Part shown: positions 1 through 64,000 of the stretch, piece after piece
Layout of the letters: each line of letters opens with the position of its first letter
How positions within the stretch are numbered: position 1 is the stretch's first letter
Program-made: the position numbers and the translations under genes
Assembly: GCA_027485855.1 (NCBI GenBank)
Contig: JAIXQD010000019.1
Coordinates: 146,256 to 210,255 of the forward strand
Direction of reading: 5' to 3'
Source: Rickettsiales bacterium
GTDB lineage: Bacteria; Pseudomonadota; Alphaproteobacteria; G027485855
DNA: 64,000 nucleotides
The notes under the pieces: generated by a model
The model's database searches: none
The model's input: the letters and a program-made list of their open reading frames with translations, nothing else
What the model was told of the DNA's origin: nothing

Positions 1-3000
1 ACTCGTGTTACTTGCCCCCAAAACCACACCACCCGTGCCGGTGCAAAGGCCATCACTATTAAGAGCGCAAATACGCCCATAGGAATATATGCTGGTAGAA
101 GCCTGCATTGTAGCTGCATTAAGGCTAGCCCAGGTGCCAGTGGTGCTGCCAATGTTAATGCTGCCACCCGTAATGGCCACAGCATTAGCATTTTGCGTGG
201 CCATGGTGCCAAGGCCAAGGTTGGTGCGTGCAGTAGCAGCGTCGGATGCACCCGTGCCGCCATTAGCCACAGCCACAATCCCAGTCACATTAGCCGCATT
301 GCCGCTAACATTACCCGTAACATTACCGGTGAGGTTACCCGTAATGGTGCCGCTCACGCCAAGATTGCCAGTAATATTGGTGTTAAGCAGGCTGTTGGTG
401 CCTTCATTTTGCAACAACGAGCCCCAGAAATTGATTTTGCGCTGGGTGTTATCGGTGTTGCTGCCAATAATATTTAAACCCGGGGCAAAGGGTGCGGTGC
501 CAATTACACCATCGTTAGCGTCGCCAAAGCCCGAAGTATTAGTAATTCTCATAACATTGCTCACTTCAAAAGCTCTGGCGGGCGTGCTGGTGCCGATACC
601 CACACGGCCACTGGCAGTCAGCCATAAATTGCCACCCGCGCGCACCGAACTATCCACATCCATGCCAAGGCCGATGGCGCTTGTAGTCCAATCAGTGCCG
701 GTGGCGGTACGCAGGGCCCTTATGCCCAGTGAGCTACTATTTGTGCCTGCTAAAAAGCCAATGCTGGCCAGTGCTAGCTCATTGCCCGCCGTGCCGCCCA
801 AACTGCCCGCATTGGTGCGGAAGGTGGTGCTGGCCGCGCCGCCGCCAAGCTCGGTGCCCGTGGTGCTTACATTAAGCCGTGAAGACGCGCCAATTGTGCC
901 AATACCAACATTACCATTGGTGCCAAAATACATACGCGTTGTGGCCGCGCTGTTTTGATATATATAAAAATCGCGTATGCCAGTGGCGGTAACATCCTGG
1001 CCTAATTGCCAATCGCCCGTTTGCACGCTGGCACGGCGGCTGGTGGCATGCGTACTTTCGATAATGTTCAGCGTGGGGCCACCTATAGATGTGTCAGTGT
1101 GCAGCGTAAGGGCGGTACCGCTGGCAACAGTGCCAAATTGTGCGCGCACCGCACCCGCTACAGTAACATTCACTAAGTTAGAAACCGCCAAAACGCTGGT
1201 GGTGCCGCCGGGGTCAGTAATAGAGTTTATCTGGCTCCCCGCCGTGAGACCTAACCAGCCGCTCGTGCCGCAGCCTTCAAACACGCTGCCTGTCCAACGG
1301 ATAGCGCCACGCTTGGCGGCATTACACCCGCCGGCATCATTGGCCACCTGCACCGCGCCATTGACATGCAAACGGCTGTTAGGCGCTGTGTTGCCAACAC
1401 CAAGATTACCGGCGGTGGTGAGTGTCATCAATTCATTCAGGGTATTTTGCGCTGTGGCATTGCCAGCATAAGAGCCAAAACGAATTGCCACGCTATCGCT
1501 GCTGCGGCCATAAAGCGCGGTTGCCCAACCCGTGCTTTGGCTGCCACCACCGCCCAAATGCAATTCAGTACCGAAAGCGTTATCGGTAAAAAGGCGCAAA
1601 CCTGAATTACGGGCTGTGGCCGAACCGTCGGCACCGCTAAAGAGCAAATCGCCACCGACAACATGCAAACGTGCAAATGGCGAGGGCGTGCCAATACCAA
1701 CATTACCTTGCACAATCATGCCATTGGTGGGATGATTATTGGCATAATCATTCCAAACCGTGAGGCCAGCAACTTTTGCATCCTGTGCCTGATTATTGAC
1801 TGTTCGGAAGCCAAAGAAGGTATTGGAATGCAGCGAACCATTAACAACCTCAACACCGCCATCACTGCGGATGGTCATGCGTCTGGTCATGCTGGCAGCA
1901 TCACCCGCGGGTGTGGTTGAAAAGTCAATGCGTGTGGGTTGCGATAAACCCGCCACAAAATTAGCATCGGCATACATAGTCATGTCGGCGACGCCACGCG
2001 GCCAAGTGGACAAAGCACTTTGACCACGATAAATACCCAAAATATCGCCGCTTTGTGGCTGTGTGGGCGAAGACTCGGTGCCACGAGCAAACGTAGCAAT
2101 ATAGTGAGGCACATTGCCGACACCATAATTTGTATTGCTAATAATACCATGGGTTGTGCTGTTAACTGCACCAATAGCGCCGTTAACGCGCGCATTGCCA
2201 TTTATGGTGGTACCACCATTTATAGTGGTGTTACCACTTTGGTCTATCACGACACGGTCTTGGCCTTCGGTGTTAATACGCACAGTGCCGTCGGTGCCGC
2301 TATCGGTCACACTAATGGCGCTATTGCCCTGCGATATCTGGTTAAATGAGTTGGCTACAGCCGCCCACGTGCCATCACCGCGTAAAAACAAATTAGTTTG
2401 ACCCGCCGCTGGCACTGGCACACCACCACGCGTACCTGCCGAACCGGCCGTGGCACCCGTAAAGGGCGGAATTTCAGTGTTAACAAGGCCGCTGACTGTC
2501 CAAGTGCCACTATTGCGGCGAGCAAAGCCATCGCCCGAGACATCGCTAAACAAATTGGTGCGCGCACCCGCAGCTGTGCTGGCGCCCGTACCACCATTAG
2601 CCACTGCCACAACGCCGGTCACGTTGGTTGAGTTACCGGCAAAGTTGCCGCTAAAGTTCATGCTGGTCACATTAAGCGTGCCAATGGTGGCCGTGGTTAT
2701 GGTGCTGGCCGACACAGGCGAGCCCGCCGTACCCAAAGTGGCGCTGCCGCCGGCAATGGTGCCCGACAAAGTGTTGCCGCTTAAAGTACCGCCGCTAATG
2801 GTGGCGCCAGCGGCCGAAAGCGTGCCGCTTAAAGATGGGTTTAATAAGGTGCTGCCGCTTAAGGTGCCGCCCGCAAAGGTGCCAGTCAGCGTGCCACCAC
2901 CTGCTAAGGTTGCGGCGCCACTGGTATTCAGCGTGGCCGCATTTACGTTTACGCGCGATGCTGTTGTACCAATATTAGCACTGCCGCCACCCAGCAAGCT

Positions 3001-4089
3001 GCCGGTTAATGTAGCGCCCGCGCCAGCAGCAATAGTGGCACCGGTAATAGTGGTGGTCCCGGTCTCTGTAACATTCGTAAGCGTGCTGCCACTTAATGTG
3101 CCGCCGGTAAAAGTGCCCGTAAGCGTACCACCCGCGCTAAAAGTAACCGCGCTATTAGCATCAAGCGACGTAAACGCACCCGTGCTGCGTGTGGTGGCGC
3201 CAATAGTTGCCCCGTTAATAGTGCCGCCGGTAAGGGCCACAGCATTAGCATTTTGTGTGGCTACACTGCCCAAACCCAAAGAGGTGCGTGTGGCGGCTAG
3301 ATCGGTCGCTTGGTTGGCGTCAGCGGTAAAAGTGACATTACCGCCAATTTCGACATTTTGCATAAAGCGCGAGTTACCGGCAACGTCAAGCGGGCGTTGC
3401 GGGTCGCTGGTGCCGATACCAACGTTGACAGCGCTGGGATCAACACCAAAATTAATTTTGCTGTCGCTTTGGCTTTGCCACACATTAGCGCGGCTCACCA
3501 CCTGACCCACATTGAGCGACTCTGCGCGGTCATCACCCACAGCGCTGGTATTGGCGCAGGTGGTTTGCAAAACGCCATCAGGACCAGCGGACATCACCAT
3601 CATCGAGGCAGACGAGGCGTTATTGCGCGAGCGGTCCCAGTTACAATAAACATAATAGCGGCCCCATGGGTCGATCTGCTTCACGCCCGCCACTACCGGC
3701 AACACACCCGTACTTGATGGCGTGCTGCCATTTTGAATGGCGCTAATCCAGCCGGCACTGCCAGTTGTTTGACCCGCAACCGATGGCATGCGCGCCGCTT
3801 CACCGCCGGTGGGCCAAGCCGCCGCATCGATGGTGGCGGGGTATTCTAACTGATTAAGCGAGCCATTAAGAAAGGTGCTGGCGGCCAAACTTTGCGATGC
3901 GGCCAGCAACTGATTGCGCACTTGATTTTCGGAGGTGACTTCAACATTACTGCGCAGCACTTGCGTATAACCGCTAAACAGCACCGCGCCACCAATACCT
4001 GCGAGCGCCAAAATATATAAAATAGGCGCGAGCGCAAAACCAGCTCTCATAGCTAATCTGGGCGAGCGGTTATTTTTTATATTGGGCAT
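1..4089 (-). CDS. Edge-truncated giant ORF (>=1363 codons; C-terminus lies outside the window): prepilin-like leader plus pseudopilin (GspG-like) head fused to phage tail-fibre-like repeats
   Basis: Not in the supplied ORF track. I read the plus strand in triplets from nt 1 and found no tta/cta/tca in that frame until cta at 4126-4128, so the minus frame is open from 4125 to 1. ATG at 4089-4087 is preceded by GGAGG (plus cctcc, 4095-4099). N-terminus: MPNIKNNRSPRLAMRAG|FALAPILYILALAGIGG. Pseudopilin-like DPWGRYYVYCNWD...MVMSAGPDG (about 3565-3675). Tail-fibre motifs: NVTG[VI]VAVANGGTGAS (2581-2640 and 241-300), ATQNANAVA[LI]TGG[TS]IN (about 3200-3260 and 140-200), GVPVPAAGQTNLFLRGDGTW (about 2365-2425), and five G[NR][VL]G[IV]G..P...L.V repeats. 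Confidence 0.8.
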   Translation of the reverse strand, partial: MPNIKNNRSPRLAMRAGFALAPILYILALAGIGGAVLFSGYTQVLRSNVEVTSENQVRNQLLAASQSLAASTFLNGSLNQLEYPATIDAAAWPTGGEAARMPSVAGQTTGSAGWISAIQNGSTPSSTGVLPVVAGVKQIDPWGRYYVYCNWDRSRNNASSASMMVMSAGPDGVLQTTCANTSAVGDDRAESLNVGQVVSRANVWQSQSDSKINFGVDPSAVNVGIGTSDPQRPLDVAGNSRFMQNVEIGGNVTFTADANQATDLAATRTSLGLGSVATQNANAVALTGGTINGATIGATTRSTGAFTSLDANSAVTFSAGGTLTGTFTGGTLSGSTLTNVTETGTTTITGATIAAGAGATLTGSLLGGGSANIGTTASRVNVNAATLNTSGAATLAGGGTLTGTFAGGTLSGSTLLNPSLSGTLSAAGATISGGTLSGNTLSGTIAGGSATLGTAGSPVSASTITTATIGTLNVTSMNFSGNFAGNSTNVTGVVAVANGGTGASTAAGARTNLFSDVSGDGFARRNSGTWTVSGLVNTEIPPFTGATAGSAGTRGGVPVPAAGQTNLFLRGDGTWAAVANSFNQISQGNSAISVTDSGTDGTVRINTEGQDRVVIDQSGNTTINGGTTINGNARVNGAIGAVNSTTHGIISNTNYGVGNVPHYIATFARGTESSPTQPQSGDILGIYRGQSALSTWPRGVADMTMYADANFVAGLSQPTRIDFSTTPAGDAASMTRRMTIRSDGGVEVVNGSLHSNTFFGFRTVNNQAQDAKVAGLTVWNDYANNHPTNGMIVQGNVGIGTPSPFARLHVVGGDLLFSGADGSATARNSGLRLFTDNAFGTELHLGGGGSQSTGWATALYGRSSDSVAIRFGSYAGNATAQNTLNELMTLTTAGNLGVGNTAPNSRLHVNGAVQVANDAGGCNAAKRGAIRWTGSVFEGCGTSGWLGLTAGSQINSITDPGGTTSVLAVSNLVNVTVAGAVRAQFGTVASGTALTLHTDTSIGGPTLNIIESTHATSRRASVQTGDWQLGQDVTATGIRDFYIYQNSAATTRMYFGTNGNVGIGTIGASSRLNVSTTGTELGGGAASTTFRTNAGSLGGTAGNELALASIGFLAGTNSSSLGIRALRTATGTDWTTSAIGLGMDVDSSVRAGGNLWLTASGRVGIGTSTPARAFEVSNVMRITNTSGFGDANDGVIGTAPFAPGLNIIGSNTDNTQRKINFWGSLLQNEGTNSLLNTNITGNLGVSGTITGNLTGNVTGNVSGNAANVTGIVAVANGGTGASDAATARTNLGLGTMATQNANAVAITGGSINIGSTTGTWASLNAATMQASTSIYSYGRICALNSDGLCTGTGGVVLGASNTS

Positions 4090-4218
4090 AGGTGCCTCCG
4101 CAGCATTAAAACCAAGCATTAAATTCTAGCTGTAAGATTAGCCGAAACATGTTAACAAACGGGTAAAGATGCAATTGCGTTAATTTACCTTTGCTTAACC
4201 TTAATGGAGTGTTAAGGA

Positions 4219-5418
4219 ATGAAAACCTACCAAACATTAGCGAATTACACCGCCCAAGATGGCGATATTGTCCTGCTGCGCGCCGATTTGAATGTGCCGG
4301 TAAAAGACGGCGCGGTTAGCGACGACACCCGTCTTGTGCGCCTGTTGCCCACGCTTAAAGCCTTGCAAAACAAAGGGGTGCGGGTGGCGATTTTATCGCA
4401 TTTTGGGCGGCCAAAAGGCGTTGATGTCACGCAATCTTTGCGGCCTGTTGCCGCGCATTTAGCGCAATTACTGCATACAAATATTGCTTTTGCCGAAGAC
4501 TGTATTGGTGACGCACCAAAAAATATTTTGGCAAACCTGCCCCAAGGCGGCCTTTGTGTTTTAGAAAATTTGCGTTTTCATGCCGGCGAAGAAAAAAATG
4601 ACCCCGCTTTTGTGCAGCAGCTGGCCGCTTTGGGCACAGTTTTTGTCAATGATGCGTTTTCGGCCAGTCACAGGGCGCATGCCAGTATTGTTGGTTTGGC
4701 GCAGGCTTTACCCGCTTATGCGGGGCTATTGATGGAGGCCGAACTTACCGCGCTAGACAAGGCCCTTGGCACACCAAAGCCGCCGCTATTGGCGCTGGTG
4801 GGTGGCGCCAAAATATCAACGAAGCTTGAATTACTGGGCAATTTAGTTGGTAAAGTGAATATGCTGGCGCTGGGTGGCGGCATGGCCAACACATTTTTAG
4901 CCGCACAGGGCGTGGCCATGGGTAAATCGCTGGTCGAAGCCGATATGTTGCCGCAAGCCCGCGCCATTATGGCCAAAGCGCAAAGCCAAGGCTGCGAAAT
5001 TATTTTGCCCATCGATGGCAGGGTGGCAAAAAGTTTTAGCGCCGATGCGCCACACCACGAAGTGCGCAATGCCGACATTGCCGCCGATGACATGGTGCTG
5101 GATATTGGCCCACAAAGTATTAGGAATATTATCTTAGCAGTACAGCGCGCTAAAACTGTGCTGTGGAATGGCCCCTTAGGCGCTTTTGAACTGCCGCCCT
5201 TTGCCGTGGGCACCATAAAAGTGGCGGAGAGTGTGGCTGAAGCCAGCAAAGCCGGCACGCTTTTAAGCGTGGCCGGTGGCGGCGATACTGTGGCCGCACT
5301 TGAGGCCGCTGGCACCGTGGCGGACTTTAGCTATGTTTCAACCGCGGGCGGCGCCTTTTTAGAATGGCTTGAGGGCAAAGAGCTGCCTGGCATAAGCGCG
5401 CTTATTCACGCCGCTTAG
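4219..5418 (+). CDS. pgk: Phosphoglycerate kinase
   Basis: 399-aa ORF with PGK hallmarks: LLRADLNVPV, ILSHFGRPKG, and C-terminal STAGGAFLEWLEGKELPG. Confidence 0.97.
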   Translation: MKTYQTLANYTAQDGDIVLLRADLNVPVKDGAVSDDTRLVRLLPTLKALQNKGVRVAILSHFGRPKGVDVTQSLRPVAAHLAQLLHTNIAFAEDCIGDAPKNILANLPQGGLCVLENLRFHAGEEKNDPAFVQQLAALGTVFVNDAFSASHRAHASIVGLAQALPAYAGLLMEAELTALDKALGTPKPPLLALVGGAKISTKLELLGNLVGKVNMLALGGGMANTFLAAQGVAMGKSLVEADMLPQARAIMAKAQSQGCEIILPIDGRVAKSFSADAPHHEVRNADIAADDMVLDIGPQSIRNIILAVQRAKTVLWNGPLGAFELPPFAVGTIKVAESVAEASKAGTLLSVAGGGDTVAALEAAGTVADFSYVSTAGGAFLEWLEGKELPGISALIHAA

Positions 5419-6746
5419 TCGATACTGGCTAAAACAGCGCGCAGCTCGGTAAAGATACGGTCAATCTCAGCTTTTTCAATAATAAGGCTGGGCGAGAAAA
5501 CCAATATCTCGGCGGTGGGGCGTATCACAATATCGCGCTCCCACATTTTTAGGAAAGCCTCATAGGCGCGGGTGAGGCCCGTGGTGCCAGCAGCAAATAT
5601 ACGCGGGTCAAGCTCGATAGCGCCAACCAAGCCGATATTACGGATATCAACCACATGCCGTGCATCGCGCAGGCTATGTATGGCCGATTGCCAATAGGGT
5701 GCCAGATTATCGGCCCGCGCAAACAAACCCTCTTGCTCGTAGGTATCGAGCGTGGCCATGGCGGCCGCACAAGCCAGCGGGTGACCGCTATAGGTATAAC
5801 CATGGAAAAAATCTATCTGCGTTTCGGGGCCTTGCATAAATGCCTCGTAAAGCCCACGGCGCAGCAGCACTGCCCCCATCGGCACGGTGCCATTGGTAAT
5901 GCCCTTGGCTACAGTTATCATGTCGGGCGTGACTGCAAATTTCTCGGCGGCGAAGCTGGCGCCCACACGACCAAAGCCAGTTATCACCTCATCAAAAATC
6001 AGCAGCAGGCCGTGCTTATCGCAAATGGCGCGCAGGCGCTCTAGGTAACCCACCGGTGGCACCAAAACGCCCGTGCTGCCCGCCACGGGCTCGACAATCA
6101 CCGCCGCAATGGTGCTGGCATCGTGCAATTGCACCAGACGCTCCAGCTCATCGGCCAGATGCGCGCCCCATTGCGGCTGACTATGACTAAACGCCATATC
6201 GGCGCGGCTATAAGTGTGCGGCAAATGATCGATACCGGGTAAACCCAAGCCAAACATTTTGCGGTTTGGGCTAATGCCGCCCACCGAAATACCGCCAAAG
6301 CCAACGCCATGATAAGCGCGCTCGCGGCCAATAAAACGCTGGCGCTGCCCCTGCCCTTTTTGCCGATGATAGGCCAAAGCCAGTTTTAAGGCCGTATCCA
6401 CCGCTTCAGAGCCTGATGAGGTATAAAACACATGGTCAAGATCGGCAGGCGCCATTTTAGCCAAGCGATGCGCCAGCTCAAATGCTAGCGGGTGCCCCAA
6501 ATGAAAAGTTGGCGCGTAATCAAGCTCGGCCACTTGTTTTTGCACGGCCTCGACGACGCGGCTGGCGCCATGCCCCGCATTGACGCACCATAAGCCGCCA
6601 ATCGCATCAAGCATTTTGTGGCCATCGGCGCTTTCATAATACATGCCCTTGGCTTTAGTAAGCAGGCGTGGCGCGGCCTTAAAATGCTTATTCATGGAGA
6701 AAGGCATAAAAAAAGCATCAAGGCTATTGGGGCGTGGGTGGGTCAT
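5415..6746 (-). CDS. Class-III (omega-amino acid / beta-alanine-pyruvate type) aminotransferase
   Basis: 443 aa with SGSEAVDTALKLA, DEVITGFGR and the PLP-lysine context TVAKGITNG. Its stop overlaps the pgk stop convergently (TTAG). Confidence 0.85.
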   Translation of the reverse strand: MTHPRPNSLDAFFMPFSMNKHFKAAPRLLTKAKGMYYESADGHKMLDAIGGLWCVNAGHGASRVVEAVQKQVAELDYAPTFHLGHPLAFELAHRLAKMAPADLDHVFYTSSGSEAVDTALKLALAYHRQKGQGQRQRFIGRERAYHGVGFGGISVGGISPNRKMFGLGLPGIDHLPHTYSRADMAFSHSQPQWGAHLADELERLVQLHDASTIAAVIVEPVAGSTGVLVPPVGYLERLRAICDKHGLLLIFDEVITGFGRVGASFAAEKFAVTPDMITVAKGITNGTVPMGAVLLRRGLYEAFMQGPETQIDFFHGYTYSGHPLACAAAMATLDTYEQEGLFARADNLAPYWQSAIHSLRDARHVVDIRNIGLVGAIELDPRIFAAGTTGLTRAYEAFLKMWERDIVIRPTAEILVFSPSLIIEKAEIDRIFTELRAVLASID

Positions 6747-6757
6747 GGTCGCTCGGT

Positions 6758-7246
6758 TTAACTGCGGTTGATAATCGGGTTGGGGTCTTGGTCTGTGGGC
6801 GGCGGCAAACGATTAGGGTGCAACAGCACCACGGAGTCGGCCATAAAATCGTGGAGCGTTTGTTTTTTGGCAGTAAACAGTGCCAGCAAAAAACCAAAGG
6901 CAAGGCCAATGCCGCTGACATAAAAACCAAAGCCACGCCACAAAGCGCGACCCAAGGTTAAAGGCTGGCCATCGGTGCCAACCACATAAATGCCCACAAG
7001 GCGCTTACCATAAGTGGCTTGGTGCTTTGAGGCTAAACTAAAACCCATATACAGAATATGCAGCACCGCACCCATGCCATTAATAGGACTATGTTCATAA
7101 GTTAAAAACGGCACATGCAGCAGCACAGCGAGCACACCCAGAAATATCGACACAATAAAGCCATCGAGCAGCATGGCAATAAAACGCCGTGACAGGCTGG
7201 CATAAGGAGGCGGGAAGATATTGGTGCTCGTATTAGGGCTATTCAT
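6758..7246 (-). CDS. RDD-family membrane protein
   Basis: 162 aa with an RRFIAMLLDGFIV RDD-type segment and several hydrophobic helices. Confidence 0.65.
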   Translation of the reverse strand: MNSPNTSTNIFPPPYASLSRRFIAMLLDGFIVSIFLGVLAVLLHVPFLTYEHSPINGMGAVLHILYMGFSLASKHQATYGKRLVGIYVVGTDGQPLTLGRALWRGFGFYVSGIGLAFGFLLALFTAKKQTLHDFMADSVVLLHPNRLPPPTDQDPNPIINRS

Positions 7247-7263
7247 GGCCCTAGTTTAGCGCA

Positions 7264-7304
7264 TAAAAAAAGCGCGGCAAGGTGAACTACACCAAGCCGC
7301 GCCC
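7264..7304 (-). terminator. Rho-independent terminator downstream of rplS
   Basis: On the minus strand, the GCGCGGC...GCCGCGC stem (plus 7296-7302 / 7272-7278) is followed by T7 (plus A-run 7265-7271). Confidence 0.6.
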
Positions 7305-7324
7305 TTAATCGTCAAAAATTATGC

Positions 7325-7720
7325 TTATTCGGCAGCAACCACGGCGCTTGAAGTATCGCGGCTGACCATTTTCTCGGCGATGCGGGCCGACTTACCACGC
7401 AGCGCACGCAGATAATAAAGCTTGGCCCGACGCACTTCGCCGCGGCGCACAACTTCAATGCTCTCAATGCGGGGGCTGAAAAGTGGGAACACGCGCTCCA
7501 CGCCTTCGCCATAGCTGATTTTGCGCACGGTGAAGGAAGACGCCAAGCCACGACCCTTACGGCCAATGCACACGCCTTCAAAGGCCTGAATACGCTCACG
7601 CGTACCTTCAACCACTTTCACATTGACGCGGACGCTATCGCCCGGGCCAAAATTAGGAATATTTTTGGTTGGCATAATTTTTGCCAGTTCGCGCTGCTCA
7701 AATTGCTCAAGACTATTCAT
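7325..7720 (-). CDS. rplS: 50S ribosomal protein L19
   Basis: 131 aa with [26 protein letters not shown]...RRAKLYYLR, which is typical of L19. Sits in the conserved rpsP-rimM-trmD-rplS order. Confidence 0.97.
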
Positions 7721-7920
7721 GACACTATCCTTACTCGATTATGCGGCCGTAACCGCCCATTTATGGTGCGGAGGCAGTAATAAGCATAAAAAGGCCGCTA
7801 AAGCAAAGATTTTTAGCATAAATCGGCCATTTTACTGGTTAATCATGGGTTTAGGGCCACCCCCGCCACCATGGGCACCCCTCGGCCCCCTCTCCGGCAA
7901 GGCGCGCAAAAAGCACCGCG

Positions 7921-8664
7921 CTAGGTTTGGCGGCGATATTTTGCCCATAAATCAGGGCGTTGGCCTTGTGTGTGCTTTTCGGCCTGTTGCTGGCGCCATA
8001 ATTTAATCTCGGCATGGTTGCCCGAAAGCAAAACCGGCGGCACAGCCTGCCCCTGCCATTCAGGCGGGCGGGTGTAGTGCGGATATTCTAGCAGACCCGC
8101 GCTAAAGCTTTCCTCACTGGTGGTGTGGCTATTGCCCAGCACACCCGGCAATAAGCGCACCACGGCTTCAAGCAGCACCATGGCCGCGACCTCGCCGCCC
8201 ATGAGCACGTAATCGCCGATGCTGATTTCCTCGATCGCGTCATGCTCTAATACGCGCTGATCGACGCCCTCATAGCGACCACACAACAACACCAAGCGCG
8301 CACAGCCCGCCAGCTCTTGCGCTAAGCTTTGCGTGAGTGGCCGCCCGCGGGGCGATAGGTAAATAGTCCTTCTGGGTGTGGCGGGCTTTGGCAGGGAGGC
8401 TCGCGCCTGTGCCAAGGCCGCGCTGAGCACATCGGCGCGCAACACCATGCCGGCGCCGCCACCATAGGGCGTATCATCAACATTTTTATGAGCCCCCACG
8501 CCAAAATCGCGAAGGTTGGTGGTCGCCAAATGCCATAGCCCATCTTGCAGAGCCTTACCCGCCAGCGACACACCCAACAGCCCCGGAAACGCCTCGGGGA
8601 AAAGTGTGATGATATTGGCCGCCAAAAGCGGCGGGGCGCTAAGCGGGTGATTCATCGCGCTCAT
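7921..8664 (-). CDS. trmD: tRNA (guanine37-N1)-methyltransferase
   Basis: TrmD motifs GRYEGVDQRV and SIGDYVLMGGE. The ORF track extends to 8724. An internal Met (8664 or 8655) is more likely because the longer form overlaps rimM. Confidence 0.92.
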   Translation of the reverse strand: MSAMNHPLSAPPLLAANIITLFPEAFPGLLGVSLAGKALQDGLWHLATTNLRDFGVGAHKNVDDTPYGGGAGMVLRADVLSAALAQARASLPKPATPRRTIYLSPRGRPLTQSLAQELAGCARLVLLCGRYEGVDQRVLEHDAIEEISIGDYVLMGGEVAAMVLLEAVVRLLPGVLGNSHTTSEESFSAGLLEYPHYTRPPEWQGQAVPPVLLSGNHAEIKLWRQQQAEKHTQGQRPDLWAKYRRQT

Positions 8665-9157
8665 CAACAAAAACGGGAAGGTTGATAATAATGCGCCCTG
8701 CTGCCAAATCGACCGCGGTGACAATGTTATTATTATAGGGCAACAGCATTTCAGCCTTGCCGCTGATATTCATAATAAGGCCTGCACCATAATCATCGAA
8801 GGCTGTGAGCTTGCCCAAAATATCGCCCGTGGTGCTTACCGCCAATAAACCGATTAAATCGGCACGGTAAAACTGCCCCTTGGGCAAAGGCGGCAATTTA
8901 TCACGGGGCGCATAAAGCCGCTCGCCGCGCAAAGCCATGGCGGCATCACGCGTGGTAACACCAGACACAAAAGCCACAACACTACGCGCCGGCGCCATCA
9001 CTTGCGTTATGGTAAAAAAATGCCCTGCCGCATTTTGTAAAGGCGACAGGGCAATTAAATCGGCGGGCTGTGTGGCAAAGCTATTCAGCTTGACGGCGCC
9101 ACGCACCCCATGCACACCCACAATCTCGGCCATCAGGATAAGTGCGGATGTGGCCAC
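8639..9157 (-). CDS. rimM: 16S rRNA processing protein RimM
   Basis: 172 aa with the RimM-type N-terminus VGVHGVRGAVKL, located between rpsP and trmD. Confidence 0.9.
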   Translation of the reverse strand: MATSALILMAEIVGVHGVRGAVKLNSFATQPADLIALSPLQNAAGHFFTITQVMAPARSVVAFVSGVTTRDAAMALRGERLYAPRDKLPPLPKGQFYRADLIGLLAVSTTGDILGKLTAFDDYGAGLIMNISGKAEMLLPYNNNIVTAVDLAAGRIIINLPVFVDERDESPA

Positions 9158-9163
9158 GGGTTT

Positions 9164-9517
9164 TTAGCCAGCGGCAGCTTCAGCCGCGGCAGCCGCAGCT
9201 TTAAGACGCTCTTGCGCTTTGGCTTTGGGCGCTGATTTAATCGGCGTGGCATTTTGCAGGGGCTTGGGACCAAGATTAGCCGCATATAAAAATTGTGCCA
9301 CGCGTGGCGAAGGTTGCGCGCCTGAAGCCAGCCAGTGCTTAATGCGCTCGGCATCTAAGGTAACGCGCTGTGGGTTATCGCGCTCTAATTGTGGTTTATA
9401 CACGCCCAGTTTTTCAATGAAGCGGCCATCACGGGGTGCACGGCCATCGGCCACGACAATGTGATAAAAGGGGCGCTTTTTGGCGCCGTGGCGGGTCATA
9501 CGTATTTTTAATGCCAT
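9164..9517 (-). CDS. rpsP: 30S ribosomal protein S16
   Basis: Begins [24 protein letters not shown]. Has an Ala/Lys-rich C-terminal extension. Confidence 0.95.
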
Positions 9518-9519
9518 GA

Positions 9520-10926
9520 TTACTCTCTCCGGTTGGTTTTGTCGCCCATTAGGTTTTTTAGCTGTGCAAGGTTGGCGCCGCCCCCGCCCAGCATGTTCAT
9601 AAGGCCGCCTAAACGGCCTGTTTTGCCCATTTTTTTAACTTGTTTCATCATATCGCGCATTTGCACATATTGTTTGAGCAAGCGATTAATTTCGGCAACA
9701 TCGGTGCCACTACCCAACGCCACGCGCCGTTTGCGCGAGGCATTGAGCAAATCGGGATTACGGCGCTCGGCTTTAGTCATGCTGCTGATAATTGCCTCTT
9801 GCCGCTGGATGATGTTGTTATCAACTTTGGCATCTTGCAGCTTTTGCTTCAGTGCGCCACCACCCGGCATAAAGCCCAGCATGCCCGACAAACCGCCCAT
9901 TTTGCGCATTTGCTTCAGCTGGCTGGCTAAATCATTGAGATCGAACTGGCCAGAAAGGGCTTTTTGCGTCAGCGCCTCGGCCTCGTCCTTGTCAATTTCC
10001 ATTGCGGCTTTCTCAACCAGCGCCACAACATCGCCCATGCCCAAAATACGATTAGCTAAACGCTGCGGATGATAAGCCTCGAGCGCATCCAGTTTTTCGC
10101 CCACACCCAAAAATTTTATTGGCCGCCCCGTGGCTGCGGTTAAGCTGAGTGCCGCGCCTGCCCGTGCATCGCCATCAAGCCTTGTGAGCACCAAGCCCGT
10201 CACGCCAACCGCCTCATGAAAACGCGTGGCCACGCCCAACGCATCTTGTCCGGTCATGGCATCAAGCACCAGTAATTGCTCATGCGGCTTGGCGAGCGCG
10301 CTAATGGCGCTGATTTCGTCCATCAGCTCAGTATCAATCGACAAGCGGCCGGCGCTATCAAGCAGCAGCACATCATAGCCGCCAAGCTGCGCCTCGCTGA
10401 CGGCGCGGGCGGTAATTTGCAATGGCGTTTGGCCAGCAATAATGGGCAGGCTATCAACGCCCACTTGCTGCGCCAATATGGCTAATTGCTCTTGTGCGGC
10501 GGGGCGGCGCGTATCAAGGCTGGCCAGCAAAACCTTTTTGCGCTCCAGCATGCTTAAACGGCGCGCCAACTTGCCGCTGGTGGTAGTTTTACCGCTGCCT
10601 TGCAAGCCCAGCATTAAAATAATCGATGGCGGCGTGGTGTTGAGTGTAAGCGGCACAGCGTCCGTGCCCAGCAGCGCCACCAAATTATCATGCACAATTT
10701 TAATGACTTGCTGCCCCGGCGTAATGCTGCGCAGCACCTCTTGCCCTATGGCGCGCTCTTTAACTTTGTCGATAAAATCTTTAACCACCGGCAAGGCGAC
10801 ATCGGCCTCAAGCAGGGCCACGCGCACCTCGCGCAGCGCATCGACGACATCGGCCTCGCTTAATGCGCCCTTGCGGGACAAACGGCTGAAAACGCCGGTG
10901 AGTTTCTGACTTAAACTTTCAAACAA
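9520..10926 (-). CDS. ffh: Signal recognition particle protein Ffh
   Basis: [11 protein letters not shown]alker A, DTRRPAA, DSAGR, and a Met-rich M domain. The likely start is TTG at 10926, giving (M)FESLSQKL, with GGAG about 10 nt upstream. The ORF track extends to 10950. Confidence 0.95.
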
Positions 10927-11219
10927 AATAGTAAACTCCAAAAAATACACACTACAGAATACAAAAAAACCACAGCATAACGGGGCCAGTGAGCGCCTTG
11001 CGCCGACTGACCGAGCATCCCGCCATCGAGGTTGGTAAGCTTTACTTTAAGTAAGCCCAACATCTTAAGCGCTGTGATGCCAAAGCCCCAAAAAGGGCTA
11101 TAGCAAACCAAATAGAATGATGCTTTTTAACGCTGACAGAGGCCAAAAAGCAAGTATAATCGAAGAGATTTTCTTACTGGCCGGCTTATCCTGATGATTT
11201 ATTTAAAAATTTGTCACAA

Positions 11220-11954
11220 ATGATCCGTTTTAACTCGGTCTCTTTGCGCTATGGGCGCGGGCAGCCGGTGCTGCGCGATGTGTCGTTTAATCTGCCGCCG
11301 CGCTCTTTCCATTTCTTAACGGGGGCCTCGGGGGCGGGTAAAACCAGCCTGTTGCGCCTGATGTATTTGGGCATCAAGCCCAGCCGCGGCCAGCTTTATG
11401 TATTTGAGCGCGAGGTGAGCAGCATTAAGCGCCACGATTTGCCCGCGCTCAAGCGGCGCATTGGCGTGGTTTTTCAAGATTTTCGGCTGATTGAGCATTT
11501 AACCGCGCTTGAAAATGTGATGCTGCCACTGCGCCTTGGCACACAAAACTTAGCTAATAATCTTGGCAATAATCTTGGCGCCGAAGAGCAAAAAATACGC
11601 GAACATGCCAGCGAGCTGTTGCGCTGGGTAGGTTTGGGCAATGCTCTTGCCGCGCATCCGTCCGAGCTGTCGGGCGGGCAGCAGCAGCGCGTGGCCATTG
11701 CGCGGGCTGTTATTAACCGCCCTGACCTGCTCTTGGCCGATGAGCCCACCGGCAATGTCGATGATGCCATTGGCCTGCGCTTGCTGCATTTATTTATTGA
11801 GCTGAATAAGCTTGGCACCACCGTGGTGGTCGCCACACATAACCAACAGCTGTTAGAGCGTTTTGCCAAACCAAGGCTGATATTAGCCGATGGCCGCCTT
11901 ACCATAGAAAAACCGCCAGAAGAAGTACCAGAGCAAATGGCGGGTGAGGCATGA
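11220..11954 (+). CDS. ftsE: Cell-division ABC ATPase FtsE
   Basis: Begins [12 protein letters not shown]. Has GASGAGKTS Walker A, the [14 protein letters not shown] signature and [12 protein letters not shown]. Confidence 0.92.
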
Positions 11955-12847
11955 GGCGCCGCCCGCACAAAGAATGGCAAGATATCCCGCTCGAAGCCGA
12001 CCGCTTTGGCTGGTCGCTCTCCAGCATTATTGGCGTGATGGTGCTGCTGGCAACCTTGGCGCTGGCAGCACAAATGGGGCTGCAGCACATTGCCCATAAA
12101 TGGGAAAATAATCTTTCTGGCCGGTGGACGGTTGAATTACGCCTTTTGCCAGAGTCTTCACCCAGCCTTGAGGCGCGCACCGATGCCGCGCTTAAGCTTT
12201 TGCGCGATAGCGATGTGGTGATTGCCGCAAGCGCACTCAGCCCCACACAAATGCGCAGCCTATTGGGGCCGTGGCTGCAATCGCTGCGCATGCTCGATAC
12301 GCTGCCACTGCCCGTGCTGATTGATGTACAAATCAGAACCGATGCCCAGGCGCTGACCGAGCTTGCCACAAGGCTGCAACAGGCCGTGCCGGGTCTGAGT
12401 ATCGACACCCACAATGCCGCGCTGCATGAGGCACGGCAATTATTGGCGCTGTTGCGGCTTGTGGCTTTTTCTATTCTTATTTTAGTGAGTGCGGCGGCGT
12501 TGCTGGCCGTGGTGCTGGTGGTGCGCGCAGGATTATTGGCACATGCCAATATCATTGCTATTCTTAACATTATGGGCGCGACCGATATTTATATTGCCAA
12601 ACAATTTCAGCTTTATGCTTGGCGCTTGGCACGTCTTGGGGCGGCCATGGGCTTTACCTTGGCCCTGTTGGTGCTGTTGGCCCTATGGGCGCTGCTGCCG
12701 CCTTTAGCCATAACGCAATCGGGCATTGATTGGTTGCAAAGCGCCTTATGGCTGCTGCTGCTTTTGGCTGTGCCGCTGCTGGTGGCAGGTGGCGCGGCGC
12801 TGGTTGGCCGCTTTGCCTGCTTACATCTTTTGGAGCGCAGCGCATGA
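11951..12847 (+). CDS. ftsX: Cell-division permease-like protein FtsX
   Basis: 298 aa with an ATGA overlap onto the ftsE stop. Has an N-terminal TM helix, a periplasmic domain, and three C-terminal TM helices. Confidence 0.85.
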
Positions 12848-13416
12848 GAGGGCGTAAGCGGCGTTTTATTGGCTGGCTGAGCTTAGCGGCACTGCTCTGG
12901 CTCTTGGGGCTGATTGCTTTTGCCACCGATGCCGCCTTGCTTGATGATGTGCCCACCGCCCCGGCCGAGGCCATTATTGTGGTAACGGGTGGCAGTGACC
13001 GCATTGAGCAGGGCTTACAGCTTTTGCAAAGTGGCTATGCGTCGCAATTACTCATATCGGGCGTTGGCGCCACGCCCGAGGATTTAGCCAAGCGCTACGG
13101 CATTGCCCAGCGTTGGCTTGATTGCTGTATCACGCTGGGCACTACCGCCACCGACACGCTCAGCAACGCCACGGAAGCGGCCGATTATGTGCAGCAGCGC
13201 CAATATAAAAGCGTGGCCGTCGTGACCGCGCATTATCATTTGCGCCGCACATTGTGGGAGTTCCGCACGCAAATGCCGCAGATTAAGCTTATAGGCGTTG
13301 CCGTGGCCCCCAAACATGTGCGCATAACCGATTGGTGGCAACAACCCGGAACTGCGCGCCTGCTGGTAGGCGAATATAATAAATTAATTGCCGCTTTTGT
13401 GCGCGGCCTGCTCTGA
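12844..13416 (+). CDS. DUF218/YdcF-family protein
   Basis: ATG overlaps the ftsX stop (ATGA). Has a TM anchor followed by IIVVTGGSDRIEQGL and LLISGV, which are DUF218 signatures. Confidence 0.7.
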   Translation: MRGRKRRFIGWLSLAALLWLLGLIAFATDAALLDDVPTAPAEAIIVVTGGSDRIEQGLQLLQSGYASQLLISGVGATPEDLAKRYGIAQRWLDCCITLGTTATDTLSNATEAADYVQQRQYKSVAVVTAHYHLRRTLWEFRTQMPQIKLIGVAVAPKHVRITDWWQQPGTARLLVGEYNKLIAAFVRGLL

Positions 13417-13429
13417 TAGGAATATATAC

Positions 13430-14206
13430 ATGCAACAAACTCGCCCGCAACTGACGCCCACGGTTATTATCCGCTCGCTGCTGTTTAATACGGCATTTTT
13501 TAGCTTTAATGCGCTTTACTGCTTTGCCATTTTGCCGCTTATTTTAGTGCCACGGCGGCAAATGATGTATGGCGTGTATTTTTACATGCATGCCGTGGCC
13601 TTTTTAGAAAAATATTTGGCTGGCATTACCTATAGCGTTGAAGGGCGCGAGCATTTGCCGACCGACCATAAATTTATTGTGGCGGCTAAACATCAATCAA
13701 CTTGGGAAACGCTTAAGCTGCATATTTTATGGGGCGACATTGCCGTGGTGCTTAAGCGTGAGCTATACGCCATTCCGCTGTGGGGCTGGCTGTGCCGTAA
13801 ATCGCGGCAAATCCCGATTGATCGCGGTGGCAGGGCCGCCGCCATGCGCAGCATGATTGAGGGCGCTAAAAGCTGCATTGCCGAAAACCGCACGATTGTG
13901 ATTTTTCCGCAAGGCACGCGTTTGGGTATTGGCAAATGGCGGCCTTATCGCTCGGGTGTGGCGGTGCTCTATGAGCAATTGCAAGTGCCGATGCTGCCTG
14001 TGGCGCATAATGCCGGCCTCTTTTGGCCGCGCCATAGTTTTTGGAAATATCCAGGCCACATCACCGTGCGCATTTTGCCAGCCATTGCCCCAGGCCTTAA
14101 TGCTGATGCGGCGCTCGCGAAGCTGCAAGCCGTGCTTGAGCCCGTGGCCGAAGAGCTGTCGCTGGCAGCGGGCGGCCCCGCGACTGATTATACCAAAACC
14201 GCCTAA
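13430..14206 (+). CDS. plsC: 1-acyl-sn-glycerol-3-phosphate acyltransferase-like protein
   Basis: Has the AAKHQSTWE (HX4-acidic block) and FPQGTR acyltransferase motifs. The start was chosen at MQQTRPQL. Confidence 0.78.
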   Translation: MQQTRPQLTPTVIIRSLLFNTAFFSFNALYCFAILPLILVPRRQMMYGVYFYMHAVAFLEKYLAGITYSVEGREHLPTDHKFIVAAKHQSTWETLKLHILWGDIAVVLKRELYAIPLWGWLCRKSRQIPIDRGGRAAAMRSMIEGAKSCIAENRTIVIFPQGTRLGIGKWRPYRSGVAVLYEQLQVPMLPVAHNAGLFWPRHSFWKYPGHITVRILPAIAPGLNADAALAKLQAVLEPVAEELSLAAGGPATDYTKTA

Positions 14207-14228
14207 GGGCAGTTTAAACGGCAACGCC

Positions 14229-15011
14229 TTATGGTAATGCGCCAATAAGAGCACTGGCTGCGGGCGAGCTATAGCTGCGGTCAACCAAAATTGCTCTGGG
14301 GCTGGCACCCGCACCATAAAGCTTTTCATTAAGGTCGTTATCAGGCGCTAAGACCGAACCATCGATACTGATGCCGGCAAACAGCCCTTCTGAACGGGCG
14401 AAAGCATACATATCGGCGCTGGCCCCAAGACCTGTTGCCGCTTGTGCACCCGTGCCCAACTGCCCCAGCGCCACATTGCCATCGGCGCCCAAAGTCACCG
14501 AGCGCTCTAAAATGGCATTAAGGCCCTTATCGGTCATGATGGCGATAATAATTTCTGATTGTGAGGCACCCAGCTGCAAGCCATAGGATAATCCACCTAA
14601 GCTATAAAAAGCCGGCGCGCTCCAATTGCCTTGTGCATCACGCGCTAACAGCACACCGCGCCCAAAACGGCCGCCAATGAAAATGCCGGCCTTGACCATA
14701 TCAGGAAAAATTAAAATGGCCTTCGCCCGGCTGGCAAGGTTGAGCAAAGTTGCATAATCCTTGTTGCTGAACATGCTTTCGGCCGTGAGGCGCGATTTCT
14801 CGATGATGTTCTCGGGCTTGCTTGTGGCTGTAATCAGCGTATTGCCCGATGCTGTGCCGCCTGGGGCTGAACTGCCTGAGGCTGAACTGCTGCTGCTGGG
14901 CGCGGTCTCGGTTGCGGGTGGGGTATCATTGCCAAGGCAGCCCGCCAGTAAAAAAACTGCCGCAGCCACGGTCAGTGCATTGAACGAAAAACCTGTCGTC
15001 AGAAAGCGCAT
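14229..15011 (-). CDS. SYLF/Ysc84-domain lipoprotein
   Basis: Has an LLAGC lipobox and the SYLF-type segment GGLSYGLQLGASQSEIIIAIM. An internal Met start avoids overlap with cobS. Confidence 0.65.
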   Translation of the reverse strand: MRFLTTGFSFNALTVAAAVFLLAGCLGNDTPPATETAPSSSSSASGSSAPGGTASGNTLITATSKPENIIEKSRLTAESMFSNKDYATLLNLASRAKAILIFPDMVKAGIFIGGRFGRGVLLARDAQGNWSAPAFYSLGGLSYGLQLGASQSEIIIAIMTDKGLNAILERSVTLGADGNVALGQLGTGAQAATGLGASADMYAFARSEGLFAGISIDGSVLAPDNDLNEKLYGAGASPRAILVDRSYSSPAASALIGALP

Positions 15012-15021
15012 AATATGACTC

Positions 15022-15828
15022 CTATTCAAATTGAACTTGCGCTGCCACAAGCAAAGTTAAAATTGTCGCCTCGCTGATTTGTTGCAAGGCGCCTAATACA
15101 TCGGCATTACCGCCGCCAATTTTTTTCTGCGCATAAAGGGCCACACAAAGAGCCGAGCCAAAAGCCGCACCCAAAGCTAAGGCGGCCTCGGTTGGCTCAA
15201 GCAATAACAAGGTGGCCACAATACCCAGCGCTAGGCTTATCAGCACCACCGCGCCCGATGGGTCACCAATGGGTTGGCTGGTCGGCTCGGCATCCGCTGG
15301 CGGCAGCCAAGCGGCTACGGCGGGCATCATGGCACGCGATAAACAGGCCGCTACCATCCAGCTGGCGAAGACCATTTCAGTGGTGGTGAGATTTGCCACA
15401 GCGTTTATTTTAACCAGCAGCACAGTAAGCAATGCCATCATGCCGGTTGTGCCAAGCGAGTGGTCGCGCATAATGGCCAAGCGCGCTTGCGGATTATTGC
15501 CACCCGCCACGCCATCGACAAAGTCAGCCAGCGCATCTTCGGCGCGGCAGCGGGTGAGCCACGCCAAAGCCACCACGGCTAAAGTTGCAGTCAAAATAGG
15601 CGGCAGCACCATTTCTGCCGCAAGCCAATTTACAAGGGCAGCAAAGGCACCCAAAAACAAACCCACCAACGGAAACCACACCAAAGCCGCGCCATGCTCG
15701 GCCATGGGCACGGCATCTTTGCGGGCAAAGCGCGTTAAAAAGGCCAGCGCCAGCACAAAATCATGGGCGTGGCGGGCAAAAAAGCCGCGCTCAATTTGTG
15801 GAAGGGGCAAAAGTGGCTCGTGCTGCAT
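15022..15828 (-). CDS. cobS: Adenosylcobinamide-GDP ribazoletransferase
   Basis: 268-aa polytopic membrane protein with the N-terminal ALAFLTRF motif typical of CobS. Confidence 0.78.
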   Translation of the reverse strand: MQHEPLLPLPQIERGFFARHAHDFVLALAFLTRFARKDAVPMAEHGAALVWFPLVGLFLGAFAALVNWLAAEMVLPPILTATLAVVALAWLTRCRAEDALADFVDGVAGGNNPQARLAIMRDHSLGTTGMMALLTVLLVKINAVANLTTTEMVFASWMVAACLSRAMMPAVAAWLPPADAEPTSQPIGDPSGAVVLISLALGIVATLLLLEPTEAALALGAAFGSALCVALYAQKKIGGGNADVLGALQQISEATILTLLVAAQVQFE

Positions 15829-15916
15829 ATGTTAGCTATAAGCCAGCTTCGCCCGACAATAAAGCCCCCCATCATCATTACTGGCATTTTTTATTGAGCT
15901 GCGTTACATCATAGCC

Positions 15917-16717
15917 ATGACTGAAGCCAGCCCCGCCCCCAAATTAGCCCCCGCATCTGAACCCAGCGCCGAAATTAGCCGCAAAGAGATTTTTGCGCTG
16001 CTCGCCGAGCTGCCACAAAACGGCACGGCGCCAATAAACGGCGAACTGCCCGAGCTGCAACGTTGGCTGTTTGAACATAGCCTGCGCCCCAACGATATCG
16101 ATTGGCCAAGGCTGGCGCTTTATTTTGGTGCACATGGCACCGATGAAGCCAGTAAAAACAGCCAAGCCTTATTGCAAAATGCCGCCGCCGAAAATGGCGC
16201 CATTTATGCCGTGGCCAGCCAGCTTGAGGCCGATCTACGCCTTTACGAGCTTGATTTAGCCAAGCCCCATGCGGCTAACCCACCCGCTATGACTGAAGAT
16301 GCTGGCCTGCGCGCCATTAGCTACGGCATGCTTGCGGTTGAAAGCGGCCTACATATTATTGCGCTGGCCGCTGATGGCGACGGCACCGCCAAAGCCGCCC
16401 GCCGGCTTGAAGTGGCGCTGGCCACCAGCGATGATGGGCTAAGCACACTTTTTAGCCATGGCGGCACTGAAATTGCCGCGCTGTTTGGCGCCATGCTGGC
16501 CGCACGCTTGGCCAAAATACCCGTTGTGGCCGATGGCGATTCGGCCAGAGCCGCTTTGGCACTGCTGCAAAAAATGGCGCCACAAGCCAGTAGCCATGTG
16601 TGGCTGGTTGATGGCGGGCTTGGCCAACCCGGCTTATGGCATAATCACTACACGCCTTTATTGGCCAGTGCGGCGGCCATCAATATGCTACGCATTGCGG
16701 CCAGAATGCGTAGTTAA
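15917..16717 (+). CDS. Short CobT-like (nicotinate-nucleotide-DMB phosphoribosyltransferase-like) protein
   Basis: 266 aa, divergent from cobS. Has CobT-like blocks (ALYFGAHG, AALFGAMLAARLAKIPVVADG) but is shorter than canonical CobT. Confidence 0.5.
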   Translation: MTEASPAPKLAPASEPSAEISRKEIFALLAELPQNGTAPINGELPELQRWLFEHSLRPNDIDWPRLALYFGAHGTDEASKNSQALLQNAAAENGAIYAVASQLEADLRLYELDLAKPHAANPPAMTEDAGLRAISYGMLAVESGLHIIALAADGDGTAKAARRLEVALATSDDGLSTLFSHGGTEIAALFGAMLAARLAKIPVVADGDSARAALALLQKMAPQASSHVWLVDGGLGQPGLWHNHYTPLLASAAAINMLRIAARMRS

Positions 16718-17161
16718 ATGCGCGGTTAAATGCGCCTGCAAAGCGGCTTGTTGCTTATCGGGCGCATAACGCCATAGCTCGAATGCGGGCGGGCGGGTGC
16801 GCCACAACATCGCTCCTTGCTCGGTCAGTTTTTGCGCCACAACGTCATTGCCGGTAAAAACAAAATGCCGCAAGCCATGGTGCAAACAAGCCATAACCGC
16901 ACCGGCAAAATCAGCACAATCAATTATCAGCGGCACTCTGTGCAAGCGCGGCTGCAAAGCGGCAAACCACAAAGCACCAAGGCTTTGTCCAGCACCAATA
17001 TCGCTGAGCAAAGCTAAGGGCGGCGCTGTCTCATGCGTGACAGCAGCCACCACACACTCGGCCTCGGCCAAAGTGCGAAAAGCGATAAAGCGCGCTGCGT
17101 TATTTGGCAGCGGCCATGGCGGCTGCGGTGTCGAGCATGCGGTTGGAGAAGCCCCATTCAT
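16688..17161 (-). CDS. Hypothetical protein (start uncertain; the annotated 5' end overlaps the gap stop)
   Basis: 157-aa ORF with no motif I recognise. Confidence 0.3.
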   Translation of the reverse strand: MNGASPTACSTPQPPWPLPNNAARFIAFRTLAEAECVVAAVTHETAPPLALLSDIGAGQSLGALWFAALQPRLHRVPLIIDCADFAGAVMACLHHGLRHFVFTGNDVVAQKLTEQGAMLWRTRPPAFELWRYAPDKQQAALQAHLTAHLTTHSGRNA

Positions 17162-18107
17162 TATCGTACCAGCTCAGCACGCGCACTAAACGCCCGTCAA
17201 CCACTTTAGTTTCATTAAGCGCAAAAATGCTTGAATGCGCATCATGGTTGAAATCGGTGCTGACCAGCTCTTCGCGGTAGCAAGCTAAAATGCCGCGCAA
17301 ACTGCCCTTGGCTGCGGCCTCGATAGCATTGTTAATGGCCTCAATGCTGGTATCTTTGGCGGCGACAAACTTAAAATCAACCACCGACACATTAGGCGTT
17401 GGCACCCTGATAGCCGTGCCATCGAGCTTGCCTTGCAGAGCCGGCAAAACCTTGCCAACGGCCTTGGCCGCACCAGTTGAGGTTGGAATCATGTTTAATG
17501 CTGCCGCGCGCGCCCGATGCAAATCGCTATGCATGGTATCAACAATGCGCTGATCGCCTGTGTAACTATGAATAGTAGTCATAAAGCCGCGCTCGATGCC
17601 AACCGCCGCATGCAACACGCTGGCGACAGGGGCCAAGCAATTTGTGGTGCAAGACGCATTAGACACCACCAAATGCTGCGCCGTAAGCGCCGTATGGTTG
17701 ACACCATAAACCACAGTAAGATCTTCCTCGGTGGCGGGGGCCGAAATCAGCACTTTTTTGGCGCCAGCGGTTATATGCTTGCCTGCATCGGCTTTTTTGG
17801 TGAAGCGGCCAGAACACTCAAAGGCAATATCAATTTTATGCTGGCCCCATGGCAATTTTTCGGGATCGTTTATCTGATAGGCTTTAATGCTGCGACCATT
17901 GAGCAGCAGCGCATCGGCCGTGGCGCTCACCTCACCCGCAAAGCGACCATGCACAGAATCATATTTCAGCAAATGGGCGTTGGTGTGGGTGTCGGCCAAA
18001 TCATTGATGGCCACAACTTCTATATCGGTGCGGCCGCTTTCAGCTAAAGCCCGCAACACCAAACGACCAATGCGACCAAACCCATTTATTGCGACACGTA
18101 GACTCAT
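17100..18107 (-). CDS. gap: Glyceraldehyde-3-phosphate dehydrogenase, type I
   Basis: Has NGFGRIGR (NAD binding), the SNASCTTNCLAP active site, and WYDNEWGFSNR. Confidence 0.97.
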   Translation of the reverse strand: MSLRVAINGFGRIGRLVLRALAESGRTDIEVVAINDLADTHTNAHLLKYDSVHGRFAGEVSATADALLLNGRSIKAYQINDPEKLPWGQHKIDIAFECSGRFTKKADAGKHITAGAKKVLISAPATEEDLTVVYGVNHTALTAQHLVVSNASCTTNCLAPVASVLHAAVGIERGFMTTIHSYTGDQRIVDTMHSDLHRARAAALNMIPTSTGAAKAVGKVLPALQGKLDGTAIRVPTPNVSVVDFKFVAAKDTSIEAINNAIEAAAKGSLRGILACYREELVSTDFNHDAHSSIFALNETKVVDGRLVRVLSWYDNEWGFSNRMLDTAAAMAAAK

Positions 18108-18116
18108 CGTAAACCC

Positions 18117-18533
18117 CTAGTTAGTGAAGTAATAATAACAACGAAAGCCGCACACCTCTTCGCTGCGCTGTTCGGCGCAACAAATCGGCCAATTGGCGGT
18201 GCCGGCCATGCCCTTTTTCTTAGGCTCGTAGGAACCTGGTAAAGCGCAGGCTTGATAGGCGCCCTCATATTGGAAATCGACAAAAATATCGGGCTTAAAG
18301 CCATAAATGATTTTTGCGCATTTGCCGGCCTCTTGCACCATAGCCTCGGGGTTTTCATAATCGGTGCAGTTAAAACTAAAGGGGCACGTAGCATCGCCCA
18401 AATTACTGGCGCGGTCACTAAAGGGTGAGATGCTGGTAAAATTAGCCGGCGGCGCTGGCCGCTGCTCGGTCTGCGCCATAGCTTGAGTAAAACCGCTGCA
18501 CAAAAAAACTAAAACAAAAAGAATAAAACGCAT
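18117..18533 (-). CDS. Small secreted Cys-rich protein (last gene of the pil/dot block)
   Basis: Has the signal peptide MRFILFVLVFLCSGFTQAMA and about 10 Cys in the mature part of about 118 aa. No recognisable family. Confidence 0.55.
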   Translation of the reverse strand: MRFILFVLVFLCSGFTQAMAQTEQRPAPPANFTSISPFSDRASNLGDATCPFSFNCTDYENPEAMVQEAGKCAKIIYGFKPDIFVDFQYEGAYQACALPGSYEPKKKGMAGTANWPICCAEQRSEEVCGFRCYYYFTN

Positions 18534-18545
18534 GGGTACATCCTG

Positions 18546-19916
18546 TTAGTTGGCGCGCTCATCACGCAAGGTCGCAATATCGGCCGCTTGTTGCTGCACC
18601 ATATGCCGCAGCTCGGCATTTTGTTGCGATAATTCGCGGATCGCTTCAATGACAGGCGCAATCAGATTGCCAATTTCAACGCCCAGCGTGCCGTTGGTAT
18701 CTATGGCGCGCACCAGCTCGGGGAAGGCTTTGGCCACATCTTGCGCAATCACGCCCATATCTGGCCTTTGCCCGTCTTTCCAAATATAGCTGACGCCCTT
18801 GATGGTCAGTAAGCGTGCTAAGGGCGAATTTATGTCTTCGATATTTTCTTTTAATCGGCCATCTGAGGTATAAACAAATGACGTCGCCTGCAAGGTGCCG
18901 GTAAAGGTGCCATCACCACCAGTAATTGTGCCAGCGGCCATGTTTATATTGCCGCCATTCGTGGCAATGTCGCCAGTATTAACAATGCCGCCATTGGCCA
19001 TGGTGAGCGCACCATTTATAATGGCATTACCACTGACATCGAGTGCGCGTGAGGCCACAGTGCCAGCATTAATAATGCGGCCATCTGCCGCGCTGTTCGA
19101 TTGCATATCGATATTGCCCGCTAAAGTAGAAATTGTGCCGCCATTGGTCAGAATGGGGCCGCCCGCCATGGTGATGCCATTGACGCCAGTAAAGAGTAAG
19201 GTTGTTTCCATAGTGTTGAGCGTTTGGGCTGGGTTATCGCTCACCTCATCGAGGCGGTGCAAATAACGCTGCGAGCTAAAGCCCAAATCAGGCGAGTAAA
19301 AACCCACACTCACCAACCGGCCGCTGATTGTGGCGGCCGCCACACCAAATTGTAAAGAGGCTACACAATAGCCGCTAAATGCACCGCTAATACTATCGGC
19401 CGCACAGCGCAGCGCGGGGTTGGCAAACATAGCGCCGCCCGCGGCACCCATTTGCGTTATCATGCTGCCGAGGCGCTGATCTTCGGGGATACCAAAGCCG
19501 GTGCCATTAACCGTGTAAACTAAAACATCAATACGCGTATCGGTGGTGTTATCCTGACGCCGAATAGCAATACGATAATCTTGCCCCTGCACATTGGTAT
19601 AGGTAAAACCAGGCGGCAAATAATTTTGCAAGGCCGCTGTTGTTTGTGCAGCATCTAAAACTATGGGTGCGGCCGTTGTGAAGCCAGCTGTCGCCACCAG
19701 CACGGTGTATTGCGCTTGAATATATGCCTCGGCCGCTCTGTGCACCATCATGTGCTGAGCGGCCATGGCGCTATCTTGCGCTTGGCGGCCCGCATTGGTG
19801 GTGAGCTGCAAAATAGAGGTAATCACCACGCCCGCCACCGCCAGCACAATGGCCATCTCGACCAACGAAAAACCCGCTTTGCTGAGCGCTAATTTGCTAT
19901 GCCAAAAAGCGCGCAT
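18546..19916 (-). CDS. pilV: PilV-position minor type IV pilin with beta-helical repeats and a tail-fibre intramolecular-chaperone (peptidase S74-like) C-terminus
   Basis: Prepilin N-terminus: SKAG|FSLVEMAIVLAVAGVV. Has a G/N/T/I-rich repeat core. The C-terminus is FVYTSDGRLKENIEDI...GVSYIWKD...GVIAQDV...LIAPVIEAIRELSQQN plus a coiled coil (about 18549-18885). Confidence 0.8.
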   Translation of the reverse strand: MRAFWHSKLALSKAGFSLVEMAIVLAVAGVVITSILQLTTNAGRQAQDSAMAAQHMMVHRAAEAYIQAQYTVLVATAGFTTAAPIVLDAAQTTAALQNYLPPGFTYTNVQGQDYRIAIRRQDNTTDTRIDVLVYTVNGTGFGIPEDQRLGSMITQMGAAGGAMFANPALRCAADSISGAFSGYCVASLQFGVAAATISGRLVSVGFYSPDLGFSSQRYLHRLDEVSDNPAQTLNTMETTLLFTGVNGITMAGGPILTNGGTISTLAGNIDMQSNSAADGRIINAGTVASRALDVSGNAIINGALTMANGGIVNTGDIATNGGNINMAAGTITGGDGTFTGTLQATSFVYTSDGRLKENIEDINSPLARLLTIKGVSYIWKDGQRPDMGVIAQDVAKAFPELVRAIDTNGTLGVEIGNLIAPVIEAIRELSQQNAELRHMVQQQAADIATLRDERAN

Positions 19917-20509
19917 TATGTGCCCCCATCAAGGATTGCCGCTTCGCCAGCTTCAAGCGGTGGTGTAAGCGTGATGCCGCTGACTTCTGATAAATCTATG
20001 TTGCTACTGAGCGCAAAGCCATTGCTGGCGGGGTCGTAGGCAAAAACATCCATGGTGAAGGCCGTGCCGGTATCTTCTAGCATGCCATATTGTACGCTAC
20101 GCCCCATGATACGCTCAAGCTCGCTGACTAAATCGCCACCCAGATATTGCGCAAAATTAGCTTGCGGCTCGCCGTTCGCATCAAGCGTGATAACATTGCT
20201 ATAAGTAAAAGTGTGCCGCGTGCCGCCGCGATTAAACGCCACCGAAAACCATAAATTATTATTGACCCCGCCCGGCCCATAAAGCGGCAAAATTAAAGCG
20301 GGGTCGAGCACTTGCACATCGCCTGGGTTAGCGACAATCACCGGATTTGCCCCAACGGCAGCCATGGCGGATTGATGCCAGCGCACCATTTGCTGGCCAT
20401 AAATTGTGGGTGGGTTAAGGCTTTGCCGCGCTAAAACATCGCTGGTGACTGTAACCAGCACGCCGCTGCTGATGGCAAGCAACAAAGCAATAAAAGCAAC
20501 TGCAAACAT
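19916..20509 (-). CDS. Membrane-anchored pilus-associated protein (possible non-canonical minor pilin)
   Basis: 197 aa with the N-terminus MFAVAFIALLLAISSGVLV. GGAGGG RBS upstream. Shares an ATGA-type 1-nt overlap with the pilV-like start. Confidence 0.5.
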   Translation of the reverse strand: MFAVAFIALLLAISSGVLVTVTSDVLARQSLNPPTIYGQQMVRWHQSAMAAVGANPVIVANPGDVQVLDPALILPLYGPGGVNNNLWFSVAFNRGGTRHTFTYSNVITLDANGEPQANFAQYLGGDLVSELERIMGRSVQYGMLEDTGTAFTMDVFAYDPASNGFALSSNIDLSEVSGITLTPPLEAGEAAILDGGT

Positions 20510-20611
20510 GCTTTATCCCTCCTGCCCGCCAAAAAATAAATGCCCAAAAATAAGCGCTCAAAAATATAAACTGGGCCCAAAAACTTTGCCCGATACCAAA
20601 ATATCAGCACA

Positions 20612-20652
20612 TAAGAAAAAGGCTCGCCACGCATAATATTGTGGCGAGCCTG
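20612..20652 (-). terminator. Hairpin plus T-run immediately after the major pilin gene
   Basis: On the minus strand: AGGCTCGCCAC-aatattatgc-GTGGCGAGCCT followed by TTTTTCTT. Confidence 0.6.
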
Positions 20653-20693
20653 ATAGTTTTACGCAACCAGCAATGCTGCCTTAACAGCAAAGC

Positions 20694-21305
20694 CTAGCGA
20701 ATAAAGAAGCGCCAAACCACATCAGCCGTTGCTGTGCCACAATCGGTGGCAATCGCAGCGGGGCTGAAGGCAGCATCAATAGCGGCTTGGTCGGCAAGAC
20801 CGGCTAAAACAATTTCAGCGCCTGTGCCTGCGGTAATACCAACAAGGCCCACATCGGCGCCAAGGTTGCGGGCGCGCGTGGCCAGCTCAATGCAAGCCGC
20901 ACCCGGAATGCCGGTCATGCTGACGGTGAACTCATTCACCGATGTGCCCGCATCAACCGAAAGCGTGGTAGCACCACCCCAAGCGGTGGTGGCGTTAGTG
21001 GCATCGACAATCATGTCGGCGGGGATAACCCGTGCCGCAATCATCGCCGCCGTATTAAGGCCGGCTGAAGTATTGGAGCCGGCATAAAGATTGCGCACGC
21101 CTTGCACAATTTGCAGCAGCTGCTGGTGACCTTTGGTTTCGCGCATATTTTCGTAAACGCTCGCGGCGGCAATCCAGATACCGCCGACAACCAAGCCAAC
21201 GATGGCCAGCACGATGGCCGCCTCAATGAGGTTAAAACCACGGCGCAGCAGCGACACCGATTTATCTTGGTTCTTCTGCAATTGAACACGAGACAGTAAA
21301 CGCAT
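20694..21305 (-). CDS. pilS: Type IVb major prepilin (PilS-like)
   Basis: Has a 23-aa basic leader ending RRG|FNLIEAAIVLAIVGLVVGG, and a C-terminal Cys pair (AACIEL...ATDCG) consistent with a D-region disulfide. Confidence 0.8.
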   Translation of the reverse strand: MRLLSRVQLQKNQDKSVSLLRRGFNLIEAAIVLAIVGLVVGGIWIAAASVYENMRETKGHQQLLQIVQGVRNLYAGSNTSAGLNTAAMIAARVIPADMIVDATNATTAWGGATTLSVDAGTSVNEFTVSMTGIPGAACIELATRARNLGADVGLVGITAGTGAEIVLAGLADQAAIDAAFSPAAIATDCGTATADVVWRFFIR

Positions 21306-21459
21306 AGCAGCCCCTCATCTAGTTGAATAAAAATCAATTGAAATTACGAATAGCATTATCGCCTGTTAGGGTAAATAAACCTTTAAGCCGTTGCTTGTCG
21401 ATTCATTATATTTATTACGCTATTGTTATGTGCTTTTTACGGCACGGCTAAGATATTGA
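21306..21459 (-). promoter_or_regulatory. AT-rich region upstream of pilS; candidate internal promoter
   Basis: 154-bp gap in an otherwise tightly packed operon. A minus-strand TATAAT lies at 21405-21410 and a GAGGGG RBS precedes the ATG. I found no convincing -35 element. Confidence 0.35.
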
Positions 21460-22536
21460 CTAAAACTTGCCGCCACCACCAGAGCTGAGTGTGGTGGTAA
21501 TGCCCACAATGCTGGATAGGGCCCAAGCAATAATGGCACCCACACAGCCCAAACCAACATAACGCACAATTTGGGCCTGACTGCGTAGTTTATCGATTTG
21601 CTCGCGCATCCACTCATCGGTGACTTTGCGCAGCACATCGGCCACATCCGAACGCTCGGACAGAATTTCTAAATCAAGTGCCAGCTGCGGGTCGGGGAAG
21701 TTGTAGTTGGTTTGCCGCAAAGCCTCACCTAAATTGCGCCCGCGCATCACTTCTTCGCGCGTGGCGGCAATGCGTTGCTTGAGCCACGGGTTAGCCTGCA
21801 CCTCGAGCACTTCTAAGGCACGCTTAAGCGACACTTGCGCTTGCAACAAAGCCGACATGGACAACAAAAACGCACTGCCCTGCCACAAGCGATACCATGA
21901 CCAAGGCGGGAACATATCAAACATCGCACGCACATGCCCGCGCCAAACCGGCATGAGCATGGCAAGGCCAACCATGAGGCCAATAACAAACACCAGCGTC
22001 AGCAAGCCCCATGAGCGAATATAATCGGACACACTGGCAAGGCTGCCCATGCTGGCAATCACTTGTGGTGGGGCCATTTGCCGCATTGGCTCAATCATAT
22101 TGACACCAAACAACCACAACACCGCCCCCAACAGCATCAGCATAAACACCGGATACCCGACGGCTTGAATAATAGCGCCCTTCATTTCTTTGCTGCGGTC
22201 GCCCATTTCAAGAATCTGTTGCATGGCCAGCGCAACTTGCCCCGCTTCTTCGCCCGCTTTTATCATGAACAACTCAGACAGCGGCACCCAGCCCACCATG
22301 GCTTCAGACAGGCTCTCACCCGCACGGTCACGCTCAAACCATTCTTTGAGCGCCAAAGCTGCGGCCTTGCGCGGATAGCGCCCGCGCTCGGTGACATTAT
22401 TGTAAAGCCGCTCAAGACAGCGCGACAGCGCCTCATTCATGGCCATCATGCCTTGCAGCTTGCGATAAATGCGAAAACGCTCGCTGCGATTAAGCCGAAA
22501 ACTGAGCTGCGCCAGACTGCGTGCCGTATCTACCAT
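21460..22536 (-). CDS. pilR: GspF/PilC-family platform protein (PilR-like)
   Basis: 358 aa with the GspF-type topology (three TM segments). Located downstream of the ATPase gene with a 7-nt overlap. Confidence 0.82.
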   Translation of the reverse strand: MVDTARSLAQLSFRLNRSERFRIYRKLQGMMAMNEALSRCLERLYNNVTERGRYPRKAAALALKEWFERDRAGESLSEAMVGWVPLSELFMIKAGEEAGQVALAMQQILEMGDRSKEMKGAIIQAVGYPVFMLMLLGAVLWLFGVNMIEPMRQMAPPQVIASMGSLASVSDYIRSWGLLTLVFVIGLMVGLAMLMPVWRGHVRAMFDMFPPWSWYRLWQGSAFLLSMSALLQAQVSLKRALEVLEVQANPWLKQRIAATREEVMRGRNLGEALRQTNYNFPDPQLALDLEILSERSDVADVLRKVTDEWMREQIDKLRSQAQIVRYVGLGCVGAIIAWALSSIVGITTTLSSGGGGKF

Positions 22537-24458
22537 GAACCCCCCATGCCTAGAAGGCTCTCAACATCTTTAAGGCCGCGATCGCTAATGAGTGGCCCCA
22601 GCTCAAACTCGGCATCTTGTGGGGCAACTTCGCCCTTACGAATTTTATAAAGCGCGTGACCGGCCATGGTAATACCATTAAGGCCATGCGGGCTAAGCCA
22701 GTATTTGCGCGCATCTTCCATGCGGTTTTCAGACAGCAGCGCCATCAGGCGCATATCGGTTTCAATCACCTCGGCCGCAATGGTGCGGCCCACCCGCCCC
22801 TTAAAACAATGGCGGCAGCCCTCAATATTAGGAAAAAATACCTCTGACAGATCGGGCTCGCGCAAGCGGTTGAGCGGGTCGGATAATTCATCGGCTTTGG
22901 GGTCGCGCTCGGCATCAAGCAAGGCCAGCGCGGCCCTGATACGGCGCGCCAAAGGATCAAGCTCGGGGCTATCGGCCACGGCTTTTTTAAGCGGAATGCG
23001 GCAATGCGGGCAAAGCTGACGCATGAGACGCTGACACATCATGCCTTTGACCAAATGATGGTCATAAACCAAATAAGGCTCTAGCCCCAAATCGCGCAGA
23101 CGCTGCGGCACCGCAATGGCCGAATAAACGTGCAAGGTGGTGTACACCTGCCGCCCCGTGAGCGCCAAACGAAACAGAAAATTCGCCGTGGTTAAATCGC
23201 GGGTTTCGCCCAACATCACAATATCGGGGTCAAGGCGCAAGGCCGAGCGCATAATTTCAATGAAGGTTTTTTCGCGCATTTCATCTTTAGCGCTGGCGGC
23301 CACGCCAATTTGCCGCGCCCCTAAAACGCCGCCTTCGGGCGGGTCTTCAATCATAAGGCAGTTCAATTGGTAATTGGTCTCGGCCATGCGCCGATTAAGC
23401 ATCACCCGCAAGGTGGTAGTTTTACCTTGGTTAACCGGGCCGGTAATAATGCGCATACCGCCCGGCGTGTTACGCAAGCTGCGCACCGCCTCCATTTGCT
23501 CGGGCAAAAAACCCAGCTGGTCAACATCGGCCGCCATAAAATTGGCCCCAAAAATATGCAGGCCATCATATTGCAAGCGCATATCAAGATAGCGCCCACC
23601 ATCAGCCAGCGGCATCCATTGGCAGCGCACGCTTAAAATACCATCGGGAAACTGAATAGCATCAAGGCCGCTTTGTGGCACCAGCATGGCCGCCATGGGC
23701 TCTAGCCAATTTGCGGTGGCGCCCGACTGCACCGATGAGTGCGAATAAACCGATGAGAGAAACTGGTCGCCCTCGCGCTGGGTCCAGGTTTCCCACAGGC
23801 GCAAGGCACCATCAACCCGAAACTCAACTTTGGTACGGCCGGCGCTGGCCTCGATGTGAATATCGTTGGCGCCAAACTCTTTGGCTTTTTGCAAAGTCTC
23901 ATTTATTTTACGGCGAACCGAGTTATCATCTTGTTTGCTTGATGAGACGGCACGCTCGGCATAAAAATAGGCCTGCCGAATAATATCGGGCGTCACATAG
24001 GTTGGGTCATTAACCCGAAAACCCTGCCGCCGCGCCGACACCGCAACCGAAGTAATCAGCGGCGAGTTTTTATGGCTTTCTGACACCAGCCACATGCCAC
24101 TATCGAACAACACGCAAAGACCGCGAGAGTCGGGTGCAATTTTGAGCGGCCCATTGGGCGAGGTTAAAACCTGCCCCACAAAAATAATGCGCTTATTGCC
24201 ACCGCCATCGGTGGTCATTTCCTCGGCGGCGCGGTCTGGCTCGGCGACGGGCGCGGCGGCCTCGATGGCGGCTTGTTCTTTGGTTGGCTGTTCTTTGTTA
24301 TCTTTATTGGGATTATTTTTATTGCCGGCGCCGGCCAATGCAGGATTCTTTTTGCGCTCGCCGCTGTTGCTACTGGCTTTTTTTGGGTTAAGCGCGGCCT
24401 TAGCTGATGCCTCGCCACTCATGAGATTGCTCAGTTTTTGCATCAACCCATCAAACAT
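22530..24458 (-). CDS. pilQ: GspE/PilB-family assembly ATPase (PilQ-like in R64 nomenclature)
   Basis: Has Walker A GPVNQGKTTT, DPDIVMLGETRD, and the tetracysteine CPHC...CRHC. The N-terminus is K/N/A-rich and low-complexity. Confidence 0.9.
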   Translation of the reverse strand: MFDGLMQKLSNLMSGEASAKAALNPKKASSNSGERKKNPALAGAGNKNNPNKDNKEQPTKEQAAIEAAAPVAEPDRAAEEMTTDGGGNKRIIFVGQVLTSPNGPLKIAPDSRGLCVLFDSGMWLVSESHKNSPLITSVAVSARRQGFRVNDPTYVTPDIIRQAYFYAERAVSSSKQDDNSVRRKINETLQKAKEFGANDIHIEASAGRTKVEFRVDGALRLWETWTQREGDQFLSSVYSHSSVQSGATANWLEPMAAMLVPQSGLDAIQFPDGILSVRCQWMPLADGGRYLDMRLQYDGLHIFGANFMAADVDQLGFLPEQMEAVRSLRNTPGGMRIITGPVNQGKTTTLRVMLNRRMAETNYQLNCLMIEDPPEGGVLGARQIGVAASAKDEMREKTFIEIMRSALRLDPDIVMLGETRDLTTANFLFRLALTGRQVYTTLHVYSAIAVPQRLRDLGLEPYLVYDHHLVKGMMCQRLMRQLCPHCRIPLKKAVADSPELDPLARRIRAALALLDAERDPKADELSDPLNRLREPDLSEVFFPNIEGCRHCFKGRVGRTIAAEVIETDMRLMALLSENRMEDARKYWLSPHGLNGITMAGHALYKIRKGEVAPQDAEFELGPLISDRGLKDVESLLGMGGSW

Positions 24459-24526
24459 AAATTGCCTATCGGTTGCGAAAAAATTTTATGCGAAAAAGTT
24501 TTAATGGCGCGAGCACCAACCACACG

Positions 24527-25462
24527 CTAATTTTTATCAAGGGTAACGGTTTGCTCTTTGCCCTTACTATTGCGCAAAACTACGCTATCGGCAGAGATGG
24601 ACACAATTTGCTGACCATCAGCCAAACTATCGCCAATGCCGACATTTTTGCGCTCGCCGCCACTGCTGACGGTGGCCCGCAGCGAACCTTCAGCCCCTGA
24701 AATGCGCTCAATTTCAACTTTGCCCTCGGGGTTGCGGCGCGGCGAAATGGTGGGCGCAATATTTGCCGATGAATTAAAAGACGGCGAAATATTGGTGGAA
24801 ACGCTCTGCGGATTTGATGGTGCAGGCGGTGGCGGTAAGGGCGTAAGCGAACTGGCTGGCACTGCCGGAATGCCCGATAAGCCACCCGCGCCACCAAAAG
24901 AGGGGCGAGATTTTTGCTCACGCGCATCACGAATTTTGCTGATCTCAGTAAGTTGTTTTTCAATACTGTTCAAAATCTCAAGGCGCTTTAAGGCGTCTTC
25001 AGCGGCGGCGATATCATCAAGGCTGATGCGCGATTGGTCGTTGCGCAGGCGCTCGAGCACTTTATTGACGGCAGCAATATCTTCGGCCGAGCGCGCTTTA
25101 CTGCCGCCAGCTTGAGCGGTTGCGCTGCCGGTATTAGCACTGCCAGCATTCGGCATGCTGGGCACAGCCCCTTGCGTTGCCAAAGGCTTGCCCGCGCCAT
25201 CAAGCAACACAGCTGAGGCGCTGTTGCTGGCGCTATTATTTGTGCTTGTTACTGTGCTGGGGCTGGCGCTATCGGCAGTTGAATTTTTTTCATCGGTCAG
25301 GCTTGGTGCAGGCGGCGGCAATTTTGCTTGCGGCACCTGGGCTAAAGCCGCGCTGCTCAAAAACGCCAGCAGCGTACAACCACCCAACATTAAAATGAGT
25401 TTATGGCCAATAAGTTGATGGCCAATGAGTTTATGGCTGGGTATGGGTTTAGCGCATTTCAT
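24527..25462 (-). CDS. pilP: PilP-like pilus biogenesis protein
   Basis: Has a signal/TM segment, a long Ser/Ala/Pro linker, and a C-terminal beta domain (RATVSSGGERKNVGIGDSLADGQQIVSISADSVVL). Start chosen at MKCAKP. Confidence 0.6.
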   Translation of the reverse strand: MKCAKPIPSHKLIGHQLIGHKLILMLGGCTLLAFLSSAALAQVPQAKLPPPAPSLTDEKNSTADSASPSTVTSTNNSASNSASAVLLDGAGKPLATQGAVPSMPNAGSANTGSATAQAGGSKARSAEDIAAVNKVLERLRNDQSRISLDDIAAAEDALKRLEILNSIEKQLTEISKIRDAREQKSRPSFGGAGGLSGIPAVPASSLTPLPPPPAPSNPQSVSTNISPSFNSSANIAPTISPRRNPEGKVEIERISGAEGSLRATVSSGGERKNVGIGDSLADGQQIVSISADSVVLRNSKGKEQTVTLDKN

Positions 25463-26702
25463 AAATAACCCCTTCTGTCTTCCACGAACCATTAGACCAG
25501 CTGATGCTTTCAATCACAAAGCCGGGTAGGCCCGCATAGCCTTGCCACTGGTGCCATGGTGCAGTGTCGCTGTTTAAGGTAACTTTTCTCTTAACCCATG
25601 GCGGCGGCGGGGGTGGAGCCGGCTGCCCTTGCCTTGGTGGCGGGGGGGGCGGCTCGACCACAGGTTTAAGCGCGGCCCGCCAGTTGCGCCGCAGGGCAAT
25701 TTGCGTGACATCATCTTTGTTTAAAATAACTTCGGTGCCGCGACGAGTGAGGTTTTCTAAGGTAAATTGGCTATTGGCACGCGATTGGCTATCATCCATG
25801 CGGGCATTGGGCGGCACAATGGCCACGCCCGATGTACGCGACCATTCAACGCTTAAAGTGCGCCCCGCACAGGAAAAAGTGGCCAAATTCCACCCCGCCA
25901 TAACCACCGGCACATTTTTCATGGCTTCGCGGCAGGCAGTCATAAAAATTTCAGGCGATGGGGCATCTTCCCAAACACGCTTGGGCGGCTCGGGCAAATT
26001 GGCCTGTGGCAACAACGTAGAGGGCACAGTTTGCAGCCCTTCGCGCAGCCTTTGCTCGCGGGCCTTTTGGCTATTTCTGCGCTCAAGCGCCACTTGTGCG
26101 GCATCGCGCTCGCGTTGCCATTGCAGGCCAGCATAAGCCAGCCCACCCACCACCAAAACGCCCAGCAGCACAAACAAAATGATATTGCGCGGTATGGTAA
26201 CAGGACGCAAAATACCGCTCGACCGGCCTTGCAACAAGAGCGAGAGCGGCACGGGATCGGCGCCCGGAATGGTCCAGCTATCGGGCGCATAAATACGCTG
26301 CAAGCCGCCCAAGCCAATTTCGTGCATGAGACGCTCACGCGCCTCACGCTCATCGGCATAAAGATGGTCGCCATCGGGCGCAATCAGGTCATCGCGAACA
26401 ACGCAAACCCAATAGCCTTCATCTAAACGAAAAGCGCCAACCCACGAGCCGGGCTGCTGGTCGGCCATGCTGGCAGCACCCGTGGGCATGCCTTGGCGAT
26501 GCCCATAGGATTTTTGCCCTAAACCAAATTGTGCCACCCGGCCACTTTTGGTGGCACCCCTTACGGCAAAATAATCGGCTGGTTGCCCTTGCTGACGGGC
26601 GGCCTCACGCGCGGCTTGTGCCACGCGCCCTGATGGGCTGGGCTGCCAATAAAGGCCAACCGCAAATTTGCGCCGCCCAATGCTGACGACACCGCCCGCC
26701 AT
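25449..26702 (-). CDS. pilO: PilO (type IVb, PilO2-like) protein
   Basis: Has the N-terminus IGRRKFAVGLYWQPS characteristic of R64/PAPI-1 PilO, one central TM helix, and a poly-Pro segment. Confidence 0.7.
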   Translation of the reverse strand: MAGGVVSIGRRKFAVGLYWQPSPSGRVAQAAREAARQQGQPADYFAVRGATKSGRVAQFGLGQKSYGHRQGMPTGAASMADQQPGSWVGAFRLDEGYWVCVVRDDLIAPDGDHLYADEREARERLMHEIGLGGLQRIYAPDSWTIPGADPVPLSLLLQGRSSGILRPVTIPRNIILFVLLGVLVVGGLAYAGLQWQRERDAAQVALERRNSQKAREQRLREGLQTVPSTLLPQANLPEPPKRVWEDAPSPEIFMTACREAMKNVPVVMAGWNLATFSCAGRTLSVEWSRTSGVAIVPPNARMDDSQSRANSQFTLENLTRRGTEVILNKDDVTQIALRRNWRAALKPVVEPPPPPPRQGQPAPPPPPPWVKRKVTLNSDTAPWHQWQGYAGLPGFVIESISWSNGSWKTEGVIYEMR

Positions 26703-26705
26703 CGC

Positions 26706-28340
26706 CTAGCCTCGCGATTCAGCAGATGGCTGACCGATATCGACCTCTTGCGGCGTAATCGAGATAAACAACATGCGCCGCGATTCGGTATTAGCATTTC
26801 TGCCGCCCAACAACATGTTAAACGGGCTGCCAACGCCCGAGCGGTCTTGGGTGATGTCGTTTTGATCGACGCCGCTCAGCACCAAAGTTTGCCCACTTTG
26901 CAACATGGCTTGCTGCACAAAAATGCGGCTGGCGGTTTCGGGCAACTGAATAGACGAGCTATTTTGACCCGTGCCCGATGAAAAGGGCTCAATGCCCAGC
27001 AAATCAATCACCGACAGCGAATATTGCAGCAAAATACGGCCATCATCCAAAATGCGCGGCGTGAGCTGCAAAGAATAACCCTGCCGAATAATGCCAGGCT
27101 CAAGTGACGTGCTTTGGAAACTTTGCGAAGTGCTGGTTTCAACACTGGCAAGATAAGCGCGGTCAACACCAATGCGCCGCGTGGCGGGGCGGTTATTCAG
27201 TGTGGTTACGGGCAATTGCGCCACGCGTGACACTTTGCCCTTCGTGGCCAAAGCACGCAATACCGCATCACTGCCCGTGGTCGCGCGGTTGCGCCCCAGA
27301 ATTGTCACGCCAAGCCCGCCCGCGCGTTCGGCGGCTGAAACGCCAGGGATAGTTGCGCCCGTCCACTCAAAGCTGGGGAAGTTGCTGGTTTGCCGCACAA
27401 TGGCGTTTAGGTCGAAGTTGAAATCGACATCGTCGTTGAGATCAAGGCTAAACACCTCAACATTAATGGCCACCTGCTTGGTGAGCTGCACATTTTGGTC
27501 GTCAATAAAACTGGCCACCTGGCGCATGATTTCGGGCGTGGTGATAACCGTAACTGTACCCGTAGACGGCGCCACCTGGAACGAACCCACGCCGCCCAAA
27601 ACGGCCTGCATGGTTTTTTCAAGCTCGCTCCAAAACTCAATTTTAGCGGATAAATCGGCGCTTTGTTTAATGCCGCCACCATTATTACTGGCCGTGGTGC
27701 CGCCGCCTTGCACGCCGCCCTCAAGCTCGCCGGTTAAGCCATCGGTGATTTCAACCGTGCCGGGCATGGAGTAAATGGTAAAAATGCGCGTTTCGAAGCG
27801 CGAGAAAACAATGGCTGCGCCATCATAGCGCCACGACAGACCAAAATTACCCGCCACACGCTCGAGCAAGCCCGACAGCGGGCCTTGCCATTGTATGGGC
27901 ATGGCATCGTTATTATTGGCCGCACCCGCGGCTGGACGTGAAGCACCACCCACAGCGCCCGCTCTTGGGGCGGCGGCCGCAGTATCGGCGCCATCAGCGA
28001 GGCGCACCGGAATGCGGCTTTGCTGGGCGATTTCGTCGGCAATTTCGCGCAAAGTTAATGGCTTTGCCGAAGACAGCACAAACGCATTGGTTGTTTCAAA
28101 GCGCTCGGGCAGGGCTTGGCCACGGCGCGTGCGCACCGCTTTTTGCCCCGTCCACACCTGATCGGTGATTTGCAGCGAATCATGGCGCACGATTTCGGCG
28201 GGGCGCTTGGCGGTATCAACTTCGGTCACGGCCGTTTTTTGCCGCTGCTCAAAATCGCGGTCAAGGCGCTCAGTGTTGCAGGCCGCCAAAGTTGCAGCGG
28301 CCAGAACCAGCGATAGCCCCAGTGATAGGATTTTTTTCAT
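26706..28340 (-). CDS. pilN: Secretin lipoprotein (PilN-like)
   Basis: Begins MKKILSLGLSLVLAAATLAAC (lipobox) and has a C-terminal secretin domain (LVLSGVDQNDITQDRSGVG...LFISITPQ). GGAGAG RBS lies before the ATG at 28340. Confidence 0.85.
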   Translation of the reverse strand: MKKILSLGLSLVLAAATLAACNTERLDRDFEQRQKTAVTEVDTAKRPAEIVRHDSLQITDQVWTGQKAVRTRRGQALPERFETTNAFVLSSAKPLTLREIADEIAQQSRIPVRLADGADTAAAAPRAGAVGGASRPAAGAANNNDAMPIQWQGPLSGLLERVAGNFGLSWRYDGAAIVFSRFETRIFTIYSMPGTVEITDGLTGELEGGVQGGGTTASNNGGGIKQSADLSAKIEFWSELEKTMQAVLGGVGSFQVAPSTGTVTVITTPEIMRQVASFIDDQNVQLTKQVAINVEVFSLDLNDDVDFNFDLNAIVRQTSNFPSFEWTGATIPGVSAAERAGGLGVTILGRNRATTGSDAVLRALATKGKVSRVAQLPVTTLNNRPATRRIGVDRAYLASVETSTSQSFQSTSLEPGIIRQGYSLQLTPRILDDGRILLQYSLSVIDLLGIEPFSSGTGQNSSSIQLPETASRIFVQQAMLQSGQTLVLSGVDQNDITQDRSGVGSPFNMLLGGRNANTESRRMLFISITPQEVDIGQPSAESRG

Positions 28341-28439
28341 ATTGACTCTCCGCTCCACCAAAACCCCGAACCCCCGAAAGAAGCCCCAAAGAAACCCACT
28401 ATAAAACGCACCACAAAGCGCACCATAAAGTTCTGCGGC

Positions 28440-29501
28440 CTAACGGCCATACTGGTTACCGCGCGTGGTAATCACCAACACTGCTTGTCCAGCGGTGCTG
28501 TTTTTATGCAGGCGGCCCATTGGTTGTGGCTCAGCATCAGCTAAGCCTGCCAGCATTTGCCGCAACGCATCTTCATAAGAGCCGGTATAGGCCGAGGTGG
28601 CTTGTAGCGGATAGTCATATTCAGCGTCCCAGCTGAGCTCGACGCCGGCTTTATCCGACCAATTTTGCAACACGCTTTTTAACGTATCGCCGCGCTCGGC
28701 CCGCCACACATATAAAGCTGTGCTGCTGTCGCCCTCAATGGTGGTGGGGCTGGACAGCGCCGCATTTTCGCCCTCGATCAAGAGCGGGGCGGCGTCGCCC
28801 TCAATCACGGCGGCGCCATTAAGCGCATCGGTGCCACTTATTGGCATAGGATTATTTTCATAGGCGGGCAAGACGCCCAAAATGCCCGAGGTGCTGCCGC
28901 CCATAGTCGCTTTAGGCGTAAGCGTCATGGGTGTGGCATCAGGCCCTGTGGCGCTGAGCTGGTCATAGCTGGTGGCGGCCGCGCGTGGTGGCACAAAGGC
29001 CTCACCCGCGCGGGCAATATTGACCATGCCGGTGGCGAAGCTGGCCGACAAACCCACAGATGACAGGCTTTGTTGCAAAACATTTTGCCAGGATTGCCCA
29101 CCACGCCAGCTGACCAGCGTGCCCAAATCAACCGACTCGGCGACCGAAAAACCATGATCGGGCGGCACCACTTGCCGCAACATGGCGCCCAGTGGAATGC
29201 GATTGGCAAAACCCTCTAAGATGGCGCCATCGCTGGCAACACCACTAGCCGAAAGCGCAGGCGCAGTAAGTGGCTGCGGCACAACAGCCATGCTGGGTGA
29301 TGACATAACTGGCGGTAAATTATTTTGCGACCCAGCTAAAGGTAGAGGCTGCGGCAAACGACCAGAGCTGGCATTATTTTGCGCATCAGGCGGCACTAAT
29401 TTAAAACCCGCTTGCGCTGGTGCCACAAGGCAAAGACAAAATAACGCCGCAACAGCACCGCTTAAAAATTTTTGTTTTATGTACATTTTGAAAACAGGCA
29501 T
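28440..29501 (-). CDS. pilL: PilL-like protein with a TcpQ-type C-terminal domain
   Basis: Has a signal peptide and the C-terminus LYVWRAERGDTLKSVLQNWSDKAGVELSWDAEYDYPL, which resembles the PilL/TcpQ family. The start could be 29543, 29501 or 29486. Confidence 0.7.
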   Translation of the reverse strand: MPVFKMYIKQKFLSGAVAALFCLCLVAPAQAGFKLVPPDAQNNASSGRLPQPLPLAGSQNNLPPVMSSPSMAVVPQPLTAPALSASGVASDGAILEGFANRIPLGAMLRQVVPPDHGFSVAESVDLGTLVSWRGGQSWQNVLQQSLSSVGLSASFATGMVNIARAGEAFVPPRAAATSYDQLSATGPDATPMTLTPKATMGGSTSGILGVLPAYENNPMPISGTDALNGAAVIEGDAAPLLIEGENAALSSPTTIEGDSSTALYVWRAERGDTLKSVLQNWSDKAGVELSWDAEYDYPLQATSAYTGSYEDALRQMLAGLADAEPQPMGRLHKNSTAGQAVLVITTRGNQYGR

Positions 29502-29731
29502 GACCACTCCGGCAAAATGTAAAACGCTGTCGCTTGCAAGCACCAGTAAAAGCTGATTCGTGCATGAAAGCAGTTAATATATTGTTTTGACAGAACAGTG
29601 GCTGCCAGACAATGGCTAAAAGCCTTTAGCCCCGATACAGATGTCGCTCGTGACTTAACTGCACCATGCAGCGGGCAAAACCGGCAATCAGAGAGCTGGC
29701 CAGAAAACTGCCCGCAAAAAAGCCGCACAGT

Positions 29732-30004
29732 TTATTTTGCCTGATAATCATACCACCTGCGGATTCTTTGGTGCCGGTGTGCTGGTCGTCGTGCGCCCAA
29801 AAGCCGGCGTCGCACAGCCCGCCATGCGGCATCATAAGCAAGACCGTTTCGCTCGAATAAATAAAATAACAAAGTGCAGAGGCACGCAAAAATAAGAGTG
29901 TAAAGCCTTAAATGCAAAACCAGCAGCAAAAACGGCACGGCTGCGCGCGCATCAAAGCCCAAAAAGCGCACCGGTTTCATACTGTTGCGCCAATGAACAT
30001 CCAT
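29732..30004 (-). CDS. icmT: IcmT/TraK-family small membrane protein
   Basis: 90 aa: HWRNSMKPVRFLGFDARAAVPFLLLVLHLRLYTLIF...FERNGL. This matches the IcmT pattern. Located directly after dotB. Confidence 0.72.
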   Translation of the reverse strand: MDVHWRNSMKPVRFLGFDARAAVPFLLLVLHLRLYTLIFACLCTLLFYLFERNGLAYDAAWRAVRRRLLGARRPAHRHQRIRRWYDYQAK

Positions 30005-31179
30005 CAGTCTAACTCCGCCGAGAGGCCCTTGGATAACAGCAAATACCAGCGCCGCTCGATAAGCCCCTGCTCGAAGGCATTACGGGCGCTGCGCTCCATG
30101 GGGCAGCCCCAATCGGGCACAACGCGCTGAATTTCGTAGGTCCAGCGGTCGATGGGCATATCCAGCATTTTTTCGCGCAGGTTATCGTCAAAAACCATAT
30201 ATTCACGCAGGCCGATGCGCCCGCCACCAATTTTGGGCACCAAGGTTTGCGTCACTACCAAGCGCAAAGTTTCCATCAGCGCCATGGCGCGCTCAAGCCG
30301 CTCGGCTGGCTCAAACACCGAAATCATCCGCCGCACAGTTGCGGCAACGCCAATGGTGTGTGCGGTTGAATAAACTGTGTGGCCCGTTTGCGCGGCCTCA
30401 ATGGCGGCCGACACGGTTTCACGGTCGCGGGCCTCACCCACCATAATAATACTGGGCTTACGCCGCAAAGCATTGCGTACACCGGCAGCAAAATTGGGCA
30501 AATGGCGCGGGATTTCGCTTTGCGAAACAAGACTGCGCGGGCTGCTGATGCTGTCATAAACATATTCGATGGGGGCTTCGTAAGTCAGCAGCTTGCCGCA
30601 GCCTTGCGGGCGCTCAACCAACATACGACAGCCCGCGGCCAATAAAGTGGTTTTGCCGCTGCCCGTGGGCCCCGTGACTAAAACCAAACCTTGCCGTGGC
30701 GCCCAATTTTCGATGATGTCTTTTTCAATACCTAAATCCAATAAAGTGGGCGGCAGATTAGGCAAGGTGCGCAAGGTGACTTGCACAGCATCTCTGCCAC
30801 GCGACAACACCGCCGTGATATTCACCCGAAAGCGGATGCGCGTATTGCGGTCGGTTTTTATTTCGTAGGATAAATCAAGGTCGCGGCCCGAGGCCAGTTT
30901 GGCCAAAGCATCTGGCCCATAAAGCCGATTGAGCAAGGCGGCCATATCCGCACTATCGAGCGGGCGGCGTGTGCCAACCCGCAAGCCGCCATCAACTTCA
31001 ATCATGAGGGGGCGGTCTGACTGAATGTTGATATCGGAGGCGCGCTCGCGCACCGACCACAGCAACATACTATCAACGAGATCTTCGCGTAAACGCGGCG
31101 GCTCATCGGGCCAGAAAACGCCGGGCGCTGGCTCGATATCGAGGTCTTTTGGGTCTATTGTTGTGGGGCCGGCAGCCAA
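30004..31179 (-). CDS. dotB: DotB/TraJ-type (PilT-like) hexameric ATPase
   Basis: Has Walker A GPTGSGKTT, RFRVN, MVGEARDRET and STAHT. Follows the dotD-dotC-dotB synteny seen in Legionella and IncI plasmids. Confidence 0.85.
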   Translation of the reverse strand: MAAGPTTIDPKDLDIEPAPGVFWPDEPPRLREDLVDSMLLWSVRERASDINIQSDRPLMIEVDGGLRVGTRRPLDSADMAALLNRLYGPDALAKLASGRDLDLSYEIKTDRNTRIRFRVNITAVLSRGRDAVQVTLRTLPNLPPTLLDLGIEKDIIENWAPRQGLVLVTGPTGSGKTTLLAAGCRMLVERPQGCGKLLTYEAPIEYVYDSISSPRSLVSQSEIPRHLPNFAAGVRNALRRKPSIIMVGEARDRETVSAAIEAAQTGHTVYSTAHTIGVAATVRRMISVFEPAERLERAMALMETLRLVVTQTLVPKIGGGRIGLREYMVFDDNLREKMLDMPIDRWTYEIQRVVPDWGCPMERSARNAFEQGLIERRWYLLLSKGLSAELD

Positions 31180-32072
31180 CGCTCGCTCCGCGTGTTGAAT
31201 TGTGGCTGACCCGTGATGGTCACAGCGCGATCACCCACACGCATTTCAGTGCCATCACCCGACACGCCGCGCTCTTCTAACAGCGCAAAAGGCTCGCTAA
31301 TCATGCCTTGCTGCAATAATTCGCGGTAACGCACCATGCCGACAAAGTCGGCGGTCAAGCGGTCGAGATCGGCTTGAAAAACCTCATCGGCCTGAGTGCG
31401 GCCAGCTTCCCAGCCTTGGCGCAGATATTTTTGCCAAAGAATTTTTTCCTCGGCATTTTTGGGCAGCAATAAATCGGGCGGCGGCAAAACCTTACCCCAA
31501 TCGCGCTCTAAATAGAGACGCCAATCACGGGCGGCCGTGACAATACGCGCTTGCCGATTAATTTTAAGCACGCGCTCGGCCGTGGCTGCCGCTTGCCCGC
31601 CCGCTGTGACTAACACGGCACGCTGCGCCTCACTTACTACGGGCGGCTCAATGAGCAAGCCAGATGGCGCTTGCACCAAAAGCTGCCGAAAATCGAAGGT
31701 GCGGCTGAGCGCGCTATCTTGCTCGGCTAAGCGGCGCTGAATTTCGAAGGTGCGCAACGCCAAGCCAGCCCGTGCGCCATAAGATAAAGCGGCCTCGCGC
31801 AGGCCATCGGTGCGGATTTGCAAACCCATAGTGTTGCCAATCGTGCTTTCATCGGTGCCGCGGCGCTCAAGATTAAGCATATCAACCAGCGCAGGCGGTG
31901 GCGGTGAAGGCTCAACCACATTGGGCGTATCAAGAACATCTTGTGCCTGTGCCACCATGGGCGCGGCAAACAGTAAAGCCGCCAGCAGCAGCGCCAGAAT
32001 AGTTGGCTGCAGTTTTTTAGAGGCTGTTTTTGGCAACATAGCGAATTTCAATAGCATTGCGGTTGGGGTCAA
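31155..32072 (-). CDS. dotC: DotC/TraI(IncI)-family outer-membrane-associated protein
   Basis: About 300 aa with a signal peptide (LLAALLFAAPMVAQA). The call rests on size and its position between dotD and dotB. The true start is probably an internal Met (32057 or 32039). Confidence 0.7.
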   Translation of the reverse strand: MTPTAMLLKFAMLPKTASKKLQPTILALLLAALLFAAPMVAQAQDVLDTPNVVEPSPPPPALVDMLNLERRGTDESTIGNTMGLQIRTDGLREAALSYGARAGLALRTFEIQRRLAEQDSALSRTFDFRQLLVQAPSGLLIEPPVVSEAQRAVLVTAGGQAAATAERVLKINRQARIVTAARDWRLYLERDWGKVLPPPDLLLPKNAEEKILWQKYLRQGWEAGRTQADEVFQADLDRLTADFVGMVRYRELLQQGMISEPFALLEERGVSGDGTEMRVGDRAVTITGQPQFNTRSERWLPAPQQ

Positions 32073-32514
32073 CAGTGAGATCGCCCTGATTGGTTATCTG
32101 CAAGCCAACATCGCGCAAGACATGCACCAGCGGTTGCTCATAAGCATCGATATTGACCACCACCGGCACGGGCGGACGCGAGCCTAAAGTGCGATAGCTA
32201 TAGCCTGCGCGCATGGCCAATAACTCGGCAATTTGCTCGGCAGGCCCGCTCCAACGAATAGTTGTGGGCGTTTGCAAGGCGCTGGGCGCTGAAGCCACAT
32301 CATCAAAGGCGGTGGGCATGGGCGGCGTGCGGGTTTGCTCAACGCGCGAAATAGTTTGCAAGGCTGTCGCCGCTTTATTAGCGGCCTCTGCTATACGCAG
32401 CGACACCGAATCGGCCGCAGCCAAAGTGGGTGTGGGTGGCGGGCGACGCGCATTAGGATTGGCGCAAGCGACCAATGCTAATAACAGCGGCAGTAAAATA
32501 ATGTGGCGCATCAA
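32017..32514 (-). CDS. dotD: DotD/TraH(IncI)-family lipoprotein
   Basis: 165 aa with the lipobox LLALVAC. Size and position are typical of DotD. Confidence 0.72.
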   Translation of the reverse strand: MMRHIILLPLLLALVACANPNARRPPPTPTLAAADSVSLRIAEAANKAATALQTISRVEQTRTPPMPTAFDDVASAPSALQTPTTIRWSGPAEQIAELLAMRAGYSYRTLGSRPPVPVVVNIDAYEQPLVHVLRDVGLQITNQGDLTVDPNRNAIEIRYVAKNSL

Positions 32515-32643
32515 AGCTTCCTTACAAAATTTTTCTTATAGACAAAAGATAAAGCAAAACACCCAACTTGGCTATGCCCTCGCAGCAACACCTCGCCATT
32601 ACTTAAGCTTACCATGCCTCAACACCATCATGACTCACTGGCG

Positions 32644-32919
32644 CTACTTGCTATAAAGCCAAGCAAAACCAGCCAGCGTTGCGGCAGGCAGTAATTTTAT
32701 TAACCCGCTAATGTAACGACCCTCTATTACATCAACCACAGCCAGCATAAAAACCCCGCCCGATGCCAAGCCAAAAATAATCACACCGGGTGGTAGGCCC
32801 AGCCATAATTTATTTTTGGCCGCCGTAAGGCCACCAAGACCCGCAAGGCCTTGTGGTTTTTTGCTGACCATGGCGGGCGGCGCGGCACTGGTTTTTTGCG
32901 GCAGGTTTTTATCGGTCAT
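32644..32919 (-). CDS. Small two-TM membrane protein
   Basis: 91 aa with two hydrophobic helices. No recognisable family. Confidence 0.45.
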   Translation of the reverse strand: MTDKNLPQKTSAAPPAMVSKKPQGLAGLGGLTAAKNKLWLGLPPGVIIFGLASGGVFMLAVVDVIEGRYISGLIKLLPAATLAGFAWLYSK

Positions 32920-32934
32920 GCTTTTGTGGCTCCG

Positions 32935-33867
32935 CTATTGAACTTTTACCGGTGGCGGCAAATCGGCAATGATTTGGCTGATTTGCTCGGGCACGCCATC
33001 AACCACTTTCACCACGCCTGCTCTATCGCGATAAACAATATAAGGCGTTGATGGCAGTTTCCACCGATCGAACAAAGCGCGATTAGAAATAACTTTTTGC
33101 AAACCGGGTAAGGGCGGGTTATCGGTGAGACCATCAAGCTTGCCATCGACAATGCGGTTCCAGCCGGCTTCTTTGTCGGCCATTTCAAGCCAATGGGCGG
33201 CAATATTGCGCGAGCGCTCGCCCAAAATATCCACCGGCACGAGGCGCAATTTCACGCTGCCCGCTTTCAGGTAAGGCTCGGCAAATTGCCCCCAAGCTTT
33301 TTTGCAGTGACGGCAGAGTGGGTCAACCACCATGGTCAGTTCTGGCGCATTGGCTTGGCCAATAGTCACGCCGTGCGCTGCCACGAGTTCGCGTAAAAGT
33401 TTTTCACCTGGCGAGACCGCCGCCGCACTCAGTTTTTGCTGACGCAACACATCGTCTTTGACTTGGCCGAAGGCATCTTGCATCTGGTTCATGCCTTGCT
33501 GAAACAAGGCCGCCACACGCGGGTCGCTATCGCGCAAGCGCTGCAATTGCTGGGCGGTGACCAGCTCGTCCTTATCGTTATAAAGCGCGCCATTCATCAG
33601 ACCGCGGCGGTCGGGCGTGGCGTAAAGGATTTGAATATTATCGTCGCGCTGCAATAAAAATCCGGGCATGCCATACTCATCGCCCAGATAAAAAACATTG
33701 GTGCCCGGCTGCACCATTTTTTCAATGAGCGCTTGGGCGGTGGGGTCGGGCTTGCCGAGTGCCGCGCCAGCCAAAGGGTTATCGGCCGTTTGTGCCATGG
33801 CCATAACCGGCAGCAAGAGGCCGAACAACAAAGCCAGAAAAGAAACGGGCAATAAACGCTTAACCAT
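32935..33867 (-). CDS. Periplasmic DsbC/TrbB-like thiol:disulfide interchange protein
   Basis: Has a signal peptide and the thioredoxin-fold CxxC motif VVDPLCRHCKKAW. Confidence 0.75.
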   Translation of the reverse strand: MVKRLLPVSFLALLFGLLLPVMAMAQTADNPLAGAALGKPDPTAQALIEKMVQPGTNVFYLGDEYGMPGFLLQRDDNIQILYATPDRRGLMNGALYNDKDELVTAQQLQRLRDSDPRVAALFQQGMNQMQDAFGQVKDDVLRQQKLSAAAVSPGEKLLRELVAAHGVTIGQANAPELTMVVDPLCRHCKKAWGQFAEPYLKAGSVKLRLVPVDILGERSRNIAAHWLEMADKEAGWNRIVDGKLDGLTDNPPLPGLQKVISNRALFDRWKLPSTPYIVYRDRAGVVKVVDGVPEQISQIIADLPPPVKVQ

Positions 33868-33899
33868 GGCTGCACCCCTTAGGAAAATTATCTGATACC

Positions 33900-34394
33900 T
33901 TACCGCATCGCCAAAACTTGACCATTGACTGAACGCTCGGGCGCAATTTTGCTGACTGGCCCCACTGAAGTTGTTGGGGGGTAGTCTTTAATCAGCCCCT
34001 TGCGCTGCATGGCCAAAACAACCTTACGCGCATAGGCATAACCCAATTGTGGCGTGGCCGAATGGTAACGGGCAAAGCCGCCAAAAACCGAGCCGGTGCT
34101 TTTTATGTGCGTTTTCAAAATCCATGCCGCGACATGGGTATTGACGCATGGATCATCGCGCACCCAAGCCCGCGCGGTGCGCTCATCGACCTCCCACATT
34201 TTTGCAAGCTGCGGCAACCACACAGTGTTGATTTGCATGGGGCCTAAATCGTAGGTGCCGTTAGTATTAGGCCCCACCTCTTGCCCAACTCTGCCGCCCT
34301 CAACTTGATAAATGCCCACCAAATAGGCGGGCTCAAAGCTATAGAGCTGCGCTGCTGCAACAATACATGCCGCAAGTGTAGAGACAACGCCCAT
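33900..34394 (-). CDS. SLT-domain lytic transglycosylase (VirB1 / R64 PilT-like)
   Basis: Has IYQVEGGRVG (catalytic Glu context) and YDLGPMQINTVWL. Confidence 0.85.
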   Translation of the reverse strand: MGVVSTLAACIVAAAQLYSFEPAYLVGIYQVEGGRVGQEVGPNTNGTYDLGPMQINTVWLPQLAKMWEVDERTARAWVRDDPCVNTHVAAWILKTHIKSTGSVFGGFARYHSATPQLGYAYARKVVLAMQRKGLIKDYPPTTSVGPVSKIAPERSVNGQVLAMR

Positions 34395-34396
34395 GG

Positions 34397-35260
34397 CTAG
34401 CTTAACCCCGTATCATCAAGCTGGGCTGTGGCGGGCGGATCAACATAAGCCGCAAGCGTAGCCAGCATTGCCATGCGCTGATCAAATAATTGCCAGACAC
34501 GCTGCATCGGCACGACATTGCCATGCTGGGTGAAATAAGCCGCCCGCTCTTCTGGGTTCATATAGAGCAAGCGATCGGCCTCGGCATAATGGCTTTCAGT
34601 GTAGAGCTGGCCTGCGGCTTTTAAAAAACTATAGGCCAATGTCCGCCATTCGGCAGCAGAGCAACCGGCAGGCGCCAAGGCGCGGGTAAGTTGGTCGGTG
34701 GCCAGCACCAAACGCTCGGCAATGTCGGCAAGCAGGGCATGCTCTTGCCGGTTAAAGGCATATTGCGCAACTGCGCCCACCACCGGCGATAAAGCCTCAA
34801 GCATGCGCGCCCTAAAGGTGGCCAAACTATTGGCAGGCACATCATCATCGGCGCTGTGCAGCTGGGGTAATTTTTGCTCTAGCTTGAGCAGCAGGGCCAC
34901 GACAGCATCGGCCTCGGCCATCTCAAGCGGGCGGCCCGACGCACGATAATGTGCGGCAACGCATTGGCTGGCGGCACCCGTCACCGCCCAACGCGCCCAA
35001 TCATCGGCACCTTGACCAGACGCACCCAAATTTGCGGCAATGCTCTCGCTGAGTTGTGCAACACGATCGGCCAGCTCTTCAATGGTGTTGCTGGCATTGG
35101 CGATGGTAGCTTCATCTTGCCCGGCGGTGGGCGACACCTCACACACAGCGGCCAAGAGCGGCGCTGCCAGTTTTTGCAACATGGCCGTCAGCGCCCGCAG
35201 GCGCAGCGTGTCGGCCGAGATTGCGGTGTCTATATTTTGCGAGGGGGCGGGCGCGGTCAT
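34397..35260 (-). CDS. Hypothetical cytoplasmic protein
   Basis: 287 aa, helical and Ala/Leu-rich, with no signal peptide. No recognisable family. Confidence 0.45.
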   Translation of the reverse strand: MTAPAPSQNIDTAISADTLRLRALTAMLQKLAAPLLAAVCEVSPTAGQDEATIANASNTIEELADRVAQLSESIAANLGASGQGADDWARWAVTGAASQCVAAHYRASGRPLEMAEADAVVALLLKLEQKLPQLHSADDDVPANSLATFRARMLEALSPVVGAVAQYAFNRQEHALLADIAERLVLATDQLTRALAPAGCSAAEWRTLAYSFLKAAGQLYTESHYAEADRLLYMNPEERAAYFTQHGNVVPMQRVWQLFDQRMAMLATLAAYVDPPATAQLDDTGLS

Positions 35261-35266
35261 AGAGCT

Positions 35267-35836
35267 TTATCTTTTGTCTGGAATAAGGGGAGCAGTTGCA
35301 GGAGCTGGCACAGAAGAGGGTGTTGTGGCTTGTGGGGCACGCAAACGCGCCAGCTCTTTTTCGCTGCTACGATATTGGCACAAACCATAGCTAAGGCTGC
35401 CATTGCTGCCGCCTTGCTCATCGGCAGTGGCCGTATTGCAGGCCGCATCACGCGCCGCGACAAATTTATCAAAAGCCGCTTGTACGGCAGGGTCGATTTT
35501 TATGGCTGTGCCATCAGTGGGCTTTTGCTCGGTGGGTTTTTGCTGAGTGGGGCTGTGCATCGATTGCATCTGCGCTAACAGCACAGCATCAAGCTTGGCG
35601 CCTTCTTCGAAAATGCAATCGGTTTGGGCTAAAATATTTTCTAGCTGTTCGCAGCGGCTTAAATTGGGGGCTTTGCTATTGGCTGCCTCGGATGCTGCGG
35701 GTGCAGCCTTTGCGGCCACGGGCGCTGCTGTTTGCGAATGCGCCGGCAGCACAAAGGTCGCCGTGATAAGGCCAAATAAGGCCAAGGCGGTGATAAGCAA
35801 GCGCATGCGCATGATGCTCTTTTTTTGCTGTTGCAT
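35267..35836 (-). CDS. Periplasmic DUF1311/LprI-like protein; candidate immunity protein for the upstream lysozyme-like tail
   Basis: Has a signal peptide and a DUF1311-like Cys pattern: CEQLENILAQTDC...FVAARDAAC...GSNGSLSYGLC...ELARL. Its RBS AGGAGG lies inside the last codons of the upstream gene, with the ATG 3 nt after the stop. Confidence 0.55.
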   Translation of the reverse strand: MQQQKKSIMRMRLLITALALFGLITATFVLPAHSQTAAPVAAKAAPAASEAANSKAPNLSRCEQLENILAQTDCIFEEGAKLDAVLLAQMQSMHSPTQQKPTEQKPTDGTAIKIDPAVQAAFDKFVAARDAACNTATADEQGGSNGSLSYGLCQYRSSEKELARLRAPQATTPSSVPAPATAPLIPDKR

Positions 35837-35839
35837 GAC

Positions 35840-38137
35840 TTAGCCTCCTGGTCTTGTTGGCGCTGCGGGTGCTGCAGCCGGACAGCTTGCCCGAACAATA
35901 TCCTCAATCTCGCGGGTGTAGCGCCCCTGACAGGCCGATGACCACCCACCTGTTGCCGCAGAGCAATACCCACCCCGCGAACGATACAATGCCCGCAATT
36001 GCGATTCAATGTCCATTGAGCGCCAATTGGGGTTTTCGCGCTCAAATTTGCTGAGCAAGGCGCCAACATTACCATGCTGCACGCCAATTGACCACATGGC
36101 CTGCTGCACACGAATATCATTCATATCCCAGCCACCCTGCCGGCGGAAATTATTAACGGCGTTACCGTAATTAACCCGCCTGATATATTCGTGCTGCATT
36201 TCGGCAAAATTGGGGTCGTTGATAGATTTCCATGCATTTTCAAAGGCGCGCCACGTTGTGGGGGTTGAGCCACGGCCATTATTGGGCGGCAAGAGCGGCT
36301 CAAGCCTTTGCCGAACCGGTGAATTGGCCGGAAGGCCCCGCACAAAAGCATGTACACTGCCCGCGGCGCCAGCCAATTGATAGCTCCCAAAAGACTTGCC
36401 GCCACGATCGCGCAAAGCCGCAGCATCGGAATTGACCGAGTTTGGATTGCCGTTCGATTCATAGCGAGCGGTAATCGTGCCAAGGCGGCATGCATCAATA
36501 GGTAAGCCACTGCCACTGCCCGGCCCCGTGAAGAAATCAAAGCCCTCGGGCACGCGCGCCAAAGCACCCAAAGCAAAATCGATATATTCGACATCAGCCA
36601 TCACGCCATTTTCGTCGGGCACATCAAAGACCGAGCCATAGCCTTTAGGCAAAGGCCGCTGCACGGGCTGTGCCCCCGCAGGTAAAACGGGATGCGGAAT
36701 ACGTTTTTTATCGGCCGACATCAGCGTGGCCTCAAGCAGCATGATTTGTTCAATCAGCTGGTTTTTGCGCCATTTAAGCTGATTAAGCGTGCCGAGGCTT
36801 TGATTGATATAACGCAATTTCACTGTGTCCGGCGCGGACGACGCGGCAATGTGCCACCTTGTGCTGAAACGCTCAGAAAACATCAATTCCATAATTTTAT
36901 GCTCGGACAACATCACATTATCCGGAATGGTATAGCCGGCTTCTTTCATCATGCCGCGCCCCCAAGTGAGAATACCCTCGGTGCTGCCGGCTTGGGGTGC
37001 CACCGGCATACGGCGCGCAATAATTTGCTGGCAGGTATAAAAAGCCAGCTGATTGCTGGCCTGCCAGCCACGCAATTTCATCAGATAGACCGGATTGGCG
37101 TTGGCTAAATTACCGCGCACCGGATCAAGCACGGTGGGCAGTACCACATTATCGCAATAAGCTTTGGCGGCCGCGCGCGCCCAGTCAGGCTGCTCGCCCG
37201 CCGCTTGCTGGCGCAAACGCAAAATATCATGCACCAGAATGGAGCGCGGATTTATATCCATATCGGGCAAAGCACCATTGATTTCTTTTGCATCAGCGCC
37301 ACGACAGCGCGGGTCTTGCGGGTTGGTGCTTTTACAATCTTGGAAAGAATGCATGCGGTCTTCGAAGCGCTTATTCACATCGGCCAACATGCCACGCGCT
37401 GCGGCAATTTCGCGCGCGGGCTGGCTAGAGCTAGATTGACCAGAGCTAGTTTGGCCAGAGCGAGACTGGCCTGCGGCGGGTGCTGCACCTGCCGGAGCTG
37501 CGGCCACTGCCGAAGCTGGATTTGCGCTAGCTGGGTTTGCAGATGCGCCACCCACTCTGCTAACGCCGCCACTATTGCCGCCACTATTGCCGCCACCCAG
37601 CGAGGCCGCCACTTGCTGCATACGCTCGGCGCTACTATCTTGCGTGCGATTAAGCAAACGATCTTCGGCTGACGCTGCCAGCAACGCTGCTTGCATTACG
37701 GTATTAGTTTCAACGGCGGCTAAATCGCGCTGGCCAGAGGCCACAACACAGCCTTGCCGACCCACATCGGGTGCAAATTTTTCGGCCACATCCATTTTGG
37801 CGCGGCGCTGTAAATTTTCGTATTTATTTTGAATTTCGGCGTTGGCAATTTTGCCCTTAACTTGTGCGCGCAATTGCTCGGCGGTGATATCGGCCGTAGC
37901 ACCCGCGCTTTTTAGATATTGCATTAAAGCCGCAAACACCGTTTGCAATATGGTGGCAACGCCGCCAATAGCCACACCGGTTGCCGCCATGGGAGCTGCG
38001 GCCGCATTACATTCGGCTTCAGCGGGGGGACATTGTACAACAGCCATCGACGCACGCACTGGCACAAGCACCAGCACGCCCGCCAAAATCATATGGCGAG
38101 TAAGCCTCATAATATTAAGCTTACGGCTTGATTGCAC
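35840..38137 (-). CDS. Paralogue A: shared N-domain plus a C-terminal lysozyme/SLT-superfamily-like domain
   Basis: GTG start with AAGGAG 5 nt upstream. Has a signal peptide, then a hydrophobic segment. The N-domain is very similar (by eye) to paralogue B. The C-terminal tail of about 221 aa (35843-36505) has ARYESNGNPNSVNS...GGKSFGSYQL, which resembles the E-S...N-P...G..G..Q pattern of SLT/VgrG3-type muramidases. Confidence 0.75.
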   Translation of the reverse strand: MQSSRKLNIMRLTRHMILAGVLVLVPVRASMAVVQCPPAEAECNAAAAPMAATGVAIGGVATILQTVFAALMQYLKSAGATADITAEQLRAQVKGKIANAEIQNKYENLQRRAKMDVAEKFAPDVGRQGCVVASGQRDLAAVETNTVMQAALLAASAEDRLLNRTQDSSAERMQQVAASLGGGNSGGNSGGVSRVGGASANPASANPASAVAAAPAGAAPAAGQSRSGQTSSGQSSSSQPAREIAAARGMLADVNKRFEDRMHSFQDCKSTNPQDPRCRGADAKEINGALPDMDINPRSILVHDILRLRQQAAGEQPDWARAAAKAYCDNVVLPTVLDPVRGNLANANPVYLMKLRGWQASNQLAFYTCQQIIARRMPVAPQAGSTEGILTWGRGMMKEAGYTIPDNVMLSEHKIMELMFSERFSTRWHIAASSAPDTVKLRYINQSLGTLNQLKWRKNQLIEQIMLLEATLMSADKKRIPHPVLPAGAQPVQRPLPKGYGSVFDVPDENGVMADVEYIDFALGALARVPEGFDFFTGPGSGSGLPIDACRLGTITARYESNGNPNSVNSDAAALRDRGGKSFGSYQLAGAAGSVHAFVRGLPANSPVRQRLEPLLPPNNGRGSTPTTWRAFENAWKSINDPNFAEMQHEYIRRVNYGNAVNNFRRQGGWDMNDIRVQQAMWSIGVQHGNVGALLSKFERENPNWRSMDIESQLRALYRSRGGYCSAATGGWSSACQGRYTREIEDIVRASCPAAAPAAPTRPGG

Positions 38138-38163
38138 AAATGCTCCTTATCGGTTTGTTGTCA

Positions 38164-38547
38164 CTACTGTGTTAATTTATCAAATAACTTAAGTGCGGTT
38201 TCTCGCGGCACGCCATTGCTACGCAAAACGCTTTCGCTGGGCACGCCGCCATCAAAATACAGCACCGACCATTTGCCCTTATCTTGCTTAAGTACAAATG
38301 GACCCGCCGACACTTCGTCCTGCCAATAGCCCGATACATAAGGCGGCACCGAGCGGCTAACACTAATTTCCATGCCGGCAACCTTACCGGGATTAAGCAA
38401 GCCCTCGGCCACGGCTTGCATTTTTTGGTCGGCCGCTTCAACACCCGCTGGTAATTTTGCCGGCGCGCTTTGGGCGGCATTACCGATGCCAAACACCGTT
38501 AAAACCAAAACCAAGAACGAGCCAAAAAAGATGCGCTTATGTTTCAT
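38164..38547 (-). CDS. Small periplasmic protein; candidate immunity protein for the upstream CHAP tail
   Basis: 127 aa with the signal peptide MKHKRIFFGSFLVLVLTVFGIGNAAQS. The ATG lies 8 nt after the upstream stop, with a GGTAGGAGA RBS. Confidence 0.5.
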   Translation of the reverse strand: MKHKRIFFGSFLVLVLTVFGIGNAAQSAPAKLPAGVEAADQKMQAVAEGLLNPGKVAGMEISVSRSVPPYVSGYWQDEVSAGPFVLKQDKGKWSVLYFDGGVPSESVLRSNGVPRETALKLFDKLTQ

Positions 38548-38555
38548 AGTGTCTC

Positions 38556-40541
38556 CTACCCACGGGGCCGATAAATTTGTGTGGCACCACCAAACCTGTT
38601 AAAATAGCCATTACGTGCCAAGCCCACATTGGCACCGCGCCCATTATTATTATAGGCCAGCGTGCAGCCCACATTGGCGCAAATGCCCACATGGCTATAC
38701 ATACGGCCGCCCACCACACCACGTATCATCACAATATCGCCGGGCTGCGCTTGTCCGGGGCTGACGCGTGTGCCACCGCCACTTTGTAAATAATTCTGCA
38801 TGCCGGCCACGCTGAGCGTGCCACCGGGAGGAATCATGCTGCGCCCCGATGCGGCCAGCAAATAATTGACATATTGGGCGCAGCCAAGGTTGCCCGTATA
38901 GGCAGGGCCGCACACCACCGCACCATTACGGCCGCTGGTGCAGTTAGTCGCATCGGCATAGCCACCCGGAATGGGCCGCCCCACTAAAGATTGCGCAAGC
39001 GCCATAAGATCGTTGCTGACAACTTGAATGCCAGATAGGCCGCCGCCGCCCTCGGCAACATCGCCGCCCGTGCCATCAAAATCAATATTATCGCCTTGCA
39101 GTTCGGCAAAAGAGGCTTCGGCTAAATCAAAATCGACATAGCGCACATCGTCGTTCACGCCATCCGCATTGACATCTAAATCAAGAATCTCGCCAACACC
39201 CGTGGGCAGCGGTAAGCTGGTGGGAGTTGCACCTGGCGCTAATTGTGGCAGTGGTATTTTGTTTTTATCGCTGGATAAAATGCTCGCTTCGAGCAGGCCA
39301 AGTTGCTCAAGCAGTTCGTGCTTGCGCCATTTCAGCTGATTATAAGTGCCAAATGTTTGGCTGATATAACGCAGTTTTACACTGTCAGGGGCGCTGGCGG
39401 CGGCGATATTCCAGCTGGTGCTGAAGCGCTCACGAAACAGCAATTCCATAATTTTATGCTCGGACAACACAGCATCGGCCGGAATATCATAGCCAAATTC
39501 TTGCATCAGCGCCTTGCCCCAGTTCAGCGGGCTTGCAGCATTGCCGCCCGCTTCGGCCGAAATGGGCATGCGCCGTGCGGCAATCTGCGCGCAAACATGC
39601 CCCGCCAGCTGTTTGGCCGCCTGCCAGCCGCGCAGTTTCATCATGTAAACCGGATTGGCGTTGGCCAAATTGCCCCGCACCGGATCCAGCGTGACGGGCA
39701 ATATCACATTTTCGCAATAGGTGAGCGCGGCCAGCTTGGCCCAATCGGGCTCGCTTGGGTTTTGATAGCGCAGGCGCAAAATATCGTGCGTTAAAATAGT
39801 GCGCGGCATAATATCAAAATCGGCCAAGGCACCATCGGTGCATTCAGTGTTTTTGGGGTCGGTGTTTTTACAATTTTGGAAATTGAGCATGCGTTTTTCA
39901 AAGCGCTCATTCACATCGGCCAGCATGCCACGCGCGGCGGCCACCTCGGCGCAGGCACTGTCATTATCGGCTGCCGCCGGAATATCAAGCCCCAATAAAC
40001 GAGCCGTTTGGCGCAAGCGCTCATGCGCCGAGCCGCAATCACGATTAACCAGGCGGTCTTCGACCGCAGCTTCAATCGGCACGGCTTGCAGCGCCGAGTT
40101 ATTTTCGGCCGCCATCAGCGCTTGCTGACCCGAGGCCGCAACACAGCTTTGCCGGCCAACATCCGGCGTGAAATTTTGCGCAACCTGCATTTTGGCTTCG
40201 CGCTGCATGTTTTCGTAACTTGCCTGATTTTCGGCATTGGCGATTTTTGCACTGACTTGCGCACTGAGCTGCTGCGCCGATACTTCGGCCGTGCTGCCCG
40301 CGCTTTCTAAAAACTGCATAATAGCCACAAAGGCTGCTTGAATGGCTGTGGCCACCGCAGTCAAAGCGCCACCCACAGCAACAGTGGGTGCAATGGCCGC
40401 AGCACAACCAGGGCAAGTATCCATCGCGGCGCTGGCCTGTGCGGCGCGCGGCGGCAGGGCCAGCCCCACCACCAACAGCAACGCCATCACGCCAAAACGG
40501 CAGCGCGCCATACGAGTACCTGCGCCAGCAAGAGACAGCAT
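38556..40541 (-). CDS. Paralogue B: shared N-domain plus a C-terminal CHAP/NlpC-P60-like domain
   Basis: ATG at 40541 has AAGGAGG 8 nt upstream. The ORF-track start at 40712 would overlap paralogue C. The C-terminal 150 aa (38559-39008) has GCAQYVNYLL (Cys nucleophile context) and GDIVMIRG...YSHVGIC (His), which is a CHAP/NlpC-P60 arrangement. Confidence 0.75.
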   Translation of the reverse strand: MLSLAGAGTRMARCRFGVMALLLVVGLALPPRAAQASAAMDTCPGCAAAIAPTVAVGGALTAVATAIQAAFVAIMQFLESAGSTAEVSAQQLSAQVSAKIANAENQASYENMQREAKMQVAQNFTPDVGRQSCVAASGQQALMAAENNSALQAVPIEAAVEDRLVNRDCGSAHERLRQTARLLGLDIPAAADNDSACAEVAAARGMLADVNERFEKRMLNFQNCKNTDPKNTECTDGALADFDIMPRTILTHDILRLRYQNPSEPDWAKLAALTYCENVILPVTLDPVRGNLANANPVYMMKLRGWQAAKQLAGHVCAQIAARRMPISAEAGGNAASPLNWGKALMQEFGYDIPADAVLSEHKIMELLFRERFSTSWNIAAASAPDSVKLRYISQTFGTYNQLKWRKHELLEQLGLLEASILSSDKNKIPLPQLAPGATPTSLPLPTGVGEILDLDVNADGVNDDVRYVDFDLAEASFAELQGDNIDFDGTGGDVAEGGGGLSGIQVVSNDLMALAQSLVGRPIPGGYADATNCTSGRNGAVVCGPAYTGNLGCAQYVNYLLAASGRSMIPPGGTLSVAGMQNYLQSGGGTRVSPGQAQPGDIVMIRGVVGGRMYSHVGICANVGCTLAYNNNGRGANVGLARNGYFNRFGGATQIYRPRG

Positions 40542-40560
40542 TGATAAGTGCCTCCTTTGC

Positions 40561-41820
40561 TTATTTTTCCCACGGCGCTTTCGCCGATGTGGGCGTGGCA
40601 CCCGCGGGCAAGACCGGCGGATTATCCTGCAACACAGCCGAAAGCTGCGCTGCACGCAACATAGCCAAACGCTCGAGCATTTCATATTCGCGCCACTCTT
40701 GCTGCGAGACAAACGCCAAAGACTGGTTGATAGAGGTCAGCATGTCTTTCGGTTCGCTATTGGCGTAAAAGGCCACATCCTTGAAAATATCGTAGTAAAG
40801 CGTGCGCAAAATATCTTGCTCTGAAGCATTTTCCGGCACGGTGCGGCCAACACGGGCGGCAATGGTTTTGCCCCATTCAAGCCTGCTGGTATCAACTGGT
40901 GCGCCACCGCGCGTCACTTCGTTGGCGGGCGTGCGCGTGGTCATTATGTCAAGGCAGACGAGATCGACCAAGCTGAGGCGCGCATCCACACCACGACGCT
41001 GCATGTGATAGACCCGACCTTGCGGGCTATTCAGCAACTGGCCCGTGACGGGATCAGGCACAACGGGGTCTTTGATGTGGCTACAAAAAAGCTGAGCTGC
41101 GCCCACATGGCCATCATCGCCCGAGCCCAAATTATCGGACAGCAGAATATCGGCGCGAATATCGGTGTTTCTCTTGTTGGGGTCATCTTGGCAGCGTGGA
41201 TTTTTGGGGTCAACCTGATCGCAATCAAGATAGCCGCCCTTGGCCAAAGCGACCACACTGGCCGACGCATCGGCCTGCGTGCCGCGCTGGGCGGGGCCTG
41301 CAGCATTAGTGCTGCGCTTTAATGCATTGCCACGAGCCACACTGGCTAAAAAGCGCGTATTGGCTGCCGCTGCTGTTGCCGCTTGCGCACCCGATGCGCG
41401 CACGCACGCATCTTTATTGGTGGATGGGGCATATTGCTGCGCCACCCGCATTTTGGCTTCGCGCTGCAGATTTTCAAAATCATTCTGAATTTTGGCATTG
41501 GCTATTTTAGCGTCAATTTGTGCTTGCAACTGCACCGCCGAAACTTTGGCCGTGCTGCCCGCGCTGGTGATAAAACTGAGCATCAGCTGCATAGCAGTGA
41601 TAGCGGCAGTTAACACGCCTGTGACCGCAGCACCAACAGCCGTAACCGCGCCCACCAACGCTTGCGCTTGTGCCACTTGCGGCGTGCCAAACAACAAAGC
41701 ACCCGCCAGCAACAAAGTGGCCGCGCCCCTGCCTAAAGACCCCAAGGGATTTTTTCGCGGATTTTTTTGCGGATTTTGCCGCCGATTTTGCCCCGCGCTA
41801 TTTTGCATAAGCTGGTGCAT
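40561..41820 (-). CDS. Paralogue C: the shared N-domain only, with no enzymatic tail
   Basis: 419 aa. Aligns by eye with A and B: SAGSTAKVSAVQLQAQIDAKIANAKIQNDFENLQREAKMRVAQ matches SAG[AS]TA[DE][IV][ST]A[EQ]QL..QV..KIANAE.QN.YEN[LM]QR.AKM.VA. Ends just after the shared LPAGATP junction. Confidence 0.7.
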   Translation of the reverse strand: MHQLMQNSAGQNRRQNPQKNPRKNPLGSLGRGAATLLLAGALLFGTPQVAQAQALVGAVTAVGAAVTGVLTAAITAMQLMLSFITSAGSTAKVSAVQLQAQIDAKIANAKIQNDFENLQREAKMRVAQQYAPSTNKDACVRASGAQAATAAAANTRFLASVARGNALKRSTNAAGPAQRGTQADASASVVALAKGGYLDCDQVDPKNPRCQDDPNKRNTDIRADILLSDNLGSGDDGHVGAAQLFCSHIKDPVVPDPVTGQLLNSPQGRVYHMQRRGVDARLSLVDLVCLDIMTTRTPANEVTRGGAPVDTSRLEWGKTIAARVGRTVPENASEQDILRTLYYDIFKDVAFYANSEPKDMLTSINQSLAFVSQQEWREYEMLERLAMLRAAQLSAVLQDNPPVLPAGATPTSAKAPWEK

Positions 41821-42890
41821 TAGTTACCCCCTCGCGGCGCAAAGGGCGAGGTTATACCCGGCACCCGTGTTGTGCCTATCTCCTTATCGGTATCTCTCGT
41901 GCGGAACTGGAAGGTCACGCCACGCGAAGGCATATTGGCATTGCGTGCTTCAAGGCTGCGTGGGTCCATAATATCTTGTGCCGAAAGATCGACGCCAAAA
42001 ATGCGCGCCCCACGGAACAGGCCGCTAATATCGCCGCCATCACGCAGCGGCGCCCAGCCATCACAGAAACCACCATGCACATTACCGAGCTGATTAAGGT
42101 CAGGGCCGATATTGAGAAAATCTAACCCAGGAATGCAAATTGAATTGGCGATAAAATCAACCGCCATTTGAAGGGCCTGACAGGCCGCATTAATGACCGC
42201 ATCAATGATTTGTTTGAAAATCATATCGGCCAGCGCGCGCACTAAACCCAGCGGGTCGCTCAAAATTTTAATGAGGTCGAAAGCCGCAAACATTTTCACG
42301 AGGCAAAAGCGGTCTTCGATTTTTCGGGGGCCCTCGCCTAAGGCGTTCATATTGGCCGCCAAGGCGTTGGTGGCTTGCGCTTCGCTGCCGGCGACAATGG
42401 CATCTTGAATAGGGTCTAAGCAATCTTCGGTGGACATGGCTTTTGCAGCGGCATTGCCATAATCGGTTGCGGCCTTATTGGCTTTATCGCTGCCAGGCAC
42501 ACCTGGCACTGGCCCCGAACCTGTCATTTGTGCGGCAGCTTTATCAAGCGCGCTGCTCAGCTCTTTGGGGTTGGTTACTTCGCTGGCTGTTGGCACGGGC
42601 GATGGGTCGGGGTCGGTTGTGCCCGTATTGCCGCCCGTATTGCCACCCGTGTTACCAGTTGTGGTAATATTTGCCGTACCGCGCGAATTACCGGTTGTTA
42701 TGCCATCAGCAATAAAAGGCGGCTCATCCGCAGGATTCACCGGAACCCGCGGATTAGATATAACTGGCGCTGCAGGTGCGGCAACGCCGCCACCAATCAC
42801 TCGGTCTGGTGTGGCAATAGCAGGCGAGATCCCAAATACAAATAACGCGCAGAGCAACGCAAAGGTCAGAATAAATGAGCGTAGCAACAT
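41820..42890 (-). CDS. Secreted ORFan with a G/N/T-rich linker and a Cys-containing helical C-domain
   Basis: Start chosen at MLLRSFILTFALLCALFVFG (GGAGAGG RBS). Its stop overlaps the paralogue C start (TAATG). Confidence 0.55.
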   Translation of the reverse strand: MLLRSFILTFALLCALFVFGISPAIATPDRVIGGGVAAPAAPVISNPRVPVNPADEPPFIADGITTGNSRGTANITTTGNTGGNTGGNTGTTDPDPSPVPTASEVTNPKELSSALDKAAAQMTGSGPVPGVPGSDKANKAATDYGNAAAKAMSTEDCLDPIQDAIVAGSEAQATNALAANMNALGEGPRKIEDRFCLVKMFAAFDLIKILSDPLGLVRALADMIFKQIIDAVINAACQALQMAVDFIANSICIPGLDFLNIGPDLNQLGNVHGGFCDGWAPLRDGGDISGLFRGARIFGVDLSAQDIMDPRSLEARNANMPSRGVTFQFRTRDTDKEIGTTRVPGITSPFAPRGGN

Positions 42891-43025
42891 GGGCCTCTCC
42901 CGATTCTTCACACGATTCTTCACACAATTATTCATTGGCGCGCGAAATTTAAACATTTAGCCTTACATTTATGGCTGATTATGCTTAAAGCAACCTTAAT
43001 TGTTTTGCAGCCGTTTTTATACAGC

Positions 43026-43613
43026 TTATTGCGGCGCAACTGGCACCGCAGATTTGGGTGCAAGACGGTCGGCATTGGCTGTGCGCCAGTCTTTAATAAA
43101 GGCGCTGATAAGGCCAGAGAAGTTTTTAGAAACTTCTGCCCGGTTATTTTGCACACTGGTGCGCACCAAACCGCCGCGCTCCCAGTAATTAACCGTAATT
43201 GTTTTGCGCCGTGCATTGGGCGGCAAGCGCACCGTGTGCGCCGCTTGCGCCGACAAAGAGAGCCAAGCCACACACTCGAGCGGGGCAGATTTTACCACCG
43301 CCAAAACCGGAAACAGGGTGAGGCGCAGCACATCGGCCTTTTGTGGAGGGGCCGTGCGCGCATCATAGGCCGCCAGCATTTCGCCATGTAAAGTAACACG
43401 CATGGCCTCGGCCACTTCTTGGGCTGAAACAAGGCAATCTTCGGCGTTACCGACTGGACGCAAGGTTAAATCGGCCATGGCCAGCTCGCTGACACCCCAT
43501 AAAGGCGGCAAGGTGCGATCGCGGGCCGAGGGTTGCGAGGTTCCCTCTTGCGCCCAAGCGGGCAGGGCAAACAACACAAGCAGTATCAATGTATAAAAAC
43601 CAAGCCCGCGCAT
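43026..43613 (-). CDS. Secreted ORFan (first gene after dksA)
   Basis: 195 aa with the signal peptide LILLVLFALPAWAQE. No recognisable family. Confidence 0.5.
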   Translation of the reverse strand: MRGLGFYTLILLVLFALPAWAQEGTSQPSARDRTLPPLWGVSELAMADLTLRPVGNAEDCLVSAQEVAEAMRVTLHGEMLAAYDARTAPPQKADVLRLTLFPVLAVVKSAPLECVAWLSLSAQAAHTVRLPPNARRKTITVNYWERGGLVRTSVQNNRAEVSKNFSGLISAFIKDWRTANADRLAPKSAVPVAPQ

Positions 43614-43622
43614 AAGATTGGC

Positions 43623-44063
43623 CTATTCGCGCTCGTCGCGCTTGGTGCGCTCGCGCCGCTCGTGCCGCTCTTGCGCTTCAAGGCTGAGTGTGGCGATTGG
43701 CCGCGCATCAAGGCGTTTTACGCCAATGGGGTCGCCGGTTTCTTCGCAATAGCCATAGCTGCCATCTTCAACGCGCAGCAAGGCTTCTTCAATTTTGCCC
43801 AATAATTTGCGCTCGCGATCGCGGGTGCGAAACTCAAGACCAAGGCTGGTTTCGGCGCTGGCTCTATCGGCGATATCGGGCTCTTGCATGCCGCCGCCAT
43901 CAATATTTTCGAGCGTGTCATGCGATTGCTGCAAAAGCTCTTCTTTCCAGAGCATCAGTTTTTGCCGGAAGAACTCAAGCATCATCGGGTTCATGTAGGG
44001 CTCTTTTTCGCTGGGGCGATAATCGGGCGGCAATTGCGGCGGCAAAATTTTAGTGGCGGTCAT
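43623..44063 (-). CDS. dksA: RNA polymerase-binding transcription factor DksA
   Basis: 146 aa with a coiled-coil region containing DIADRASAE (DxxDxA tip). The zinc-finger region is YGYCEETGDPIGVKRLDARP. It appears to retain only part of the four-Cys motif. Confidence 0.9.
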   Translation of the reverse strand: MTATKILPPQLPPDYRPSEKEPYMNPMMLEFFRQKLMLWKEELLQQSHDTLENIDGGGMQEPDIADRASAETSLGLEFRTRDRERKLLGKIEEALLRVEDGSYGYCEETGDPIGVKRLDARPIATLSLEAQERHERRERTKRDERE

Positions 44064-44126
44064 GGAGGCCTCACAAGATGGTAGGTGCCAAATTATAGAA
44101 AAGCCAAGCGCGTCTGTCTAGCGAGG

Positions 44127-44561
44127 CTATAAGGAATAATGTTTCGCAAGCTCAACTTGAACCCGAAGATCGATATCATCCAACAGTGCACTCATTTCTG
44201 GGTCGGCAAGATCGGGGCGCTTGCTGGCCACCAAGCGTGCCAATTGCAGCAATTTATCGCGCGACAGGCCGCCCATCAGCAGCTGCACGCGCAAATCTTC
44301 GAGGCGGTCGAGCAATTCATTGGCACGCTGCCGCGCCTTGCGCCGGCGCTCGGTTTGCTCATTGATTTCCTGCAAACCAATAAGCCCATCAACGCTTGAG
44401 AGCGGCCCTGCACTTGTGGCTGCAGCCGCGGCACCAGCCTTGCTGCCCGCATCTAAATGCTTGGCAAACTCAACTTTGCTATTGCTGCCACTGCTGGCAT
44501 TGCTTCGGCTGACTGGAGCGCCACTGCGCGTGCCGCCAACGCCGCCTTCAATTTTAGTCAC
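44127..44561 (-). CDS. fliX: Flagellar assembly regulator FliX
   Basis: 144 aa, divergent from flgI as in Caulobacter. The C-terminus LLDDIDLRVQVELAK is FliX-like. GTG start with an AAGGAG RBS. Confidence 0.72.
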   Translation of the reverse strand: MTKIEGGVGGTRSGAPVSRSNASSGSNSKVEFAKHLDAGSKAGAAAAATSAGPLSSVDGLIGLQEINEQTERRRKARQRANELLDRLEDLRVQLLMGGLSRDKLLQLARLVASKRPDLADPEMSALLDDIDLRVQVELAKHYSL

Positions 44562-44669
44562 AATTTTTGCTCCTTACTATGCTTATACACTTAACCGATT
44601 TGGCTTAACAGGGGTTAAACAACACACCACGCTAACTTAATATTCGGCTGATTGTTTCTGCTACAAAAC

Positions 44670-44685
44670 TGGCACGCGGCTTGCA
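44670..44685 (+). promoter_or_regulatory. Sigma-54 (-24/-12) promoter for flgI
   Basis: TGGCAC-gcggc-TTGCA is an exact match to TGGCAC-N5-TTGCW. It lies about 30 nt upstream of the flgI ATG. Confidence 0.7.
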
Positions 44686-44713
44686 TAACACACCCTGCAA
44701 TGTGGAGGGAAAC

Positions 44714-45838
44714 ATGCGAGTGACCATTTTAAAGCGTTTTTTGGCTCTAACTTTAGCGGCGATTTTGGCCATGCCCTCGCCCGCTTTAGCCAACGGCGTG
44801 CGCATAAAAGATATCGCCGATGTTGAGGGCGTGCGCGAAAACCTGATGGTAGGGTATGGTCTTGTTGTTGGCCTGAATGGCACAGGCGATAGTCTTACCA
44901 ACTCGCCCTTCACTGAAAAAAGCTTGATTGGTATGTTAGAGCGCCTTGGCGTGAACACACGCGGCGATAATCTTAAAACTAAAAACGTTGCCGCCGTGAT
45001 GGTAACAGCCATGCTGCCACCTTTTGCCAGCCAAGGCTCAAAAGTAGATGTGACCATTTCGGCCCTTGGTGACGCCAAAAGCCTGTTGGGCGGCACTTTG
45101 CTGGTAACACCGCTCTTAGGTGCCGATGGTGAGGTTTATTCAGTGGCGCAAGGCTCGGTTGCGGTGGGTGGCTTTTCGGCAGAGGGGCAAGGCCAAAGCA
45201 TAACCAAAGGCGTGCCCACATCGGGCCGCATTGCCAGTGGCGCTGTAGTTGAGCGCGAGATTCCGTTTTCTTTGGCCGACCTGCCCTATTTGCGCCTGGC
45301 CTTGCGCAACCCAGATTTTACCACGGCGCGGCGCGTGGCCACAGCCATTAATAAGGGGCTGGGCGCCAATGTGGCACAAGCCCCCGACCCCGCGACCATT
45401 GTTGTTGACCTACCCGCCGACAAACGCGCCGACATGGTGGGGCTCATGACCAAAATAGAGCAAATCACCGTGGTGCCCGACCAGCCGGCTAAAGTGGTTA
45501 TTGATGAGCAATCCGGCACGATTGTTATGGGCGAGAATGTGCGCATCAGCACGGTTGCTATTGCGCAAGGCAACCTCACTATTCGCATTACTGAAACGCC
45601 GCAAGTATCGCAACCCAACGCACTCAGCAGTGGCGGCACCACCACCACCGTGCCGCGCACCGAAGTTTCGGTTGATGAATCGGGCGATAAAAAACTCGGC
45701 ATTGTGCAAAGCAGTGTGAGCTTACAGGATTTGGTGCAAAGCCTGAATACTTTGGGCATTGGCCCACGCGATATGATTGTTATCCTACAATCCATTAAAG
45801 CGGCCGGCGCCTTGCAAGCCGACATTGAGGTGCTGTAA
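44714..45838 (+). CDS. flgI: Flagellar P-ring protein FlgI
   Basis: Begins MRVTILKRFLALTLAAILAMPSPALA (signal peptide), followed by RIKDIADVEGVRENLMVGYGLVVGLNGTGD. GGAGGG RBS. The ORF-track start at 44681 falls inside the promoter. Confidence 0.95.
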   Translation: MRVTILKRFLALTLAAILAMPSPALANGVRIKDIADVEGVRENLMVGYGLVVGLNGTGDSLTNSPFTEKSLIGMLERLGVNTRGDNLKTKNVAAVMVTAMLPPFASQGSKVDVTISALGDAKSLLGGTLLVTPLLGADGEVYSVAQGSVAVGGFSAEGQGQSITKGVPTSGRIASGAVVEREIPFSLADLPYLRLALRNPDFTTARRVATAINKGLGANVAQAPDPATIVVDLPADKRADMVGLMTKIEQITVVPDQPAKVVIDEQSGTIVMGENVRISTVAIAQGNLTIRITETPQVSQPNALSSGGTTTTVPRTEVSVDESGDKKLGIVQSSVSLQDLVQSLNTLGIGPRDMIVILQSIKAAGALQADIEVL

Positions 45839-46200
45839 TGGATGCGCTGGGCAGCCTGCCAAATGTTGAAATTGCGCAAATGCGCGCGCGTAGTGCGCCG
45901 CAAGCGCAAGCAAAGGCAGAGACATCGCCCAGCATTGGCAATTTGCTGGCCAAGCACAAAGCCAGCCCCGAGCAATTACAAAAAATGGCCAAGGACTATG
46001 AAGCCGTTTTTATCACGCAATTACTGCAACCGATGTTTGCCGGCCTTGATACCGACCCAGAGGCCGGTGGCGGCGGCAGCGCCGAAGAAAGCTATCGCGG
46101 CCTCATGCTGCAAGAATATGGCAAAGTTTTTGCCGCCCGCGGTGGCTTAGGCATGACGCCCATTTTGACCAAAGAATTTCTACGGTTACAGGAGAAATAG
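45838..46200 (+). CDS. Rod-binding protein (FlgJ N-domain / CheL-like)
   Basis: 120 aa with the rod-binding motif AKDYEAVFITQLLQPMF. ATGA-type overlap with flgI. Confidence 0.75.
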   Translation: MDALGSLPNVEIAQMRARSAPQAQAKAETSPSIGNLLAKHKASPEQLQKMAKDYEAVFITQLLQPMFAGLDTDPEAGGGGSAEESYRGLMLQEYGKVFAARGGLGMTPILTKEFLRLQEK

Positions 46201-46201
46201 C

Positions 46202-46693
46202 ATGAGCCAAAAGCCAGTGCCGCCACCCGCCCCCACAGCCAATGCCGATGATGCCCTGCTCTATTTAGAAAAGCGCTTGGTGAGCCTTGCTAAAATCGCC
46301 GATGAGCTGGTGGCACTCATGGAAGAGGAAAACATTTTAATTGAGCGCACCAACCCCGAGGCGCTCAACCCACTCGTGAAAAAAAAGCAACTGTTGGTGC
46401 GCGACTATCAAACCGCCATGACCGGCCTTGTTGGCACACCAGAAAGCCGCGCCTTGCTCAGCGAGGCACATCGGCAACATTTGCGCCAGCTCTGTGGCCG
46501 TCTCGATGAAGCCACCACCACCAATGCACTTAAACTAAAAGCGGCGGCCAATGCCAATGAACGCTTGCTGCATATTATTGTGCAAGCGGTTCGGCGCGAG
46601 CAGCAAAGCCTTAATCCTTATAGCGCTGGCAGTAGTCAGCACATTAAGGGCGATAAATCGGCGGGGCCAGTGGCGGTTAATCGTATGCTCTAA
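46202..46693 (+). CDS. Flagellar-cluster protein, possibly FlgN/FlbY-like
   Basis: 163 aa, helical. The call is positional only. Confidence 0.4.
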   Translation: MSQKPVPPPAPTANADDALLYLEKRLVSLAKIADELVALMEEENILIERTNPEALNPLVKKKQLLVRDYQTAMTGLVGTPESRALLSEAHRQHLRQLCGRLDEATTTNALKLKAAANANERLLHIIVQAVRREQQSLNPYSAGSSQHIKGDKSAGPVAVNRML

Positions 46694-46771
46694 AAATTGG
46701 CAGCAGAAATTGGCACCAGTCTTGCACATTCATTTTTAACGGCGCGTAAAAACAACAGAACAGGGTTTACA

Positions 46772-48202
46772 ATGCTCGATATCATCTCTTTGCTTAGCTC
46801 TAACTTTGGCACGGCGACCAAGCCCGAAAAGGCCCGCGAGCGCAGCGAAGATTTTGACGCCCTCTTAGCCCGCGATAGCAAAACCGAGCCCAAGCGTGAT
46901 GTCGCCCGCAATGACATAAGCCCAGACAAAGCCCGCAGCAAAAATATTACAGCGCAAAGCGAGCGTGACGACACGAATGTAAAAGATACACCCGCCGCCA
47001 CCGATGCTGCCGATGCGCCAAAACAAGCCGCGGCAGAAAATGCCGAGCCCGATCAAGAAAAAAACCAAGATGCACCAGCGCAAGATGCGGCGCAAACGGC
47101 CAAAACAGACAACAACCCTTCCGATAAGCCCAAAGCTGCCGATGATGCTGTAGCTTTGGCGCAACCCTTGCTGCCGCCGACTTTGTCGGAGGACAGTAAG
47201 GCAACATCGTCTGCCTTCCCTCAGGTGGACGATGTTGCCGTAACACTTGCGGCCACCACCAGCACCGCCCCCACCAGCGATGCCGCAGCGGACGCCGCAA
47301 CCTTAGCCGCACAAACCGCGCTTGCGGCAGCGGCCACGAAAGACACCGCCAAAGCCGAGGGCGAAAAGCCCAGCGGCAAAGCGCTGGCCGAAAAAACTGC
47401 AACCATTGTTAATACGCAAAGCAAAGCTGTGGCCGCACTTTTAGGCGATGGCGAAGAGAAAAACACCGATAAGCTGAGTGCCGGCAACAAAAAAGACGGC
47501 GAAACAAAAACCGAGCAACGCGCCAGCCCCAATGCGCTGGCACAATTGCAGCCGCAAACACCACCCCCACCACCGCCACAAAATAACGATGCGGCACAAA
47601 TACAGCTTCAACAAGCAATGCAGCCAAAAGCCGAGCTGCAAAAAATGCAAGCGGCCAACAATGCTGCGCCCGAGCATAAGCCACAGCTGACAGTAACCGA
47701 GGCACAAAAGCCGCAGCTTTATGAGCAAACCAGCCAGCTTTCGGGCGCAACACGTGCAGGAAGGCCCGCCCAACTCCCGCATATTCCTGAACAAGTGGCC
47801 GTGGCCTTGCATAAAGCTATCCGCAATGGCGAGGACACGCTCACCTTGCAGTTAAAGCCTGCCGATCTTGGCAAGATTGAAGTGAAGCTCGAATTTGCCG
47901 CCGATGGCCGCGTGCGCGCCACGGTTATGGCCGACAATGCCGTGACACTTGATATGATGCAAAAAGATGCACGCGGTCTTGAGCGCGCCTTGCAAGAGGC
48001 CGGCCTGCGCACCGATGCGGGCTCGCTCTCATTTAATTTGCGCGAGCAAAATCAGCGGCAAACACAAAATGACGGCGATGACAGCCGTGCTGGCTTTGGC
48101 AGATTTAGCACCGGCAATGATAATATTGACGATGGCGCGGCCGAGCTTGCGCATATAGCAACACGCTATGTGGCCCCTGGCCGCATTGATGTACAAGTAT
48201 AG
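46772..48202 (+). CDS. fliK: Hook-length control protein FliK-like
   Basis: Has an Ala/Pro/Lys-rich central region and a C-terminal Flg_hook-type block, LQLKPADLGKIEVKLEFAADGRVRATVMADN. The start is uncertain (TTG 46697 or ATG 46772). Confidence 0.7.
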   Translation: MLDIISLLSSNFGTATKPEKARERSEDFDALLARDSKTEPKRDVARNDISPDKARSKNITAQSERDDTNVKDTPAATDAADAPKQAAAENAEPDQEKNQDAPAQDAAQTAKTDNNPSDKPKAADDAVALAQPLLPPTLSEDSKATSSAFPQVDDVAVTLAATTSTAPTSDAAADAATLAAQTALAAAATKDTAKAEGEKPSGKALAEKTATIVNTQSKAVAALLGDGEEKNTDKLSAGNKKDGETKTEQRASPNALAQLQPQTPPPPPPQNNDAAQIQLQQAMQPKAELQKMQAANNAAPEHKPQLTVTEAQKPQLYEQTSQLSGATRAGRPAQLPHIPEQVAVALHKAIRNGEDTLTLQLKPADLGKIEVKLEFAADGRVRATVMADNAVTLDMMQKDARGLERALQEAGLRTDAGSLSFNLREQNQRQTQNDGDDSRAGFGRFSTGNDNIDDGAAELAHIATRYVAPGRIDVQV

Positions 48203-48211
48203 GAGAGCAGC

Positions 48212-48925
48212 ATGGATCTAAACACAATCAGCAATAATGTGCTTATGGCAAAAAACACTGCCAATAAAGCGCAGCCACAAACGCTTGATACCAGCAGCAA
48301 CACCAAGGATACGCTGAGTAAGCTCAATGCGAATTTTGACTTTTTTCTGAAGATGCTGACCACACAATTACAATATCAGGATCCAACCTCGCCCGCCGAC
48401 CCCAGCGAATTCACCAAGCAATTGGTGCAATATAGCGGCGTTGAGCAACAGGTTTCGACCAATAAAAAACTTGATCAGCTCCTCAGCAAACTTGGCAATA
48501 GCGATGCTGGGGCGTTATTGGGCTATCTGGGCCGCAATGTTGAACTGAGCGGCAGCAGCTTGCCGCTGCAAAATGGCGAAGCGGCCTTCAAATATAAACT
48601 CACCGATGTTGCCAAAGATATAAGTGTCAATGTCACCGACGAAAATGGCATTTTGGTGCGCAGTTTTATTGGCAATAAAGCCGCCGGCACCCATGAAGTA
48701 AAATGGGATGGCAAAGATGATGATGGCCAGCCCATGCCCGATGGTCTTTATAAGCTGCAAATCACCGCCCGCGACAGCAAAGGCCAGATTATGGAGACCA
48801 CACCATCGATTTATGGGCGCGTGACGGGCGTTGAGAATGGCGCCAGCGGCAGCGTGCTTGAAATTATGCGCGGCCTTACCACCACCGGCGATAAGGTGCT
48901 GAGCATTCGTGAGCGCAGCGTATAA
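48212..48925 (+). CDS. flgD: Hook capping/assembly protein FlgD
   Basis: Has NFDFFLKMLTTQLQYQDPTSP and FTKQLVQYSGVEQQ, plus a FlgD Ig-like C-domain. Confidence 0.92.
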   Translation: MDLNTISNNVLMAKNTANKAQPQTLDTSSNTKDTLSKLNANFDFFLKMLTTQLQYQDPTSPADPSEFTKQLVQYSGVEQQVSTNKKLDQLLSKLGNSDAGALLGYLGRNVELSGSSLPLQNGEAAFKYKLTDVAKDISVNVTDENGILVRSFIGNKAAGTHEVKWDGKDDDGQPMPDGLYKLQITARDSKGQIMETTPSIYGRVTGVENGASGSVLEIMRGLTTTGDKVLSIRERSV

Positions 48926-48960
48926 GCCGCGTTTAGTTTTGGGCGTTTAGTTTTGGGCGT

Positions 48961-49659
48961 TTATTGGGCTAAGAGCGGCAATAAATAAGGCACGGCGCGC
49001 TCGGCCATAATTTTGGCGCCCGCGGCATTAGGGTGCAAACCATCGGCTTGATTAAGCGCCGGCTGCATCGCCACCCCTTCTAGCATAAAAGGCCACAGGG
49101 CAATTTTATATTTATCGGCCAGCCTTTGATACATCGGGTCAAAGGCCGCAGCATAGCTTGGGCCCAAATTGCGCGGCGCTTGCATGCCCACCAACAAAAT
49201 TTTGATTTGTTTTTTTTGCAGCGTCTCAATAATGCTGGCCAGATTTTTTTCAGCTTCAGCGGGCGATAAGCCACGCAGCGCATCATTGGCGCCCAAAGCC
49301 AACAGCACAATTTGTGGGTTGCTGGCCAAAGCCCAATCGAGCCTTGCTATGCCGCCGGCTGTTGTTTCGCCCGATACGCCGGCATTTTCGATGCTCACCG
49401 CCCGGCCTTGCGTTTGCAGCAAAGCTTCTAACTGCGCGGGAAACGCCTCTTGCGGGGCAAGGCCATAGCCTGCCGTAAGGCTATCACCAAAGGCCATAAT
49501 TTTTATTGGTGCTTCTGCGTTTACTTGCGCCGTGGCTGGCATGGCATAGCCTCCCCCCAAAAATAACGTGAGCAACAGCAACAATAATTGGACAGAGGCA
49601 CGCAGCGCCCCATATAAAGACTTAGGAGAAAAACCATGATGCATAATGCCGCCCCCCAA
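48961..49659 (-). CDS. tesA: SGNH/GDSL arylesterase-lysophospholipase (TesA-like)
   Basis: Has FGDSLTAGYGL (GDSL block), GANDALRG, and ADGLHPN (DxxH). Divergent from ybbA-ybbP as in E. coli. The exact start is uncertain because its head overlaps the ybbA start. Confidence 0.85.
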   Translation of the reverse strand: MGGGIMHHGFSPKSLYGALRASVQLLLLLLTLFLGGGYAMPATAQVNAEAPIKIMAFGDSLTAGYGLAPQEAFPAQLEALLQTQGRAVSIENAGVSGETTAGGIARLDWALASNPQIVLLALGANDALRGLSPAEAEKNLASIIETLQKKQIKILLVGMQAPRNLGPSYAAAFDPMYQRLADKYKIALWPFMLEGVAMQPALNQADGLHPNAAGAKIMAERAVPYLLPLLAQ

Positions 49660-50343
49660 ATAAACCAGACTGTGTCTGATGCGCTGGTCGAGTTTAAAGA
49701 TATTGGCCTGACCATGGGTGGCACAGGCAGCCCCGTCAATATCCTACGTGAGATAAATCTACAAATAAAATCCGGCGAAACAGTGGCAATTATTGGGCCA
49801 TCGGGCGCGGGCAAAACCAGCTTGCTGATGCTGTTGGGTGGGCTTGAGCAGGCCAGTCACGGCACCATTACTATTGCGGGGCAAAACATCACCAGCCTCA
49901 ATGAAGATGCGCTGGCCCGCTTTAGGCGGCAAAATATTGGCATTGTTTATCAGGCCTTTCACCTTATCCCCAGCATGACCGCGCTTGAAAATGTGGCGCT
50001 GCCCCTAGACCTGCTGGGCGACCCTAACGCCACCACCCGTGCCGAAGAATTGCTGCAAAAAGTGGGGCTGGCGGCAAGACTCACGCATTACCCATCGCAA
50101 TTATCGGGCGGCGAGCAACAGCGTGTGGCGGTGGCGCGGGCCTTGGTTAGTCGGCCGCGCCTGCTTTTGGCCGATGAACCAACCGGCAATCTTGATGCAG
50201 CCAATGGCGAGCAAGTGATTAAGCTGTTATTTGAACTCACCGCCGATTTTGGCAGTAGCTTAGTGCTGGTCACACACGATGCCGCGCTGGCGGCACGCTG
50301 CCAAAGGCAGATACGCATTCGTGATGGTCGGGTTGTGGCATGA
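49636..50343 (+). CDS. ybbA: ABC transporter ATP-binding protein (YbbA/LolD-like)
   Basis: Has [23 protein letters not shown] and [12 protein letters not shown]. Confidence 0.9.
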   Translation: MMHNAAPQINQTVSDALVEFKDIGLTMGGTGSPVNILREINLQIKSGETVAIIGPSGAGKTSLLMLLGGLEQASHGTITIAGQNITSLNEDALARFRRQNIGIVYQAFHLIPSMTALENVALPLDLLGDPNATTRAEELLQKVGLAARLTHYPSQLSGGEQQRVAVARALVSRPRLLLADEPTGNLDAANGEQVIKLLFELTADFGSSLVLVTHDAALAARCQRQIRIRDGRVVA

Positions 50344-52898
50344 GCGGCCTATTCTCGCCCCTCGCCTTTAAACTGGCGCTCCGCGAATTACGCCCGCGCA
50401 TGGGCGGCGGCTGGGGGCATTTGCGTTTATTTATAATTTGTTTGGCGCTGGGCGTGGCGATTATTGCCGCTGTGCTATCCACCACAGCAACCGTGTTGCA
50501 AAGCCTGAAAGCAGATGGCCGCAATATTTTAGGGGGCGATATTTCGGTGCGGGTGTTGTACGAGCCGATTGCCAGCCAAGATTTAAGCTGGCTTGCGCAG
50601 CAAGGGCGTGTAGCACAATTTATTGAAATGCGTAGCCTGGTGCGCAGCCTTGATGAGCAACGCAGCAGCTTGGTTGAGCTTAAAGCCACGGGCGAAAATT
50701 ATCCGCTGACCACAGGGTTTATCTTGGCGCCTGCCTTAGAGTTGCAGCAAGCACTGGCACAAAAAGACGGTATTTATGGCGCGGTGCTTGAAGATACTTT
50801 GCTGACACGTTTATCGATAAAAATTGGCGAGCGCCTCAAAATTGGCACGCTCGAGGTTGAGGTACGCGCCATTGTGCAAGCCGAGCCAGACCGCGCCGGC
50901 AGTGGTAGCTTTGCTTTAGGCCCGCGCTTTATTATCAGCACCGAGGCACTGGCTAAAACGGGGTTGTTGCAGCAAGGCAGTTTGGCTGAATATCATTATC
51001 GGCTGCTGCTGCCGGCAAGCACAGATGTTAGTGCCATGCGCGAGGCAATAAACGCCCGCCCTGCGGCCACAGGCTGGCAAGTGCGCGACCTTGATAATGC
51101 CGCGCCACAGCTGCGCCGCTTTGTTGAGCAATTTGGTATTTTTCTGAGCCTTGTTGGGCTGACCTCACTGTTAATTGGTGGCATTGGCATTGGTAATGCG
51201 GCGCGTGCCTATTTGCTGCACAAGCTGGCGCATCTGGCTATTTTAAAAAGTCTGGGCGCCGAGCAAAAGCTGGTTTTCCTGGTGTTTGGCTGGCAATTTT
51301 TGCTGATGAGCGCGGCGGGTATTTTACTGGGGCTGGGCTTGGGCATTGTCTTGCCGCTTATGGCCGCGCCCGTGTTGCAAAATATTTTGCCACTGCCGCT
51401 CACCATAACGCCGCAGCCCGCAGCCTTATTACAAGCGGCCTTGTTTGGTTTTTTAACCAGCCTTGCCTTTTGTTTGTGGCCATTGGGGCAAGCGGTGCGC
51501 ATCTCGCCGCAGCAATTATTTAGAAGCCTATTGCGCCTGCCGCCCACTTGGCCGCAGCGCAGCTTAATTTTACTCACCGCGCTGGCGGCTTTGGCTTTGG
51601 CCACACTTGCAGTGATGGGCGCCAGCCAAAAAATCTATGCGGTGGCTTTTATTGTCGGCAGCCTTGTGACCTTGCTGCTGTTTCGTTTAATGGCAGCAAT
51701 GCTGGTATGGCTGGCCGCAAATATTGCCAAGCACTTGCCGCGCGCAAGGCAGCTGCATTTGGCGCTGGCTTTGGGCAATCTTTATCGGCCGGGCAATGCT
51801 GTGGGTGTATTATCTCTCAGCTTGGGGCTGGGTCTGACCGCGCTGGTGGCTGTGGGGCAAATAGAGCATAATTTATCGGCACGTTTAGGCAGCTCGCTGC
51901 CAGCAGATAGCCCCAGTTTTTTCTTTGTTGATATTCAGCCACAGCAATTAGCGCCATTTAACGGCCTTATAAACAGCCTGCCTAATGTAACCGGCCTGAA
52001 TGAAGTGCCGTCTTTGCGCGGGCGCATTACCAGCATCAATGGCAAGCCCGCCGAACAAGCGCTCACCGCCGAGCGCCACGCCTGGATGCTGCGCTCGGAT
52101 CGGGGCATTACCTATGCCGCCAAGCCGCCAAAATATAGCGATATTATTGCTGGCCAATGGTGGCCTGAAAATTATCAAGGCCCGCCGCTGATCTCGGTTT
52201 ACAAAGATTTAGCCGAGGCTTTTGGCATTGGTATTGGCGATGAGGTGGGCTTTACTATTTTAGGCCGCAACATCACCGCTAAAATTGGCTCTATCCGCCA
52301 AATTGATTGGAGCACTTTTAACCTGAACTTCACCGTAATTTTTTCGCCCGGCGTTTTAGACAATGCGCCGCATACATGGCTGGCAACGGTGCAAACCACA
52401 ACCGCTGATGCAGACATAGCAGTGCAGCAAGCGGTGATAAACAAGTTTAGCAACATCACCCCCGTGCGCGTTAAAGAAGCGCTGAGTGCCGCACAAAAAC
52501 TTTTGCAGCAAATGGGCATAGCCGTGCAGGTGATTGCGCTATTAACGCTGATAACGGGCGGGCTGGTAATGGCGGGCGCCATGGCGGCCGACCAAAAACG
52601 GCGGCGGCTTGATGCGGTGATTTTAAAAGCCCTCGGCACCACCAGGGGCGATATTTTGCGTATCCTCACCATTGAATTTGCGCTGCTAGGCATAATGGTG
52701 GCCGTGCTTTCAATTGGCCTTGGCACACTTGCGGCCTATGCCACACAAACCTATGTGATGAATATACCCTTTAGCTTTGCGCCAATGGTGGCGCTGGCTG
52801 TGGTGGCTATTGGCTTAGTGTTTGCCTTATGTTTTGGCATTGGCTTATCGCTGCAAATGTTGCGGCAAAAAGTGGCGCCCCTATTACGACACGATTAG
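50340..52898 (+). CDS. ybbP: FtsX-domain ABC permease (YbbP-like, duplicated 4-TM modules)
   Basis: 852 aa with two FtsX-like TM bundles separated by large periplasmic domains. ATGA overlap with ybbA. Confidence 0.85.
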   Translation: MSGLFSPLAFKLALRELRPRMGGGWGHLRLFIICLALGVAIIAAVLSTTATVLQSLKADGRNILGGDISVRVLYEPIASQDLSWLAQQGRVAQFIEMRSLVRSLDEQRSSLVELKATGENYPLTTGFILAPALELQQALAQKDGIYGAVLEDTLLTRLSIKIGERLKIGTLEVEVRAIVQAEPDRAGSGSFALGPRFIISTEALAKTGLLQQGSLAEYHYRLLLPASTDVSAMREAINARPAATGWQVRDLDNAAPQLRRFVEQFGIFLSLVGLTSLLIGGIGIGNAARAYLLHKLAHLAILKSLGAEQKLVFLVFGWQFLLMSAAGILLGLGLGIVLPLMAAPVLQNILPLPLTITPQPAALLQAALFGFLTSLAFCLWPLGQAVRISPQQLFRSLLRLPPTWPQRSLILLTALAALALATLAVMGASQKIYAVAFIVGSLVTLLLFRLMAAMLVWLAANIAKHLPRARQLHLALALGNLYRPGNAVGVLSLSLGLGLTALVAVGQIEHNLSARLGSSLPADSPSFFFVDIQPQQLAPFNGLINSLPNVTGLNEVPSLRGRITSINGKPAEQALTAERHAWMLRSDRGITYAAKPPKYSDIIAGQWWPENYQGPPLISVYKDLAEAFGIGIGDEVGFTILGRNITAKIGSIRQIDWSTFNLNFTVIFSPGVLDNAPHTWLATVQTTTADADIAVQQAVINKFSNITPVRVKEALSAAQKLLQQMGIAVQVIALLTLITGGLVMAGAMAADQKRRRLDAVILKALGTTRGDILRILTIEFALLGIMVAVLSIGLGTLAAYATQTYVMNIPFSFAPMVALAVVAIGLVFALCFGIGLSLQMLRQKVAPLLRHD

Positions 52899-52928
52899 CA
52901 TTACGGCACGATTAACGTTACGCCACGA

Positions 52929-53447
52929 TTAGCGATGATACCCAATAAGCGGGCGGGCCATCATGGGTGCGCTCAACAAAGCCCGACGAATGGCGGCATG
53001 ATCGGCCGCAAGGCGGTTGCCCTCGGCATCGTGCAGGGCATGATGCACCGGATTGCCGCTATGCTGAAAATAATCATGCAGTTTTTGTGCATCAATTTTG
53101 TCGCGCACATTACAGCCGCGAATATTTTGTGGCGCCGACTTACCAACCACGCTGCAAAACAAAATCCAATCGCCCTCATAATCCCAGCAGATATAAATTT
53201 TGTCGGCGGCGAATTGCTGCAACCAGCTATTAAGGCGCTGGGTTAGCTCGTCTTTATTGGCGCAAGCTGCGCCCGGTATTTTGCCCAAAAGCGGCAGCAC
53301 TGTCTCTCTAACAAAGGGGCTGCAATCTTCAGGGTTTACCGGAAGCTCGGCATAAAATTTATGTTGCCCGCACTCGCTGAGCACCCCAAGGCTTATCAGC
53401 TTTTGGAAGGTGAAATCGCTAAATTCGGTATCGATAAACATCAGCAT
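52929..53447 (-). CDS. DEDDh-type 3'-5' exonuclease-like protein
   Basis: Has FIDTEF (ExoI-like) and HHALHDAEGN (H-x4-D ExoIII-like). Confidence 0.55.
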   Translation of the reverse strand: MLMFIDTEFSDFTFQKLISLGVLSECGQHKFYAELPVNPEDCSPFVRETVLPLLGKIPGAACANKDELTQRLNSWLQQFAADKIYICWDYEGDWILFCSVVGKSAPQNIRGCNVRDKIDAQKLHDYFQHSGNPVHHALHDAEGNRLAADHAAIRRALLSAPMMARPLIGYHR

Positions 53448-53596
53448 ATTTTTATTGTGCAGAAATGCGCCGGCAATGCCACAAAATAAAGAGATAAAAT
53501 AAAGGCACAGAATAAAGATATAAAATTAAGGCGGGCATTTGAGCTAAATGTGCCTTGGCCTAGCCCAATCCTTAAAAGAAACAGGCAAAATCAGGA

Positions 53597-53630
53597 CAAA
53601 AAAAAGAGCCGCCCATTGCGGGGCGGCTCA
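53597..53630 (-). terminator. Rho-independent terminator of the giant repeat-protein gene
   Basis: On the minus strand: GAGCCGCCC-cgcaat-GGGCGGCTC followed by T8. Confidence 0.75.
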
Positions 53631-53683
53631 ATTATTGTACCAACTTTTTAGGCGATAGGCCTAAGCCTAAAGCCCCAAGATTT

Positions 53684-56600
53684 TTACCAACCGAAGATAT
53701 TCCAATTAAACCCAGTGTTTGTGTTGGTGTTGCTATTGGAATTGCTGACATTGACGTTGGTGTTATCACCTACGACCGTGTTGCTGTTGGTGTTGGTATT
53801 GCTGACATTGACGTTGGTGTTGCCACCCACGACCGTGTTGCTGTTGCTGTTAGTATTGTTAACGGTGTTGATATTGGAGTTCGTATTGCTATTGGTATTC
53901 GAGCTCGTACTGGTGTTCGAGTTGGTGTTCGTGTTGGTGTTGGTGTTGGTATTCGTATTCATGGGCACGCAAGCGCTGCTGGTGATTTCCCAGTCGCTAT
54001 TGTTACCACACTGACCGCCACGATTGACCACACGCTGCTCAGTCACGCTGCCAACCATACCGTTGGGGCAGGCGCCAAAGCCAGAGCGGGCGCGCACTTC
54101 AGTGCTTTGCACGCAAACCGGTGCGCAAGTGTTGCTGGTCACCGTCCAGTTGCCATTCACGCCACACTGATTGCCCACATTGGTGCTGCGGGTTTCAGTG
54201 ATGGTGCCAGCCTGACCCGAAGGGCAAGGCGTGCTGTTGCGTGTTTCGCTCCCTTCGTTGCAAATCTGCGCGCAGGTGTTGCTGGTGACAGCCCACTCGC
54301 CATTGACACCGCACTGGTTATTGACATTAACCGTGCGACGCTCGCTGATGGTGCCAGCCTGACCAGACGGACATTGCGTGCTGTTGCGGTTTTCGTTGGC
54401 CTGTGCACAGACAATGGGGAAGCGCACATCATCGCAATCACGCTCATTGAAAGCGTTGTTGCCGCAGATGCTATAGCCGCAACCAGCCACATGGACCGAG
54501 ATGGCGACATTGCGTGACTGACCATTATACAAACCATTCAGCGCATTGCTACCAAAGGGGTTGGCCGGGCAATAGCTGGGGCTGTTTGGCGTACGCGTGA
54601 CATCGGTGCTGGTAGTGGGGCCTCTGCCGCCTTCAACAACCAGCAGAACACCCGTGCTGGTAGGCGTGCCTGTGCTTACGGTGTAAGGCGCGGGCTGACC
54701 ACCAAAGACCAGGTCATCGCACGCTGTTTCATTAACCAATGCTAGCGATGTGCCTTGTGGGCCTTCGGCAGATTGTGATGAATGCGGCTCAGCCCAGGCC
54801 ACGCGGTTGGTGACGCAGATTGTGTATGCACAGCCATTGCCACCGCTGCTTACTGCATCAGTTTTGTTGGCGCCTTTCCACAAGCCATTCCAATAGGCAA
54901 GCGGGAATTCGGTCAAAGCTGGTGCGTTGGCAATGATACCGCCGACATTAAAGGGATCGGCGCTGCAATAAGCAGGGTTGTTGTTTGCAGGAACAATCGA
55001 AGCGCCTGTCACCTGACCGCGGTTGCCCGTGATGGTTACAGTGACTGTACCATTATTGCCGGTGGGTGTGCCAACATCAATACCAAGCGGCACGGCCACA
55101 ATAATGGGGGTGCAGGTGTTGGCTGTGACTGTCCACTCACCATTCACGTTGCACTGATTACCCACATTAGTCGTGCGCGTTTCAGTGATGGTGCCAGACT
55201 GACCTGATGGGCAAGGCGTGCTGGTGCGTGTTTCGCTGCCTTGGGTGCAAACCGGGGCGCAGGTGTTGCTGACCACGGCCCACTCACCATTGACGTTGCA
55301 CTGGTTATTAACATTAACCGTACGACGTTCAGTGATGGTGCCAGCCTGACCAGACGGACATTGCGTGCTGGTGCGATCTTCTGTGGCTTGTGCACAGCTA
55401 ATCGGGAAGGTGACTTGGTCGCAATCCGTCTCATCAAATGCGGTGCTGCCGCAAATGTTGTAACTGCACCCGGCGACATGCATCCACACAGGGATATTGC
55501 GTGATTGGCCGTTATACAAACCGTTCAGCGCCGTGCTGCCAAATGGATCGGCGGGGCAATAGCTGGGACTGTTGGGCACGCGTGATACAGCGGTGCTGGT
55601 GGTGGGGCCTCTGCCGCCGCCAACAGTAACCGGAACATTGCTACCCGTGGGTGTGCCAACATCGACCGAGTAAGGCACAGGTGCCGGTGGGAATGCTAAT
55701 GGCCCGCATGATTGCTCGCCCGCATCATTGCTGACACAAACGGCATACACGCAACCCGCAAGGCCGCCAACTGTTGAACTGCTATTCACCGTGGTGCAGA
55801 CACCATTGTTACAATTGGTGCTGGTGGTGTTGATAACCTGCACTGGCGTATTCACAGTCAATGTGCGGCTTTGGTCTTTCCACAGGCCATTCAATGCATT
55901 CAAGGGGAATGGGTTGAATGGGCAAGTGCTGGGGCTATCGCTACGCAGCGCATAAGAGCTGTTGGTAACGGGGCCAATGTCGCCTTTCACATTAAAGGGT
56001 ACCGTTGAACCAGGCTGATAACCGCTGGGTGTGCCCACAGTCAGTCGCAGCGGATCGGTTGGCACGGGGGTGCAAGTGTTGCTCACCGGCGTCCAAGCGC
56101 TGTTGACACCACATTGCGAACCAACATTGGTGGTACGACGCTCGGTCACAGTGCCTTGCTGGCCTGCGGGGCAAGCATCGGTGCGCACGCGCTCTTCGCT
56201 GCCTTCACGGCAAGTTCTGGCGGTGAGCAAATTATCGCAGGCGCGCTCTTGGGCGGTGTTGGTCACGCACACCCAGTAGTTACATGTGCCGATATTCGCA
56301 TTAAGGTTGGTGACACGGCTGGCGCCATTCCACAGACCTTGCAAGGCGCTGGTCGCACCATTGACAAAGGGCTCGGCGGGGCAATCGGCAGGCTCACCAA
56401 AGAAGCGCTCAACCGTAGCTGAGGTCACTGGGTTACGGCCACCGCCAACAGTGGCGGGCACTGTGCGGCCGCTGCCATTATCGTTGGTGGGTGTACCCAG
56501 GTCTAAAGTGAGCGGTGCGGGCGAACCAGGGAAGGACAGCGTATCGCAATCTTCCTGATTTTGGGCGTTGGTGACGCAGGTGCGATAGACGCAGCCGGCC

Positions 56601-58525
56601 AGATTGCCAACCACATTATTTTGACTGCTGGTCACAGTCACTTCACGCTGCTGACCATTCCACAGACCATTCAGCACATTGCTGGCCAATGGGCTGCTGG
56701 CGCAATAAGCCGGATTGCTGCCTGAAGGCACAAAGGTGGCGTTTGTCACAGGGCCATCGCCACCGGTCACGGTGACTGGCACGCGTGCCCCTGGCGTGTT
56801 GCCTGTGGGGGTGCCAACAGTCAGCCTCAGTGGCACTGACACGATGGGTGTGCAAGTGCTGCTGACAATGGACCAAGCGCTATTGACGTTGCACTGGTTG
56901 CCCACATTAAGCGTGCGGCGCTCGGTGATGGTGCCAGTGGTGCCTGCTGCGCAGGGCGTGCTGGTACGATCTTCGGTGCTCTCGGTGCAGATGGGGGCGC
57001 AAGTATTGCTGACCACGGCCCAGTTACCATTGGTGCCGCAGACATTACCAACATTGGTGGTGCGACGCTCGGTGATGGTGCCAGCCTGACCCGTGGGGCA
57101 AGGCGTGCTGGTGCGGTTTTCAGTGCCTTCGGTGCAGACGGGGGCGCAAGTGTTGCTCACCACCGACCAGTTACCATTGGTGCCGCAGACATTACCAACA
57201 TTGATGGTGCGGGTTTCAGTAATGGTGCCAGCCTGACCCGATGGGCAAGGCGTGCTGGTGCGGGTTTGAGTATCTTCGACGCATGCGGGCGGGATGGGCG
57301 CGCAAGTGTTGCTGACCACGGCCCAATCACCATTGACGCCACACACAGTGCCAACATTGGTGGTGCGACGCTCGGTGATGGTGCCTTGCTGACCCGATGG
57401 GCAAGGTGTGCTGGTGCGATCTTCAGTGCCTTCAGTGCAGGCATTGGGGAAACGCAGCGTATCGCAAGCGCTTTCATTGACGCCATTGGTCACGCAAACG
57501 CGCCAAGCGCAATTGGGCTTATTGGTCGAGGCATAGGGGCGTGTTTGGCCAAACCACAAACCATTCAGCGAGGCATTGCCGCTATTGGGGTTGGCAACAT
57601 CGGTATTGCTGCCTTGCGTAAACAAGCTGAGCGTACCGCAATTGCTGGGGTTGTTGTTAATGGGCGTAATCACCGCATTGGTGACCGGCCAGCGATTGCC
57701 GCCAACGATAAAATCAAAGTTGCGGCGGCCTGTGTCGGTTGAGGTTGACGGGCCAGTGATGGTGAGTGTCAAAGGCTGCTGCGGTGAGCAGGTGCTGCCA
57801 GCGAATGTCCATGGGCCGTTAACGCCGCAAACATTGCCAACGCTTGTTGTACGACGCTCGATGACATTGCCGGTTTGACCTTGTGGGCAAGCGCCGATAT
57901 TGCGCGTTTCTTCGTCTTCGACGCATGAGGGCGGAATGGGCGCGCAAGTGTTGCTGACTACCGTCCAAGCGCTGTTCACGCCGCAAACAGTGCCAACATT
58001 AAGGGTGCGACGCTCAGTGATGACACCATTTTCGCCTTGTGGGCATGGTGTTGAGGTGCGGTCTTCGGTGCTGACGGTGCAAGCGTTGCAGCTGCCGGTT
58101 TCGCTGGTCAGCAGCCAGACGCCGCCATCGCAGCTATAATTTGCGGTAAAGCCGTTATTGGTGCCACCACGCAGCGTGGCAAGCTGACCTTTGGCGCCAC
58201 GGGGCAAGGTTTGTGGTGCGCCGCAAATTTGGGTTGTGGCTGAAACGCAGCAAAAATCAACGGTGGTGCCAGCGGGTTGATTATTTTTGAAGGCGTTGAA
58301 ATCATCGGTGGAACCAAAGGACATGGTCAAAAAGCGGGTGCCCGAGCTATTGGTGATAGTGATGCAAGCTTCTCTTGGGCCTTGTGGGTTGCCTGTGCCG
58401 GCCGGACGCTCGCCGACCCAGTTGCGATTGACATAAACAGGAACTCCGTTGCTCTGCGCATAAGCTGTGCCGGCTGTACACAGCACCAAAACAACACTCA
58501 GAGCCTTGAGAATTTGCTTAATCAT
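53684..58525 (-). CDS. 1613-aa secreted repeat protein: 12 four-Cys modules, 8 larger repeat domains and an Asn/Thr-rich tail
   Basis: Has the signal peptide MIKQILKALSVVLVLCTAGTAYA. The module consensus is C.EGTEDRTSTPCPSGQAGTITERRTTNVGN.CG.NG.W.VVSNTC.P. The C-terminus ends in GFNWNIFGW. Confidence 0.85.
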   Translation of the reverse strand: MIKQILKALSVVLVLCTAGTAYAQSNGVPVYVNRNWVGERPAGTGNPQGPREACITITNSSGTRFLTMSFGSTDDFNAFKNNQPAGTTVDFCCVSATTQICGAPQTLPRGAKGQLATLRGGTNNGFTANYSCDGGVWLLTSETGSCNACTVSTEDRTSTPCPQGENGVITERRTLNVGTVCGVNSAWTVVSNTCAPIPPSCVEDEETRNIGACPQGQTGNVIERRTTSVGNVCGVNGPWTFAGSTCSPQQPLTLTITGPSTSTDTGRRNFDFIVGGNRWPVTNAVITPINNNPSNCGTLSLFTQGSNTDVANPNSGNASLNGLWFGQTRPYASTNKPNCAWRVCVTNGVNESACDTLRFPNACTEGTEDRTSTPCPSGQQGTITERRTTNVGTVCGVNGDWAVVSNTCAPIPPACVEDTQTRTSTPCPSGQAGTITETRTINVGNVCGTNGNWSVVSNTCAPVCTEGTENRTSTPCPTGQAGTITERRTTNVGNVCGTNGNWAVVSNTCAPICTESTEDRTSTPCAAGTTGTITERRTLNVGNQCNVNSAWSIVSSTCTPIVSVPLRLTVGTPTGNTPGARVPVTVTGGDGPVTNATFVPSGSNPAYCASSPLASNVLNGLWNGQQREVTVTSSQNNVVGNLAGCVYRTCVTNAQNQEDCDTLSFPGSPAPLTLDLGTPTNDNGSGRTVPATVGGGRNPVTSATVERFFGEPADCPAEPFVNGATSALQGLWNGASRVTNLNANIGTCNYWVCVTNTAQERACDNLLTARTCREGSEERVRTDACPAGQQGTVTERRTTNVGSQCGVNSAWTPVSNTCTPVPTDPLRLTVGTPSGYQPGSTVPFNVKGDIGPVTNSSYALRSDSPSTCPFNPFPLNALNGLWKDQSRTLTVNTPVQVINTTSTNCNNGVCTTVNSSSTVGGLAGCVYAVCVSNDAGEQSCGPLAFPPAPVPYSVDVGTPTGSNVPVTVGGGRGPTTSTAVSRVPNSPSYCPADPFGSTALNGLYNGQSRNIPVWMHVAGCSYNICGSTAFDETDCDQVTFPISCAQATEDRTSTQCPSGQAGTITERRTVNVNNQCNVNGEWAVVSNTCAPVCTQGSETRTSTPCPSGQSGTITETRTTNVGNQCNVNGEWTVTANTCTPIIVAVPLGIDVGTPTGNNGTVTVTITGNRGQVTGASIVPANNNPAYCSADPFNVGGIIANAPALTEFPLAYWNGLWKGANKTDAVSSGGNGCAYTICVTNRVAWAEPHSSQSAEGPQGTSLALVNETACDDLVFGGQPAPYTVSTGTPTSTGVLLVVEGGRGPTTSTDVTRTPNSPSYCPANPFGSNALNGLYNGQSRNVAISVHVAGCGYSICGNNAFNERDCDDVRFPIVCAQANENRNSTQCPSGQAGTISERRTVNVNNQCGVNGEWAVTSNTCAQICNEGSETRNSTPCPSGQAGTITETRSTNVGNQCGVNGNWTVTSNTCAPVCVQSTEVRARSGFGACPNGMVGSVTEQRVVNRGGQCGNNSDWEITSSACVPMNTNTNTNTNTNTNSNTSTSSNTNSNTNSNINTVNNTNSNSNTVVGGNTNVNVSNTNTNSNTVVGDNTNVNVSNSNSNTNTNTGFNWNIFGW
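53687..53959 (-). repeat. Coding imperfect hexanucleotide (AAC-ACC/AGC)n microsatellite plus a tandem duplication of about 60 nt
   Basis: Encodes NTNTNTNTNTNSNTSTSSNTNSNTNSN...NSNTVVGGNTNVNVSNTN / NSNTVVGDNTNVNVSNSN. Confidence 0.8.
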
Positions 58526-58970
58526 TTTTATGTCCTTTGCAACATTGGGTTATATTTTTAAGGGCCATACGCTTCAATTACCTAAAACAAGGGGGGGCTA
58601 AATATACCAGCCCTTGCAATGCGCATAGCTCTGCCAAAAAAATGGCCACACGGGGTTTTATACACTATTTTTCCGGAAGTGTAATACTTTCGTGTGGGGA
58701 CGTTATAAAAAAGTGCAAGACCCTGCAATTTTGGCATGAATGAACCCAATAAGCCGAAGATTGGTCGGAAATAATCGTCCTATCTTTGACAGCAACGCAT
58801 TAAAGAGGCGTAAATTAAAGCCATGCGGCGGCTTTTTGCTAAAAATTGCGCAATTATGGTTAATGGCGCTTAATTTATATTGCCCCCAACGCGTCCGGCC
58901 AAGAACGATTACACCTAAGAGCCTTTTGTTTTTTGCAAAAATTTTGGACTGTTTCTGTTATGATGTTTGT

Positions 58971-59249
58971 ATGTTTTATTTAATTATACTTGGCATTGCC
59001 GTTATGCTGGCGTGGGCAGAGGCTAAAGACTCTTATCGCAATCCGTGGCTGCATGCTGGTATGGCGCTGCTGTTTCCGCCCTTATGTTTTATTGTTTTTT
59101 TATTGCCGCGTCTGTCGCCGCCTGCTCCTGCTGTTTTGCCGCAAGATAATGACTATCCCGCGCAAGCAGTGCCGCTGTTTCAAACGCAGTTAGCCAGCGG
59201 CGCGTTAGCCGTGACCACGCCTCAATCTCGCAATAACCAAAATGCTTAA
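58971..59249 (+). CDS. Small two-TM membrane protein (start uncertain)
   Basis: MFYLIILGIAVMLAWAE...LLFPPLCFIVFLLP. The upstream part of the 169-aa ORF-track model looks non-coding. Confidence 0.35.
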   Translation: MFYLIILGIAVMLAWAEAKDSYRNPWLHAGMALLFPPLCFIVFLLPRLSPPAPAVLPQDNDYPAQAVPLFQTQLASGALAVTTPQSRNNQNA

Positions 59250-59262
59250 ATAAGCTGCGGGT

Positions 59263-60867
59263 TTAACTAATGCGCAGTAATTGCCAGCGCCAAAGGCAAG
59301 GCTGCTGTGCTGTGTGCCGTAGCGACACCAGCAAATGCTGGTTAGCCTCGACCGTGCCACCGCTGCAATAGAGGCCAGTTTCAAGGCTTAACTGCGCTTG
59401 CAGCATGGTCTGATGATGCTCTTTATTATGGTCGGGCACAATCTGCCAGTGCCAAATCTGCCCATCGGGCATTGCTAAGATACAGCGCTGATTTTCTGTA
59501 TCTAATGATAATTTTATTTTTGGCGCAAAGTGCCAGCGCCAAGCAACCAGTAAACTGGGCGCACCCCCAACATCTTGCAGCGGCTGTAAACGCTCCTCGC
59601 CGGAAAGGCAGGTGCCCTCATGATTTAGGCTTAAGCTGCGCGCCACACGATAACCAAAATTATCGGCATACCCATCATGGCTGACATCAAGCCTTTGCCC
59701 ACCTGCTTCAGCACTGCGAGTCACAATCGGTGGCAGGGGTGGCTCGTGCAGGTTGTTGTCTTTAAGCGGGAAGGCGTTGGTATCATCAAGGCAAATGGTG
59801 CTGTGCGCCGCCGTGGTGGCAAGCGCTTGCGCATAAGAGCTGTGATAATCGCCCGCACTTTTTGGGTGCACGCCGCTATTCACAATAAGCCGTTCGGTGC
59901 CAAGACTAAACTCAAAGGCCAAGGTGCTGGCATGGGGCCAGCCCTGTTGTGGTGGCAAACCGCAATCGATAATCGCCACGGCCGCGCCCGCACCTAAACG
60001 CTGCCAGCCACCCAATAAAAGTTGCGGCACAGTTTTAGCACTATGTGCGGCATGCGCTAAAACGGCATCGATGAGCACGGCATCCGTTGCCATGCTGCTG
60101 CCCGCGCCATGAAACAGCGCAAGGCCACCATCGCCATGACGCAAACTGCGCAAGGCCGGTGCTGCTTGATGAATGGCTTGATCAAGCCGGCTGGGTGCCG
60201 CAAGCCGCGCTTGGCGCAGATTAAGCCGTATTTCTACCAGATGCCGTAATATCAGCAATAAATCTTGTGGGTTGCGCGAGGCCGGCGCGCCATCGGGCAG
60301 CAGCAACTGATTAAGCGCATGCGGCAAAAGTTGCAGCCCCAAATGCGTGCAATATTCAAGCCCACGCAAAGCCAGCCCCGCATAAATTAAGGCGCGCACC
60401 ACATCAAGCTGCGGCAGACCTGGGCTGGCACTATTGTAAGTTTGCGCCAAATGACGCGCCTGCATCCATAAGGCCGCCAGCGGCATGGGCGCATAATCGG
60501 CAAAGCACAAACCATGCGCCAGACGTTGCGCTAAAATATCGGGGTGCCACAAAGTGGGGCTAAAGCGCCCATGGCTTTGCCACCATTGCTGCACCAGTAA
60601 TTGCGCTTGTTGTTTTGCCGCAAGGCTGCCTTCGGCGCGCAAATCGCGCAGGAAAGCAAATTGATGAAGCGGTGAATTTTCCGGCCATTCGGCAGGCGAG
60701 ATAGGGTTATCTAAAAGCGGCGCTGCTGCATCGGCCCTACCCGGCCATGGGTCGGACGGCATATGTGCAGATAAACCCGTGGCACCTGCGGCAAGCCAGC
60801 TTTGATAAAAGCCTGATTGAAAAATTGGCCGCAACCAATGTGCGGGTAAGGCTGCCAGCAACGCCAT
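59263..60867 (-). CDS. Heparinase II/III-like family protein
   Basis: ATG at 60867 overlaps the rpe stop (TAATG). Its size and position downstream of rsmB-rpe match the heparinase II/III-like genes common in alphaproteobacteria. The ORF-track start at 60975 lies inside rpe. Confidence 0.65.
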   Translation of the reverse strand: MALLAALPAHWLRPIFQSGFYQSWLAAGATGLSAHMPSDPWPGRADAAAPLLDNPISPAEWPENSPLHQFAFLRDLRAEGSLAAKQQAQLLVQQWWQSHGRFSPTLWHPDILAQRLAHGLCFADYAPMPLAALWMQARHLAQTYNSASPGLPQLDVVRALIYAGLALRGLEYCTHLGLQLLPHALNQLLLPDGAPASRNPQDLLLILRHLVEIRLNLRQARLAAPSRLDQAIHQAAPALRSLRHGDGGLALFHGAGSSMATDAVLIDAVLAHAAHSAKTVPQLLLGGWQRLGAGAAVAIIDCGLPPQQGWPHASTLAFEFSLGTERLIVNSGVHPKSAGDYHSSYAQALATTAAHSTICLDDTNAFPLKDNNLHEPPLPPIVTRSAEAGGQRLDVSHDGYADNFGYRVARSLSLNHEGTCLSGEERLQPLQDVGGAPSLLVAWRWHFAPKIKLSLDTENQRCILAMPDGQIWHWQIVPDHNKEHHQTMLQAQLSLETGLYCSGGTVEANQHLLVSLRHTAQQPCLWRWQLLRIS

Positions 60868-61538
60868 TAGCCAGCGCCTTGCTGGCGGAGTGCGGCGATA
60901 TTTTGCGCATAATGGGTGGCACCACCCTGCACTAAAGCTGTGCCGGCCACCAGCACATCGGTGCCTGCCGCACAAAGGCTGCGCGCATTGGCAAGATTAA
61001 CGCCGCCATCAACCACAATGGCGACAGGCTGTGTGGTGCTATTCAGCATCTGACGCAAGGCAGTAATTTTTGCCTCTAGCGGAATATAATCCTGCCCGCC
61101 AAAGCCTGGGTTGACAGTCATGACTAAAACCAAATCTAATAAAGGCAGCACATGCGCCAAACTATCGATGCTGGTGGCCGGATTAAGCGCCACACCGGCT
61201 TTTTTACCGAGCGATTTTATCAGTTGCAGCGAGCGGTGCAGATGCGGCCCCGCTTCTGGGTGAATGGTGATATGGTCGGCACCCGCTGCGGCAAAGGCCG
61301 GAATTAAACCATCGACCGGCGCAATCATCAGGTGCACATCGAAGGGTTTTTGGCTAAAGGGGCGCAGCGCTTTCACCATTTGCGGGCCAAAAGTGAGGTT
61401 TGGCACAAAATGGCCGTCCATCACATCAAGATGCAGCCAATCAGCGCCGGCGGCATCGAGCGCGCGCACTTCTGCGCCAAGCTGGGCAAAATCGTAAGCC
61501 AGCAAAGAGGGCGCGATGAGTGGTGAGTAAGCAGACAT
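60867..61538 (-). CDS. rpe: Ribulose-phosphate 3-epimerase
   Basis: Has LHLDVMDGHFVPN, DVHLM, and MTVNPGFGGQ. Confidence 0.95.
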   Translation of the reverse strand: MSAYSPLIAPSLLAYDFAQLGAEVRALDAAGADWLHLDVMDGHFVPNLTFGPQMVKALRPFSQKPFDVHLMIAPVDGLIPAFAAAGADHITIHPEAGPHLHRSLQLIKSLGKKAGVALNPATSIDSLAHVLPLLDLVLVMTVNPGFGGQDYIPLEAKITALRQMLNSTTQPVAIVVDGGVNLANARSLCAAGTDVLVAGTALVQGGATHYAQNIAALRQQGAG

Positions 61539-61655
61539 GGCGCAAGTTTAGCCGCTCTTATCGATTCTGCCCAGAGTAACTAAAGAGTGAATCTAAGAGA
61601 CGAATCTGGGGGGCGAATCTGGGGCAGGCTTAGTTCTTTTGACTAATGTTTTTGA

Positions 61656-62957
61656 CTAATGCTTTTTGAGGCGCGCGGCATAAAAACCATCGCAGCCGAT
61701 TTGTTCTGCCAATAAATCGGGGCGGGTGTGCAACTCGCCCAAAGGCGTTAAAAACGCCGTGCGCCCGTCAATTTCGGCGGGCATAATCGGGCTGCGGCTA
61801 AAATTAGGGTGTTGCGCTAAAAAGGCCGCAATTTGCTGCGCGCCCTCCTCGGGCTGCAAAGAGCAGACCGCATAAACCAAGCTGCCACCTTGTGCCACAA
61901 AACCAGCAGCGCGTTTAAGCAAAGCCTGCTGCATGGCACACAAGCGGGTGATGTCGGCCGCGCTTTTCAGCCATGGCAAATCTGGGTGACGGCGAATAAT
62001 GCCAGTGCCGCTGCAAGGCGCATCGAGCAACACCGCATCAAAAGTCTTGCTTGGCGTCCAAGCCAGCGCATCGGCACACACCACATCGGCCGAAAGTTTG
62101 AGTCTGGCCATATTTTGCTGCAAACGCTGCAAACGCGGTGCCGAATTATCAAGCGCGGTTACAGTGGCGCCCTGCTGCGCGAGCCACGCGGTTTTGCCGC
62201 CAGGGGCCGCGCATAAATCTAAGACCGCTTGGCCTTGTTGTGCTGGCACACAGCGCGCCACCAGTTGGGCGGCGTAATCTTGCACCCACCAATCGCCATC
62301 GCTAAAGCCGGCCAGTTCTTCGACAAGGCCGGCTTGTGTTAAGCGCACACTATGCTCGGCCAAAACTGTGCCGCCCAAAATTTGCGCCCATTCTGTTGCT
62401 GGTTTTTTGGTGGTGAGATCAAGCGGCGCTTCTTGCTGCAAGGCTTGCAGCAAATTGCGCGCTGCGGGCTCGCCATAGGCCTGAACCCAGCTTTGCCACA
62501 GCCATTCGGGCATATTAAGCCGCGCATCGAGTGCGGCAAAACTGGCCGATTGCTCGCTGGCCCTGCGCAACACCGCATTGACCAGCCCTTTTAGCCCCTG
62601 CTCTTTTGCGCCTAACAGGCCCACGGTTTGGCTGACTGCCGCATGTGCAGGCGTTTTAAGCAACAATAATTGCGCCACGCCCAAGCGCAAAATCAGCCAA
62701 ACAGAATCAGGAATTTTATCCGGCTCGCGCAGAAGCTTACGCAGCAACGCATCAATCTGGCCGATATGGCGTAATGTGCTGGCGGCCAGCAGGCGGGCAA
62801 AGCCGCGCTCGCGAGCAGGCAAAGCCGCATAGCTGGCCGTAGCCAAGGATTCATCCAGCGCCTGCCGCTGCACTAAAACCGCATGCAGCAGACGCAAGGC
62901 CTCGATGCGAGCGGGCGATGCAGTTGGCGTATTGGTTGCTGCCCCGCCGCGCACCAC
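61656..62957 (-). CDS. rsmB: 16S rRNA (cytosine967-C5)-methyltransferase
   Basis: Has a NusB-like N-domain and the SAM methyltransferase core VLDLCAAPGGKT, DAPCSGTG, and LVYAVCS. Confidence 0.9.
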   Translation of the reverse strand: MVRGGAATNTPTASPARIEALRLLHAVLVQRQALDESLATASYAALPARERGFARLLAASTLRHIGQIDALLRKLLREPDKIPDSVWLILRLGVAQLLLLKTPAHAAVSQTVGLLGAKEQGLKGLVNAVLRRASEQSASFAALDARLNMPEWLWQSWVQAYGEPAARNLLQALQQEAPLDLTTKKPATEWAQILGGTVLAEHSVRLTQAGLVEELAGFSDGDWWVQDYAAQLVARCVPAQQGQAVLDLCAAPGGKTAWLAQQGATVTALDNSAPRLQRLQQNMARLKLSADVVCADALAWTPSKTFDAVLLDAPCSGTGIIRRHPDLPWLKSAADITRLCAMQQALLKRAAGFVAQGGSLVYAVCSLQPEEGAQQIAAFLAQHPNFSRSPIMPAEIDGRTAFLTPLGELHTRPDLLAEQIGCDGFYAARLKKH

Positions 62958-63914
62958 TTAGCCCCAGGGCCCCGAGCGACGCTGAATGGGCAGGCTCTTT
63001 TGCGCATTTTTTGGCCGCACAACTGGGCTTTGCTCTGGCGCACGCTGCGCTATGGGGCTGGCGGCATCGGCAGCATTTTGTTGCGCCATTTCCATAAGCC
63101 GTGCAATGCGGTTTTCAGCCTTAGGGTGCGTAGAAAACAAGCCGTCAATTTTATGCGCATGCAGCGGGTTGATAATAAACATATGCGCCGTGGCGGGGTT
63201 GGCCTCGGCTGCGTGATTATCAATTTGCTTAGCAGCACCGCTGATTTTATTGAGCGCACTGGCCAAGGCCTCGGGCTTGCCATGAATTTCGGCGCCGACG
63301 CGGTCGGCCTCATATTCGCGGGTGCGGCTAATGGCCATTTGCACCACAACGGCCGCAATGGGTGCCACAATAGCCATCAGCAAAACGCCCATCGCGCCCA
63401 TGGGCGACTCGCGATTGCCACCAAACCACATGGCAAAATTACCAATGCTCGACAAAGCGCCCGCCATAGTGGCGGTCACCGTCATAATAAGCGTGTCACG
63501 GTTTTTGATGTGCGCCAGCTCGTGTGCCATAACGGCGGCCACTTCATCGCGGTTGAGTGTTTGCAACAAGCCAGTGGTGGCTGCAACCGCACCCTTTTGT
63601 GGATTGCGCCCCGTGGCAAAAGCATTGGGTTGGCTTTGCTCAATCAGATACACTTTGGGCATGGGCAATTGGGCTTTTTGCGCCAGATCTTGCACCATGT
63701 TGTAAAATTCGGGCGCGGTTTGTGCATCAACCTGCTTGGCGTTATACATACGCAGCACAATTTTATCCGAGTGCCAATAAGCGACAAAGTTGGTAATAGC
63801 CGCAATGCCCAGCGCAATGCCAAGACCGGCCGCACCGCCCAGCATAAAGCCAACGCCGCCAAATAATGCGGTCATACCGGCCAACAACATAAAAGTTTTT
63901 ACAATGCCCTTCAT
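62958..63914 (-). CDS. htpX: M48 zinc metalloprotease HtpX
   Basis: Has the [10 protein letters not shown] zinc motif and four TM segments. The stop abuts the rsmB start. Confidence 0.93.
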
Positions 63915-64000
63915 CGTGACCTCCCTTTGGTTTTGTGTATTTCGCTCTTATATGTGGCGGTGACGAACAAAAGTGCAAGCAAAACCGGAAAAAGACCAAA

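Follow-up and report, generated by a model that had tools for sequence, protein, structure and literature searches.

A 1613-residue Sec-exported alphaproteobacterial protein pairs a recurrent four-cysteine module, found also on type IV pilins, with an apparently orphan domain

The minus-strand open reading frame at 53684..58525 of the window (the whole 64,000-nucleotide stretch of contig JAIXQD010000019.1 analysed here) encodes a protein of 1613 residues, in which exactly twelve copies of a four-cysteine module of about 46 residues (S) are interspersed with seven copies of a larger domain (L). As judged from profile searches, S appears to be a recurrent extracellular domain that is uncatalogued in Pfam-A and NCBIfam, and about half of the family members examined are fusions to pilins. 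The protein described here uses S without a pilin, paired with L, an apparently orphan domain that is predicted to be Ig-like. The reading that we prefer, and hold with modest confidence, is that the protein is an elongated fibre, either on the cell surface or released, with an adhesive or recognition role.

The reading frame (1613 codons plus a stop codon) is under purifying selection, as seen in a comparison of its own repeats. The closest S copies have pN/pS values of about 0.2–0.4 and dN/dS values of 0.18–0.40, and such low dN/dS indicates a maintained coding sequence; together with the HMM scores of the copies this rules out a non-coding or chance open reading frame. A repeat assembly artefact is rejected because the DNA copies reach 81% identity at most. 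All features of the gene given below are on the minus strand. A Shine-Dalgarno-like AAGGA (58533..58537) lies 7 nt 5' of the ATG, and is preceded by an AT-rich region of 445 bp (58526..58970; GC 40.7% against 54.7% for the window), which presumably holds the gene's own promoter, although a sigma-70 consensus scan of these 445 bp returned no site and is uninformative. Downstream there is an intrinsic terminator (53606..53629), a hairpin with a 9-bp stem containing 8 G-C pairs, followed by T8. The initial annotation, made from the sequence before any database search, had described a 1613-residue reading frame with a strong terminator and an AT-richer upstream region of about 445 bp, and it was right on all three counts.

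The protein begins with MIKQILKALSVVLVLCTAGTAYA, followed by QS at the mature end, and by inspection this is a Sec/SPase I-like signal peptide, as had been claimed (aa 1–23, 58457..58525), with two lysines, a hydrophobic core and an AYA cleavage motif before Q. The leader lacks a lipobox (it reads VLC, with Leu at position -1), which rules out a lipoprotein. Neither a class III pilin signal (G before the cut, FxxxE after it) nor an alpha1-N helix is present, and, as it has no pilin head and its signal is of Sec type I, the protein itself is ruled out as a pilin. The signal peptide is followed by an N-terminal head (aa 24–100, 58226..58456; NRNW ... F.AF.NN.PAG ... C), which alignment finds in common with a subgroup of Sec-type relatives that includes P0002, P0025, P0008 and P0007. 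In a BLASTP comparison aa 4–246 are 35% identical to the protein of a related locus, L003. Between the head and the first full S copy is S0 (aa 101–146, 58088..58225), a degenerate thirteenth module in a capping position, identified with jackhmmer, which matches the segment that precedes the S arrays of P0052-type pilins (E 2e-19 to 2e-9). At the other end there is a low-complexity tail of 94 residues (aa 1520–1613, 53687..53968; N 36, T 21, S 13) that ends in GFNWNIFGW; its DNA contains a 6-nt unit repeated 8 times and a 57-nt unit repeated 2.4 times, and P0002, P0025 and P0007 end in comparable S/N/T-rich tails. The mature chain has 84 cysteines, an even number made up of those in the modules and six in the N-terminal region, and the Cys content of the protein is 5.3%.

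The twelve four-cysteine copies that had been reported are all recovered by a twelve-copy profile, each scoring 66–87 bits (domain E 8e-22 to 3e-28), with a mean pairwise identity of 62%, which is far beyond chance. Counted from the first to the fourth cysteine (C1 to C4), and identified by cysteine pattern and profile, they are S1 (aa 149–194, 57944..58081), S2 (aa 201–246, 57788..57925), S3 (aa 363–408, 57302..57439), S4 (aa 415–460, 57146..57283), S5 (aa 464–509, 56999..57136), S6 (aa 513–558, 56852..56989), S7 (aa 772–818, 56072..56212), S8 (aa 1044–1089, 55259..55396), S9 (aa 1093–1138, 55112..55249), S10 (aa 1373–1418, 54272..54409), S11 (aa 1422–1467, 54125..54262) and S12 (aa 1471–1519, 53969..54115), the last being the most divergent. 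Tandem copies are joined by Pro-containing linkers of 3–6 residues (APV, API, AQI, APIPPS, APIPPA). The order along the chain is signal peptide, head, S0, SS, L, SSSS, LL, S, LL, SS, LL, SSS and tail, so that the alternation of the two types described initially is irregular: both types are interspersed, but with runs such as SSSS and LL. Modelling of a single module with AlphaFold2, which had been put forward as a route to the disulfide pattern, gave for S3 a fold (pLDDT 89.5) with strands at positions 4–10, 21–27 and 40–44, and S is accordingly predicted to be a three-stranded antiparallel beta mini-domain. The pairing itself is deduced from strand topology alone, which would join C1 to C3 and C2 to C4.

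The L domains are about 100–135 residues long with four conserved cysteines. Eight large domains had been counted originally, but a seven-copy L profile finds exactly seven matches in a six-frame scan of the window: L1 (aa 247–362, 57440..57787), L2 (aa 559–664, 56534..56851), L3 (aa 665–771, 56213..56533), L4 (aa 819–944, 55694..56071), which has an inserted loop with two extra cysteines, L5 (aa 945–1043, 55397..55693), L6 (aa 1139–1273, 54707..55111), which has two insertions, and L7 (aa 1274–1372, 54410..54706). The segment L7-S10-S11 is a duplicate of L5-S8-S9, with 75% amino acid identity and a dN/dS of 0.22. An AlphaFold2 model of L2 (pLDDT 81.4) has six strands, and Foldseek places it near Ig-like, PKD, FN3 or FlaF-type sandwiches only, in weak matches (E of 0.03 or above, query TM-scores 0.3–0.57), with nothing at E<=0.001 against PDB and a viral library; L is thus predicted to be an Ig-like beta sandwich. 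The L profile matches none of 5.8 billion clusters, the whole protein found no relative when scanned against metagenome contigs, and none of the seven metagenome loci found with a narrow S alignment (A4) has an L domain. L would therefore be an orphan, as far as these databases reach.

For S, too, the catalogues are silent. The whole protein has no match in Pfam-A or NCBIfam at E<=10, nor in PHROGs at E<=0.001, and nothing significant was found in PDB sequences with the whole protein, the S profile or the L profile, the best matches (CNNM4, E 1.7, and a phage sheath protein, E 0.19) being judged chance. A Foldseek search of PDB with the S model gave 48 matches at E<=10, the best at E 1.1, although the method is weak for domains of 46 residues; with no significant match there is no functional precedent from structure. 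The module was initially described as unplaced, and unplaced it stays: no established repeat family emerged from Pfam, NCBIfam, PHROGs, PDB sequences, Foldseek or hhalign, in which no comparison exceeded 28%.

S is nevertheless not unique to this protein, as it occurs in at least 731 clusters. An exhaustive search of 1.84 billion representatives with a profile of 35 modules recovers 731 clusters at E<=1e-3, of which 321 remain at E<=1e-10; the family is defined here by profile A1, and 731 clusters (at 50% identity) is a lower bound. The narrow alignment A4 found one locus among genome representatives, and tblastn of the protein against annotated plasmids and phages gave no match. The assembly collection has no entry identical to the protein. 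Across the family the cysteine spacing is approximately C-x11-14-C-x15-19-C-x12-16-C within about 45–57 residues, as it is in 12 of 12 copies here, and these share the family core of CP.GQ.G.I.E.R, a Trp ahead of the last strand and an SNTC end. In alignment A1, C1, C13, G19 and C46 are invariant and P14, G16, R25, W39 and T45 are at least 90% conserved. The third cysteine occupies profile position 28 in 311 modules, while 43 modules have it at position 32, as in the type seen here; there is one Trp per module in the present protein and there are two in the pilin subtype. All but 9 of 406 complete modules (from 156 proteins) have at least four cysteines, and with virtually all modules keeping four, the loss of cysteine pairs does not reveal the disulfide pairing.

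The leaders of 155 S proteins fall into class III pilin (79), Sec-like (54) and other or fragmentary (22) types. In the 79 with a pilin leader the first S module is at a median position of aa 214, and in the fusions 3–10 modules follow directly after a globular pilin head, so that in these proteins S is the portion that would lie outside the cell when held by a type IV filament. Pfam matches among 50 S proteins include PilS (17/50) and Bundlin (10/50), with S itself covered by none, and a few family members have Big_9 or cadherin-like domains. Relatives have up to 10 S copies each, with a median of 4, against the twelve seen here. The gene for one member, P0006, adjoins pilMNO; another, P0054 (WP_265127525.1 of Xanthomonas chitinilytica), is named 'T2SS GspH family protein'; and a plasmid-encoded, TadG-related minor pilin of Xanthobacter dioxanivorans (WP_203197089.1), whose gene is part of a Tad operon, carries three S-like modules ahead of a C-terminal domain rich in Gly. 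S-family pilins are thus present in at least two cultured bacteria. The check on taxonomic distribution that had been proposed for the module therefore yields a recurrent bacterial family, not one confined to a single protein.

These findings bear on the annotation of pilins generally. According to published work (PMC8179133, PMC12075869), the C-terminal modules grafted onto modular and minor pilins are most likely displayed at the tip of the filament, and many of them lack database signatures; they are also recognised as under-described (PMC8179133). S constitutes most of the length of many large pilins that are 'hypothetical' or annotated only in their heads (type IVb, GspH-like and Tad), and a definition of S would help in annotating modular pilins, which are thought to set the binding specificity of type IV filaments. 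About half of the S family has the same design as the modular type IV pilins PilB and PilC of Streptococcus sanguinis, CofB and TcpB of type IVb pili, and the Kil 'Tip' minor pilins of Myxococcus: a class III leader and pilin head, S modules next and in some cases a terminal domain after them. The present protein differs from these in its Sec type I signal and its lack of a pilin head. In CofB a pilin module is followed by a beta-repeat domain and then a beta-sandwich domain (PMC8179133), which parallels the S repeat and L sandwich described here, but the likeness is architectural only: sequence, profile and Foldseek searches of PDB gave no significant match for S or L, CofB and TcpB included if deposited. 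The S module and this protein add to the known adhesin building blocks without altering any general principle.

The protein belongs to a Sec-exported alphaproteobacterial subgroup with the common head, and the locus of its gene is conserved in uncultured Alphaproteobacteria that are deeply divergent from one another. A heparinase II/III-like gene adjoins the subgroup member in 6/6 readable loci, in two arrangements, and the Rpe proteins of the lineages with this adjacency are 35–53% identical. The positional orthologues differ in domain content, L being present here and a Gp38-like Gly-rich domain, fasciclin or another Cys module elsewhere; the Gp38-like domain (PF05268), annotated in the orthologues P0001, P0002 and P0025, is absent from the present protein. 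The Ffh of the source genome is encoded on a 306-kb contig, and SRR30952575 contains an identical fragment.

Taking these observations together, the natural reading, already made in the initial annotation, is that of a Sec-exported, disulfide-rich extracytoplasmic protein, and from this we infer the following. The protein would be exported by Sec and, having 84 cysteines, undergo oxidative folding outside the cytoplasm; by analogy with the pilin fusions, the S arrays may act as stiff, disulfide-stapled spacers and the L sandwiches, orphan and more variable, are likely ligand-binding units. Passage of the outer membrane could plausibly be by a secretin-type system, as the protein must first fold and oxidise in the periplasm. 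As the protein is not a pilin, an extracellular location carried over from the pilin fusions is an analogy, and as L has no homologue, its suggested binding role is a guess from position and variability. No anchor or export device was recognised in it: it lacks a C-terminal beta-barrel and RTX/T1SS, LPXTG, PEP-CTERM and T9SS signals, and neither Pfam nor NCBIfam gives a match, the ends of the chain being a Sec leader and the N/T/S-rich tail. Like the giant Ig-like adhesins (with Big, cadherin-like and He_PIG domains; LapA, SiiE, invasin/intimin) it is very long, repetitive and beta-rich, but those are exported by T1SS or T5SS, as a rule contain few cysteines and have Pfam matches, whereas this protein is Sec-dependent and Cys-rich. 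An elongated fibre of this kind would be a candidate major surface structure of nearly undescribed, uncultured organisms. A much more speculative elaboration, to which we give little credence, is that S is a building block for rods pushed out by type IV filament or secretin machines, and that this protein is a pilin-independent fibre (with its NRNW head and N/T-rich tail), docked at the type IVb pilus tip or anchored in some undescribed way, which, together with the always adjacent heparinase II/III-like protein, recognises the surface of a host or of prey; the alphaproteobacterial lineage would be a deep one, and possibly predatory or epibiotic.

An unlikely alternative is that the protein is not attached to the cell at all, but is a soluble factor exported through the secretin of a type IVb pilus or T2SS-type machine, as TcpF and CofJ are. 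Like these it is Sec-dependent and lacks a recognisable anchor, and an 84-cysteine protein folded in the periplasm would need a secretin-type exit. At about 18.5–29.5 kb the window has a type IVb pilus cluster that is complete and R64/IncI-like (TcpQ-like protein, secretin, PilO, ATPase, platform protein, PilS pilin and PilV-like minor pilin), S is otherwise tied to subunits of type IV filaments, and the docking of TcpF on TcpB is established (PMC9565799; PMC12075869). However, the cluster is some 24 kb away in apparently mobile DNA (with a T4SS TraI and a DotB-like ATPase), and no pilus genes were found in the 7–10 kb of flank read around the positional orthologues, where the contig extends so far. 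The PDB searches matched no structure, TcpF and CofJ included if deposited, and the protein has no sequence similarity to these two, is encoded outside the pilus operon, and is far larger and repetitive.

Slightly less probable, in our view, is a special case of the fibre that we prefer, namely that it serves prey or host recognition in a predatory or epibiotic, Micavibrio-like alphaproteobacterium, together with the heparinase II/III-like enzyme acting on surface glycan. The adjacency of the heparinase-like gene at all six readable loci, notwithstanding the divergence of their Rpe proteins, and the variation in domain content between positional orthologues are consistent with this. The label 'Bdellovibrionales bacterium', under which NCBI places Micavibrio, is attached to some of the relatives and Ffh neighbours, and one related genome is only 1.64 Mb. 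Against this, the taxonomic hint is a label only, and there is no sign of a predatory lifestyle in the window. In L003, moreover, there is a 4-nt overlap between the heparinase-like gene and rpe, and here the heparinase-like gene is separated from the S-L gene by 737 bp that hold an opposite-strand open reading frame, so that the adjacency may be mere inherited position.

It is more doubtful still that the protein is a periplasmic or envelope-spanning structural component that never leaves the cell. Such a location would fit a protein whose Sec signal is accompanied by no feature that we could find for targeting to the outer membrane, given that disulfides form in the periplasm. Yet the chain, of about 1600 residues, comprises more than 20 rigid modules together with linkers that contain Pro and a tail of low complexity, and is far longer than a periplasm would require; in addition, pilins that assemble into filaments outside the cell carry S as well.

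Finally, a horizontally acquired eukaryote-like repeat (TSR, EGF or CCP) that mimics host extracellular proteins is highly improbable, and the eukaryote-like feel noted initially is not borne out, because S belongs to the bacterial family described above, in which most members examined have bacterial pilin or Sec leaders. The size (about 46–50 residues), the four cysteines and the conserved Trp and Arg are reminiscent of such repeats, and in hhalign the W..W...SNTC end of S is paired with the WSxWSxW..C start of TSR, but with a probability of 24.6% over 13 columns, in what is a lead-level comparison. With EGF the values are 14.8% for S and 28.2% for S0 over 15–16 columns, and with CCP 0.2% and 1.6%, in line with the initial reluctance to assign the module to any of the three. 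Pfam finds no TSP_1, EGF or Sushi match at E<=10, and no TSP_1 (PF00090) in seven homologues at E<=0.1; S also lacks the WxxWxxW, CSxTCG and six-cysteine patterns of TSR and the six-cysteine pattern of EGF, and no TSR, EGF or CCP structure is among the Foldseek matches. TSR and S are alike in being small, disulfide-stapled, three-stranded tandem modules with conserved Trp and Arg, whereas S has four cysteines in place of six, one Trp in place of WxxWxxW, and a different order of motifs.

The minus-strand ORF at 53684..58525 encodes 1613 aa, as the initial annotation had it, and is a real gene. There is an AAGGA motif 7 nt upstream of the ATG, and on inspection the N-terminus (MIKQILKALSVVLVLCTAGTAYA/QS) is Sec-like, in agreement with the Sec signal originally proposed. 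The strong terminator noted at the same time is located at 53629..53606 on the minus strand, with a 9-bp stem, eight G-C pairs and a T8 tail, and the 445 bp upstream are indeed AT-richer (40.7% GC vs 54.7% for the window). The limit of this upstream region is set by the start at 58971 of a divergent ORF of about 90 aa (58971–59249, plus strand, from an internal Met within ORF 58740–59249), which would have two hydrophobic segments and has no Pfam match. Just 3' of the terminator is a 172-aa ORF (52929–53447, minus strand) that matches an RNase H-annotated PHROG (E 1.6e-18) and no Pfam family. The mature protein (53684–58456) is of extreme composition, with 14.4% Thr, 11.7% Asn and 10.6% Gly, and just 0.4% Lys vs 4.5% Arg.

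A Cys-spacing rule identifies exactly 12 copies of a small four-Cys module (S), the number first reported, at aa 149–194, 201–246, 363–408, 415–460, 464–509, 513–558, 772–818, 1044–1089, 1093–1138, 1373–1418, 1422–1467 and 1471–1519. Each scores 66–87 bits against the 12-copy profile, with a mean pairwise identity of 62%. Eight large domains had been described, but we find seven (L1–L7; aa 247–362, 559–664, 665–771, 819–944, 945–1043, 1139–1273 and 1274–1372), which are 32–67% identical and have four conserved Cys in common. Scanned in all six frames, the window yields 12 S and seven L copies, all within this ORF, in the order signal peptide, head, S0, SS, L, SSSS, LL, S, LL, SS, LL, SSS, tail. 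S0 (aa 101–146) is a degenerate S module, also present 5' of the S arrays in the pilin subgroup typified by the family member P0052. The S arrays are joined through Pro-containing linkers of 3–6 residues, and the DNA of the tail contains 6-nt and 57-nt tandem repeats. The mature chain has an even number of Cys, 84, distributed among S (48), L (30) and the N-terminal region (6). Repeat misassembly is unlikely because the copies are old, diverged duplicates under purifying selection: they are at most 81% identical in DNA, the closest S pairs have a dN/dS of about 0.2–0.4, and a segmental duplication relating L5-S8-S9 (aa 945–1138) to L7-S10-S11 (aa 1274–1467) shows 75% aa identity and a dN/dS of 0.22.

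The original view that the module could not be assigned to any known repeat was correct. The protein has no match in Pfam-A or NCBIfam at E≤10 or in PHROGs at E≤0.001, and nothing significant was found among PDB sequences with single sequences or with either profile. AlphaFold2, supplied with a 35-module alignment, predicts S as three beta strands (residues 4–10, 21–27 and 40–44; pLDDT 89.5); a meander of these strands would bring C1 close to C3 and C2 close to C4, as a putative pairing. A Foldseek search of the PDB with this model gave no significant match (best E 1.1), and TSR, EGF and CCP folds were absent among the matches. L is predicted as a six-strand sandwich (pLDDT 81.4) whose Foldseek matches are weak (E≥0.03) and only of generic Ig, PKD, FN3 or FlaF type. 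In profile-profile comparisons of S, S0, L and tandem S-S, the last included to allow for circular permutation, TSR, EGF and CCP sets reached at most 28% probability over 13–16 columns, a lead-level result. We reject the protein as a TSR, EGF or CCP protein, for which there is no Pfam, Foldseek or profile-profile support. The L profile, built from seven copies, found nothing in 5.8 billion clusters at the sensitivity of the search tool, nor was L found in a metagenome scan or at the retrieved loci L001–L017, and by sequence comparison it is an orphan.

S has a very different distribution. A whole-protein word-indexed search yielded just seven relatives; an exhaustive HMMER search of 1.84 billion representatives with the S profile recovered 731 clusters at E≤1e-3, of which 321 remain at E≤1e-10 and 45 at E≤1e-30. 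A class III (type IV pilin) leader is present in 79 of the 155 members examined, in which the first S begins at median residue 214, right behind the pilin head. Of the others, 54 have a Sec-like leader and 22 are fragmentary or unclear. Among 50 members, Pfam confirms a PilS head in 17 and a Bundlin head in 10, and in none of the 50 is S covered by a Pfam family; NCBIfam likewise lacks coverage of S. The eukaryote-like feel attributed to S in the initial annotation is not borne out; S is neither unique to this protein nor eukaryote-like. Examined relatives carry a median of four S modules and a maximum of 10, compared with 12 here. C3 is at profile position 28 in 311 of 406 modules, the majority subtype, and at position 32 in 43, the subtype seen here, and must therefore lie in a tolerant loop. 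Among individual members, P0006 adjoins pilMNO, P0022 has a MobA/TraD mobile-element context, and P0054 (WP_265127525.1, Xanthomonas chitinilytica) is annotated solely as 'T2SS GspH family protein'. The product of the 'TadG-related' gene that closes a Tad operon on a Xanthobacter dioxanivorans plasmid has a pilin-like N-terminus and continues with three diverged S modules, ending in a glycine-rich domain. A literature search found no description of the S repeat.

Many pilins would bear S outside the cell. Minor or modular pilins are shown in published work to display grafted C-terminal modules, most probably at the tip of the filament, and CofB consists of a pilin, a beta-repeat and a beta-sandwich in that order (PMC8179133, PMC12075869). 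Because of this design and the presumed external position of S, we favour, on balance, the reading that our protein is a repeat-built extracellular surface fibre made from two domain families not described before, of which one is widespread and tied to type IV filaments. In this fibre, S arrays would act as stiff spacers and the L sandwiches as probable binding units. The modular pilin of CofB type is the closest known design, although the protein lacks the class III leader that defines a pilin and has no sequence or fold similarity to the solved examples. A T1SS or T5SS adhesin was rejected. Exit of an already folded substrate through the outer membrane would most logically use a secretin-type system. 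About 24 kb away, the window encodes a type IVb pilus machine; pilus genes were not found in the flanks read at orthologous loci. That the protein is instead a soluble factor secreted by a pilus or T2SS is unlikely. The finding is of use for annotation and pilus biology, and holds no surprise in principle.

The protein shares its Sec leader and a head of about 70 aa (NRNW ... F.AF.NN.PAG ... C) with the relatives P0002, P0025, P0008 and P0007, and more loosely with P0001 and P0010. S/N/T-rich low-complexity C-terminal tails are common to it, P0002, P0025 and P0007, and it ends in GFNWNIFGW, P0025 in GFLNSIFKQ. A heparinase II/III-like gene (PF07940; 59263–60975 in the window) adjoins the S-module gene on the same strand at all six readable loci (the window, L001, L003, L009, L019 and L020), preceding it in five. 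The window order is RsmB, Rpe, heparinase-like, S-module gene, and Rpe, heparinase-like, S-module gene recurs for P0001 (L001), P0002 (L003; OZ251993.1, a 1.64-Mb alphaproteobacterial MAG chromosome) and P0008 (L019). The heparinase-like gene is truncated upstream of P0025 (L020), and P0007 (L009) has the order S-module gene, heparinase-like, PurH. Identities to the window proteins (Rpe 35–53%, RsmB 42%, heparinase-like 30–35%) place these lineages far apart, and from the conserved position we conclude that the S-module genes are positional orthologues with shuffled interiors. In place of L, they have a different four-Cys module, a Gp38-like Gly-rich domain, fasciclin, or a separate C-terminal domain. 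The second four-Cys module (about 55 aa; C..PWGG....G.SV.AY......C.SE.R.C.NG.LSG.Y....C) occurs in P0001, P0002, P0010 and P0025. A glycine-rich segment, Gp38 (phage tail-fibre adhesin) according to precomputed Pfam, is present in P0001, P0002 and P0025, not P0010, and resembles the domain behind the S-like modules of the Xanthobacter protein (L018, 8563–10434); our own scans gave no Pfam match for any of these elements.

The heparinase-like adjacency may reflect functional coupling or inherited position. As the 737-bp gap between the two window genes holds an opposite-strand ORF, the S-module gene is probably transcribed alone. For Ffh, the best identity to any other sequence is 68–70%, and its named neighbours are uncultured 'Alphaproteobacteria bacterium', one 'Proteobacteria bacterium' and one 'Bdellovibrionales bacterium', the label also of P0008. 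Micavibrio, an alphaproteobacterial predator, is filed under Bdellovibrionales at NCBI, and these database labels hint, as a lead only, at Micavibrio-like relatives. A prey or host recognition protein with a heparinase-like partner is quite improbable. Pairing of 84 Cys requires Sec export and periplasmic oxidation; that the protein is itself periplasmic we regard as very unlikely. A eukaryote-like mimic is scarcely credible. A 2.5-kb fragment in SRA run SRR30952575 is 100% identical.

Elsewhere in the window (18546–32072, minus strand), a type IVb pilus cluster of R64/IncI-like kind is complete and adjoins T4SS genes; it probably belongs to an integrated conjugative element. The genes in this stretch are T4SS_TraI (31155–32072), a DotB/TraJ-like ATPase (30004–31179), a TcpQ-domain protein (28440–29543), a secretin (26706–28361), PilO (25449–26702), an ATPase (22530–24458), a platform protein (21460–22536) and a 203-aa PilS/Bundlin pilin (20694–21305), all on the minus strand. 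A 456-aa ORF (18546–19916, minus strand) has the class III pilin leader KAG/FSLVEMAIVLAV, a C-terminal half matching phage tail-fibre families (PHROG E to 7e-32) and, at its end, a Peptidase_S74 intramolecular-chaperone domain. It has the appearance of a PilV-like minor pilin joined to the tip of a tail fibre, itself an unusual modular pilin. A 765-aa ORF (35840–38137, minus strand) ends in a T6SS VgrG3-like domain (E 1.5e-19); of the large ORFs flanking it, 38556–40712 and 40561–41820 have no Pfam or PHROG match, and 41820–42956, scanned against PHROGs alone, has none there. The flagellar hook genes FliK (46697–48202) and FlgD (48212–48925) indicate that the organism is probably motile.
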